Source of the DNA: Phoronis australis
Taxonomy: Eukaryota > Animalia > Phoronida
Direction of reading: 5' to 3'
Length of the DNA: 64,000 bases
Assembly (NCBI GenBank): GCA_002633005.1
Contig: NMRA01000469.1
Location: forward strand, 235,573-299,572
The notes beneath the pieces are model-generated. The model was given only the letters and a program-made list of their open reading frames with translations, searched no databases and had not been told where the DNA came from. The position numbers and the translations under genes were made by a program. This document shows, in pieces, positions 1-64,000 of the stretch; the first letter of the stretch is position 1; each line of letters begins with the position of its first letter.

Positions 1-628
1 GACAATTTGAAACTTTAACGATATCAGGTGTTTTGAAGGAGCTGCGCACAATAACAACAGTTTTCATGTCTTTTAACACTGTTGTGAATACCTACAATTT
101 TCCAAAGTAGTTTCTGTGCTTATGGTACACAAATTGAACATGGCATTAATTTAATGCTACGACGTATCTTTTATATAAAATTAGACAACAGCATTTTGCA
201 TTCAAAATTTGACTGTGCGCAACTCTTCCTACATGTCTCAAGGCATTTTAATACTTTCAAAAGTATTACTACGAAGTGCATATCAGAGTAAGCAGACAGA
301 AACCACAACAATACGAACCCACATAAGTAGGCATATAAAAAAATGTCTGTCAATAGAAGTGAAAAGTAAAGCAGTTACATTATGCGTTAGATCAAGGAGA
401 ATGATATTCATGCGCATACCCAGCCTTCAATATGGGGGGCTCGAATTCCCAACGTTGTGGAACTTTTGGTAACAAAATAGCTGGCGGACTAAAAAAAACA
501 GGCACACCACTGTGAACTGCGCGTTTGTGCTTGTTTAGTGCACTTTTGTCTCATTTTCTCAGACTTTTTGTTTCTCACAGGCAGACCTTTTTGCCCACTG
601 GGTGCGCGCACGATATTAATCAACATAC

Positions 629-864
629 CACACCCATCCTATCATTCAGTGTTATCTCAGATCTTGGTAGTTGGAACCACAAGAGACCAACTACAACAGC
701 CAGGACAAAAGACTGGGATATTTGGAGTTTGGAGAGAATTCTTGGACGAGACTGCTTGAACGTTCTCATAGTAAGTACTGTCAACTGAGTAAAGAAAGAG
801 ACTGGCCACTTGCCATCGAAGTGGTACGAGCTTTCATTATGCGGCAGGAATGATACTCGACTTT
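629..864 (-). CDS. ABCG half-transporter, coding exon 9 (linker, amphipathic helix, TM1); gene continues beyond left edge
   Basis: Acceptor tctctttacag|AA AGT (phase 1); translates ESRVSFLPHNESSYHFDGKWPVSFFTQLTVLTMRTFKQSRPRILSKLQISQSFVLAVVVGLLWFQLPRSEITLNDRMGV; donor gtatgt at 628. KWPxSFxTQ...R and TM1 GLLWFQ...DRxG are typical of the ABCG ABC2_membrane region. Confidence 0.88.
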
Positions 865-1678
865 CTGTAAAGAGACTCCAGCCTTTGACTTGGAATGCCA
901 CAGGTAGAATACGCTAAAAAGCACAGGTGCCCGAAAGGTAATAATCCACCATCTCGATGCAGCCTCTGCTGCTGCTGCTATGTAACACATGATTACACTG
1001 AAGAAACAGAGTTGGATATTTTTAGAAATATTGCATTTTGAGCACCTGTGCTTGAAGGCAACAAAGTTTATTTATTACTGCGACTAATTCTACAATTACT
1101 GCAAAAGTACTGTACAATTGTATTAAAAAGAATGCAGATTTTAGTATTGCATGTCTAAAACAATTATTGCTGTCGTGTCCTCAGTGGGAAAATTTAATTG
1201 TCAATAAAACTTGTGCAGACAAACAGAGAAGCCAACATGGAATAGGACTGTCCTGGATTACACTGCAACACTCTAATTCAATGTCACAGTATTTATCCAT
1301 AATGTTGCAACATCCATCAAGCACCTAATATTGGTCTTGTTTTCATGCCAATGTCAACAAAATATTATTGCTGTCAATTGTAAACCAAATAGAATCCCCT
1401 TTCTTGAAGACACCTGTTTAATTTCTGTACTTTTAAGCAGGTTGAAATCGAGAATATTTCCATGGCCATACACCTCGACGGTTTCGGACATGACCTGTAA
1501 TAATGTGCCTGACATTCCAAAATGAGGCCAATGAAAACAACGCTCTTTTGTACCTTGGGACAAAGGGGAGTACTGTCGCTCAGTGTAGTCCCGTAGATCA
1601 TCCTCCAGGTAAAGTTACCAAGTGACTACAAACCATTTATTAGAACATTTTATGAACAGAGATTACTTAAACTCTAAC

Positions 1679-1845
1679 CTTTATTGTCATCCATGTGCAT
1701 AACAACATCTCCATTCAGCGTGTCCATCATTTCATTGCCATAGCAACCATCACTCAGTTGCACCTTTATCTCATTTGCCTCCATACTTGATAAGCTCACG
1801 CTAGACTGTGACTGCTTTATCAGATTGAAATTGCTGTCTTTCAAC
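1679..1845 (-). CDS. ABCG coding exon 8 (low-conservation NBD-TMD linker)
   Basis: aatgcag|G TTG AAA ... AAT AAA G|gttaga; open frame (R)LKDSNFNLIKQSQSSVSLSSMEANEIKVQLSDGCYGNEMMDTLNGDVVMHMDDNK; phases 2/1 match both neighbours. Confidence 0.72.
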
Positions 1846-2144
1846 CTGCATTTAACAACAAAGCCATGTGTACTACAATTGACACACAATTTCTGTGTTT
1901 CCTTAGCAAAAGTTTAATTTTTAAGTCACAATGAGCGCAGTTTTCATCCTTTTGTATTTATTCCACATGTAACGCCAACACACGAAGCTTGAATGGGAAG
2001 GTACACTAACAGAAGATGCAGTACAAAATATTTAGCAGGATAAATATTCATAAGTAGAACTTGCATCAAACCTCAGCAAGTATTTTATTAGCTTAGGGTT
2101 CTTTCTCAAGCGTTTATCTATGTCTCATGTTTCTCCCTTTTAGA

Positions 2145-2247
2145 CAATAGTCAAATGTGACATGCTCACATATTGAGAACCAGTTTAAAGATGGTGGATA
2201 AAACTGGTTCTCAAAATGCAGGCACGTTACAGTATATTCGACTATTG
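2145..2247. mobile_element. ~105-bp hairpin mini-MITE (copy 1; others at 13082-13185, 27061-27109 core only, 55556-55660)
   Basis: Ends aatagtc...gactatt with inner inverted tgagaaccagtt/aactggttctca; same layout at four loci. Confidence 0.7.
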
Positions 2248-3039
2248 CCCAGTTTTGGGTAATCATCAGGGAGTAAGTGATTAATCAATAATAATGTTGG
2301 TGGCACTTAAAATAAAAATCAATCAGTAAGCATTACATAAGATGCAACATTCTTGGGATTGACTTTTAACTGAACTGTATTAACATGAATGGAGTGACAG
2401 CGCTCCACGTTTAGTTAAATGCCAAGCTGCATTTGGCAACCTGGCCAAAATCCCAGGACGCTAAATGAAACATGAGGTCGCCAAAACTGAAAATCTCATG
2501 TGTCCAAATCAATTCCGATCTTTGCTATCTTATCTGGCGTATAAAAGTTCGTTGACAAAAAAAAGAAAAGGTCCAATGGTCGTAGTGACACCCACTCCGT
2601 AAATGCCCAAGTGCAGGCGTACCATCAATCTCTAACTCAAGTCCTCCCACCAGCAATCGAACAAAGTTGTTTCTTGTGCCTATATTAGTAATAAATCCCA
2701 TGATACTGGTTAAATGTTGAGTGCAGAAAGTCATCATTGTGCTTGAAAACAAGCAGATGTGTCCAAGCTACAAATGGTTCTAAACAGACAATCGAAAGGG
2801 TGTAATTTTTCTCCCTCATTAAGAAGCTCATTACAATACTTTATTTGATAAACATAACATCAAGCCATAATGCTTAACATTTTATTGATGACCAGTATCA
2901 TTGAGATCATGCCAACAATCTGAGACGCAATGACATCAACAATCGACACCTCCTCATGGGTGTGAATACAAAGCACAACAACTAAACATCAACCAAAATA
3001 TAACTGATAACGTAATACTGTACTCGCATCGGTTATCAC

Positions 3040-3289
3040 CGCGGCTTGGAATGACTAATGACAAAAATGAGGAAAATTTTCCAGGTGATGTGTAGTTCCA
3101 TAAATACATAATTAGGCTTGTGTGACAGAAATATTTTTCGCGTTGTAAAATTTAATTGAAATAAATGTTTTTGCATCAAAATAATAATGATAAAAAAGAG
3201 ACGAAAAAAGGGTAAACTGGAAATCAAATAAAAAAGAAATAGAAACCTAAAAAGGAAATCCTCTAAAAAGAGAAAAATTCCAAGCCCTG
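3040..3289. mobile_element. Degenerate hAT-like MITE, same TIR family as the adjacent element
   Basis: Left cgcggcttggaatgactaatgacaaaaa, right aaattccaagccctg. Confidence 0.55.
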
Positions 3290-3296
3290 TATCATC

Positions 3297-3802
3297 CAGG
3301 GCTTGGAATAACCAATGACAAAAAAAGCGGAAACTTTGAAACTTTTCCGGCCCAAATCATGCCCGATAACCAGCCTTGAAATGTGGACCTTTCCCCGACA
3401 AAAATTGGGAGGACTAAAAAAGAAAAAAAAAATGTTACCACCATCAGTAGCATGCGTCTGCGTGCTTTTAGCTCGCCCGTCCACTCCCAACCCACACATT
3501 TTTGGCTGCAGAGCGGTAGTATTTGCCGCCGCGCTTAACAATAACACGAGACGCCATTGAAAATCACACCACGCTGTCCCAGATGCCCCGGCAATGTTGA
3601 CAATTTACGTTCCTCCGAAACATAAAGAGCAACTTCCGCTTTTCGAGGTGAACGTCGTCTGCAACGCCGCGGTACGAAAGGAATTTGCCGCGGAAATTTT
3701 ATATCAAATCCGATTTTTTTACGCGGAAATATTATAAAAAAAGCGGAAAGCACATTTGAAAAAAGCGGAAATCCGCGTTTCCGCGGAAAATTCCAAGCCC
3801 TG
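3297..3802. mobile_element. hAT-like MITE with CAGGGCTTGGAA TIRs
   Basis: Perfect 12-bp TIR CAGGGCTTGGAA...TTCCAAGCCCTG; right half is near-identical to 49951-50217. Confidence 0.8.
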
Positions 3803-4007
3803 ATCACCATGACTTTTAAATTGAATGGTAAAATAAAAAATCAAGTGATGGCTGTTAAGAATTAGGAACATGGACGTTAATGTGGTTGAGTATCGTAAAT
3901 TTAAGCACAATTGTACAGCATTTTGCTTTAAAACATAGAAGAGCATGGTCTATTTAACAGCTGATGTTTGCAACAGATACAATACCTAACACTGTATCGC
4001 TACTCAC

Positions 4008-4071
4008 CTCATCTCCTTAGCAGCCTCAATAATACGTCTTTGCACTTCTTCTGTGTCTTTAACTTTTTCCA
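4008..4071 (-). CDS. ABCG coding exon 7
   Basis: tttcag|TG GAA AAA ... ATG AG|gtgagt; completes NPADFI-L then EKVKDTEEVQRRIIEAAKEM(R); phases 1/2. Confidence 0.85.
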
Positions 4072-4239
4072 CTGAAACACAAGATTTTCAAATGAACAAC
4101 ATTGATCACTCAAGCCCAGGAACGGCAGGAGCAATGTGAAGGTTTAAAATGGTACGCTTCTATGGGTGTTAATTATTGTCATACAAATGGCCACAACATG
4201 TTTATGATGCAGAATACTACAAACCAGTCAGCTGAAAAT

Positions 4240-5390
4240 TGGAAGGCGTCATCTCCACACCAATAGAAGGTAGTAATTGGATTCGTCCATCTGCTGTCTA
4301 GTTAATAGGAATACACTCGCCAAATTTCACAAAAAACAGGTTTAGAAGATACAGTCACAGATGTAAAAATGACACTAGGAGGCACCACAATGATTGGACC
4401 CATCCGAAAATCCATGTCAGTCATGCTCCTGTCAGTGAGAATACATCATTCTTAACATTTTCAAGATGATCCTCTGAACAGTTTGGCAGACAGAGTCAAA
4501 CAACAAAAACTAGACACGAAAAATTAAAAACAGCCTACAGAATCTATCCTCTGACACAGCGCTATCTAAACTGAGAAGTGGCCCAGTGGAAACATGCACA
4601 TGCCTTCTATGCATGGTGCTTTGGGCTCAGCCATGGTATCGGGGTCCCTTCATTTTGTTTATTTCAATCATTGCCTGTTTTAATAAATTGCAAATATTCA
4701 AGTCAAAGGTGGTCGCCATACTGCATAGCAGTAATCTGAAAGGGGTTTTCCAGATTTCAACCAATGGGAATGACTGAATGTTATGACGTCAGTTTAACAA
4801 ATGAGAGGCCATGATAAACAAAATTCCACAGTGCTACTTTTTGTAGCATAGTGAAAGAGTGTATACAGAAGCAGGCAACAAAAACAGACTTAGAAATATT
4901 TAAAACGGCCATTAGGTGGCACAGATTACGTCAAATCGGTTCCAAAAAAACTGTGTAGTCATCTTCATTATAAATACTTGTTTTCTAAATTTCATGAAAA
5001 AATATCAAGGAACTCTGAAGATACAAATTAAAGCAAAGGGGACACAGTGGTGGTCAGAATCGTCGAAAAAGTCGTGGGCAGCCATAGTCGAATTTATAGA
5101 CTCATCATAGTCTTCTCATCAGGAACACACTCATTAAGTTTCATAATGATCCTTTGAGCAGTTTTGGCAGATAAACAGGCGGATGACAAAAAATATATTA
5201 AAAATGGGCACTAAAGGGAGCAGTATAAGACAAATCCGTCTGTAAATAGAAAGGCATTCTTGTGTCCTCAAGTACAAACCTATCTGCTGAATTTCACGAA
5301 AATCGATGAATGGACTCCAAAGATATAGATACAAAAGCAAGAACAAAATAAAACTGATGATAGCGGGCACAGTTATAGTGTGATTGACTT
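4240..5390. repeat. Degenerate ~150-bp repeat array of the HINE family
   Basis: Recurring cactaggaggcac / ggccattaggtggcac and aaatttca..aaaat blocks as in the better-preserved arrays. Confidence 0.6.
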
Positions 5391-5395
5391 GAAAC

Positions 5396-5700
5396 CAAGA
5401 GTGTAGTCCAATAGGAGTGTTCACTTGTGAGTTCCCTATTATCGCTATTACTAGCGCCGCCAAGTAGTGAATAAGCAACAGTCAAATACAAAGCGCGAGG
5501 AGAACAATGGGGAAGGGCACCTTTTGCAGCGCAATAAATTGCCTAGAACTGTCATTTTTTACATTTCCTAAGGATCCAGAAAGGTAAGGATTATTTTTTA
5601 CTCAGTAATATGATACATTGTCTTTCATTTTGTGTGTTCTGTCAACGGTTAGAAAACAAGTCGATCAATTAGTCCCCATGCCACACAAAGTCTGCAGTGT
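5396..5700 (+). mobile_element. 5' end of P-element/THAP-type DNA transposon; THAP exon 1 at 5507-5583
   Basis: ATG 5507 gives MGKGTFCSAINCLELSFFTFPKDPE(R)|gtaagg (THAP CxxxxC...FPKD start, internally deleted); homologous to the inverted copy at 34301-34597. Confidence 0.75.
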
Positions 5701-5857
5701 AGGCTACTGCACAGCCGGGATGCCGGCTGAAAGACTATGATTAACAATATGATCATCATCTTGTTTGGACATTTGCAGTCCATGTATTCTAAATCAAAAT
5801 GTCAACATGTAAGTCACCCAAAGGATCAGAGGGATAATTTTAGAAAAACACACCCAT

Positions 5858-6027
5858 GGCCATATTAGAGTGGTCATATTAGAGTGGCCATATTAGAGTG
5901 GTCATATTAGAGTGGCCATATTAGAGTGGCCATATTAGAGTGGCCATATTAGAGTGGCCATATTAGAGTGGCCATATTAGAGTGGTCATATTAGAGTGGT
6001 CATATTAGAGTGGTCATATTAGAGTGG
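5858..6027. repeat. 14-bp tandem repeat (catattagagtggY)n running into a gap; resumes at 6954
   Basis: About 12 near-perfect units visible. Confidence 0.95.
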
Positions 6028-6100
6028 NNNNNNNNNNNNNNNNNNNNNNNNNNNNNNNNNNNNNNNNNNNNNNNNNNNNNNNNNNNNNNNNNNNNNNNNN

Positions 6101-6953
6101 AAAAAGATTTAAATGTGTGCAGTTTAAGTGTTGGGGGGTGGGGCTCAAATCCAATTTCAAGTGTCAAATTCGGAACACGGCGCATTCGTAACGGAACTAT
6201 GGCTAAGTATAGGCTCTCCCGCGATATCCCAAGCGACCGGCAGTGGCGCTGCGCACTACGACTCCATTTCCGTCGTCTGCTCCACTGTGCAATGAAGAAA
6301 AATTACTTCATTTTTAACGAAAATGGAACCTGAGTGACAATGAAAAAACAGAAGCTGCTGGTAAGATGTGAATTTTAATGGAAGCCTTAGTGAATCACTC
6401 AGAAACTCGAAATACTCTCTTTGTCAAACCTTATCTTAAGACGATTTCCAAAGCAATCCCGTCATTATTGCCAACACGAAAAACGGATTTGGTCTTTTGG
6501 GCATTTGAAGACTATTTTAAATATGACAATTTGTTAAGAATCGATGGCACAAAATATAAAACGTGTAATAAGCATTACAAAAAGAAGTAGGTTTCGCGCG
6601 CAAACGCTGTGGACCATAAACAAGTAGATCTCTTAGTAAGAGATTAGTATTTAAATCGTGGTGGTGTAGTGCTAACGCACGCGCGCTCTATCTGCCAGGT
6701 CGTGAGTTCGAGTCTTAGGTACTTGCAGTTTTTCCTGTTTGACACGTTCTCCGTGTTTTTTTTTTTGCCTTTTTTTCTTGGATAATACTTCAGGAATCAA
6801 GGAAAATGCCTGATTTTTAGAGGTAAAAACAGAAAAATTTCCTGGCCAGGAGGGTCGGTGCTATGCGCATCTACAATCGTGGTTCAGTTTGCGCAAATGT
6901 TTACAGCCGAACAAAATGTTGCCCCCCCTTGTGATATCCTAGATCCGCCACTG
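6101..6953. mobile_element. hAT-like non-autonomous element inserted in the 14-bp array (left end in gap)
   Basis: Right end ctagatccgccactg (reverse complement CAGTGGCGGATCTAG), immediately followed by atattagagtggtca of the minisatellite. Confidence 0.6.
6658..6720 (+). other. tRNA-derived (SINE-head-like) Pol III promoter remnant
   Basis: A-box-like tggtgtagtgc (6662) and B-box gagttcgagtc (6704) at tRNA-like spacing; no complete cloverleaf. Confidence 0.45.
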
Positions 6954-8673
6954 ATATTAGAGTGGTCAATATGACCACTGACACCACCATATTCACAGCT
7001 ACAGGGCCTTAAATCTATCTATGAATTTGTGGGTCTCGGTGAAAAAAATCGACATATAGAGGGTTGAAATTTTGATCAAAGCCAAGCTAAATTATTCAAA
7101 ACAAACCATCAAAAAGAATTTTATTTAAAAATTAACCTTTCTAGAGAAAAAAGTCCCCATTTTCTCAATTTAGATGTGGAATCTTGCCGATGAAAGTGTA
7201 AACTGCAAGTTTTGGTATTTTCACTCCTATTGAGGAGCGCTTGTGTGATTTTTGTACTGTCCGCATCCCATGCATAGAGGATGAAATACATTTTTATTGC
7301 TCTCGTGTTCTCTACACTGATCTCAGAAAAGCCTTATTTGCAGGTCACATTGCTGAGCTAAGGATTCAGATGCAGTTTGCTTCTTGACGAAAAACACTTC
7401 CATGAGTAAATTTGTTTTCAGCTTTAATTGTAATGCATTTCTTTGGCGAAAATAGTTGTTAATTACTAGTGAATTGATAGAGTGAGAAAGTTGGTCAGAT
7501 TTTCTTGTTGTCACGGCATATGTGTTGACTTTTTTGTATGTTATTGGACATTGTGATTAATATAAGACCCAGTAGTGGCTAGGTTATTGGATGTTATCTT
7601 GTGGTCAGGCTGTTAACCTTACCTGAAATATTTACTGTTGTAGGTATGAAATAAAATTTTGGTCTTTTCATCACTATCTTTTTAGTTCAGTTTTGTATGA
7701 AGTTGTGTGGGTAGTGAATATTTTGATCGCTGTTCAGTTCCTCTTAAAATATTTTGTCATCATTTTGCAACTTGAACTTGTTATGAGTGATGATATACTC
7801 AATGTTTACGTTTTATAAGTTGTGAACTATTATACGGATTAGCAACTGACTTGTAACTATTAGTGCTTATAGGAGAGTGGGGAGTTAACCCTGTACTGGC
7901 GTGTCACTATGAAGTAATGTTCTAAAATTATAAGTGAGAGTACATCAGAATGGGTTGCAATTTTTTGGTAGTGAAGATTGCCTTGCTTTCTTCTTCTTAC
8001 TATTTGTGTAACACCCACTGCACAAAACAATGTCTACACTGCTAGTAGCCTGGTGCATTGAATAGGAAACACATGGAATCAGTAGTGAGCTGGGAGCACT
8101 GTAATGGAACGTTGGAAAATACTCAGGATGCTACTGACATAACCACAGGGGCATGAACACCAGTCATTACAAAATGTCCAGGGGTGCATGCACAAAACGA
8201 GGGCCAAATCTTATCACCACTTCAGCACGTGTTGTCAATGGTCAGGGTGATCTACCAACCAAAATGTGTGACAATGGGAGGGGCTCAACGCCCATGTGGC
8301 ATACTCCTGTTTTTCCTGTTTTGCACTCCTGCCATGCACTCCCTGGAAGGGGATCAACACACATTTGGCGTCCAGCTGGTTTTACCCGATTTCCACTCCT
8401 CCCATGTACCCCCTTCCAGGCAACTGGGGCAACTGCCTCCTGAACCCCCAAGAACAATGACTAAAATTATGTATTCCATGGAGATATGAAATGTAATTAG
8501 GAATGGTAATTTGCCTTATTAAAACTCAAACATGAACCAAACCATGGCTTTTGAAGGGAGCTTCAAGAAAATGACAGCAAAAATCTTACTGTCTATTACC
8601 CTTTAATACAGACAAATTTCCATTTGATTATAACTGACGATGGTCAGAGAATAGACCGATCGAAACGTCGTGA

Positions 8674-10366
8674 CAGTGTAAATAGACAAGAGGTCGGTGT
8701 AAATAGATCACGAGATTTTCAATAATAGTAGTACACCACCACCTCAGAGCGGTTTTAAAAAGTCATGTAAATAATTGTATTTTACGCATTATTAATCACA
8801 CAGTAATTTCACTGCACGTTGAACGTCATTAAATTATGAACTTATCAGTGTTTAGATGGTTCAGACTCCTGCTGCTAAATTAGGGTTGCTTAGTCGCCGC
8901 TTGGGATGCTAGTTTTTCAACCGATAACCATTTCGGCGAATGGCAAGATGGCGGAGTAGAACTTCCTATTGTACCACACCCCTTGTTGAACCTCATTGTC
9001 ACCTGTTGTCATCTTCATAGGAGAACATCCAACAAATTTCACAAAGACCCTTTAAAGGACTAAGGAAATATTGCTGAGGATGCAAAATAACAAAAATTGT
9101 CACTAGGGGGCACCAGAGTAGTTGAACCCACCTGGAACTAATTGTCAGCCATGGTTTTCTCATCAGAACCACAACTGCCAATTTTCATAATGAACGTTTG
9201 AACGGCTAGGCGGATAGAAAATTAATGTGGACGTCAAAAATATACTAAAAAATTTTTAAATGGTCACCAGGTGGTGCAGAAAACCTTAAATCTGTCCATC
9301 AAGAGTAATACTAAGCATTGAAGTGCATCCACGAATGCAAACAGGGTGTTTCTAGAGGTGTTCATTTGTATCATAAATGGCCACTAGGTGGTGCAAAATA
9401 CATCGAATCCATCAAAAAAACGGGAACATGTCATTGTTTCTTTAATAGTAGTTAATTACCAAATTTTATAAATATCTGTTGAGGAACTTCAGGAAAAAAC
9501 TGAAAAAATGAAATTGCCANCAGTGTAAATAGACAAGAGGTCGGTGTAAATAGATCACAAGATTTTCCATAATAGTAGTACGCCACCGCCTCAGAGCGGT
9601 TTTAGAAAGTCATGTAAATAATTGTATTTTACGCATTATTAATCACACAGTAATTTCACTGCACGTTGAACGTCATTAAAGTATGAACTTATCAGTGTTT
9701 AGATGGTTCAGACTCCTCCTGCTAAATTAGGGTTGCCTAGTCGCCGCTTGGGATGCTAGTTTTCCAACCGATAACCATTTTGGCGAATGGCAAGATGGCG
9801 GAGTAGAACTTCCTATTGTACCACACCCCTTGTCGAACCTCATTGTCACCTGTTGTCATCTTCATAGGAGAACATCCAACAAATTTCACAAAGACCCTTT
9901 AAAGGACTAAGGAAATATTGCTGAGGATGCAAAATAACAAAAATTGTCACTAGGGGGCACCAGAGCAGTTGAACCCACCTGGAACTAATTGTCAGCCATG
10001 GTTTTCTCATCAGAACCACAACTGCCAATTTTCATAATGAACGTTTGAACGGCTAGGCGGATAGAAAATTAATGTGGACGTCAAAAATATACTAAAAAAT
10101 TTTTAAATGGTCACCAGGTGGTGCAGAAAACCTTAAATCTGTCCATCAAGAGTAATACTAAGCATTGAAGTGCATCCAGGAATGCAAACAGGGTGTTTCT
10201 AGAGGTGTTCATTTGTATCATAAATGGCCACTAGGTGGTGCAAAATACATCGAATCCATCAAAAAAACGGGAACATGTCATTGTTTCTTTAATAGTAGTT
10301 AATTACCAAATTTTATAAATATCTGTTGAGGAACTTCAGGAAAAAACTGAAAAAATGAAATTGCCA
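8674..10366. repeat. Near-identical direct duplication (8674-9519 vs 9521-10366) separated by a single N; probable assembly/haplotype artefact
   Basis: The 846-bp copies differ by scattered SNPs and the junction is exactly an N. Confidence 0.85.
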
Positions 10367-11588
10367 CTAGGAGGCACACCGCTAGTCGGATTCATCTGGA
10401 AGTTGTTGTGATCCGCTGTCAACTTCAAATAAATACACTAGGCAAAGCTTAATTAAATAAAGATCTTGTAGTGTTTTTAGAAGATACAGCTATGGGCGCA
10501 AAGAAACAACAAAATTGCCAATCAGAGACATCATACTAAGCAATGTCATCAGAAAATCATCGTCAACTGTCCCTTTCACACTCAGAACATATGTCAATTT
10601 TCACAATCATCTTTGGAGTGGTTTGGCTGATAGTGGGGTTGACGCCAAGTACAGACTAGAAAACAGTGAAAACGGCCATTAGATGGCGTAAAACATGTTG
10701 AATCCATCCGAAAAATGTGGACATGTCATCATTTTTTAAAAGAAAGCTATTTAATCAATTTTTAAAAATTATATAATAAAAGAACTTCAGAAAAACAGAG
10801 GAAAATTGAAAAAAAATGAAACTGCCACCAGGGGGCATAATATTAGTCGGATCTGCCTGAAAGTTGTCATCATCTATTGTCAACTTCATATGAATTCAAC
10901 TGCAAAATTTAATAAAGATCTTGCAGTGGGTTTAGGAGATACAGCTATGGGCGCAAAAAGAAACAAAACTGCCACTAGGAGGCACAACAGTAGTAGAAGT
11001 TGTCATCGTCAACCGTTCTCTTCACACTAAGAACATGCCAATTTTCACAATCATCCTTAGAACCGTTTGATTGACAGAGGGGCAGACGCCAAAAAACAGA
11101 CTCAAAAACAAGAAAAATGGCCACTCTGGGTGCAAAACGCCTCGAATCCATCCGAAAACGGGAGGACAGTGTCATCTCACCAATATATGGCGATATGCCA
11201 AATTTTATGAAACTCGGAGCTAGACATAATTGTCACTAGGGGGGCACACTGGTAGTCGAATCCATCCAAAAGTTCGCTCATGCCGTCCTATTCACGGAGG
11301 GAACACATGGTCATAATTTCATGAATATACATACATAGTTATTCAACGGGTTTTGCTTGGACTTGGGGCGATATCGGCGTAAGAACTCGTGTTTCTTATT
11401 TGCAATTGTTAGAATTCCCAATCTGTCAGTGTATTTAAAGTTTTGAACGCTTGCTATTGGTGTATGCCCTTTGAACTTCACCATTATCTTGGGCGTTGTC
11501 TGGTAAATTGACTTGTTATATACATGGTACAGCAATATGTAACGTGTAAATTTGAATATAGTTTTTTGTTACATTTCAGTTTACCTGA

Positions 11589-11621
<33 letters not shown>

Positions 11622-11790
11622 CACTACTACTACCACTACTGCTGTCACTTACACTGCTGACAATAAAAGAGTAAAGCCCTCCAAGCCTGTTTTGTTTTGC
11701 TCCAACAGTCTTGGAGATAGAGCAGCGGACGCAGGACGGCTGGGGATGACGGCATAATGTGTCCACATTTAGATAATGTGGGCGCATCAA
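9840..11790. mobile_element. HINE-type element: internal ~150-bp repeat array with terminus at ~11720-11790
   Basis: gccactaggnggc-like motifs at 10227, 10363, 10517, 10675, 10824, 10971, 11120; terminus cggacgcaggacgg...atgtgggcgcatcaaaa. Confidence 0.7.
11588..11641. repeat. (ACT)n microsatellite
   Basis: Direct reading. Confidence 0.95.
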
Positions 11791-12015
11791 AATGGACTCC
11801 CAGAATATATTGATAAACGCAAAAAAATCCACTAGGAGCACAACGTATTTGGATCAGTCAGATATTCATTATTGGCTGTCGTCACCTCCATACTAGGAAG
11901 CATTCGGTAAAACTTCACACAGCTCCGAAAGTCAACATCAGTCATGGCCTTCTCATCAGGAACACATCTGCAAACTTTTATAATGATCCTTAGAGCAGTT
12001 TAGCAGATAGAGAGG

Positions 12016-12610
12016 CTCACTGGTTCCCTGATTATCTGCTAGGGGTAGAGAACACACAGGTGTCATTTAATTTTTCTTGGGAATTTTTTTACACCAGCAT
12101 TTCTGATTGGCTGGTCCAATTCTCAACAGGTAGCGCTTTACGTAATACACTGCCATGACTGATGGAGGAAGTGTACAAAGTAAAGCGGACATAGTTTGTG
12201 GTCTGTTGTACAGACATATCCCTGCTTAATTCATGTTCATGAAATATGAATCAGAAAGTTGTGGTTGTGCCTTTTCGCAGTGCATTTCTTTACTGTCACT
12301 GACTTTTGTTTAAGTTGCTGTCCCCTTGTATTCACACAATCTGAATAACACACCTGTTAAATCGGCCAGTTGTGTCTGCATTGTATGTGCTTCAAGCACA
12401 TGGCTATTAAACATCACTGCAGAAATGAAACATTTGCTGTCACGACACTTGCATGACAAGGCTAACAATCGTTCACAGTGTGCCATTTTCATTCTTTGTT
12501 GTAAAACTAACCAATGACTGCAGAGGTTACGTCAACCAGTGACAAATTTGTTCTATTGAATGATACCTGCATGTTCTCTACCCTCTCGCGGACATGCACA
12601 GAACCAGCGA
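12016..12610. mobile_element. Non-autonomous DNA element with inverted termini; inverted homologue at ~57080-57572
   Basis: Termini ctcactggttcc...gggtagagaaca..cagg and cctgcatgttctctaccc...gaaccagcga; body aligns in reverse with 57080-57520. Confidence 0.7.
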
Positions 12611-13996
12611 TAAAGAGAGTGGGTGCCAGAAAACAGACTCAAAAATAACAAAAATGGCCACAACGTAGTTTAAAATGCGCCAAATCCACCAGAAAAGAAA
12701 AAGGCATCACCCTTTCCTTAGTAAAAACCTATCTGCCAAAATTCATGAAAATCCACCAAGAAACTCCAAAGGTACAGAGGCAAACGTAAAAAAATAAAAT
12801 TGCCACCAGGAGGTACAGTGGCAGTCAGATCGGTATCAAACTCCATGTTTTCAATCACCAGCATCGTAGAAACATATCTGCAAGGGGGTTTAAGAGACAC
12901 AGCAGCCTACGTCAGAATCCCAGACAGAGATGACAACATGCATCCATATATAAATAATTACCGTATGTGGGCGCATAAAAATGGAAAAATGTCAGTTTTT
13001 CAAAACTACTTTTGTGTGAAATGCATGGAGAATCACCATATGTATTTGTGGGTGCATAAAAACGACACATTCTTAGGTGGTAATAGTCGGGCATTACGTG
13101 CCCATATTTTAAGAACCAACTTTTTCACTGATTAACGGGCATCGAGCTGGTTCTCAAAATTACACACACATTATATCCGACTATTGCCTTCATAATTACA
13201 ATGTATTGCTGATTAAGAGGCATTCCAGAAAGATTCCAACGGCACTTGGCTCAACTTATGTATTTGCGTGCTCATAACTATGCTAATGACGTAGCTGGAA
13301 CTAAACGACAATGCTTGCCTATTTGAACGTCATCTATGCTAAACAAAGTGCAGCTGTGTTCATAGACAACTTGTGGATGTGAAAATAAAAAATTCTGCAA
13401 ATAGTTGACCTATGCATTAATGACATACCTTGGGGGCTCACATAGCCTGCATGATACAGTGCTATTCCCCAACACCACGTCATGATACTTACTGGGCACT
13501 GTTCAGTGACTTACGGCGGATCATTTTCGATAGAAAACTTGATCCAAAAAACATCTGGCACTTTTCAATGTACCTCATATTCACATACTCGCTATAAGTT
13601 GTGTTTCTAACTAATTTGACCAAGTAGTCACAGAGATAAGAAATTAGCGTGCAGGATCGACTTTAAGAGGAGCTAGTGTTTATTCAAAAAAAACAGTGCA
13701 AACTTCTCAACAAGTTAATGTCAGTTCTGCCCCATTTCATAATGGACGATAAATTGTTTCATTTAAGGCAGAAGTTTGAGAATAAATACAAACACAAACA
13801 CAGACAAAGTTGCTAAGTGCAAAAAAGGTGAGCTAATTAAAATAAGTACATCAAAAAGCTTTGGCTTTCTTCCCTTTGTCAACCTTCTTTACATGCATGG
13901 TTTACATCAAAAGACAGATCCCACCCTTTAACAAATTTATTGCAGTTACTATTTACATTCGCCAGGAATGACCTTTCTAGAGAACTTGCAACTTAC

Positions 13997-14090
13997 ATAT
14001 AAAGTCAGCTGGGTTGTAATGCGGTGAACAGTGCAATCCAATGCCATCAAAGAAGTCCAGAATTTTGTGAGCATTACCAAAATACGCAAC
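13997..14090 (-). CDS. ABCG coding exon 6
   Basis: ttgcag|GTT GCG TAT TTT GGT ... [32 protein letters not shown]|gtaagt; contains the ABCG-diagnostic NPADF motif. Confidence 0.95.
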
Positions 14091-14803
14091 CTGCAATTTA
14101 TACCAAAAGTAGTCAGTGGGTGATTCAGCTTACTCAAGTTAGTTATGGAACACATGGATTATTATAACAAGATTTGAAGTGAGATCTCTCAACAAAATAC
14201 GTTTATGAACTATTGTGTCCAACATTTAATATAATCTAGACTTAAAAATTTATTTGTAGTTTAAAGCTTCAAAAACACACAATGCAGTTATTATTATTTA
14301 GAGAGTTACTTCTGAATGAAAGACTTTTTTACTCTTGTTTTGAGCACGCCATTCACAAGTTAGAACAGTTGTGACTTTCATACTATTACAAATAATTATG
14401 CAAACACCTGATAGTTTCATGAAACAATCCTTACAAACAATACAAATTAACCACATCCTTCATCCCTTTTGTCTTGAATGATGGCAGCCACAATCTTAAA
14501 GCTTCAATCATACATTAATGATTTTAATTCGTGAATTTAAAGTCACAATTTCTGATTGAATTGAAATTCAAACTAAACTAAATAAGATTTGAAGTGGTGA
14601 ATAAAACCGCAGTTCATTCCATTTGGTATACAGAGTGTAATCAAAGTGAAGAATGTGTACTTGATCTAAAAAGCACAAAAATGTATTCCAAGCCACGCAG
14701 GTTTTTAACTGTTGCACTCTATGGCTTTTAAGTGTCAGGCACACACATAACAACCATGAACATTGTTATCAAAGAGGGACTAGATGCAGCTCTGCCAACA
14801 TAC

Positions 14804-14965
14804 CTCTCCTTCACACATTAACAGTACTCTGTCAAACATGTGGAAAATCTGACTAGATGGCTGATGTATTGTGGCTACAATAGTCTTGTTGAAGTGTTGT
14901 GAGTAGGCCTTTAGTGTCTTAATCAGACTACAGGCAGTGCTGGAGTCTAATCCTGAAGTAGGCTC
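14804..14965 (-). CDS. ABCG coding exon 5 (D-loop, H-loop)
   Basis: EPTSGLDSSTACSLIKTLKAYSQHFNKTIVATIHQPSSQIFHMFDRVLLMCEGE; ttcag| and |gtatgt; phase 0/0. Confidence 0.96.
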
Positions 14966-15149
14966 CTGAACACAGAAAATCCAAAAGATTAATAATCTTG
15001 CCACGGAGCTACAAAGATGAGGTATTCCAACACTAAAATCAGGGATTTGTGAGGTCTGAATCGCACAACTGAAAGTCTAATCAAATATTTTTAACCTGAG
15101 CAAAGTAAAGCAAAAGTCAAAAGGTACTGCACAAGACACTAAGCATCTA

Positions 15150-15700
15150 GCTGTTTGATAGCAAAACAAGGTAGGGGTCTAGCTAACTGATAGTAAAATT
15201 AAATATGTATTTAACAAACTGATAGTGAAACAAGGTAGGGGTCTAGCTAACTGACAGTAAAATTAAATATGTATTTAACAAACTGATAGTGAAACAAGGT
15301 AGGGGTCTAGCTAACTGACAGTAAAATTAAATATGTATTTACCAAACTGATAGTGAAACAAGGTTGGGGTCTAGCTAACTGATAGTAAAATTAAATATGT
15401 ATTTAACAAACTGATAGTGAAACAAGGTTGGGGTCTAGCTAACTGACAGTAAAAAAGTAGGGGTCTGGCTAACTGATAGTAAAAAATATGGATATAACAA
15501 ACTGATAGTAAAACAAGGTAGGGGTCTAGATAACTGACAGTAAAACAAAGTAGGGATCTAGCAAACTGATAGCAAAACAACGTAGGGTCAAGCTAACTGA
15601 CAGTAAAACAAGGTAGGGGTCAAGCTAACTGATAAGAAAACAACTTAGGTATCTTAGCTCACTACTAGGAAAAAACAAGGTAGGGAACTAACTAAGTGAT
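15150..15700. repeat. ~32-33-bp minisatellite, partly as a 65-bp A/B dimer
   Basis: Units aactgatagtRaaacaaggtaggggtctagct alternating with aactgaYagtaaaattaaatatgtatttaaca. Confidence 0.9.
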
Positions 15701-16001
15701 TATTGTTATATTAATTCTACACTCTGCTCCAAATAGCTCTTTGAATTATAATCACTGAAAAAAAATATTGTTCTTGATACCAGCATGATACAAGTCCATG
15801 ATATAAGGGGTCATGTGATCATGTAACCTCGAAACAAGTAAATGTTTGGTCATTAGAAAAACAAATTTATTAAACTATGTCTAAAATAACTCAAATCAAT
15901 GGTTGTCAAAATCAAAGCTTTTAGGTATTTTTCAGAACTATATAGAACAGACAATCCTAAATTAAAGATATTTAAGAGTAGTGTCACTAAGAACAACTTA
16001 C

Positions 16002-16102
16002 GTCCATTAACATCAGCATGGGGTTAGTGAGTAATTCACAGGCGATGTTTGTACGCTTCTTCTCACCCCCAGACACACCTCTCGTAAAGGCATCACCAAT
16101 CA
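16002..16102 (-). CDS. ABCG coding exon 4 (ABC signature, Walker B)
   Basis: (V)[33 protein letters not shown]; gtcag| and |gtaagt; phase 1/0. Confidence 0.96.
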
Positions 16103-18303
16103 CTGACAAAAGTAAACTGTCAGTTAGCCAATAGTTCCATAACAATAATGCAACGTTAAGATATCCAAAAAACACATAATTAATTAGCAACAGTAGACCT
16201 TTCGGTCATAAGGTTCGCGAAAGTACATAATGTGCTTGTCTTTCAGTGGCGAAAACACTGTGCGTTTTAGCCAACAAGAAGTGTCATTTTCACTTTTGTC
16301 TAGCATTTAGCTTGTTTTCTCGCCAATTGCTTTGATTTAAAAGCAGGAATAGGTGTTCAAGCACGTTCACTCTGCAACAAAATCATAAAAGACGTGCGTT
16401 CTCCTATACAAGTGTTTCTTTTGAATTAAGGGGTCTGGCTACAAACGTATTGGAAAACCATCATTAATTTTGGGGTAACTCAAACCAGTATCAAACACCA
16501 AAGCTAAATTAAATATAAACCTTGCGACTATTCACAGAACTGACTGAAAGAATACAACAACAAAGAATATGTGGAACCCCAGTCAGGCGAGAAAATGTCA
16601 GGTTTCAAAAGTGCTTGACGGATATCGCAACATTGTGGGTAAACACAGAGAGACTCAAGTGTCGCTGGGTAATCTAGAACGGCCCAATTACAAAACACTT
16701 GTAGAGAAAAATCCTAATGACAATGGATATAGTAACTTGCTGCTTCTCAATTTTCAGGCAACCATTTTTCTGGCCAATGTTTCCCTAGTTAGATCTCCAG
16801 CATATTCGCAAGACTTCTGGCCAAACTCAGCAGCCAACCTCATTATATGCACTCCACTTATGTCCACCACACTTTAACACTTAAAAAGATACTAAACCCT
16901 GTTTTGACAACCTATCCTCATTCTGTCACCTCCTCATGCATTATTGCCGTCAATCTTCCAAGTTAAAGGCAGGAATCAATTGAAAACTCTTACTCCCAAT
17001 GTCACATGTTTTATTGTGCCAATAATACATGGTACACAGAAAAATATTATAACTGTTATAATTAGTTGATATGTAAAAATGTTTACCGACAACTTTGATC
17101 TACAACACTGCTTAGGTTTTGTCATCCTTGTAATGTCTATTGATTATTATTGGTTCGTCACAAGAAAAACACATGACAGCGTTTTCCCGTTCAGTGACTT
17201 TAGCAGAGGAAGGGGTTCTGAGCGTTTGATAACATCTAGCTTGTTTGTTAACTGTCAAGCAAAGTCTTTTGTCTGTTATGACAACAGGCAGGCCAATTAT
17301 CTATCAGGCTTATTACAGACCACATGAGAACACCATCAAACCCAGAGTGAATTGGTACATTAGGAAAGAATAGATTATCGTAACTTCCATTGCAGTTGGG
17401 CCATTTTGGGGATTCAAAAACTAAACATGATCACCATTTGACAAGGATTTCAGAAATGCTATTGGTTTATGTTCAAATATGTTATAACTTAACTTTTATT
17501 TTGAACAGCACAGCCCAGTCAGGCTAGATATGATCTTATTGAAGATCAGAGCAATTATCAAACAAAAGAGAGCTGGCCCTCCAACCATAAATGCCACAAT
17601 GGAATTAATCAGTCGTGTAAGATATTGGCTACATGGGTAAACTTCCCAACTTGTTGTTGGGCTATAGAATCAAACAAGTTGGGAGCAACGTAATGAGGAC
17701 TCACGTCCTAATAATCAAATGGTCACATTTCTTTAAAACGTGTATGTACTAATTTGCACACACACCAAACACGATATGGACGCAAACCAACAATGAGTAA
17801 TCTGATAGACATCCAACACTGAAGTATTCCAAGACCACCAATTAAAACATAGCACTAGTCTTTTAACCATCTTCTCATTATTGAAACAATTAACCTTTGA
17901 CATGAGCTTAATGTCAAATTCTGGTCAAGAGATTAGGCTAAAATGCTTTCAGAGATAACACTCATGAGATATCTGTGAGGAAAACATCCAACAGTAAGAA
18001 CTGGCTACCAACCTATGACAGTTAACTCTCACCAACAATCAAATTGACCTTTCGTCATTTTTCAAAGATTTCTTGTTGAGAGTCCACACAATTTCTAAAA
18101 AGATTGTTTGATAGTACCGTACCTATCAAACAGAACTTAAAAGTGATAAACATTAATACGTAGGACTCATGTGTTTTATGAAAAAAAAATACAAAATTAA
18201 ATTTTACTTGTCTTTTGAACACCCCATTATGGACTCCATAAAAATTAAAAGGTGAATAAGATTATTAATATTCAAATTCCGCCAGTTTTGCATGTTAAAC
18301 ATC

Positions 18304-19350
18304 ACAACAGCAACACTGAGGCATTGACATGCGCCCACTGTGCATCGCATACCGTATGTTTCTAAGGTGCTGTAGTAGTCGACTCAGACTGAAAATCAAA
18401 TAGTGCTGGTGCATTGTCATTACATAACGCTGAGTAGATTCATTGAAATAAGTCAATCAGTTCTATAGATATAATGCAGAAATGCTCTTCCCCTAAACAA
18501 CATTTGAAAAGCCCATTCTCGAGATCAAAATGATGCCAGCGTATGGCCATAATATATAACTAAGTAAAGCTTTATTGTAATCCTTCAATTGCATCTCTAG
18601 ATACAATCCAGAAACACTCTTTCTCCTAACAAAACATGAAAAGTTCTTTGTCACAATGCTGTAGTGGACAAACCCTTCCTGAAAACGAAAAGTCCAGCAC
18701 ATAAACTTCACACATGTCTGTGGTGTCAAGTTTTATTGACACCAGTCAATCATTTTTTAGATATCCAGAATTGCTCTTTGCCCTACCACATGAAAACCCC
18801 TCGAGAAAAAAAGCGGCCACTAGGGGGTGCAGCAGTAATCAAATTTGGCCAAAACTTTAATTGTGATGGTGCATTGGCATCATATACCTCTGTCTCAAGC
18901 TTCAGTGAAATCAACCCAATCGGTTCTCTAGATATCATCAAGAAAAGCTGTTCTGCCAAACAACACAAGAAAAGCCCTTAACAAAATGGCCACTAGGAGG
19001 TGCTACTATAATGGTAGTTGAATCTGCCAGAAAATTTACAGTCCTGGGCATTGATATCACACATCTCTGTGTCAAGTTTCAATGAAATCCGTCAAACCAT
19101 TCTCTAGATATCTCCCGGAAAGACTCTATCCCAAAAAATACAGAAAATGCCACATACCCTGAACCCAGGGGGTGAAACAGATTGAAACGTGGCATGAACC
19201 ATTCTAGTGACGCCCTACACCCCTTATGCCAAATTTTGTTAAAATCCAAGCAGGTGTTTTTGAGATATAAAGCAGACACACCGACAACTGGACACCCCAA
19301 ACAAAGTGACAACGATGTGTGACCACATATATATATGTGGGCGCATAAAA
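18304..19350. mobile_element. HINE/DINE-1-like element (degenerate)
   Basis: Start acaacagcaacactgaggcattgacatgcgcccac; end atgtgggcgcataaaa; internal gccactagggggtgc and gccactaggaggtgc units. Confidence 0.65.
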
Positions 19351-19863
19351 TTGAAAGCCGCCAGTTCCAGCATTCTCTAACAATAATCATGGAAATTTTT
19401 AAGTGGTGTCCACAGAAAAGTCTAAAACATTGTCAAAGAAATGTCAATGACCTCCATGCGATTGTGGGAAAAATATAACATTTTATCTATTTTCAAATCC
19501 AAACAATCCAAAACTAGTCAAAAATGATGAAAAATATGAATTTAGCAATTTTTAATTACATTTTACATTTTACAAATGTGCGTTCGATCACTTTTGACTC
19601 AAGACAAGAACATATATTGTAGGGTTATCTCCATGGCTAAGTTTTTGTTTTAAGAAAGAGGACAAGGCCCTAATTTATAAAAAAACTATATGTTAAAATA
19701 CAATAAAAATATACATATACGTGTGTATTTTTGTATGTGCGTGCGTGCGTGCGTGTGTGTCCGAGATTACCATCAGTCCAATTAACATGATAAAGACTAT
19801 ACTATATGTATACACTACACACACAATAATGGACGAAATAACAAAATATCTCTTGTAACCCAC

Positions 19864-19969
19864 CAGTGTCCAGGCATTTGGTCAGTCCTAGCTCCCGGAC
19901 TACCTCATCAACACGTGCCAGTTTCTCCTTTCGACTCAGTCTATCGGGCAAACGAAGCAAAGCCGTGTA
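19864..19969 (-). CDS. ABCG coding exon 3
   Basis: ttcatttctag|TAC ACG GCT: YTALLRLPDRLSRKEKLARVDEVVRELGLTKCLDT, G|gtgggt; phase 0/1; absent from the ORF track. Confidence 0.95.
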
Positions 19970-20943
19970 CTAGAAATGAAAGAAGCTCAAGTCAGTGACA
20001 AGTAACAGAATCTACTGTAATTTTTATTGTAATTTAAAGGGTTATGTTTTCCTTGTGTTCTTATTTTCCATTAAAGCTCATTAATGAGTAAAGCCAGGTA
20101 GGTAAAAATTCTCCAGTTTGGACAGTCTTTAAAATTTGAGACAGCCGAATTTTTTTATTCTAAAGATTGGCCCGTGGGTGATTTGAGGCTCATCAAGTTT
20201 CTCAAATATCACGCATATATTTTTGAATTAACGAAGCTTGAAAATAGATTTTACAGTTCATAAAATCGTAAGAATTGCAAAATTGCAGGCCATGCAACGT
20301 TTTCATCTGCTCCATAGTATTTAACACCAAGGTGAATGGCCCTATGTCGTTGATCATCATTATTGAATTTAGGACAACCAATAATGGTTACATCTAAAAT
20401 TTGGTACAAGCTCCAACCATGAGCAAACTAATTGATTTTTCATTGCCCAAAATTGGAGAATTATTACCGTACATAAATTACAGTTCAGCTCATATTAAAA
20501 TGGCCGAGCGTCAAGGTACAGTCAAAGGTAGCAAAAAGTTGACGCAAACAATTCTAAGTCTGTGCTTGTTAGCAGAAGATTTGAAATACAGTAAAAATCC
20601 TACAATTTGGGATAAAAACATTCCTTAAAATATTTTTTTAATATTTTTCTAATTTTGTATAAATGTTCAGTTTACCAAATGCTGCATAGCAGCTATAGCA
20701 TAGAAACTGTCTTAACAAGAGATTTAAATTTTCAGGTAAAATCATATTCTATTTAAAATTTGACAAAATAAAATTCCATTTGTCAGCCATAGTCTGTTCT
20801 AAATTGAAGACTTTTGCCAGTAGTATTTTGTAAACATATCAAATACAACCTCCCAATGTAGAGAGCAGCAAAAACAACTGCTGTTCAGGACCTACTGAGA
20901 CACATTATTGGTCATAGACACCTCTGTCTTACCTAAGGTCAAT

Positions 20944-21119
20944 GGCCAATTAAATGCCTGATAAAACACTTGTGGTTTTTCAGAGAACCTGGCTGCAGAA
21001 AAGTTCATTATAACCACTAGGGGGTATCCACACATGGACACAGGATGATCTCACTCAGGAAATGAATGACCATTACTTGTCTTCTTACAGCATTGCTAGT
21101 TTATCACAGGAGTGTAAGT
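20944..21119 (+). promoter_or_regulatory. Candidate promoter/5'-UTR exon of the nested receptor (CCAAT, GATA, RUNX, ETS-like motifs; donor at 21114)
   Basis: ggCCAAT 20944, TGATAA 20959, TGTGGTT 20971, CAGGAAAT 21056, TTATCA 21101, gtaagt 21114. Short motifs only. Confidence 0.3.
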
Positions 21120-21263
21120 TTTACAGCATGAACAACACCCTCATTACAAATATCAAAACTATTCATTATAAATAAACATATGGTCTGATCATGCATATAA
21201 AATTTCTCACATGTTCTGCATAAAACTAATTGAATCATTTTAGTAAAAAAAATTACAGAACAG

Positions 21264-21511
21264 GGGCCCGTTCCAACAAAACTAACTTAGCTAAGACAAA
21301 TCTTAAATTTTAGTAAATTTTAAGATAAAACTTAAACTTGTCTCGAGACTGTTTTAAGCAAGAGGTCCTAAGTTTGAATTAAGTTTTTGATAAAAGTTCA
21401 ATCTTAATTTTAACTATTTGACCGGATGGGGAAGTTTCAAAGTTTGGAAGTTAAGACAAATCTTAGACTTAAGTCAAAAATGAACTTAAGTCAGTTTCTT
21501 GGAACGGGACC
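21264..21511. mobile_element. PIF/Harbinger-like MITE with CAG target-site duplication
   Basis: CAG|GGGCCCGTTCCAACAAAACTAACTTA ... TAAGTCAGTTTCTTGGAACGGGACC|CAG. Confidence 0.8.
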
Positions 21512-21880
21512 CAGGTCTAAACCAATTGTACTGCTACTGTTAAAATTGTTGTAAATATCTAAATATAAAAACTTTCAAGAGTGAAAATTTATTAATCAAA
21601 CTAGAATGCAGGCACCTACTTGTGTTACTTTCCTCGTAAAACGCTGCCATTCTGATATCATTTGGTCCAATTAAATTGAATTGCTCATAAGCAAAATGAT
21701 CAAAACTTTCCACAAGACAGTCTCCAGTAATTCCTGCCATCTCACACTGTGTTATAGTAATTAGCGCCATGGAGCCAGGTGCTGGCTAATTTAACCAGTT
21801 GTTGGCAAGCTGGGCAGCACATAAGTGATTGGATGAGCTGGCATAAGGTTCTCTACATCAGAAATCCATGTAAACAGACT

Positions 21881-21941
21881 ATGGATCCAGTGTGTATGTA
21901 CAACAGGCTTAGCACCCTGGTTCTGTTATTGTTGTATACAG
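21881..21941 (+). CDS. Nested Ig/SUEL-lectin receptor, exon 1 (signal peptide)
   Basis: ATG 21881: MDPVCMYNRLSTLVLLLLYT, G|gtaggt (phase 1); hydrophobic core continues as VLNADG in exon 2. Confidence 0.8.
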
Positions 21942-22423
21942 GTAGGTTACCTCACTGGCGGGTAATAACTCCTTATAATGCTACTTGTACTAACTCCATG
22001 ATTCCTGGCTTCAGAAGACATGAAAGTTTTACGTCAATCTTGGCATACCACAAAACTCAACTGCCACGTGCTCAACACAAAAAGAAGCACAAGTTGAGCA
22101 GTGAACTAAGTAACTGAAACTTAAACATTTCTTACTGACCAAACATTTCTTGAATGTTTTAGAATAATGCGTACCAAATACTTTGGATAATAAAAAATTA
22201 CAAAAATCATGATTGAATAGACACTATTAAACTGTTCTATCTTTTTGATGTAGTTTATATTCCACCAGTACAACACAAGTATCATTCCTAAAGTAACATG
22301 TGGTATTGTTCATTTCTAACATAAATCTAACTTATTGTTTCCATTTTTCAATACTCCAAATAGTATAGTGCATAAGTCTCATACGCTAAATATAATCTAG
22401 ACAGGTTTTGACAAAGGTACTTT

Positions 22424-22570
22424 TGAACTTGTATCATTGTTAATACTACAACTTGAACTTGTATCATTGTTAATACAACAACTTGAACTTGTATCATTGT
22501 TAATACAACAACTTGAACTTGTATCATTGTTAATACTACAACTTGAACTTGTATCATTGTTAATACAACT
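22424..22570. repeat. 30-bp tandem repeat (~5 units) just upstream of the Ig exon acceptor
   Basis: tgaacttgtatcattgttaatacWacaact repeated. Confidence 0.95.
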
Positions 22571-22587
22571 TTTTTGGAACTTTCCAG

Positions 22588-22962
22588 TTTTAAATGCAGA
22601 TGGACTAGATGTGAAAGTTCCATATAAAACAGTGGGCCAAGGTGGAGGTGTTACAGTCTTGAGGTGCCGGTATCACGTGACTGATAAGGATAGCTTTCAG
22701 AGTCTCATGTGGACAGGGCCTCGTGGCATTGTATTTGAGATCCCGCACGTAAACGAACATGGCAATATTTATAAAAATGGAACATTCCTGCATGACTATA
22801 AGAGACGTGGTTCGGTAATGCCCTATTACCGTGGTCAGTCAATGACAGATTTGCTCATTTCCTTGAGTGAAATGAACTATGAAGATGAAGGTGTCTACAA
22901 CTGTACAGTGAATGCAAACTCTGGAAGTGCTGCATCAGGTGCAACAAAACTAATCTTGGACT
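22588..22962 (+). CDS. Nested receptor exon 2: V-set immunoglobulin domain
   Basis: tttccag|TT TTA (alternative acceptor at 22600); B-strand VTVLRCRY, C-strand LMW, F-strand DEGVYNCTV, G-strand SGATKLIL; T|gtgagt; phase 1/1. Confidence 0.92.
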
Positions 22963-24228
22963 GTGAGTTACTTAAACCGCTTCAAAATTCCTGAGTGCTT
23001 GTTTAACATTTAAAAACCTTTTACCTGATGTTTAACTGATTGGCACAACAGGCTAATGTATGTATTTAAAACTCTACCTTTTCTTCTAGGTTTCTGAAAT
23101 CCAACACTTGCACTTGAACACGATGAAGGAACAAATCAAAGGAGAAGTGACTTTTTTCCACTTCAGTAACTTTTAATTGGTGCCAATATGTTCATGTTGA
23201 GAACATTACTTGAGCCAAGGACATGTTTTATGTCACACCAACTTTTGTTACGAAAGATCAAACATATTTTAGTGGAAATGAGATTGCAAAAACAATGAAA
23301 ACAGATCTATTACCTAAAACACATATTTAATACTTGAAAATATTTTTGTAGGTAATTTTATCGGTCATTTTCCCACTCCTCCATACAATGGGAGAAAAAG
23401 CCAACATGGAGCACATCTCTTGTATTAAGCACATTTCAAGGCTGACCTCCAGTATTTTACAATAATTTATTGTTCAACCTCATTCCTTTCTGGATCAATC
23501 TTATCTTAATCGTGAATATGTCAGCAATGCAAATCGTCAAATCTCGTATAATTATAATAATTGCTTAAAAATACATTTTTTTTCTGTTTTCAAAGACTGG
23601 TTGCACTGTCTGTTAAAATGCTATTCTAATTTTACCAAAATTTTCTTTAATTATAACAACAGTACTACCCTAAACTCTCACTGATTTAAGAAACAATATG
23701 GTTGACATGTCAAATATTAGTATATCATTTTTACATGGAAGATATGTAGCACCAAATTAATGGGTTTCCTAGTTCAAGCTCTGTACCATAGCTATTATCT
23801 GATAATGCATTGAAAACTGTGGACCATAGACATCAATGTTAGAAGACCTTGAAAAATGAAAAACAATGCGAAATTGGTCAGAGTTTACTGTAACCATGGT
23901 AACGAAAAAGTCAAACGTTTCTCAACATTTATCTCTGTTGAGAATTTTGACAACGTAAAATTCCACATTTCCCATCTTGTGTGATGACCTGAGAAGTGTT
24001 TATCACACAGAGGAGTATTTTGTCGTTCCTATTCTGGTTTTTCAATCGAAATGTCAACATCCGCATCAAGGCTGGAGTATCAATGGTCAGAGAAAGATGA
24101 TACATAAACCAGGATCATCTGATACAAGTGAACTGGGACAGCCTTTCAAATAGCACTACTAAACAGGGTTATCACTGAACACTTGAGTTATCCATGTGCC
24201 TTCATTTGTGGGTGTCTATTTATTGCAG

Positions 24229-24537
24229 ACTCCACCAGCCATAGTACAGTGCAATGTCACAGGGCTGAGCCATTCCATCTGTGGTGCTCGACAGGTACCG
24301 TGCAGGTGTACGCACTACAGTATGGCTGGAACCAGAACAGGCACACCTGTTCCTTTGAGCCCTATGGTTGTACAGACGGCTATAGGTACCCAGAGAATTC
24401 AACACACTTAAAGCCACACAGGAACAAGTGTGAAGAGCGAACGGCATGTAAAATCAACCCCAAGCCAATTCATCTGAAATGTTACGGTTTGCCTGTGTTG
24501 ACCTCTACAGTAGTGGCTGTCAGATACTGGTGTGCAG
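24229..24537 (+). CDS. Nested receptor exon 3: SUEL/rhamnose-binding-lectin-like domain 1
   Basis: tattgcag|AC ... G|gtaagt; 8 Cys in SUEL spacing: QC..LWC..YGWN..C..C..KCEERTAC..C..VRYWC. Confidence 0.88.
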
Positions 24538-25436
24538 GTAAGTAAACAGTTACAGTAAGGAACAAATTCAATAGTTCTTCTGTGGTAATTACCAAAAAAA
24601 ACCCAATACCAAACCAGAAAGAAGTACTTAAACAAACTCCCAGAGATATTTATGTTTGATTATCAATTTCATTAGCACACTTTTTGCTGTAAACATCTTT
24701 CCCTCAATACGTAAGCACTGCAAAGCAATTAGAGAAAGGGCAGTCCAGCCAAAAATGTAAATCAATAAATATTTATACCTACACAGACATGATTGTCACT
24801 GCTGCTCCTGCTAAGTGGCTGTTGCTTTTTCCAAATCACATCTATACAACTTCAAGTAAATTATGCCAGTCTCAATCACAATGTAAATGGACAGTGAAAA
24901 GTATTTACAAATTGAAAAATACCAAACTGATCAAAACATTAACAGAATTTCGACATCAGCAGCAAATTAACAGAAAGTCTTTTCCTTCAACCAAGGATTT
25001 GCACTTCTGTGAAGACCATTTACAGTGCAAAGGCAAAAAAATTCCAAAACACAGCGGTTTCAGACATTTCAGTAGAAATAGACTGCACTAATCATCATCT
25101 ATCCAGGTCAAAGGTCAATCACACACCCATACTTGTGATTTCTGAATATGCAAATTTAATTTTACCTCCCACGCTGCCTGGTTCATTTGAGGAGGAATAC
25201 AGTGAGTACTGTCACACTAGGGCGGGAAAGTTGCTAAGCCTACGGTTGCCTTTTCTGACCAATTCCCAATTGTGATAAAACAGCACTTCCCATCACAGGA
25301 AACATGAAACTGGCATTAGTCAGGCCATCCCTGATATTTTGTTTTTCCCCTCATCATCGCTCCTGTGTGACATGTGAATATAGGTCGTTAATATATTTCT
25401 CTTCCTGTTTTCAGTGTTGAGACACCCTCATTTTTA

Positions 25437-25940
25437 GGCCTTTTCATATTAACTTAACTACGGTCTGAGCGGAACGTCAATGTAAACAGCGCAGTTAACT
25501 GGACCGTCCATACTGGCTTCGGTAGTTAATGACCATCGAAGTAAAGGGTTGATGACGCTGACGTCATCGAAGTTATCGCAAGGTAGCGCTGCACGCTAAG
25601 ATTTTTTTCAATGTGACAATTTGGAACATTTAAATGTGCTAAATGACGTTAAACTCATTTTTAAATCTATTTGTTATCATTAAAGCAAAAAATAAGTAGT
25701 TATTAGTGACGACACTACTCTGTAACTGTTGACGATAACAGTGGCACCTGGCGATAACTTCGATTGGACCGGAGTTAAGCGTTCATACTGCACTGCAGCG
25801 TCGACGCTGCAGTCTTAAATCCACCTATTATCTGCGATGTTAACTGGAGCTCTTAACTGCGATTCAGGACCGGAGTTAAGCGTTCATACTGACCACAACT
25901 CCCCAAACCATCGACACGTCGACGTTAGTATGAAAGGCCC
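25437..25940. mobile_element. Harbinger-like MITE in intron 3 of the nested gene
   Basis: Imperfect TIRs ggccttttcatattaac / gttagtatgaaaggccc; internal repeat ggaccggagttaagcgttcatactg x2. Confidence 0.65.
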
Positions 25941-26052
25941 TTTTGTTTCATATCTTTTTTTGATTCCAAATAAAATTCTTTGACTGCATATTTTATTATC
26001 AGTCCCTGGAGGAGAATCTAAACTTCATTGATGCCTTACTATGAATTTGTAG

Positions 26053-26370
26053 ATCGTACAAGTAAAAGCATCACGTCATGCCATGATGAAGGAACCATTA
26101 TGTTATGGTGTCAATCAGGAACTATTGTGATCTACAGGATCAAATACGGCATGAACCAAGATGCCACTGTCTGTACGGAATACGAAGAAGGGAGCTGTGT
26201 TGAGAGTTTCACCACACCAGCCAATAACAGCCATATTGACAAGTACATGTCACAATGTAATGGGCGTCATTCATGCATCGTTAACCCGAACCCAATACGA
26301 ATGAAGACCAACTGCTTCGGATACCGTGGTATTATATCAACATTCGTCACAATATACTACAAATGTGAAG
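26053..26370 (+). CDS. Nested receptor exon 4: SUEL/rhamnose-binding-lectin-like domain 2
   Basis: tttgtag|AT ... G|gtaagt; 8 Cys: SC..LWC..YGMN..C..C..QCNGRHSC..C..IYYKC; clearly paralogous to exon 3. Confidence 0.9.
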
Positions 26371-27705
26371 GTAAGTATCTGTAACATTCACAATACCACA
26401 AATATTCAGTTGCCAGAGAAAAAAAGTCAAGGCAAGCTTTTTAATTCGAGATGAAGTGTGAAGAACACTACTTAATTATTTACGAATGATGAGTATCAAC
26501 ATAATGTTACTTCACTTCTAAATGAAAGTGCTTTGTAATGTGATTGGCATTCAACAGCAAATGGAAAATTTGGAATTATGTAGTAAGCCATTGACCATTA
26601 CAATAGGAACTAAAGTTTTAGAAAAATTGAAGAAAATTGATAGAAATTACTCCTGACATCTTACAAAACGAATCTTAAAGTCGCAGTTATCTGCCAAGTT
26701 CTCAGTTGGGCATATTGTTTGTATCAAGTGACTCAAGGAACAAGAGTTCCGATAAATAATTCCATAAATTGTTTTTAAAGTGATCCATGACTAACTGACC
26801 TAATTAGTACAAAACCTAAAAGAAAAAAGTTTATGTTTCAGGTTTGATAATAAAGTTACTGCACTTCTTGTCAGTGTTACTATTGAAAATACAAACATTT
26901 CAGCAAGATGCCAGAGATAATTGAAAACATCCCTTTCCAAGGCCAATTTCAACCAATTACATTTAAGAATGTTGATGAGGACTTTAATCTTCCTCAAGGC
27001 CACCCACTGAAATTAACTACAGATCATTGGGCATGAAATAAACCATGTCACAAATCTCACTTGAGAACCAGTTTCTCAACTGAATAACCAGTAACTAACT
27101 GGTTCTCAAATTCCAGCACCAGCAAGAGACATGTACAGCACATAGAACAGGTAGACCTACATTCTAAATGTCACAGAAAATTTAGATATCAAATATTTAG
27201 GACAATTAAAAATAGAAATACTAAAATGTTCATCTGAAACTTTGGTTAAGCACAGGTGCCACATGTCTCTTAGATCATCACTTAGTTATGTCCTGGCTTA
27301 TATCATTTTTAAATCAGAACCATTGAAGCGTAGGGTATGCTTTGACAAAAGTTTCAAAAACACTTTCTTGATGTTTTTATAACCCTTTTTGGCAACAAAG
27401 TGTTGTCAACTTAATATCCTTATAAATGATTAGATAAACATGTGACTGCCTTCAAAGAGGTATAACCGTAGATATTTACTGCATGTTCTGAAATTAGAAA
27501 TAATCAAAAATCATGCCATATGTTTTGGGACAGCATGTGATCAGCTTTCACTGCCATTTTCAGTCAAAAGGAGCAGCACAACAGATGACTCACAATTTCA
27601 CAAAATAATGAGGCTTTTCCACATTTTGAACACAATTGTCAACTAAAGCTAAACTGACTCTGAGGATGTTATGTAAATAATGCGAAACATTTTATTTGAT
27701 GACAG

Positions 27706-27843
27706 TCCAGCCAGAGAGGCCATTAGAGGATACCTATTTCCTAAACAAAGAATTAACGTCAGCTCACACTGTGCCGTCAGTTGGACCAAATACAACTACA
27801 AGAGCCCATGGAACTGAACCGAGTCTTCGATATACCAGCATAG
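27706..27843 (+). CDS. Nested receptor exon 5: Thr/Ser/Pro-rich stalk
   Basis: gacag|TC CAG ... ATA G|gtgagc; VQPERPLEDTYFLNKELTSAHTVPSVGPNTTTRAHGTEPSLRYTSI; phase 1/1, open. Confidence 0.78.
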
Positions 27844-28732
27844 GTGAGCATGTTCATCCCATAAGTAAAAAGTGACAAGACAAAGATTGGCAAGGCAGTA
27901 ACAATTATTTCGATTCAGGATCCTTTAAATGCCAATAGAATCGAGATCTTAAAAAGGAAATATGACAATTATCTGCCACCAATATGCAAAATATGTTCTT
28001 TTACATTTACTGTATACACCCTGTTTGGCAATTAAACTTTATTACTTTGTGAAATGAAAATTGTTCAAGAACGTTGTCACAGCTTGGTAAAAGCAGTCTT
28101 TCACTTGTCCAAAAAATTTACTTATTTTTTTCTTTCTTCGTTCACTACACTTGTCTCATAAAAAAAACTATCGTTATTTGTTATAATGAGATTCAAAGTG
28201 ACTGAGGTGGTAGTCATTTTGTTGCCAAACTTACACTTGATAATGCTTGTAAGACCCACATTGTTCATCATACAGCGCTCACAATTGACAGGTTCATAAA
28301 GTCACAACTGTACTGTCAATATACTTCAGCTGCTTCCATTCCAAGACAACAGGGTTCAGCAACCTTTATATTGAGTCAAACTAATAATTTTTACTAAAAA
28401 CATATTTTGTCGAACAGAGGTCGCCATATAGAGGCAACAACTTTAGTTTGGATGCGTTTTACAATGATTTTTCACATTTGCTTAGTCGTGTGAAATTTAC
28501 ATTCAAGATAGCACATCCAGACATCATTTTGTATTTTTCACTTGGTGTGAGTTGCCTTCTTAATGCATTGAACGAACATTAAGAAATTGGTTTAAAAATG
28601 CTCTATTTAATGAACAGTAGGAATTTCTCCAACTTATACAGAAGATTTTGAATTTAATTGACAGAAATGAGTAGACAAACAATGACAAATTTGATCTGTT
28701 AACATACTACAGGCTGAATTTTTAACCAATTT

Positions 28733-28900
28733 ACACAAGACACGGGCATTGTCAATACCTTCACAAGACACGGGCATTGTCAATACCTCCACAAGACAAA
28801 GGCATTGTCAATACCTCCACAAGACAAAGGCATTGTCAATATCTCCACAAGACATGGCATTGTCAATACCTCCACAAGACAAAGGCATTGTCAATACCTC
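28733..28900. repeat. 28-bp tandem repeat running into a gap
   Basis: cacaagacaaaggcattgtcaatacctc repeated. Confidence 0.95.
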
Positions 28901-29754
28901 NNNNNNNNNNNNNNNNNNNNNNNNNNNNNNNNNNNNNNNNNNNNNNNNNNNNNNNNNNNNNNNNNNNNNNNNNNNNNNNNNNNNNNNNNNNNNNNNNNNN
29001 NNNNNNNNNNNNNNNNNNNNNNNNNNNNNNNNNNNNNNNNNNNNNNNNNNNNNNNNNNNNNNNNNNNNNNNNNNNNNNNNNNNNNNNNNNNNNNNNNNNN
29101 NNNNNNNNNNNNNNNNNNNNNNNNNNNNNNNNNNNNNNNNNNNNNNNNNNNNNNNNNNNNNNNNNNNNNNNNNNNNNNNNNNNNNNNNNNNNNNNNNNNN
29201 NNNNNNNNNNNNNNNNNNNNNNNNNNNNNNNNNNNNNNNNNNNNNNNNNNNNNNNNNNNNNNNNNNNNNNNNNNNNNNNNNNNNNNNNNNNNNNNNNNNN
29301 NNNNNNNNNNNNNNNNNNNNNNNNNNNNNNNNNNNNNNNNNNNNNNNNNNNNNNNNNNNNNNNNNNNNNNNNNNNNNNNNNNNNNNNNNNNNNNNNNNNN
29401 NNNNNNNNNNNNNNNNNNNNNNNNNNNNNNNNNNNNNNNNNNNNNNNNNNNNNNNNNNNNNNNNNNNNNNNNNNNNNNNNNNNNNNNNNNNNNNNNNNNN
29501 NNNNNNNNNNNNNNNNNNNNNNNNNNNNNNNNNNNNNNNNNNNNNNNNNNNNNNNNNNNNNNNNNNNNNNNNNNNNNNNNNNNNNNNNNNNNNNNNNNNN
29601 NNNNNNNNNNNNNNNNNNNNNNNNNNNNNNNNNNNNNNNNNNNNNNNNNNNNNNNNNNNNNNNNNNNNNNNNNNNNNNNNNNNNNNNNNNNNNNNNNNNN
29701 NNNNNNNNNNNNNNNNNNNNNNNNNNNNNNNNNNNNNNNNNNNNNNNNNNNNNN

Positions 29755-30017
29755 NTGCATACAGCACAGTATCTGACAGTGTATACAGCATGGTATATGA
29801 CAGTGCATACAGCACAGTACCTGACAGTGCATACAGCACAGTATCTGACAGTGTATACAGCATGGTATATGACAGTGCATACAGCACAGTATCTGACAGT
29901 GTATACTGCACAGTATTTGACAGTGTATACTGCACGGTATTTGACAGTGTATACGGCATGGTATCTGACAGTGTATACAGCACAGTATCTGACAGTGTAT
30001 ACAGCACAGTATCTGAA
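29755..30017. repeat. 24-bp tandem repeat emerging from a gap
   Basis: tgtatacagcacagtatctgacag repeated. Confidence 0.95.
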
Positions 30018-30224
30018 AGTTTCATAGAATCAAGGCTTTCAGAGATAAAGCTTGGACACTTTTCTAGGGTGCTACATAACTTTAATTTAATGCTTTCTAT
30101 TGCTAAATTGCATTATGTACATAATTGAAAAATTAAAGTCACTTAAATACAAAATATAACAATTCAAGCTAAAACTACTAAAACTGCTGTTGTGTAATAA
30201 ATTTCTTTGAATGTGACATTCCAG

Positions 30225-30315
30225 AGAACAACACTATACTACTGACAGTAATAGCCACATGTGGTCTCATAGTTGGAGTACTCTTAACGCTACTTGGTGA
30301 ATGTATTTTTTACAG
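30225..30315 (+). CDS. Nested receptor exon 6: transmembrane helix
   Basis: attccag|AG AAC ... TAC AG|gtgagt; ENNTILLTVIATCGLIVGVLLTLLGECIFY(R); phase 1/2. Confidence 0.88.
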
Positions 30316-32348
30316 GTGAGTATATCCGCCAAGCAATCTTTTTACTACTATAATTTATTCTGAACTACATATCCTGACGGTACTATTAGAATTATTTGTG
30401 ATACATAATTAAACTTTACTTGTCAAACTAGTCTTGTGCCTGCAGAGAACAATCATGCGAGAAACTGAATAAAGACAACCTTTTTTGACTCCAATATGAT
30501 TCATTGAAAACACATCAAATAACAAAGATTGAAAACTTGAAATGGAAAAGGAATATTTCACTCATTCTCGCACAAAATCACAGAGTATCTCACTCATCAA
30601 TTCAAAAATGAATTTCCAAACTCATGTCCCGACTTCTTATTAAAAATTAACACACTCCAGAATATTTTTCACTATTGAAGTAACTGGGACAAAATTCCCA
30701 GAAGCATTAACACACAGTTTTATCTTTCCTTTTCATTTAATGCCAATTAATTTGCTAACACCAGCACAATATCAGGTAGAACTTGCAGATTGCTTGTTCT
30801 GAACAACAAATTACTGTTTTTGGGAAAAGGTGTCAAAATCACTTGTCAACATCACGCCTAAGATCAATCCACAATTTTTCCAAATCACGAAATATTTGAC
30901 AGTCCCTGAGACAAGGAAGTTTGATATGCCTAATGTGGAAAACTGTAAACAACACCAGAAACAGAAAATGCTCAAAAGCGAATATGAAAAAGCACTCGGC
31001 AGTAGCGCAGGACTGTATATAGACACACAAATGCGTAAATTTTAAATTTTTAGTAATGAGCATGGTGTGAAATAAATAAAGGCGATCTGGAGCCATGTGA
31101 TAGTTAGACATGATTGAGAAACTTGTGAAGTTTCCCAGTGGGGCTCACACATGAGCTGATGCAACACAAGTAGCCAAGTTTGCTCGTTAAGGTGATAAAG
31201 GTGCAAACTTAAAAACCAGCAGAGATTGAACAGTTTTAAATTGTAACAGATGTTCTAGTCTAGTTACTTGACAGGTTAAATGTTTTCACACGCATGAGTT
31301 ACAGAGAATGTCTTGCTAAAACTGCAAAGGCAACATAAATAATTTTGCTTTGCTACTCAGGTATGAGTAATGATTTGATTCACCACAACTTTTAGCCTAC
31401 ACTGCACACTAAAACTGTGAAATTCCACTATAAATTTTTTATTTATCCTAAAAAATAGAGTTTGTGCTTGTATTATTGAATTTAAGACTAAATTAAATGC
31501 ATGGCATCAAATACGTTACGTATGACATGAAGCAAGTTGACACCGTGGCAGCCATTTTTGTCACCAGTTTGAGAGGTTCTGCAAGTTACACTCGATCAGC
31601 TGCTCCAGTGTCAACTTCACGTCTTAAACACAAACTGGGGCAAGGCGGAAGGGATCATCTCTGTTACGCTTGCATAATAGTGTATACATGTGTGATCCCT
31701 TGGCAATCCACATGGTTTCCCTATTGTTTATGTGAGCATGTGCACAGTCTCCATGTAAATGACTCGTGCTCATTCAATTTTCGATCTAATGTTGTTGCAA
31801 CTACAGTAGAGTAACTCATGCCGTGAATATTGTTCCTCGTGTAAAAACAAATCAAAAGTCAAAATTTTACTCTCGGTGATAAAATTCGTAATAAATTGAC
31901 GAGTCTTTGCCAATTGTCACTGAGAATTTGCCTTAAGCCGATACAAACCTTTCTTCTTAAACAAAAACAAATCAGACAACTTCCGTTATGAAATTGGTCT
32001 CAAATTGTTTCTTTCTAAAATAAGATCACATTTCTATGCTTAGAAAAAATATCAGTTTGTTATTGTTGAAGACTAGATTGCACAAATGGGCTCTCGTCAC
32101 TAGATTGCACAAGTGGGCACTCGTCACTAGATTGTACAAGTGGGCTCGTCACACGGCATCATTTTACGCACTAAGACTGATCTTATAACAAACAGTCCAC
32201 TTCCTTCCAATCTCTGAAATTATTTTTCATCTGTAAAAAGGGAAAAAATGATAGAAATTTTCTAGCGATAAGTGGTCTAAATCTAAATCAAAAGTTGGTT
32301 TCTTAAATCATAAGCCATTTTAACATAACCAATTGCTTTGTTCACTAG

Positions 32349-32592
32349 GTGTTGTAAACCAACAAATCAAACCAAATCACACTATGAGACACGCAGAAGA
32401 ATGCAATCAGAACAGACAGGAGAGACAAGTCAAAAGGAACTGGAGATCAACTCTCTGTACAGGACGGACACATATGAATCTCTAGGATCACCTACTGAGT
32501 GTTCACTGGCCAAACAAGTGGTTGATCTGGAACCCAGTGCGTCATTGAGAGGCTTATGTGCTGGAGAATCATATATCAACTCAAAACTTTGA
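32349..32592 (+). CDS. Nested receptor exon 7: cytoplasmic tail with tyrosine motifs, stop codon
   Basis: tgctttgttcactag|G TGT TGT (phase 2 matches); RCCKPTNQTKSHYETRRR...INSLYRTDTYESL...GESYINSKL*. Confidence 0.82.
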
Positions 32593-32712
32593 CTGGATAT
32601 GTGAAATTCATCTCCTTTCATCTTAATTCTAAATCAGAGTTTTATATTAATTCATGTAATTTTGTTATTTATACTGCAACACTGCTATGCATAATTTATT
32701 ATGGTATTGTAA

Positions 32713-32718
32713 AATAAA
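32713..32718 (+). promoter_or_regulatory. Candidate polyadenylation signal of the nested gene
   Basis: AATAAA about 120 nt after the stop, followed by a GT/T-rich tract. Confidence 0.55.
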
Positions 32719-34300
32719 GTGTACTCCTGATACACGTTTTTTTTTACAATTGTCCTACCATCTATACTAAGCTACAGACATCCAGAAGGCCCGCACACCC
32801 ACTTGTGAAAATCTTGAGAAGTCAATTCTTAATACATGTGAGTTAAACATGACTTAACCCTTACAAACTTTTTAAAGTAATAGTTAAAACTACTACATGA
32901 AAAGTACAAAGAATAGACATTGCTGCTTACACCTACAAGCTTAGGCCCATGTGAAACAGTTGAGCATTTTCGAATATCATTTTCATCTTTGATAACCTCT
33001 GGATGAATTCCCTAATTTTCTAGGTTTATTATTTAGATAGGTATACTCTTCGATACAGGCATTTATGATAATTCAGTTACATATTCTATATCTTCAAAAG
33101 GACTGTTGATGATTTCCTGTGGACACCGCTCTCTTGCAACAGTATCTTCAAGCGAAAAACAAGTTAAACAACAGTGTGATCATAAAAATTAGCTGCAAAT
33201 TATAAAATTCTAACAAGCATTCAAATTTTAAAAAAAAATAGCCAGTAATCTATTCTACTCTGCTTTGTTGCTACTACGTCAAACAGTACCTCGAGTCTCA
33301 TCATGCACGAAATATGTGAGGGGTCAAATGAACTAAGCAGTCTAGGCAGGCTATAGCCCTTCATTCACAGTAACTAAACTTTTAAGTGTTATTAAACACA
33401 CAATCTGGCTTTGTTTTTTCCAAGATTAAATTTCCATAAACATAGCAAAAAACACTCGCGCAAAATCAAGACTTACACAAGATTTCAATTTCAGCTGGAC
33501 CTCTGTGGGCTAAAGATACCTGAACGCCACAGGTAATTTGTAAGCATAAGTTAATTAGGCTGTTCCAGGTTTTAATGAGGTGTACGCATTTTAAAGGAGC
33601 ATTCCGCCAAAAACAATTATTTTGCAAAACTGCAGTTCTACGAGTTTCAATCTATAGCAGCTCGTTTAATTAATTTTACCTTACCTTGGAAGGCAAGCGA
33701 AGATTACCCTGCGATGTCAACGGGTAATGACTGTGTCATGTAGTTCACTCTTGGCAAAAATCAGGGAAATTTATCACCTGCTCTTATTGTTTTGCAACAG
33801 TAAAACATCAAACAAGGATGCAAAGCCCTTATGGATACATTCAATTTTTTNNNNNNNNNNNNNNNNNNNNNNNNNNNNNNNNNNNNNNNNNNNNNNNNNN
33901 NNNNNNNNNNNNNNNNNNNNNNNNNNNNNNNNNNNNNNNNNNNNNNNNNNNNNNNNNNNNNNNNNNNNNNNNNNNNNNNNNNNNNNNNNNNNNNNNNNNN
34001 NNNNNNNNNNNNNNNNNNNNNNNNNNNNNNNNNNNNNNNNNNNNNNNNNNNNNNNNNNNNNNNNNNNNNNNNNNNNNNNNNNNNNNNNNNNNNNNNNNNN
34101 NNNNNNNNNNNNNNNNNNNNNNNNNNNNNNNNNNNNNNNNNNNNNNNNNNNNNNNNNNNNNNNNNNNNNNNNNNNNNNNNNNNNNNNNNNNNNNNNNNNN
34201 NNNNNNNNNNNNNNNNNNNNNNNNNNNNNNNNNNNNNNNNNNNNNNNNNNNNNNNNNNNNNNNNNNNNNNNNNNNNNNNNNNNNNNNNNNNNNNNNNNNN

Positions 34301-34597
34301 GGACTGCGATCGACTTGTCTAACAACCGTGAACAGAACACACAAAATGAAAGACAATGTATCATATTATTGAATAACAGACAATCCTTACCTTTCTGGAT
34401 CCTTAGGAAACCTACAAAATGACACGTCTGGGGTTTTCGTGGATGAATTCATGCAATTTATCGCACTGCAAAATGCGTCCGTCCCCATTGTTTTGGCGCT
34501 TCCTGGTTGACCGTAGCTTGTTCACCACTTGGCGGCGCTAGTAGTAGCGGTAACAGCGAACTCACAAGTGAACTCTCCTATACTACTACACTCCTTG
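34301..34597 (-). mobile_element. 5' end of P-element/THAP-type transposon; THAP exon 1 at 34488-34391; remainder in gap
   Basis: Minus strand MGTDAFCSAINCMNSSTKTPDVSFCRFPKDPE(R)|gtaagg; terminus CAAGGAGTGTAGTAGTATAGGAG shared with the 5396 copy. Confidence 0.8.
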
Positions 34598-35798
34598 GTA
34601 TTAGCATCCATAAAAGCTAGCACATGACATGCAGTAACAGTAATGAGCTCTATGAATAACCACGAGACAGTGTGAGAGGGCGAAAAATAAGTTCTCAAGC
34701 ACCTAGGCAGCTAAGGACATCTTCAAAGCCTGGCTGAGAGTCACTACCAGTTAAGCCCCCAGGTTCACCACAAATACTTTTGCCAGTTTCGTTCCCTGTG
34801 CAGTTGTAAATTTTGTTTCAGTTTGCATTAGTCACCAAATTTGCAGGATTCCACTACAAATTATTGTTGTCAGTGTCTGCAGGAAGATTCAGGACAGATG
34901 AAGGTGTCCCACTCTATAGGAATGACCAAAAAACATGCAGGAATGTCGTTTTTAAACTTTCATGATGGTGTGCCCTTTAAAAGGCTGTGGTCCACCCACC
35001 TCCTCATGACATCCTAACTCCTCCAGTCGTGTCATACCTTCCTCACTGAACTTTTGGCACCCGCTTCACCCTTCAGTACCTTCTTGTTATAAATTTTACA
35101 ATTACACCCTTGGTTCTCTTTGGGACTGTGTACATGCAATAGGACAATGAACAAGTACCGGTACATGAAAGTCAGCAAAACATTTCTTTTAATTTCAAAT
35201 TAATAACATATTACCAGGAACTTCACGGCATTTATTAGGGACATTGTACATTTTCGTACCCCCAAAAGTATTACTGGCTTAAGAGGGTGTAAAATGGAAA
35301 AATAAATCTGGTGGTGTTCAAATGGAAAATAAAAATGTCTTGTAATATTACCTCTTACATGACGGCCATGTCGCTGCACTTAGCTAAAAGCTAGCACTTT
35401 AATAAACAAATTGTAAAACAATCTCCTCACATGAAATCATTAATTGTGTTTTGATATTGATTTAGAAGAGCAAGGCGTGAAACAAAATGTACTATACGTA
35501 TATTTCAAAAGATGATAATGTGCCATGCTACTTCATTTAAAACTGAACAATCATAAGTCACCATCACAGAACAGGCTTTCGCCTCTACTCAGCTCTAAAA
35601 ATAGCGAACATCTGGTTTGTCCCTCACATGTGAAAGTCAAGGAGATGCAAGCAAACGGCAAGATATGGGTAAGATGAGAGGAGTAAATATAGGGACTCCG
35701 ATGTTTGTATACAATGCAAAGAAAAGCACGCATGCGCATCTCCCTATAGGGAAAAACAACCAATGGTGTCGCTGCATACATGTTACACTAAGGGTGAA

Positions 35799-35921
35799 AT
35801 GAATGATCTGTCAGATTACACAAAATCGTTGTCTAGAGAGCCGAGAGCAAGATATTCTGAAAAGTTACGGCATAATAACATTAAAGAAATATTGACAGAT
35901 CCATTCACTTCAATTGACCAG
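35799..35921 (+). pseudogene. Isolated exon-like relic resembling the N-terminus of DNA-transposon accessory proteins
   Basis: MNDLSDYTKSLSREPRARYSEKL...LTDPF then |gtagac; SxY..SL....RY.EKL...DP pattern recalled from transposon-associated SWIM/YqaJ-type ORFs; no downstream exons found. Confidence 0.4.
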
Positions 35922-37121
35922 GTAGACCGCAGAATTTGCCTAGCATTGAAATAACTACACTGCTTTGGATACCTTTTGGAAAATAAGAGCAAAATAATAC
36001 ACTAATAGAAATTCATATCATGACAGAACGTTCTAGTCCTTCAGTAAAAAAATGGTTTTGCATACTAAAACATTGCTACTACTCCAGTATTCTAATTTTG
36101 TTAATCGATCATTTGCCTTGGCTTTTCTATGGCTGCAAGTAGAGTATCAACTATTGGCATTTTTCTGACAATTCTTCACAAAATTTCTCTGTTCACAAGC
36201 CAGGTTACCTTCAATTCACAACACATAACTCTAACTGGTTCAAGTTCCCAGTGATATAATATTCAAAGCTAAATTTCGCCATGTTTAGCAAGCTAAAAAC
36301 AAAAATCTAATGGCTTTTCATGTTCATAATATCAATTTCATAATATTCCTTACAATGATATGATCTTATCTTCATTACTATTAAGAACCTTAAAACCATC
36401 AGTGACTCAAGGAAACCCATCAGAGTTTATTGGGTTGGCCAACCCTAAAATCATAAGTTCAAAATTGGTGCAAGTAGGCACTGACGGCGACAAAAGTTGA
36501 CAGCTAATTCAGCAACAATTCAAGATCAGGTGAGCATGCTGTTTTTAACCCAAAAGTGCTTCAGTCAGGAATTCAACATTGCTAAACAGCAGCAAAATGT
36601 GAAGAACTGTGGCATTCATTTATGATAACAGAGCCTTACGCCCTCTTTTGATTACAGCTGTTTGTTATGGGCCCCACCAGAGTGCCCTCCTGTCGTCTTC
36701 TAACTTGTTTAGCCAGCAAATGTTTGTAATACATGACCTCTTTTCAGTCCTCTCATTAGGTTTAGACAATCAATTTTTACAACCTTTATAACTTCCATTT
36801 CCGCCATCCCATCGCGACTAATAGAGGCACTTCCTCAAAAAAATTCTCAAGCTGTCCTAGCAGTGCTCTATGTATCTACTTTGTCAGATACAAAAGGTCT
36901 CAATGTCAGAATCACTCATATGCAGCTCACTAAACCTTTACTTCTTGAAAGCAAATAAATTGTGTGTTGGATGAAATTAAATTAAAGAAAAATTACTTCA
37001 CTTTGTTTGCATAGTCAATATCTAAATAACCTAGGCTACACAGAGTTTACTCATTCTTGCAAGAAACAAGCTCTAAATTAAAAAAATCTTGGGGCCGGGA
37101 AGTCAGCCCAAAAATTCCAAT

Positions 37122-38341
37122 ACAAGAGCAATGCGGAGTGTTGAAATGCGCCCACGAATGCACAGCAAATGGTGTGCTTCTAGGGTTGTTTATTTGTTTC
37201 ATAAAAATGGTCATTAGATGGCGCAAAAACAGCCAATCCATCTGAAAACGATAAAATGCTATCGTTTTTGTAATAGAAAGCTATTTACCAAATTTCATAA
37301 AAATCTGTCAATGAACTTCAGAGAAACAGGAAAACGGAAAAAATGAAATTGCCACTATGGGACACAGTGTTCAGTGGATCCGCCTCAAAGACGTCATCGT
37401 CTGTCGATAACTTCATATAAATACAATTACTAAATTGAATAAAGATCCTGCAGCAGGTTTAGGAGATGTAGCTATGGGCACAAAGTAAAACAAAACTACC
37501 ACTAGGAGGCGCCACAGTAGCCGAAGTTGTCATCGTCAACCGTCCTTTTCGCCAATTTTCAAAACCATCCTTAGAATGGTTTAGTTGATCGAGGGATCGA
37601 CGTCAAAAAACAGACTCGAAAACACCAAAAAATGGCCACTAGGTGGCGTAAAGTACAACTAGTCCATCCCAAAACGGGCAGATAGCATCATCTCACCAAT
37701 AGATGCCTATATTCAAAATTTTCTGAAAATCAGTTGATAACCTAAAAAACAAAAGTTGCCAATTGGGGGCACACCGATAGTCAGATCTGTCCGAAAGTTG
37801 TCATCATCTGTTGCCAACATCATATAAATTTAATAAAGACCTTACAAATGGTTTAGGAGATACAGCTATGGGTGCAAAAAAAACTGCCACTAGGAGGCGC
37901 CACAGTGGTTGAAGTCGTCGGTAATTCATCATCAGCCGTCCTCTTTGTAGTAAGTTCATATTTTCACAATCATCCTTACAGTGGTTTGGTTGATAGAGGG
38001 ATGGACGCCAAAAAACAAACTGGAAAACAGTAAAAATGGCCACTAGGTGGCGCAAACAGGAGGATAGTGTCATTTCACTAATAGATGCCTACACCCAAAT
38101 TTTATAAGAATATGATGAGGACCTTTGAAGATACAGAGGTAAACGGAAAAACTGAAATTGCCATAACGGCACACCGGTAGTCCGATCAGTTCGAAAGTTC
38201 AATCATGCCATCCCATCCACGAAAGGATCACATGTGCAAAATTTCATGGGTTTTGGAGATCCAGCAGCGAACACCGGACGCATGGATGGAGATGACAGCA
38301 TAATGCGTCCACATACAAAATAATATGTTGGTGCATAATAA
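37122..38341. mobile_element. Complete HINE/DINE-1-like element with internal ~150-bp array
   Basis: acaagag-caatgc gga gtgttg (hairpin)-atgcgcccac at one end; ccggacgcatggatgga...atgcgtccacat...atgttggtgcataata at the other; gccactagg[t/a]ggcg units inside. Confidence 0.75.
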
Positions 38342-38600
38342 GGAGGCAAACCTGATAGCCCTTCATGATCAGTTTCTGCACTCGGTAAACACTGTACACT
38401 GCAGCCGCCACAAAACATCATCCTTGGCTTCAATTATTGCATCAGGATTTGTTAAAGCAATATTTTTGCCTTTCACAAAGCCCAGATTTTATCTTGATGA
38501 CATTTTCAATCACTCAACTTCAACTGCTGATAAACAGGCCTCAAATGCTTATACACTATGCCTTAGCAATAGGCCGCGTAACTTTAAAAAATCAACTTAC

Positions 38601-38770
38601 CACCAAGGTTTCACGAACTGTAAGGTTGGAAAATAACAGATCTTGTTGCAGAACATAACAGATCTTTCTCTTGGTCGCTTTTGTAAGTTTCTCCCCGTTG
38701 ACCGTCATACTTCCTGAGTCAATAGCTGCACGTCCAGCCAGCACATTTAACAGAGTAGTCTTACCAGATC
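38601..38770 (-). CDS. ABCG coding exon 2 (Walker A end, Q-loop)
   Basis: ttcag|GA TCT GGT AAG: (G)SGKTTLLNVLAGRAAIDSGSMTVNGEKLTKATKRKICYVLQQDLLFSNLTVRETLV|gtaagt; phase 1/0. Confidence 0.96.
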
Positions 38771-39863
38771 CTGAAGAACACAGAAAACTAATCACAAAAA
38801 GTCAAAAGCAATTTAAACATCTATTCAAAAAGAAATCTTTCTACAACAAAATTTCTTCTGCAAAATTATATAATTATCAATCAAGGTTGTCTCAAAAGTA
38901 CATGCCACTTTTGTTATTCCTAATAATTCTGTCAATAATGATGGTTTTGTAACTAAGTTTTCAAATTTGAAAGAGGAAGTCATAAGGCAAAATAGCTCGG
39001 ACAAAGAAGAATTGTTTTCATGACAACAACGAAATTTAGAAACAAAACCATTCAAATGTTGCAAAAAGAGTTCACGGGAAGTTCAACATCAACACCTTCA
39101 CCCACAAAAGCAAATACTTTCAAGCCATTGGAACAATGATCACCTTAAGCAGGATGTGAGAAAGATCCAAACAGGAAGTTGACAATAAAATTTCTTGACA
39201 ATGTGGATGTGGTGAATGATTATGCAGGAAAAAAGTGCATCAGAAAATGTAACCAACAGGCTTTGCCTTTCTCTAACTTAATGCAAAGTCAAGATCAAGG
39301 ATCTTCAACTCTTTCAAACAAAACCTAGATCAATTACCTATGCTGTCTCATGTCAGTTACTAAATAAATGTGGAGCTACCTACAGGAGTAAAATTTCTTG
39401 CCGTTTTATTAATAATGACTTCAGATGGATATTAAAATTTGAAAATTAATGAAAAAGAAAAAAATATTTAAAATATTTCAGTCACTATAAACTGGGTAAC
39501 AGCTTTCATAACTTGGGCTTTAACTAGCTTCAGCATAAGTCAACCGAAAACAGACAAAATAACCCATTATTCAGCATTACGACAGCTGAGTATGTTACGA
39601 CTGTTATGTGTAAACGAAATCGACAGTCATGACTGGTAATTTACCAGTAAACTAATAGACAAGTAAAGTTATCCACTATTCATTTAGTTCAGATCTACTC
39701 AATAGTAAGCAAACCTTGTGATTTCTTATAAAGGAAGCATCATGCAACAAATGCAGACAATCGATACTTTGTAATTAGGTCACCCATTACCAGTCTACAT
39801 AACCTTTTACATGAGAGACAGTTGTCACCGTGTCAGTTGCCACGGTGCCACCGGCTCCACTTT

Positions 39864-40182
39864 GGTCACATTTACACGACATTAGATCGCAGACTGGATC
39901 AGCATTCAGTCACTTACATGAAGACTGTCTGCGCATGCTCGCATAAACAATAGCAAATGTCCAAACCACGTGGAATGCCATCTGATCACCCAAATATTCG
40001 CTATTGCATAAGCCCATCAAAAAATAATTACTTTGTACCCTGCTCAAGTTGTGTTTAGACGTGTAGTTGAAACTGCAGCAACTGATCGAGTGCAACTCGA
40101 TTTACCTATCAAATCGGTGACAAAAATTGGTCGCCACGGTGTCACTTGCACCCGATCAGCTGTACCTCGTGTAAACGTGGCT
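39864..40182. mobile_element. Harbinger-like MITE
   Basis: Imperfect TIRs ggtcacatttacacga / tcgtgtaaacgtggct. Confidence 0.55.
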
Positions 40183-41274
40183 TACTACACGACACCAGTG
40201 TGCCAACCTAAGCCTGAATTTTCATGTAATAAGCAGTCACGAAAATTGTAATTTGCAAAAACTTCCACGTTCCGCTTTCATCAGTCACCAATCTCAATTT
40301 TGCATGTAAATGTAGCGAAATTAGATAGTTTTATACACACATGTGCTATGATTTTATTTCCATATGGCAAGATGTCGAAAATTTTACAAAAAACAATATC
40401 AATAACACGGGGAGTTGAAATATACCCACAGCTGCCTCACAAACATGATTCTATTGAGGTATATTAGCATCATCAAATGGCCATTGAATACATCAAACCC
40501 GTATGAAAATGAAAAGGCAATGCTGTCTCCTGAATAGAAAATTATCAGTTAAATATTCATGAAAATCTGGCAATGGCCTACTAAGATTGCAAAGGCAAAT
40601 GGGAAAAAAACTAACTGCCTTTAGGAGGCAAAGCAGTGGTCCAGTCCTTTAATCTGTAGTCAAGTCAATAGGAACACACATGTTGAACTTTCAAAAGATC
40701 TTGTAAGGGGGGTAAGGGGATACAGCCAGAGAAGCAAAAATGTCACTATAGGGACACCACAGTTGTTGGATCCATCTAAAAATTCATGTCCGTTGTGCTC
40801 TTGTCAGTAAGAACACATAAACTTATTATCAATGGCAAACACTAGATGGCAAAGAATATGATGAATCCAACCCAAACTTGTTAGCCAAATATCATGAAAA
40901 ACCATCAAAGAATTCTGAAGATAATGACAGTAAATGTCAAAACCGAAAGTCGTAAACAGCCAATTAAGGCCCTTCCCACTGGTTCCGAAGCTTCAGTAAT
41001 ACAGGAGATGACAAATAGGAACACTTAACATCGGTCCTGAAACAAAGTTAACAGCGCGGGGTTGACTCCGGAGTAAAGAGGTAGATTCAACAGCGAAGCT
41101 TCGACGTTTCGCTACAATGGGAACACTTAACTTCGATGACATCGGAGTTATCGGCTGGGGTCATAACCTCCACTTACCAACTGCAGGTGGTTACTGGTTA
41201 ATATTAAACATTTTGTTACAATATTCATTATTTTAGCAGTATAAGCATTCTGTCTCAACTCATCCTTAAATTAA

Positions 41275-43394
41275 AACAAGAGCAACGCGGAGCGTTGATA
41301 TGCGCCCACTGTATGCATCACATATAGCGCAGATACAAGGGGGATGATTACTATTATAACCATTCCCACTAAATGGAGCAATGCTAGCAAACTTAAAATA
41401 GCCTCTAGGGGGTGCATAGCAAATCAGCAGTGCTTCTTTAATAGGAACAGACCTGCCAAGCCTGTAAAAAAATTAAAACTGGCACTGGGGGCACAGTGGT
41501 AGTCCAATTGCCACTAAATGGAGCAATGCTAATAAACTTTTAAGTAGCTTCTAGGGGGTACATAGCAAGTCAGCAATACCTTCCTCAATAGCAAAATTAA
41601 AGCTGGCACTGAGGGCACAGTGGTAGTACAGGGCCATTAATCCCTTGATGTTGGTGACGAATATCGGCCAAATTCCCCTCTGAAAATTATTGAAAAATCA
41701 CGTGAAATTCCCCTCCCAATGCCCAAAAATTCCCCTCGAGGTTCGAATCTCTTGTAACTCACATCGGTGAAAATTTGAAAGAGCGCAAAATGTTAGTTTT
41801 GGCTACTTGAGGCATAGCCTACAAGGACTTGCAACAGGGTGGAGGTGCTATTGATGGCAGGTAAAATTTTCCTGTCACCCCGAAATATTCCTCTCTCACA
41901 AGGCACAGGCACCTTTCCTCTTGGATGAGTGAGAGCCCTGCAGTCAGGTATGTCCAAACGTCATCATCTGTTGTCAGTTCATAGAAATACACTTGCCAAA
42001 GATCCAACAGGGAGAAACAGCAGCGGATGAGAAAAAAGCAAACTGCCACTTGGGGACACCACAGCAGCCAAACTGTCCAAACATTGTCAACCATGCTCTT
42101 CCTAGTAGGAACACATAATTTACCAATTTCCCTAATGATTCTTAGAGTGGTTTGGCCGATAGAGAGATCGATGCCAAAATCAGACTAAAACATGATAAAA
42201 ACGGCCACTAGGAGACATACACTACACCAAATCCATCTGAAAACAAAATGGTATAATCGCTTTATTAATAGAAACCTATTTGCTTAATTTCATAACAATT
42301 CACCAAGGAACTCCAAAGATACAGAGGAAAACAAAAAAAATAAAATTGCCACTAGGAGGCACAGCGGGTGTCCGATCCGTCCGAATGTCATCGTTATCTG
42401 CTGTCACTTTCATAGAAATGCACCTGTCAATTTAAACAAGATCCTGCAGAGGGTTCAGAAGATACAGCCACAGAGGCAACGATAACAAAACTGCCACTAG
42501 GAGGTGCTACAGTAGTCGGGGCCGTCCAAAAATCATCATCACATATCCTCTTCCTAGTAAGAACATATTTGCTGATTTTCACAAAAATCCTAAGAATGAT
42601 TTGGCCAACAGAGAGGCGGACACCAAAAACAGACTAAAAATAATAAAAACGGCCACTAAGCGGCGCGCACTATGTCAAATCCATCTGAAAACAGAAAGAT
42701 GCAATTGCCTTTTTAGTAGAAATCTATTTACCAAATTTTATAATGATCCGTCCAAGAACTGCAAAGATAGAGGAAAATGGAAAGAATAAAATTGCCACTA
42801 GGGTGCACAGCAGTTCTTGGATTCGTCTGAAAGTCATCACTTGTTGTCACTTTCATATATACACACTTGCCAAATTTAACAAAGATCATGCTGAGGATTT
42901 AGGAGATACAGCACTGGACGCAAAAAATTGCCACTAAGAGGAGCCCCTGTATTAGGAGCTGTCCAAAAATCATCGTCAGCAGTCCTCTTCCAAGTAGAAA
43001 CATTTATGTCAATTTTCATAACCACCCTTACAGTGGTTTGACCTTTTGAGGGGAAGATGGCAAAAAACATACCTGAAAACAGTAAAAATGGCCACTAGGT
43101 GGTGCAAAATACCTCGAATCCCATGACATCATCTTCCTAATACATGTAGATGCCTATTTGCCAAATTTCACGAAAATCCATTAATGAACACCGAAGATAC
43201 AGAGGCAAACGTAAAAAATAAAATTGCACTAGGGAGCACACCAGTTGTCGGATCCCTACGAAAATTCGCTCACGCCAGCCAATCCATGAAAGGAACATCA
43301 TCTGCAAAATTTCATGAACATAATCAACTCAAGGGATTTGGAGATACAGCAGCGAACACCAGACACTGGACAAAGATGACAGCATAATGCACCC
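41275..43394. mobile_element. HINE/DINE-1-like element with long higher-order internal array; interrupted at 41629-41940 and truncated by an insertion at 43395
   Basis: aacaagag-CAACGC gga GCGTTG-atatgcgcccac start; core motifs at 42045, 42204, 42348, 42493, 42652, 42794, 42930, 43091; terminal block gatgacagcataatgcacc. Confidence 0.78.
41629..41940. mobile_element. Short hAT-like insertion (CAGGGC...GCCCTG)
   Basis: 6-bp terminal inverted match; aaattcccctc subterminal repeats; interrupts a HINE monomer. Confidence 0.55.
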
Positions 43395-44965
43395 CAGGGA
43401 TTGACGCTATTAAAATCGCCAGGTCGCATTTTGCGACCTAGCCAAAATCCCAGGTCGCATTTTCAAAATCCAGCTCGCATTCATAAATGCCAGGTCGCAA
43501 AATTTTCCCGCCATTTTACGCACCAAATTTGACTTTATTAGATCACCGAGAAAATGTTTAGATTATGCTCTTACCTGCAGCGTTAAATACTCACAATTTC
43601 AGATCGCAAAATTGACTTCGTTCATGCAGGTACGGCGTTACTGTCCACTTTTTGCTCGCAGCCCCAATTTTGCAACTTAACTTGACGTTTGAAAAACAAC
43701 AGTCGAAAAAAAATCCGTGAAACGATGCCTTAACCGAATGACCTATTTGGATGCGTGGTGTATAAAGAGAAGAACAAAAAGTTTGCAAACCCCAATTTTG
43801 CATCTAGTATCCGTTTAGTTGCAATAGCTGGCTACTGGCATAGAATATAGGGTTTAAGGAACCTCGACCTCGGGAAACATGGGGACAGGAAAATATCAGT
43901 TCTGGGTTATATCGGTCCTATGGAATATCGTAAGGCATCGGGTCTTTTATAACCGCCGAGAATCTATGAGTTCATTTCTAAATAAACTGGCACCCGGGTG
44001 CTTAACAGAGCCAAGCCAGTATACTCTTTCATTTAGGACTGTTGCTGTTCTCTTTTGAAGTGGTGCGCACGCGCGAGTTCACGCACTTGAATCGCTGGAG
44101 TAGGCCATTTTGTTTTAAGTTAAGACAAAGATTGTCGTGGTTGACTCTCTATTCGTGTGCAATGATAATAACTACATTACATGTGGTCCGTAATACTAGA
44201 CTTAGGTACGCGTATACAACACACTTTACGTTGGCAACACCGTTTGAAAGACTCATATTTCTCGCACGTTGCCCCAGAAACAAGTAAAGGGTTTGAGAAT
44301 TTCTTGGCAACTGAGTAAAGACGTGGCCGTCGTTTTGGCGATTAATAGGATTGTTATTTTCACTTTGGCTGTCTTATGCGATAAAAACAAGACGCACATC
44401 TCTAAGTCACGATTGTCTGCTAGGACCGCTTGCGCGCTAACAAAGGGACCGACCAGTGCCGCAGTGCAATATCAGGGATATTGTCGTGGATATTTGGTAC
44501 ATGAAATTAGGACATCTTACACGAAAAAATAAACATATTTGTCCACCACAAAGTTTAGTAAGTTGATCGCTTACGAATTAGTAGAAACACCGCTGTTTTG
44601 TGACATTTTATCACGTATTATGCAGTTGCCCGAAACTTTGGCGAATCCGGAAATTTGCAAAAGTGGCCCAAAATGTTGGCCAATGAAACACGTCAAAGAT
44701 TCCGCATATCCCATGTTCACGCGACTTGCTTACAACTCATCAGGAGGGCTGTTCTCGGTTAGTGTTCTTTTGAACTTGGATTTGGTAACAACCAAATAAC
44801 AGTCGCATTATTAATAAGAGTTGCTTTGTATTTGCCAGGTATCTGCCGAGAAGTGTAAAAACTCAGCTCGCATTCGTTGGAAATTCAAGGTCGCATTTTG
44901 CGATTTGATACGAGCAGACAAAAATCTTAGCTCGCGTTTGCAAATTTCAGGTCGCAAATGCTACC
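43395..44965. mobile_element. hAT-like non-autonomous element with ggtcgcatttt subterminal repeats
   Basis: Begins CAGGGATTGACGCTA; clusters of caggtcgca/gctcgca at 43420-43500 and 44865-44960; right TIR not found. Confidence 0.55.
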
Positions 44966-45548
44966 AGCAGCTCGTCATGTCGAGCACTGCACTTTTGTGG
45001 TCACCGCTTGCAATCCAAGTGGAGCTCTGCGTGGTCACTGGTCGTCTGCGCACTACAGTTCTAACTAACTAACAAGAACGCAGGATGGCACGGATCTATT
45101 ACTCAGCAATTTTGTAAATTTAATTGTGAATGACTAATCTGAGGGCAACAGAACATTTGTTGAGATCATCCGCTGTTATGAAGTTTTTACCGTCATTTGG
45201 CGATGTGACGATAAAGCTCTTTGAAAAGTGCTATTCGTTCCGGGTACGTGTGTCATTTGGGGACTTAAATTGCAAGGTAAGATTAACCGCCCAGGGTGGT
45301 TGTCTGTCGTAATAAGCGCCCATGTTCAGTTAACTGCCCACCCTGGATTTCTTGAAATTTCACGTTTAAGCGCCCATTTCTGGTTAACCGCCCAACCCCG
45401 ATTTTTTGGGTTTGCCAATTTAACTGCCGAGGGCGATAACCCGAACGTTTACGGTAAATGAAATTAAGTGGGAAAGAATATGCAGGTGGAATTGACCATC
45501 ATGACACGGAATTTTGTCTTGTTTGTTTTTAGCTGGTACTATACTTAC

Positions 45549-45660
45549 CACTAGCTCCCATCACAGCCAACATATCTCCAGGAATTGCTATGCCATTGAC
45601 ATCCTTTAATATGTCTTTCTTGCCAATTGTCAGGTGGATATTTTTGAAACATAGCTCCAT
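45549..45660 (-). CDS. ABCG coding exon 1 (probable start; exon acceptor at 45694)
   Basis: ATG 45660: MELCFKNIHLTIGKKDILKDVNGIAIPGDMLAVMGAS, G|gtaagt; joins exon 2 to form Walker A GASGSGKT. Acceptor tttcag at 45695 implies an upstream exon. Confidence 0.93.
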
Positions 45661-45699
45661 CTTTCCAACATGTGGCTTAGACAGAGAAAGAATGCTGAA

Positions 45700-46335
45700 A
45701 ACAAAGACACACACATTTCAAAGGTCATATGAAAACAAAGACTCGGACATGTCGTGGGTCACATGAAAACAAAGGCACAGACATGTCACAGGACACATGA
45801 AGACAAAGACAAAGACATGTCACAGGTCACATGAAGACAGACACAGCTATGTCAGAGGTCACATGAAAACAAAGGCACAGACATGTCACAAGTCACATGA
45901 AGACAAAGACAAAGACAGGTCACAGGTCACATGAAGACAGACACAGCCATGTCAGAGGTCACATGAAGACAAAGGCACAGACATGTCACAGGTCACATGA
46001 AGACAAAGAAACAGACATGTCACAGATCACATGAAGACAAAGACACAGACATGTCACAGGTCACATGAAGACAGACACAGCGATGTCAGAGGTCACATGA
46101 AGACAAAGACAGACATACCACAGGTCACATCAAGACAAAGACACAGACATGTCTTAGGTCACATGAAGACAAAGACACAGACATGTTACACGTCACATGA
46201 GGACAATGACAAAGTCATGTCACAGGTCACATGAAGACAAAGACACAGACATGACACAGCTCACATGAAGACAGACAAAGACATGTCATACGTCACATGA
46301 AGACAAAGACACAGACATGTCGCCGATCACATGAA
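45700..46335. repeat. ~30-34-bp minisatellite (~19 units)
   Basis: acatgaagacaaagacacagacatgtcacaggtc and variants. Confidence 0.95.
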
Positions 46336-47414
46336 CATCCGGTGGGGACCTGTACTTTGTGTTCAGACTGGTTATGAGGAGTATGGCGTCGCCATGATCA
46401 ATTTGAGGTAGGGAATACAACACCAGTGAAACAAAATTGTCTTTAAAATGTAGAAATCGATCCCATATTTAATTAGACACAGTTCTGCCAAATAGCTTAA
46501 GGGTTGTGGCAAGCGCTAAATGCTTCTCATGTTGGTGTGACCAGGAATGACAGCCCAGTGCGGCTTGGTAGCCGTGGTGTCGTGAAATAATCAGGAATAC
46601 GGGTGAAAGTTCGTTATAAAATAATGCATTATGCCACTGATTTAATACATTTCATAATTTATCAGTAATATCTTATGAAGACGCGTGCATGTATTGCAAA
46701 TGTTTCAGCTAAAAGTGTGCTTGATTAACAAAGATATGGAAAGTATAAATTAGGCAGTCAGACAAATGAGTGTACGGCTTGCCTCAGCCAACTGTAGGCT
46801 AGTCATGAGTAACTGTACAAACTCGTCAGTGAGCTGGTAAATAATTAATGAAATTTTAATCAGAAAAGACTGTTTAACTTGATAATTACCTACAGTTCTT
46901 GAAGATTATAGTACCAATGGTGACTAGAGAAAGATTGCATGTATTTGCAATATATTGTAATGGCTTTAAAAAGTGAGAACACAGATAAGAAGCGTACATA
47001 AGGTCATTGTCATTAATCATTTTGAATAAAGTGAAAATGATGTAAAAACAATTTACAATTTTTTCAGATTAAAGAACTTCAAATGCTGTCACTGCTGTGT
47101 TGGCACAGATCACTTTGTTGAAGTAATAGGCTACAGCATGGAAAATCATGCCGATCAAGTAAAAAGGATTAGGTATCTACCATTGCAAGAACACAGCGGT
47201 TTAGAATGTTTCTGAGTAATAAAGTTATGGGTGCACTCCCAACAGTGCTTTGGAGGAAGGCTCCAAAATTGTGCCAAACCAGTTCAAGGAAAAGATATCT
47301 ATACGAGATTAAGAGTTTGATCACAAGAGTCCATTTAAGAAAAAATCAAAAGTAGAATGAGAAGGCCAAGATGAAGAATTCGCCGAGCGAAAACATTGTG
47401 AAAGGGAGACAGAT

Positions 47415-47804
47415 TTGGAAGCACGGGAACACAAAGCGATAAAAGAAATGTGTGATGTCACACCACAGATGATCGATGCTTTGAAAACGACAGGAAAGTC
47501 AGACACCTGGGTCAAGTTTAATAGGATGATAGCGGATGGCACGTTCCCCATAGACAATATAATGTTCTTACTCTTTTTAGATGTGGCAGACTGGTTTACC
47601 CTTGACAACACCATAACAATGAGGTACTTGAACGACATTGTAAAGTTTTGGCAGATCGGATACGAACTTTTCCACGGAAGATTTTTGAGATTCATGTCAG
47701 GGTTCAAGCATATCGGAATGAAATCTGGTGGAGACCCATTAGAATCGAAAATAAACTTTGCCGTTCCAAACGTTAAGCTTCGTCGAAAGTGGATAAGTCT
47801 ATAA
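47415..47804 (+). pseudogene. Decayed transposase-like coding fragment
   Basis: Protein-like intronless ORF ...NIMFLLFLDVADWF..MRYLNDIVKFWQIGYELFHGRFLRFMSG...INFAVP; truncated by stops on both sides; family assignment from memory only. Confidence 0.5.
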
Positions 47805-48039
47805 CTCCTGGAATTATTCATGAACCTGCTGACATCACTCCCAAAGCCAGTGCATGCCAGTTGAGCTTTGACAGCAGTTTTTGATTTTTTGAAATCCATT
47901 GGACACTTACGGAGTTATTTAAAATTTAGACCCTCAAAAATGTCTTTTTGGCTAAGGTGCATGTCCATCTACTTAGGTCTACAAAAGGCTCACTTATAGA
48001 CATAGTAATGCAATGCCACTGATACACATGTGGTTGGAT

Positions 48040-48250
48040 AGACAGTCACCACTGTCTCCAGCTGGCACAGTAGAGACGGTGTAGCTCTTATAGCAGCTTC
48101 ATACGCCGGAAGCTTTTCGGCGATCACACCAACTAAAACATCAAAGTCATGTTGTTATAAATACCTTTTTCACTGAGAGGGACACCTTAAGATGCCCTTC
48201 CAACTCGAACAAATATTCCTGTTATCAAACTTTTTCTTTGAGCGGACCCT
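48040..48250. repeat. Inverted homologue of 50990-51225
   Basis: e.g. cacaccaactaaaacatcaaag (48126) is the reverse complement of ctttgatgttttagttggtgtg (51110). Confidence 0.85.
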
Positions 48251-49950
48251 ATGTTCAAGACTACTCTCCCCTTCTGTGTTGGGCAAATCATAATAATGGT
48301 CCATATTCAGTGGCCACTTTTGGTGAAAAATGAACGTTGCCATATAACTGTAAAAGCTAGGTTATTTTAAAGTGCCATCATTCCAGGTTTGTAATCTAAA
48401 ATATTTTTGCAAAAGAATAGCCGAATAAAATTTTATGGCCAAATGCATCGCAGTTGCATAAAAGGGTATGTACACTTACAACTTGTGGTCACAGGCTCAC
48501 AGCCCACTTCTATCATGCAAAAATTCATAAGGTAGCTGTTAATTTAATAAGTTCTTGATCAAATTGAAAAAGTATCACATACTAAAGTAAGAACATTTAT
48601 TACCATGCTGATGAAGTTCAGAATGTCTTAACACAGTATAATGATTACTTCTTCTCTTGCAATATGATTCTTACAAAAGGTAACTACTTTTTTCAAAAAC
48701 TTTATTGGTGCTATTTGCCTAGTTTTCAACACATTCACCAGTTGGTCAAAATAGTTAAAGCAATGTTAGGCCCAGTGTTCAACTTGTAAACAGTAAAAAA
48801 TGGTACTGGTTGGGGGGTACATACACTACGCACAGTCAATCAACGTCAAATTATGACTTAGTTACAAATGTATGCGATGATCTTGAGTTTTGTGCTGCCT
48901 CTACTAGTTGTTTTGTAGCAAATTGTCTTGAGAGATAGAGAACCTGCCTCTGCAACATCAGTTGTCACATGACATGTCTTCTAGGATGTTCCTAGCCAAG
49001 ACCTGTGTGGCATTTTATTTCCCTCAAATTTAATAATGTCCATTGTTTTTTGTTTTTTTATCAGACTGGATGCATTTTGGAAATATCAGGATTGTTCATG
49101 AGAACAGCAGTATGTAAAAATACTTGTGGTCAATACTTTATAGCACAGAGGTTGGAGGTTCGTACACTACACAGGGGTACGGACATTACATTTCAATGAC
49201 TTGTCAGGTTTATAAAAAATACTTAGAATCTACTGAGAGTTAGTTCACTTACCAAATCTATTCAAAGAGAACAAACAAAAAGTACAGCATAAATGTGTAT
49301 ATCTGTCTATCATTCTTTGAAAGCAGGCACTTGTTAAAATATAGGGGTACATACANNNNNNNNNNNNNNNNNNNNNNNNNNNNNNNNNNNNNNNNNNNNN
49401 NNNNNNNNNNNNNNNNNNNNNNNNNNNNNNNNNNNNNNNNNNNNNNNNNNNNNNNNNNNNNNNNNNNNNNNNNNNNNNNNNNNNNNNNNNNNNNNNNNNN
49501 NNNNNNNNNNNNNNNNNNNNNNNNNNNNNNNNNNNNNNNNNNNNNNNNNNNNNNNNNNNNNNNNNNNNNNNNNNNNNNNNNNNNNNNNNNNNNNNNNNNN
49601 NNNNNNNNNNNNNNNNNNNNNNNNNNNNNNNNNNNNNNNNNNNNNNNNNNNNNNNNNNNNNNNNNNNNNNNNNNNNNNNNNNNNNNNNNNNNNNNNNNNN
49701 NNNNNNNNNNNNNNNNNNNNNNNNNNNNNNNNNNNNNNNNNNNNNNNNNNNNNNNNNNNNNNNNNNNNNNNNNNNNNNNNNNNNNNNNNNNNNNNNNNNN
49801 NNNNNNNNNNNNNNNNNNNNNNNNNNNNNNNNNNNNNNNNNNNNNNNNNNNNNNNNNNNNNNNNNNNNNNNNNNNNNNNNNNNNNNNNNNNNNNNNNNNN
49901 NNNNNNNNNNNNNNNNNNNNNNNNNNNNNNNNNNNNNNNNNNNNNNACTA

Positions 49951-50217
49951 CCACGAGACGCCATTGAAAATCCCACCACGCTGTCCCGCTGTCCCAGATG
50001 CCCCGGCAATGTTGACAATTTACGTTCCTCCGAAACATAAAGAGCAACTTCCGCTTTTCGAGGTGAACGTCGTTTGCAACGACGAGGTAAGAAAGGAATT
50101 TGCCGCGGAAATTTTATATCAAATCCGATTTTTTTACGCGGAAATATTATAAAAAAAGCGGAAAACACATTTGAAAAAAGCGGAAATCCGCGTTTCCGCG
50201 GAAAATTCCAAACCCTG
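49951..50217. mobile_element. Second copy (right half) of the 3297-3802 hAT-like MITE; left part in gap
   Basis: Near-identical to 3545-3802; ends aaattccaaaccctg. Confidence 0.85.
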
Positions 50218-50860
50218 ATCATTATTAGATTTTGCACTTTCTATTATTTCCATCTTCCGTTACTAGATTTTACGCAAATTTGTAATCAATCTCATTATTC
50301 CAGTCTATACTATTTTTAATTTTCCACAAATTTTCTTGTCTATACCATTATTCCCTAGAATTTGCTGTTTTGCATTATTATTCCATCCAATATCATTATT
50401 AGACTTTACCTAAATTTGTAATCAATATTATTATTCCAGTCTATACTATGTTTAAATTTCCACCGTCTATACCATTATTCCATTCTATTTAACTTTTCCG
50501 ACAATTTCCGGTCTATACTATTATTCTATTTTTCTATTGGCAAAAATGTTGGGTCCATACCATTATTAGAGTCTCTACTATTACTAAAAATCATGAAATT
50601 TTCCAGTCTATAGGCCTACTATTATTGCTGTCACTAAAAGTACTCAGAACTCCAGAGGAGCCTGGTCCTTGTGTTTGGACTCATCTATTCAGGTAGGCCA
50701 ACGCCTACCTGCACATCTATAAAAGATTTTGCGTATGAATAAAGCATCAGTAGTTGTGTCACAAGAGCCTCGTGTTATGGTTTGCAGGTCAGTTGAGGTT
50801 TTGTTGTTGTGCGAGCTAGTCTATTCGCCGCCGCGTGTGCGACTTAGGTCCGCCACACCC

Positions 50861-50985
50861 TCGTTCAGTTCCCAAAATCGGTAACTGGCCATTTTTACAC
50901 TGCTCACGCCAGGGGATATGACGTCATACCACCTACCACGCACAGGGTTAAAAATGGCCAGTTTCCGATTTGGGGAACTGAATGA
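50861..50985. repeat. Hairpin with ~35-bp arms around a CRE-containing palindrome
   Basis: ttcagttcccaaaatcggtaactggccattttt / aaaaatggccagtttccgatttggggaactgaa; tatgacgtcata at 50917-50928. Confidence 0.8.
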
Positions 50986-53900
50986 AGGACTGCTCGAACA
51001 AAAAGTTTGATAACGGGCGGGAGTATTTGTTCGAGATGGAAGGAATTAAAGACACCGATGGCCTCCTAAGGTGTCCCCCTATGCGCAAAAGGTATTTATA
51101 ACAATGTGGCTTTGATGTTTTAGTTGGTGTGAGGCATAATTCGCCAAAAAGCTTCCGGAGTATGAAGCTCCTATAAGAGCAACACCAGCTCTACTGAACC
51201 AGCTGGAGACAGTGATCACTGTTTAGTGCTACTAATAGTGGTGATACAACGGTACCAACGTCAACGAGGCAATCACTGAATAACTTGCCAAAACTCAGCT
51301 CAAACAGTTTAAATGTTGGTTTACCGACTGCTGCTAGAGTGAATAACGTGAACAAGCCTTGAACTTTACGTTTCCAAACCATTTCGCAATCGATGCTGTA
51401 TCATTGGCCGTGTCGTCACTGTCGTGTGGCCGTGGGTACGTTGCAGAACAAGGACAGGTCGACAGGTGTAAATTTATGCTAATGAGTTATGATATCGATT
51501 ATAGCAATACGAAATACTCTCAAGCAAGGTATGCACGATGCACGGTAGCCGGTAGGCGGGTAGGCCTATATTATTATACTTTTAGACCATTGTTTACAAT
51601 CCGATTCCATTAACGTACATACTTGATATTAATATTTTCTGTTCTGAATCCTCTCGACAGTGTGATTATGGTGATTCCAAAAATGTATCACTCTTACCGA
51701 TTAGGCTCTTCTTATTCATACACATTCACTGTTTTTACGAAGTGTTCAATCTGCGGCCATAGCAAAACTGCGACACCTCTTGGCAGGAATGATAACTACA
51801 ACGATCACGCGTGTGTAAGACCCCAAAATCAAAATTGGCTAGTGCCGTGGCATGTTAGGGAAACTCTGAGTAAAAAACAGTAATAATCATTTATAAAGGA
51901 TTGCCTCTTCAAAACTTCTTTACAAAAACAAGAGAGTGTGTGTTCTCGGTTCCAAGTATTCCAAGTTCACGCATAGCAGCAAGACGAAAGAGATGATTAG
52001 CTTAGTTGACAAAGATAGTATTTGTCATTGAGCAAGACCGTCTCGTACGCGAGCCCAGTCACCAGGTGGAGAGACCGTCTCGTTAAAAGACGTTCTCTGG
52101 TGGAGGGATAGCTCAGTCAGTCAGAGACCGGTATCGTTTATTTTGGAGTCAGTTTCAGTTGGCTTCGCCAGCTGCGTGCCTGACCAACTAGGTTTCCTTG
52201 GTACAGGCAGTTCAGTTTATGCATTTTGGCGAAAGACCGTGCAATGAAACCACCAGGCAACCAAACGACCGTTTTTGTGCTTCTCTTTTGTATAAATTCA
52301 GAAATTGCATTGCAAGGGACTGAGTTTCTTCAGGTTTCCAAACGATCTAGGCGAGAAATGTAAATTTATGCAGATGACGCGTGCGTTTTTTACAGTTAAA
52401 TAACAGTGTGTTCCTATACATAATTTACGTTTTCTGCATTTTCACTCGGGCAACTAAAATGTTAGTATGGTGAAACTAATAACACAAATTTTAGTCAAAA
52501 TTTCAGGCGTTGTTATAACTGTATGTCATATTACGTTTTGTCGACGTGGTATTGATTATTGTTTTTGGTTTGTTTACAAATTTAAATGTCCGATTAAACT
52601 AACGTACTCTTTCGCAAATAACAATTCTAGCTAGTATGGTCATACTCTTGATATTTTGCCATTAATTTTTATCTCTCGCTTTGAGGAAACGATGTCTCGG
52701 AGCACGATAAAATTTGGGCAAATCCATAGTGTATGCGTTGTTGCTATCCCTCGGTCGCGGCAAGGGCGAACATAACAAAATTCAGATACACCTGTGCCTG
52801 CACTCCGAGGAGGTTCGGCACATTTCATGCGCGCTTCCGGGGGGGNGAGCCCCCCCCCCCATATTGAAGGCTAAGTGCGCGCATGCATTTTGCCCAAAAG
52901 CCGCAAAGCAAATAAGACATATCGATTTTGTATTGAATCTACAGAAGTACTTATGTCTATGGTTGAATCTTTGTCACTAAAGCACGTGACAAAAAATTCC
53001 ACAGTGGCATCATACCAGAATAGGCATCAGCATAAATGTATACATTAGGTTAGGCCCTTACTTAGAGGCCATCAATGTAAAGAATCTCCATATTTTCTAC
53101 ATACGTTACGTTTTCTATCTCATTTTACAGGACACACCATAACTCCATCAGTCCAAATATCAATTCCCGAAATATTAGGGTTACCAGTGAGGTTTCGCAC
53201 AGCGACGTGAACGCGAATTTATTACCCATCAATACCGCATCATGCATGCCATTGTTGGCTGTGACGTAATCCCGATAGTGTTTGAGTATTTTACACAAAT
53301 ACAGGGAGATTCGCGTCGCTTTAAACCCGAAACCTGTGGCCCCTTTTTAATTCTTATTTGGTAAGACATCGAAAAGACTTTTATTTTGATAGGGTTCTCA
53401 TTCTTTCTTCTTTGCTTCAGTATGAAATGAACACAATTCTTTTGTCTATGAATGTTCTTAAAGTTTAGTTGCAAGAAAGCACTTTTTCCAAAATCCTTAT
53501 TCTGCTGAGGTTCGCTGGATATCATCGAACTAGAATGGATTTTGAACAGATATGATTTTGTGTTGTTAAATTTTTATATACTTAATTTACATGCATTTAT
53601 TTATGATAAACTCCAAATAAATTTCGCATTCTAAGAGTTGACCATTTTTCGCAGGAGTTCGTAGAAACGACTATTTCACATTCAACAAATACTTCTATCT
53701 AGCGGATGTGTACTACGACAACTGGACACCCTGAGCTCAGTTATTCAGTTCACGTTTACTTTCACGCTCGTGTAAAAATTTGGCTGTTGCGAAACCCATT
53801 TTTGTTACTGTATGCTGTAATGTGAATCGGCATGCGCAATGACGTATGCGTCATAATTCAGGTCCAAGTTTGCTTTGCGAAACCTCTCCATTAGTGAACT

Positions 53901-56477
53901 TGTAAAAAGCAAACAGTCGCTGCTTTTGTTTACCTCTCTTTAACACTGTTGACCTTGTGCACGCACTCGGATTCAAAACCAGGTTGTAGAGGACTGGCAA
54001 GTATCACAATTTTAAATATAGTATACAACAGTGACAGATCTACGGGGGCGGGGGGTTCAGGGGGCTTAAGCCCCCCTTGGGACAGGATAAGAAAAATAAA
54101 AATTAAAAAAACGATGCCAGCAAAATCGGAAAACGGCACCGCCAGCTTGGGTAAACTCCAAGTAAACCACCTCGAAAAAAATGAGGGATTCAGCCTGAAA
54201 ATATAATTTCTTGGCATTCTTATTTGCTGTAACGACGAAAAGAGACCCATTTCAAGTTTTCGTGGCTCATCGGCAAGTCGCGCGGAGTTCTATTGTGCGC
54301 GCACTTCCGTCGACATTTCTGAAGTAGCCAAGCAATTTAAAATGGATCTACCGCGGAAAAAGCAGATATATAGCTGGTTTTTAAAGGTATCTAACATCTG
54401 TAGTCTACGGCGCATCATAGGGGCTGGGGTGGCTATAGCCCCCACTTTTTTCATGCTGCGCCGCCCATGGTCTAAGATATGTTTTGATTTTATTGGGGAA
54501 AATACCGTGGTACCGCAACCCGGATATTCAACGTCTTTACCTGATAAGTCATGCCTTGTCATGCTATTACACTCCACACGTTTGTAACTTGAATTTGACT
54601 GGTGTATAATAAAGTTGTCTTGCGCAATAATCATACAGTGTACATGTAATGTGTTTATTTTAAAAGCGATCAACTCGTAAGGGCTGTTGTGGCAGGCGCT
54701 GTGGTCTGGTCGCGAGTCCATTTCAGAATACACCCTAGGAAGTTGGGCCCGATACAAGGAATGAACCCGGGGGGCACTCACTCACATTGGCAACTACAAG
54801 TGACCCCGCGCATCGGCGAACAGTGTACAGTGCCACAAATTGCGGGTAAGCTGTATTTTCTTAGAAAAGCCTTGCGGAACCCGCACGGTGTTCAATAGGC
54901 TTCCTAAGAAGCCCTGTTTCCGACATCAGCACTGACTATGTTCATTCCCGCAATAAGCACCACTGCCGCCTTCTATACTGGAATCTCAGCATCCGGGTCC
55001 GAAATAAGCATTTTAATATATAGGCCTAGATATTTCTCTCGATGATTAAAAAAGTATAAACAGTGCTATCGACTCGACTTATTTTACTCGGGGAGTTCCA
55101 TCAGCTGTTACCTACTTTTCATTCGGCGGAATTTAGCAGACGGCAGAATAAAAATATCGGCGAATCTTCACTGATTTTGTTCGAAATATCCTGAAATCTA
55201 TGCCATTGTACAGATAATTCGACTTTAAGGTACATACCCAGCTTTACATGAACCTATCGCATCAGTGGCCTTGTCATTTTTCAAGTGAAGGTGAACCCCG
55301 TGTGAGGTGCTTCGGATTCTTGCTGGCTCCGAAATACTTTTCCTGGAACACTTATTTTTTCATCGTCGCCTTTACAAATTCCCAAATCATGAACGTACGC
55401 TTCTCAGCTGAAAATTTGTCGCCTGTTGTCTTTGTCGAAGTGTTTTCGGCAAGTGCAAAAAACACTCATCGATTCAACCAGGAACATCGTTTAGCGATGA
55501 TGTATTTGCCTCTGACATCTTGCTAGTTTGTCGGGTGTCACGTGACTTTTCAGTTAATAGTCGGATATAACGTGCCCGTTTTTTGAGATCCGAGTTTGAT
55601 GCCGGTTATTCAGTGGAGAAAACAGGTTATCAAAATTCAGGCACGTTATGTCCGACCATTACACTGCCAGTTGGCTATTTTGTTCAGTAACATTTGCGTT
55701 GTAAAAAGTAAACATGACCATGATTGTAGCATTACATCATAATATAGAAGCAACTAGATACGATAGAGCAGGTACTAAATGTCAACTTGGGAGATAACAT
55801 ATGGTCATACGGTCTAGAAACGATTACAGTTTACTGTTGCAATATATGCCTAACAACTTTAAATTAAAGGTTTATTCATACCCCATGATACAATTTAAGG
55901 CTGAACGCCCAAAGATTTTTATTTCTAATTAGCATAAAATTACTCGATTCCTATGTCGCTGTGAGATGAGAGTAGCCTTTAGGACTATTCTACAAACTTA
56001 ATCTGAGATCCTATTTTTTGTCTTTGTCTGAACGGTTTGGACACTCGGGTCTCGGCGCGGGAATCCCTCGTTCAAGTTTCGATGTGGGGAAAACTTTCCC
56101 ACAGTCTCCCTTTATCGTCTTATAAGTGCTCCGGCGTATCACCTCAGGTGTATTTTTTTGCTCGCGAGTATTGCCTAGAGTGGGTATTTTGCCCTAAGAA
56201 GCGTGTACGTGAAGTAGATACAAAGTAGTGAGAGTCCGAGTGATGGCTTATAGGCCACTATCGTTATTACGTCCGAAAAACAAATGAGATTGACTTTTTG
56301 CCGATCTAATATCCGTTGCGTTTTTGTAATTTTATTACAAAACGTCAATTATCGCCGTGGTGTACCAGGCATTCGTTGAAATCAAGTCCTGTCACGGCAA
56401 TTTTTCCTGTTCAATCCTCAAAATACCCTCCGACCCACAGGCGTCCTCAGCTTCTGATCGTCCCCAACTACACTATG

Positions 56478-57018
56478 CATAATACTTCAAGGTATGCCAC
56501 TCCGGACTAAAAATTCCACGGGTGCATCAGTTTGGCCGTTCGTAACAAACATAAAACTCAATAAAGTTACACAAAACAGGTTCAACAAACCATGATGAGG
56601 AACTGTTCTTTCTCCCAATACCATTTACGGTGTCCTGCTCCACCGTGCGAGTTCTCAAGAAATTCGCGGTCAAAGCACAAAAATCTTCCCAAAAAGCTCG
56701 TCCGGAGCAACTCCTTGGTCTCACGCGCAACTAGGGTACGGAATTATCCGATGAATTACGGATGAACGGCAATGGCCGAGTTATATCGATGCCGTGACTC
56801 ACCTTTCCATGATGAATCGGCAATTGTTTTGACTGCGAATTTCTTGCGAACTCGGTGGAACAGGACACCGTGAATGGTATTATAAGAAAGAACATTTATT
56901 CATGGTTTGTTGAACCCCTGTTTTGTGTAAATTTATTGAGTTATGTGTTTGATATGGACGGCTGAGTCGAAGCACCCGTGGAATTTCTAGTCCCGAGTGT
57001 CTTACCTTGTAGTATTAT
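56478..57018. mobile_element. Foldback-type element with ~200-bp imperfect inverted arms
   Basis: 56478-56680 aligns in reverse with 56825-57018 (e.g. aattccacgggtgc / gcacccgtggaatt; ttacacaaaacagg / cctgttttgtgtaa). Confidence 0.85.
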
Positions 57019-57079
57019 ATGTACCGGTATGATGTAACTTCGGCACTGAGTCATTGATTAGCGGCTTTACAACACCGTG

Positions 57080-57572
57080 AAAAAATGGCGGACAGTGAAC
57101 GATTTTGAGCCTTGTCATGCAAGTGGCGTCGCAGCAACTATTTCGTTTCTGCAGTGATGTTTAATAGCCGCGTGCTTGAAGCACGTACATGCCGTGTACA
57201 ATATACACGATCTGGCCGATTTAACCGGTGTGTTATTCAAACTGTATGAATACAGGACACTATCGTAAACAAAAAACATCGACAGTATAGACAGATGCAT
57301 TCCGAAAAGGCGCAATCACAATTTCTAGGCTTCACATTTCCTGAACTTTATAAATTTTGAGCGGCCGATTTGTCTGTACAGCAGATCACATTCACACTTC
57401 AGTCCACCAGTCGATCATGCCAGTTTGTTTTCGTAAAGCGCTGCCTGTTGAGAATTCGACAAGCCAATCAGAAATGCCGGTGTAAAAAAAATTCCCGAGG
57501 AAAATTAAGAGATACCTGCGTGCTGACTGGACGCGGCTACCGCCCACCTAGCGGCACGCTGGGAACCAGAGA
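57080..57572. mobile_element. Inverted, CpG-richer copy of the 12016-12610 element
   Basis: Reverse alignment over ~450 bp; ends gctgggaaccagagag. Confidence 0.75.
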
Positions 57573-60500
57573 GGGGCCTAGCTCATTGGTGCCGCCTCTA
57601 TTGGAAGACACTGACACTACACAGTCAGTGCAACACCGTGTGCATGCGCTTTCACCAGTGGTTTTTGTAATGCAGATATGTAATGATAGGAATTTTAATT
57701 GAATCACCAAAGCCACTTGGGTCATGAATTTTGTGAACTTGCGAATCCCGACAATTCGTTTCAGTCCCAGTGCATTTTTAGTGATGAACTTCATGTAATC
57801 AAATGCGCTCTATGTTCCAAAACGTCTATTAAAATATTTTAGTAAAGAAGAATGCCGCTATTCTGGATATATAAGATCTCCGTTTCAGAGAAAATGATTT
57901 ATGCTCAGTCCCCTGAGCAAGATTAAGCAAGACTTTGAGATTTCCTCCACGTATAAAAAGCGAAGCATGCGATCGTGTTAGCTTTCTTCGCTGATTGTTG
58001 CTTCTACTCAAATCTATTCTGATGTTTGATGGCCTCGCGCCGGCTGTAGGACATAAACGCATTACGTTTTGACTTCTTGATGATTTTATCTATTCTGAGA
58101 ATTGTGCCTTATTTGGGCCCACCTACACGTTTAATAACTCCTCCTACTCGTACCACGTGATTACTACACGTGGCTGCATGACTGTTTTATTATATTGTAG
58201 TTTCTGTGCAAATAAAATCATCAAGAAGTTATTCTTGACACGTTTGTTCAGTTGGGTAACAATACCAGAAAGATGTATAAAAGACAGAAAAAAAGATTCT
58301 GATATCAAAGTATGGAAAAATTTTAATGTGACTGTTCATAGTGTCTAAATTATTTTCTAACTACACTGTCACATTGCTCCACCAAATTTCATTTCATAAG
58401 TTTATCTTAATATTTTATGTGACCATCAAGTGTGCTCACCGCTGAATATAAACTCGTCGCTGTAACACATGTACCTCTTCAACATATCTTGAATAGCCCT
58501 ATCATGATAACAGCTACACTTATCCTTTCTGCTGAGATCTAGTACTCAACCATAACCGCAACCTAAGTAGGAAAAATTACTGACATTGGGACACTTTCCG
58601 CAAAACAAGTGCACAGCGCAGACGAAACGAAGAAATTACTCATGCTCACCGCCTTGGACTAAACCGGGTTTCGCACATCCTAACAGGCGTCGCATCCTCG
58701 GGTCGCATGATGACAAAAAATGACACAACACTCGAAAACTGCAGTTGTCAGCATTGACATTACACTTCTGTGGTGTAAGAGTAGGAGGGGCAATGACGCC
58801 GCGATAAGGGCTTGCACTGTATGGTGCAACATCTTATGAATCTCGGTGAATCCCCACAATGAATATAAATAATTGCACTTGACCCAGGATTGCGCAAAAT
58901 TACTAAATGTTTTTCATTCTGTTGGGTAACATTGAGTTACTTCCAGGCAAACAACCGTGTGGATTGTGCTGATGTTGATTTGTTCATTTGAATCAGAAAT
59001 AGTCAGTCATATTTTGTCTTGTGCTTTCTAGTTCTTCATTTTACTCGTTAAGAAATATAAATTTAGAAAAGTCTAACAGCGTCGATGTTAGACGCAAACA
59101 GATTATTTTAAAGACAAGAAGCTTATGGTTATGTGGACCCTAAGGAAGGTCCAAATTTGGCAAACTTCAGAACATTTCTGAAATGGGACCGATTGGAGAT
59201 TCATATGAAAGTTTCAGATAATAACTGTATACCTTGTTCTCCAAAACGCTGTTTAGGGATTGCTTTTGAAAAGCTCCACTTTTGCATGAGGAGCTATCAC
59301 ATATAGGACGCTTTTGATCTTTGTGGAAAAATTATATGTTGCATAAAACGAAACGGAAATGAGATAATTAATTACAAAATCGTATAATTTTTTCAAATTT
59401 TATTTTAAAAATTTATATCAAATGAATTTTGGTCATGTTGTTGATAATATTGTTTTGCTCTGAATGTATCTTAATTTCTTTTTTGTTTTTAAAAAGTTGT
59501 CTTAAAATACACGGTCACGTGACCACATGACTGACATAACATAAGTCAAAATTTCTGCAGGCTTACTACTTTCAGACTGAGTTAAAATCTTTAGTTATGT
59601 TGGTGTTTGGCTAAATACAGACTTGTAGATAGGGTCCTACATAACCTCGATGAAACTGTGGTTTATGAAAAAACACCGAGACTTATTTTAACATACGGGG
59701 CCAGTACTTTGTCGTTATCACATACTATTCAGATGCCACTGAAACATAGTCCTTGTTATGCGTTTACTTACTTCTGGGCCACGGGGCTGGGGTCTAATCT
59801 CAATACGCGACTGGGTTCACCCCGATGCGGCACTATCGATCTTCGAGAAAATTTGCCAGTCATGTGGCATGATTGGTTGAATTTAGAGCCCCAGTTACTC
59901 TCTGAGTCAAATCCGATTTCGTAAATTATATCGCGGACCTTGGATCATGAAAGGAGAACTCAACATAAATGTGAAATGACCCATGGAACTATTTCTGTCA
60001 AACTATTTAACTACATATAGAACAGGTAATTGTTGTAAAGTGTCGATCGAACTTTTTCCTGCAGTTGATGAACTAGCGCATGTTTTCAAAGATAGCCAAA
60101 ACATCTAACAGTCCATAAGAAAGGACAGCCAAAAATCAAACATGTTTTTGTGCCGTGTGTAACCATCGTTAGCGGATCATTTATGGAACACAACACGATA
60201 TTCGGGATGTCCAGATAATAAAATCTGTATGTCGGTCTTTGGTCTAGAACTAGGGTCGACTGAGTTCTTCAGCAATTTGTTTTCGGGTAACTGCTTCACG
60301 TGGCGGCTGCTGTGGAAGGTCACTCGTTTGTAGTGCATGCCATTGACTAGATGCAGGTCTAGCTGTCTGCCCCAGTTTGCTGAGACATGTTGAGTGAACA
60401 AATCAAAATTCAAATACCATTACATAAGACTCCACTGCAAGACCCTTGAATCAGATCATGGACAGGAGGAGAGACCGTCCGATCTTGCGAAGCTGTCCGA

Positions 60501-61329
60501 GGGCTTCGCCCTCATCAATTCATTTTTCCGAATTCGATCGCTCGATTTATAAGGTGCGCCCGACAACGCCAGTAATTTCAATTCCAGTCAAAATTTCAAA
60601 TCGGGCAATTACACCTCATCACATACTCGGATGGAAATATGAACTTAAGTCGGGGAATGGCTTGACGAAATTATTTATATGGTTGTATTTTACCGAGTTA
60701 CTTAACTTGCTTACACCGCTGGAAATAGGAACACCTTACAATTTCGAAGGTTCACTGCTCCGAATATCTAAAATTTCGGTCTTTATGCTTTTACATGCAA
60801 AAATAAACAATACTTCGGTTATTAGATGCACTCGTGGTGTACCTATACCGGAAAACAACGCCCGGGTATTAAAAACACTTTGGATTTCATGCACATGCGA
60901 AATTGCCAGCATATCTTACGAATACTGAAAAATGAGTACGTACTTGCATTTTTAAAAGAAAATGAAGTAGGAATATTTATGAATTATCAACCACGACACA
61001 TTCATCAAATCCATGTCAAGATCGCATCGCAGCATGACTGAAAAGTTAAGGGCCCCAGCACCTAAACCTCACCCAAAGAACCACGCGCACGGCAGTGTCG
61101 AATGTAGTCAGTAGCCCACCCTGTCCCTGCCAGTCTTCACGAAGTCAGAGTGTCCTACTCAGTGTTCTTAAATTTAAAACCGGTTGGTCGCGGCAGCCCT
61201 GTCCCGTGCCCCAGAAGTTGTCGCGGTCCCTGCAGTTGAGAATGAGTCGTGCCTGAGCAAACAATCTGAGTACTGAACTGTCGGAGTTCTGGTTGTGGAA
61301 TTGTGGAAAGTTGAAGTAACGAATGAGGG

Positions 61330-61410
61330 TTGCGGACCTTCGAAGTAGTGAACCTTCGGAGTAGTGGGCCTTCCGGAGTAATGGACCTTTGGCATAGTGA
61401 CATGTAACCT
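61330..61410. repeat. 16-bp subterminal-type repeats (accttcggagtagtgg) of a probable MITE end
   Basis: Four degenerate units ending tagtgacatgtaacc. Confidence 0.5.
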
Positions 61411-61806
61411 TGCAAATCCATCAAATTTGTTGCTCGAAGGAAGTCTGCAGGTCTGTGCAACATTGACACCGATTGACAAGAGAAAACTTCATTGACCATA
61501 ATTGAGGTCTAGGCCTACTTTCCCGAATAAAGTGAACATGCTCGTCAGTTTTTTCAGTGCAAGAAAACACGATAGGCGTAGTTAAATGTCTGGTTTTTGA
61601 GCACGATGGAGGACAGCTTGTAGCGAACTTACCGTCAGCGTATAGGGCCTACTGAATTTAAATGACGGAAACGCACACACGTGTACATGTATGCATGTCG
61701 ATCCATCAATCCACATGATCAAAGTGGACATGGACGAACAACATATTTACATATTTGACGATCACTTTCAATTCGAAAGTTGAAAATTCCTGCACTTTAC
61801 CGCTCT

Positions 61807-61857
61807 ATGCTAGCAATTATACCGAAATATCCGATATTTCGGTATAATTGCTAGCAT
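61807..61857. repeat. Perfect palindrome, 25-bp arms with 1-nt centre
   Basis: atgctagcaattataccgaaatatc-c-gatatttcggtataattgctagcat. Confidence 0.97.
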
Positions 61858-64000
61858 GAGAATAACAAACATCAATTTTCGGGTGTTTTGTTTCTTATCC
61901 GATTTTAAGGCATTCACACCGCACTACGTTTTGGAAGCTCTCTCGCTGCTATATAGCTTACTTAGGTCATAGGACTAGAGTTGAATCAGGAAGCAAACGC
62001 AAAATTATAACTAACTTCTTTATCACTGTAGTTAGTAGTACTAGTTGCTGCAACAATCTTATTGTTGTTGTTCATCTATATCTTATCTTTAACGGATAAT
62101 CTAGGGCTGGACCTTTTCCGCGGGGGGATTTCGATTGGACCCCCGAACCTTCCCCCCCCCCGGCTACGGGCTTCAGTGACTTCAGATCGCCCGGTCGTTT
62201 ACAATTTCACACTTCCCTCCTTTTGTCCTTTTGAAATACTTCTTGGTGCACCAGTGCAAATAATCAAAGTAAAAAAAGGTATTTTTTGTCGTTTGAAGAG
62301 ACCCGCTGTGTTTAAATAACAGTGTGAAACGCATTGAGTTCTTTGAAAGACTCCCCGCTCGTAAGTGGGGACTATAAGTCGGGTGTTGGACACTCGACTC
62401 ACTGGTTGGTCTATACCAGATAAAACTGAAACATGCCGTTCTTTCCAATATCAAACAAATAAAAAACACAGACCTTAACATGAAAATTCAAAGAAATTTA
62501 ACAATTAATGTCTCTATAGACCACTTTAGTTGATTTCATTTGCTGTTATTGGAGAAAAATAATTCAGGACTATGTTATATAACACAAACGCACCTAGTTC
62601 GGTTTGATGAAAGCAAATTTTCTGAAGATTGCGCCACTGTCGCAGAAACACTGGAGATCTCCATGATGAAAATTCAGCACTTCCTTTCAGGCTCCTTGTA
62701 GCTTTGCGACTCAATACTGCGCGCTACTGCAATGGGTTAAATAGTAAAGCGCCACCTATATTGACCGTGGGCTGTTGGGTCACTTACAAGAAGAACATGC
62801 TGATAACATATGCAAACAACATCACCGTTCACATTGTGATGCAACACAGGCTCAACTTTGAGGACCGATTTTATGAGAGTAAAAGGCCTAATTTGATTTG
62901 TAGCCTGCAAAACAAGACGAAATGCAGCTTTAACGGACTGAGGCCAAGGTATCACGAATTTTTTTCGTGCCCGCAAGCATGCATGGAGCTGGCTTTGGAA
63001 AAAATAGTGCCCACAAGCGTGAAGTTGGCGAGGACACGAAATTTTTTTTTTTTTGATCCCGGTTGCCATGTTCGACGGAAGCCCTGAGTGTAAGAGCCGG
63101 TCGACTTGGCGCTCCCTCAAGGAACGTGAAATCCGTTGAAATTTCTCTGGGGTAGGCTGTTGGTCAGGGTACAGCATTTTTGGGCAGTGTTGGCAACGGT
63201 CCCGTCCGTTCAAGGAAATATAAACTTTACAGTGGCTACTAGGGGGTTGACCCAGATCGGTCAACATTCAACTTAATTCTTAAATTAATTTCTCTGCCTG
63301 TTACCAAGTACCATGGGATCACTATGCGTCCTAGGTGGTGGTTCTTATTAGGAACCAACCTATAAATACGTATTGGTATATAGTGAATTGTTAGACTTGC
63401 ATTAAACTAATTCAACGGTGAATTGTCTACTGTGCTCTTCCTGCAGCTACAACTGCTACTTTTTTGCATTATCCGTTAGAACATTTGTCCCAAATACCGG
63501 TCCAGTCTTGGCTGGCGAATTAGATGGAGTATAGAAATTGAATGTAATGTTTCTTACATAACGTTTTAATGAATTTGACCTATTTTTATTGTTACGTATT
63601 TGAGTTATTACAGAATGGCCTATGGTTCGAGGTGCTTATGCGAAAATGAATAACATGTTTTTAATTTTCATAACAGACGAATTTATTAATTAATTTTTTA
63701 ATTATAATTTTTTTAAATTGTGGTGTCGTTTATGTCAGATTTCTATCTTCCGATGGCGGGTTTCTTTTGCAACTACGAACTCGTCTCATTAGAATTAACC
63801 TTCTGAAGACTGCGATATACTGAGAAAAATCTTTTCCGTCAACTTTTGTTAATCCAAGTTAGTCTTTCATGAATGTATGAAATGCCCGTTTTAAAGTTCT
63901 CAGACTTTTTTCACTTGGGTTTCTCCAGTATAAGTCACGTATTTTCATACTTATTTTCAGCTTGAACTGGAAATTGAACTAATTATTCATATGAAGGTCC

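Follow-up and report, generated by a model that had tools for sequence, protein, structure and literature searches.

A seven-exon Phoronis australis gene nested in an ABCG intron and predicted to encode a membrane receptor with one V-type Ig domain and two degenerate SUEL domains

Gene organization

The window (the whole 64,000-nt stretch of Phoronis australis DNA that was analysed) contains a receptor-like gene nested antisense within an intron of an ABCG half-transporter gene. Host exons on the minus strand were located by tblastn with ABCG proteins at 19865..19969 on the low side (Lingula, Owenia and Branchiostoma queries) and at 38600..38780 on the high side, the latter including the Walker A motif. 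The intron between them is ~18.6 kb long, its ends being approximate, and the host ABCG groups weakly with those of Owenia and Lingula, a placement that points to a probable lophotrochozoan and does not favour the echinoderm setting implied by the coelomocyte check suggested with the initial annotation.

The initial annotation had proposed seven plus-strand exons for the nested gene, and this model was confirmed on recheck of the sequence in its coordinates, splice boundaries, phases and reading frame. All six introns are GT-AG, with junction phases 1,1,1,1,1,2 and splice donors matching 7-9 of 9 consensus positions, and the spliced ORF of 1536 nt has a single terminal stop and encodes 511 aa. 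The start codon and the greater part of a predicted signal peptide lie in exon 1 (21881..21941), which is the sole signal-peptide-like phase-1 exon in 19970-22587, from the flanking ABCG exon to exon 2; the chance rate for such exons is about 0.05 per 2.6 kb. Further in-frame ATGs for this exon are present at 21833 and 21896. Exon 2 (22588..22962) encodes a V-set Ig domain, exons 3 (24229..24537) and 4 (26053..26370) each encode a SUEL/RBL-fold domain, and exon 5 (27706..27843) encodes a Ser/Thr/Pro-rich stalk (35% S+T+P). A predicted transmembrane helix is encoded by exon 6 (30225..30315), and the cytoplasmic tail and stop codon by exon 7 (32349..32592). As also annotated initially, a candidate polyadenylation signal, AATAAA, follows on the plus strand at 32713..32718, 121 nt past the stop codon, in a bin with an RNA depth of 0. 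An assembly gap of 855 N (28901..29755), flanked by two tandem repeats, lies in intron 5 and could conceal a further phase-1 exon. No paralogue of the gene was found inside the window, and eight other ORFs there gave no convincing Pfam match.

Transcription and continuity of the gene model

RNA from same-species runs, including X1, X2 and X3, was mapped to the locus with a listing threshold of 3 reads for junctions; coverage was read outside positions 28701-30039, and hence outside junction 5-6 and the intron-5 gap. In X3, strand-consistent low depth (0.9-3.3x) was observed over exons 2-7, at about 1.6x for exon 2, about 3x for exon 5, about 0.9x for exon 6 and about 1.75x for exon 7. First-mate-minus depth was present in 8/8 non-repeat bins across exons 2-5 and in 0/16 purely intronic non-repeat bins, and the intron bins flanking exon 5 had a depth of 0. 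X1 reads were found on exons 3 and 4 only, and X2 reads on no exon. These data support transcription of the gene at a low level. Of the junction check by RNA mapping suggested with the initial annotation, stranded exon coverage was thus obtained for exons 2-7, while none of the junctions reached the 3-read threshold, and exon 1 had zero reads in the runs examined. Two amino-acid-changing differences from the reference were seen in the IgV exon, each in 3/3 reads, a faint hint of polymorphism.

The missing junctions and exon 1 reads, together with the intron-5 gap, would fit a mis-joined or incomplete model, in which the Ig and SUEL exons belong to separate transcripts, exon 1 is wrongly chosen or an exon is concealed in the gap. 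A weak TM-like phase-1 frame in intron 2 (at 23453, hydropathy 1.84) points the same way, but the RNA bin containing it has no reads. We consider such a model improbable, since intron 2 yielded neither a signal-peptide-like first exon nor a polyadenylation signal, intron 3 likewise contained no such first exon, all junction phases match, and in a single run exons 2-7 all have reads of one orientation at similar depth.

Domain composition

Exon 2 matches the Pfam V-set family PF07686 with an E-value of 8.7e-6 and 26.3 bits (cut-off 26), and falls in V-set clusters of the Atlas (0.93-0.96). It has the Ig hallmarks Cys47, Trp62 and DxGxYxC at 120-126, with a Cys spacing of 79 residues, so that the V-set assignment made initially appears well founded. 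A Siglec-like reading of the domain was rejected: the F-strand Arg, which is the Siglec motif, is absent, and Thr follows Cys126.

The tandem SUEL domains claimed for exons 3 and 4 score below the Pfam gathering cut-off of 31.4 bits for PF02140 (exon 3, E 0.014, 16.2 bits; exon 4, E 7.3e-4, 20.3 bits), but their identity was upheld by further lines of evidence. A purpose-built HMM gave 30.9 bits for exon 4 and 24.5 bits for exon 3, compared to a maximum of 8.7 among shuffled sequences (999 scored of 1000 shuffles). Each domain has eight Cys (Cys 155-247 and Cys 258-353), and seven Cys and YG are invariant in an alignment of 24 rows. A phmmer search of the PDB with exon 4 identified CSL2 (E 2.6e-8); WD40/WRAP matches in the same search were treated as noise. 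The AF2 model of domain 2 reached a pLDDT of 81.9 and a pTM of 0.77, a result that is partly circular, since the input alignment combined exon 3 with 22 known SUEL proteins; folded as a single sequence, the domain gave a pLDDT of 41. VIA structure comparison of the domain 2 model with CSL3 gave a Z of 9.3 and an rmsd of 3.5 over 88 aligned residues, and each of the best five rows was an RBL or a latrophilin lectin domain (Z 8.2-9.3, rmsd 3.3-3.8, 86-89 aligned). Viral and toxin titles low down the fold-match lists were treated as noise. The modelled domain 2 thus resembles these lectin domains, and domain 1, with 35% identity to it, is inferred to share the RBL fold.

The two SUEL domains are each other's nearest relatives (E 1e-21). 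Over 102 codons, their exons are identical at 0.54/0.61/0.27 of first, second and third positions, the third positions being saturated and the first and second conserved. Judging by these codon positions, exons 3 and 4 arose by an ancient duplication and have been subject to purifying selection. Common to both copies are His in place of the sugar-binding Glu, Thr at the Lys column and an NPxPI segment; because the His and Thr are shared, the duplication probably took place after the sugar site had decayed.

Exon 6 has a Kyte-Doolittle peak of 2.65 (19-residue window), with the helix at about residues 405-425 and a GxxxG motif, and is the sole TM-like internal exon found in 26371-38560. The product is thus predicted to be a single-pass type I membrane protein, in line with the membrane anchoring first proposed. 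Contrary to the initial statement, the 80-residue tail is not Tyr-rich, its Tyr content being 6.0% compared to 6.3% across the whole protein. It contains a juxtamembrane Cys pair, YESL (Y473), YxN (Y506) and a C-terminal SKL, short motifs that could occur by chance. No ITAM or ITIM/ITSM consensus was found in the tail, the YxxL at Y473 standing alone, and exon 7 gave no match in Pfam.

Two SUEL-type domains followed by a transmembrane helix and a tail is also the core layout of EVA-1/EVA1C, and EVA-1 domains lose sugar residues too (PMC2430599, excerpt), so the gene might encode a diverged guidance-cue co-receptor of this type that gained an N-terminal IgV. The FAM176 domain (PF14851), matched by two EVA-1-like proteins (P0169, E 1.7e-5; P0178, E 2e-12), was absent from exons 6 and 7 when these were scanned separately, and the tail shows no similarity to P0169 or P0178. 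The 12 SUEL domains nearest to either domain of the nested gene include none from these two proteins, whose own copies mostly retain DPC and Lys. Since the domains of the nested gene are closest to each other, an independent SUEL duplication is suggested rather than inheritance from EVA-1, and we regard EVA-1 descent as decidedly unlikely, more so than a mis-joined model.

The sugar-binding site

Rhamnose is bound by Glu42 and Lys120 in Lat-1 (PMC2430599, excerpt), equivalent to Glu7 and Lys86 in CSL3. In domain 1, the binding Glu is replaced by His156 and the structural YGR Arg by Trp179, while domain 2 has His259 and Met282 at these positions; the loop-2 Lys and the Asp-Pro motif are missing from both. 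Among 201 sampled SUEL domains, a reference set biased to canonical RBLs since an amphioxus lectin supplied part of the words used to search for it, the number having each residue is 160 for Glu, 189 for Arg, 191 for Asp and 197 each for Pro and Lys, and the present domains lack all five. Glu, Arg and Lys are all missing in only 2/200 of the sampled domains. The primary-site Tyr and loop-2 Gly are retained in both domains (2/4 primary residues), and the shared His together with loop Arg340 could form an altered pocket.

Substitutions like these abolish monosaccharide binding, and it has been argued that receptor-borne RBLs bind non-carbohydrate ligands (both PMC2430599, excerpt). A role for the SUEL pair as a rhamnose/galactose sensor is unlikely, because both domains have lost the rhamnose-binding Glu and Lys as well as the structural Arg and Asp-Pro. 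By analogy with EVA-1 and latrophilin, protein binding would be the better reading. The lectin pattern-recognition receptor proposed initially, in the RBL sense, is therefore not upheld, and of the two roles then offered, pattern recognition or adhesion, the adhesion alternative fits better.

A true Ig-lectin pattern-recognition receptor would require that the SUEL domains bind glycan via a rebuilt pocket, which would make the protein a membrane-bound immune counterpart of the snail VIgL. The retained Tyr and Gly, the His and NPxPI common to both copies and the coding differences in the IgV exon are consistent with this, as is the recurrence of Ig and lectin-fold fusions in lophotrochozoan immunity. 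Set against the rarity of such degeneracy among the sampled domains, the missing ITAM/ITIM, the lack of a paralogue in the window and the low expression in the examined runs, we consider glycan recognition rather unlikely.

Searches for relatives

No orthologue was found among 1.84 billion representatives with exon 3 as query. Two matches were obtained, of which one is an amphioxus RBL (E 1.2e-4) and the other, a repetitive bacterial protein, was rejected as spurious. With exon 4, 0/9 candidates among longer proteins scored. No Ig-family Pfam domain was detected in 65 SUEL proteins of 379-2000 aa, a small and biased sample, and a rescan of 30 of these at E 0.05 gave no V-set, I-set or ig match. 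A limited literature search, covering extracts of papers, found no Ig+SUEL protein. Within these searches, the earlier statement that the architecture was not recognised as described still stands, and IgV followed by two SUEL domains and a transmembrane helix is apparently an undescribed architecture.

The highly divergent domains, the low expression and the lack of an orthologue could also be accounted for by a decaying pseudogene, with the lectin residues lost to drift. This is very improbable: 511 codons are free of stops and frameshifts, neither the Ig core nor any of the 16 SUEL cysteines has been lost, the SUEL exons differ mainly at saturated third positions, and RNA is present. On its sequence, we judge the gene to be real.

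Discussion

Based on the above, the locus is fairly likely to hold an intact seven-exon gene, nested antisense in the ABCG intron, for a predicted single-pass cell-surface receptor, in which the V-type Ig tip and the pair of SUEL domains likely bind proteins and not rhamnose or galactose. Such a gene would have been put together by shuffling of phase-1 exons, and a single SUEL exon would have given rise to two once its sugar site was already degenerate. Nectin- and CD200-type V domains engage ligands on other cells, and the distal IgV would act likewise. The SUEL pair would add a further surface for protein contacts, in the manner of EVA-1 and latrophilin, the stalk would raise the ectodomain, and the enzyme-less tail would signal or traffic via YESL, the YxN site and the class I PDZ-type C-terminus. 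Such a receptor may serve immune, self/non-self, gamete or neural recognition.

A more speculative and rather doubtful extension is that the gene represents the first observed member of a lineage-specific, polymorphic family of IgV-SUEL surface receptors, membrane-bound signalling counterparts of the secreted snail Ig-lectins, whose SUEL fold, rebuilt around a His-containing pocket, would read a novel ligand in immune or self/non-self recognition. Should such a polymorphic family be present in the genome, it would become a candidate system for recognition in a group of animals that has received little study. Genes that, like this one, score below Pfam cut-offs and lie within an intron of another gene are probably missed by annotation. 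Both SUEL domains show more site loss than almost any sampled relative, with the fold apparently still under selection, and would offer a clean test case for the proposal that receptor RBL domains trade sugar for protein ligands (PMC2430599, excerpt).

Comparison with known systems

The tandem 8-Cys fold is shared with the tandem L-rhamnose-binding lectins CSL2, CSL3 and SUL-I (PF02140), from which the present domains differ by their degenerate sugar sites, sub-cut-off Pfam scores and embedding in a putative receptor. The VCBPs of amphioxus and Ciona are secreted proteins with two IgV domains and a chitin-binding domain; a V-type Ig and a glycan-module fold are common to both, whereas the present protein has one V domain, two SUEL domains, a predicted transmembrane helix and a tail.

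Latrophilin (ADGRL) likewise carries a SUEL fold on a receptor and binds proteins, and PDB entry titles list complexes of latrophilin lectin domains with teneurin and TOL-1. Unlike the present protein, it is a 7TM adhesion GPCR with one lectin domain, and the sugar residues are retained in that of mouse Lat-1 (PMC2430599, excerpt). EVA-1 of C. elegans and EVA1C (C21orf63) share the single-pass layout with two SUEL-type domains, a tail and partly lost sugar residues, and EVA-1 binds the protein MADD-4 only when both of its lectin-like domains are present (PMC4133157, excerpt). They lack the IgV found N-terminally in the present protein, whose tail is unrelated to those of EVA-1-like proteins.

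In the gastropod VIgL, as described in extracts of the literature, IgSF domains are also N-terminal to a lectin-fold domain, which is fibrinogen, C-type lectin, galectin, C1q or H-type lectin (FREP, CREP, GREP, QREP and HREP); here the partner is SUEL only, with a predicted membrane anchor, an 80-residue tail and a degenerate sugar site. The crayfish Ig-CTL PcLec3 likewise reportedly has an N-terminal Ig and a lectin-fold domain. The joining of Ig and lectin folds is thus a recurrent theme of which the present gene is another version, adding SUEL, here in a putatively membrane-anchored form, to the range of lectin folds fused to Ig in invertebrates.

Gene model and transcript evidence

All seven plus-strand exons of the receptor gene (21881–32592) were found where the initial annotation had placed them, namely those for the signal peptide (21881–21941), IgV domain (22588–22962), two SUEL domains (24229–24537 and 26053–26370), stalk (27706–27843), transmembrane segment (30225–30315), and tail (32349–32592). 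The gene structure proposed there was reproduced throughout, with six of six introns GT–AG, junction phases of 1, 1, 1, 1, 1, and 2, a spliced frame of 1536 nt encoding 511 residues whose sole stop is terminal, and an AATAAA 121 nt past that stop. Donor sites match 7–9 of nine consensus positions. Exon 1 is the sole signal-peptide-like phase-1 exon in the 2.6-kb upstream interval (background for exon 1-like donors, one per 50 kb), and exon 6 the sole TM-like internal exon found 3' of exon 4. No alternative first exon was found in introns 2 and 3, nor a polyadenylation signal in intron 2. Intron 5 contains, at 28734–30020, an 855-N gap between 28-bp and 24-bp tandem arrays, the latter open in several frames.

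About 18–19% of each of four raw same-species RNA runs (X1–X4) was sampled and mapped to the gene region outside 28701–30039 in intron 5. First-mate-minus reads represent plus-strand RNA in most stranded libraries, and this convention is assumed for X3. In X3, first-mate-minus depth was observed in all eight non-repeat bins of exons 2–5 and was absent from all 16 purely intronic ones, four bins over an interspersed repeat being excluded from these counts. X3 also covers exons 6 and 7, and exon depth was estimated at 0.9–3.3×. Counting against the model, no junction had as many as three reads, exon 1 had no reads in the RNA sampled, X1 coverage was restricted to exons 3 and 4, no exon was covered in X2 and X4 (compared over exons 1–5), and the AATAAA showed no sign of use. 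We consider the locus a real gene that is probably expressed; a mis-joined or incomplete model is improbable, and a pseudogene extremely so. Three exonic read differences, each in 3/3 reads (two altering IgV residues, one silent), are too little for calling polymorphism. The interspersed repeat in intron 3 (25400–25945) drew difference-rich reads in both orientations in all four runs. A 34-nt match to a different, more abundant transcript (30052–30085) drew >100 X3 reads, in a single orientation and with loose ends on both sides.

Domain identity and SUEL duplication

The V-set assignment of exon 2 was confirmed by Pfam (E 8.7e-6, slightly above the cut-off), by hallmark residues (Cys47, Trp62, and DxGxYxC, with 79-residue spacing), and by Atlas neighbours that include nectin-2- and CD200-named V-set clusters (0.95–0.96). 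The SUEL identity proposed for exons 3 and 4 also held: Pfam matches of both lie under the cut-off and are backed by other comparisons. An HMM of 201 SUEL domains scored them at 24.5 and 30.9 bits (best of 999 scored shuffles, 8.7 bits). Exon 4 matched salmon CSL2 (E 2.6e-8) and Atlas SUEL clusters (0.95–0.96, with a recognition value under the tool threshold). Its predicted fold from a 24-row alignment (pLDDT 81.9) best matched CSL3 (Z 9.3), followed by latrophilin lectin domains (Z 8.9, 8.5, and 8.2) and SUL-I (Z 8.3); this model is in part circular because the alignment was built from SUEL proteins, and folding without an alignment gave a poor model. Further matches to the model, at Z 7.8 and 7.2, were Plasmodium P113 and one chain of the RH5-CyRPA-RIPR complex, which add to the surface proteins with the SUEL fold.

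Exons 3 and 4 share 35% identity (E 1e-21), with codon-position identities of 0.54/0.61/0.27 over 102 codons, and therefore represent an ancient duplication maintained by purifying selection. Among 1.84 billion representatives, the sole genuine relative of exon 3 was an amphioxus rhamnose-binding lectin (RBL; E 1.2e-4); a matching bacterial repeat protein was judged spurious. No relatives of exon 4 were found among longer proteins. This dearth of close relatives may partly reflect thin sampling of this animal group.

The tail (~80 residues), described initially as Tyr-rich, is not so (6.0% Tyr vs 6.3% overall). It has no Pfam match and no ITAM, ITIM, or ITSM. Its short motifs are one YESL (Y473), a YxN (Y506), paired Cys residues next to the membrane, and SKL at the C-terminus. 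By the usual motif patterns, these are putative sites for SH2 binding, palmitoylation, and class I PDZ binding.

Sugar site and proposed function

In the available text of PMC2430599, rhamnose contacts are Glu42, Gly117, and Lys120, with Arg65 and Lys120 structural; the CSL3 equivalents in that of PMC3269628 are Glu7, Tyr27, Gly83, and Lys86, plus Asn74 and Asp79. Both receptor SUEL domains retain the site Tyr and Gly, have His in place of Glu and Trp or Met after YG, and lack Asp-Pro and, in either alignment register, the loop 2 Lys. In 201 sampled SUEL domains, a set skewed to canonical lectins, the counts of Glu, Arg, Asp, and Lys are 160, 189, 191, and 197, respectively; of the 200 that have a residue at every position, 2 are without Glu, Arg, and Lys together. 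In both receptor domains, most of the sugar site is lost. Similar substitutions are reported to abolish binding, and receptor RBLs are argued to have non-carbohydrate ligands (PMC2430599, available text). The pocket may be rebuilt around the common His, and a lectin receptor of altered specificity is, on balance, rather unlikely.

It seems fairly likely instead that the gene encodes a type I surface receptor, which would have arisen by phase-1 exon shuffling, in which the IgV and the two degenerate SUEL domains would engage proteins on other cells or in the matrix, and the tail would recruit adaptors. There are two precedents: binding of MADD-4 by EVA-1 depends on both of its lectin-like domains (PMC4133157, available text), and, from structure titles and literature listings, latrophilin lectin domains have been solved with teneurin and TOL-1.

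Genomic setting

An ABCG half-transporter gene (minus strand, ~45680 to 620, at least eight collinear exons, the 3' part beyond the window) harbours the receptor gene in antisense orientation, within an intron of about 18.6 kb. Among the matches listed, Lingula (64.5% and 62.3%) and Owenia (61.3%) come nearest to the ABCG pieces. A 38-row tree drawn from the 120 listed matches, none named as echinoderm, places the pieces with Owenia (support 0.80). The host is likely lophotrochozoan, its affinity being weakly resolved. No receptor paralogue occurs within the window. An 846-bp tandem duplication at 8674–10366 (98.5% identity, a single N at 9520 joining the copies) is probably an assembly artefact, and a plus-strand protein-like open frame at 47361–47804 (147 codons, no Pfam match) is possibly a mobile-element remnant.

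Comparison with known systems

SUEL is a promiscuous module: its partners in 65 longer proteins were WSC, ZP, PAN, Sushi, TSP1, C-type lectin, SRCR, FAM176, GPCR, and others, with an Ig family beside it in none (30 rescanned, likewise none). We could not find a description of the receptor architecture, and no Ig+SUEL protein appeared in the literature searched, which comprised passages of openly accessible main text and included PMC8878817, PMC9334734, PMC13619432, PMC2430599, PMC3269628, PMC4133157, PMC5117596, PMC5549309, PMC11999971, and bioRxiv 2022.04.26.489627.

The receptor is proposed to work in a mode similar to EVA-1 or an IgSF adhesion receptor. It is not itself an EVA-1, since it has no FAM176 match, an unrelated tail of its own, and an independent SUEL duplication, and derivation from EVA-1 is accordingly highly improbable. 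VCBP is a further comparison system for the design of Ig plus a glycan module. The gastropod VIgLs, proteins of Ig plus a lectin fold, are described as FREP, CREP, GREP, QREP, and HREP in the available text of PMC8878817, PMC9334734, and PMC13619432, and a crayfish Ig-CTL is known from a literature listing. The receptor is alike in design to the VIgLs and is not a member, because it is anchored in the membrane and pairs its Ig domain with a different fold. The candidate new class of immune receptor of the initial annotation is as yet premature, and the receptor is for now best regarded as a new variation on a known kind.
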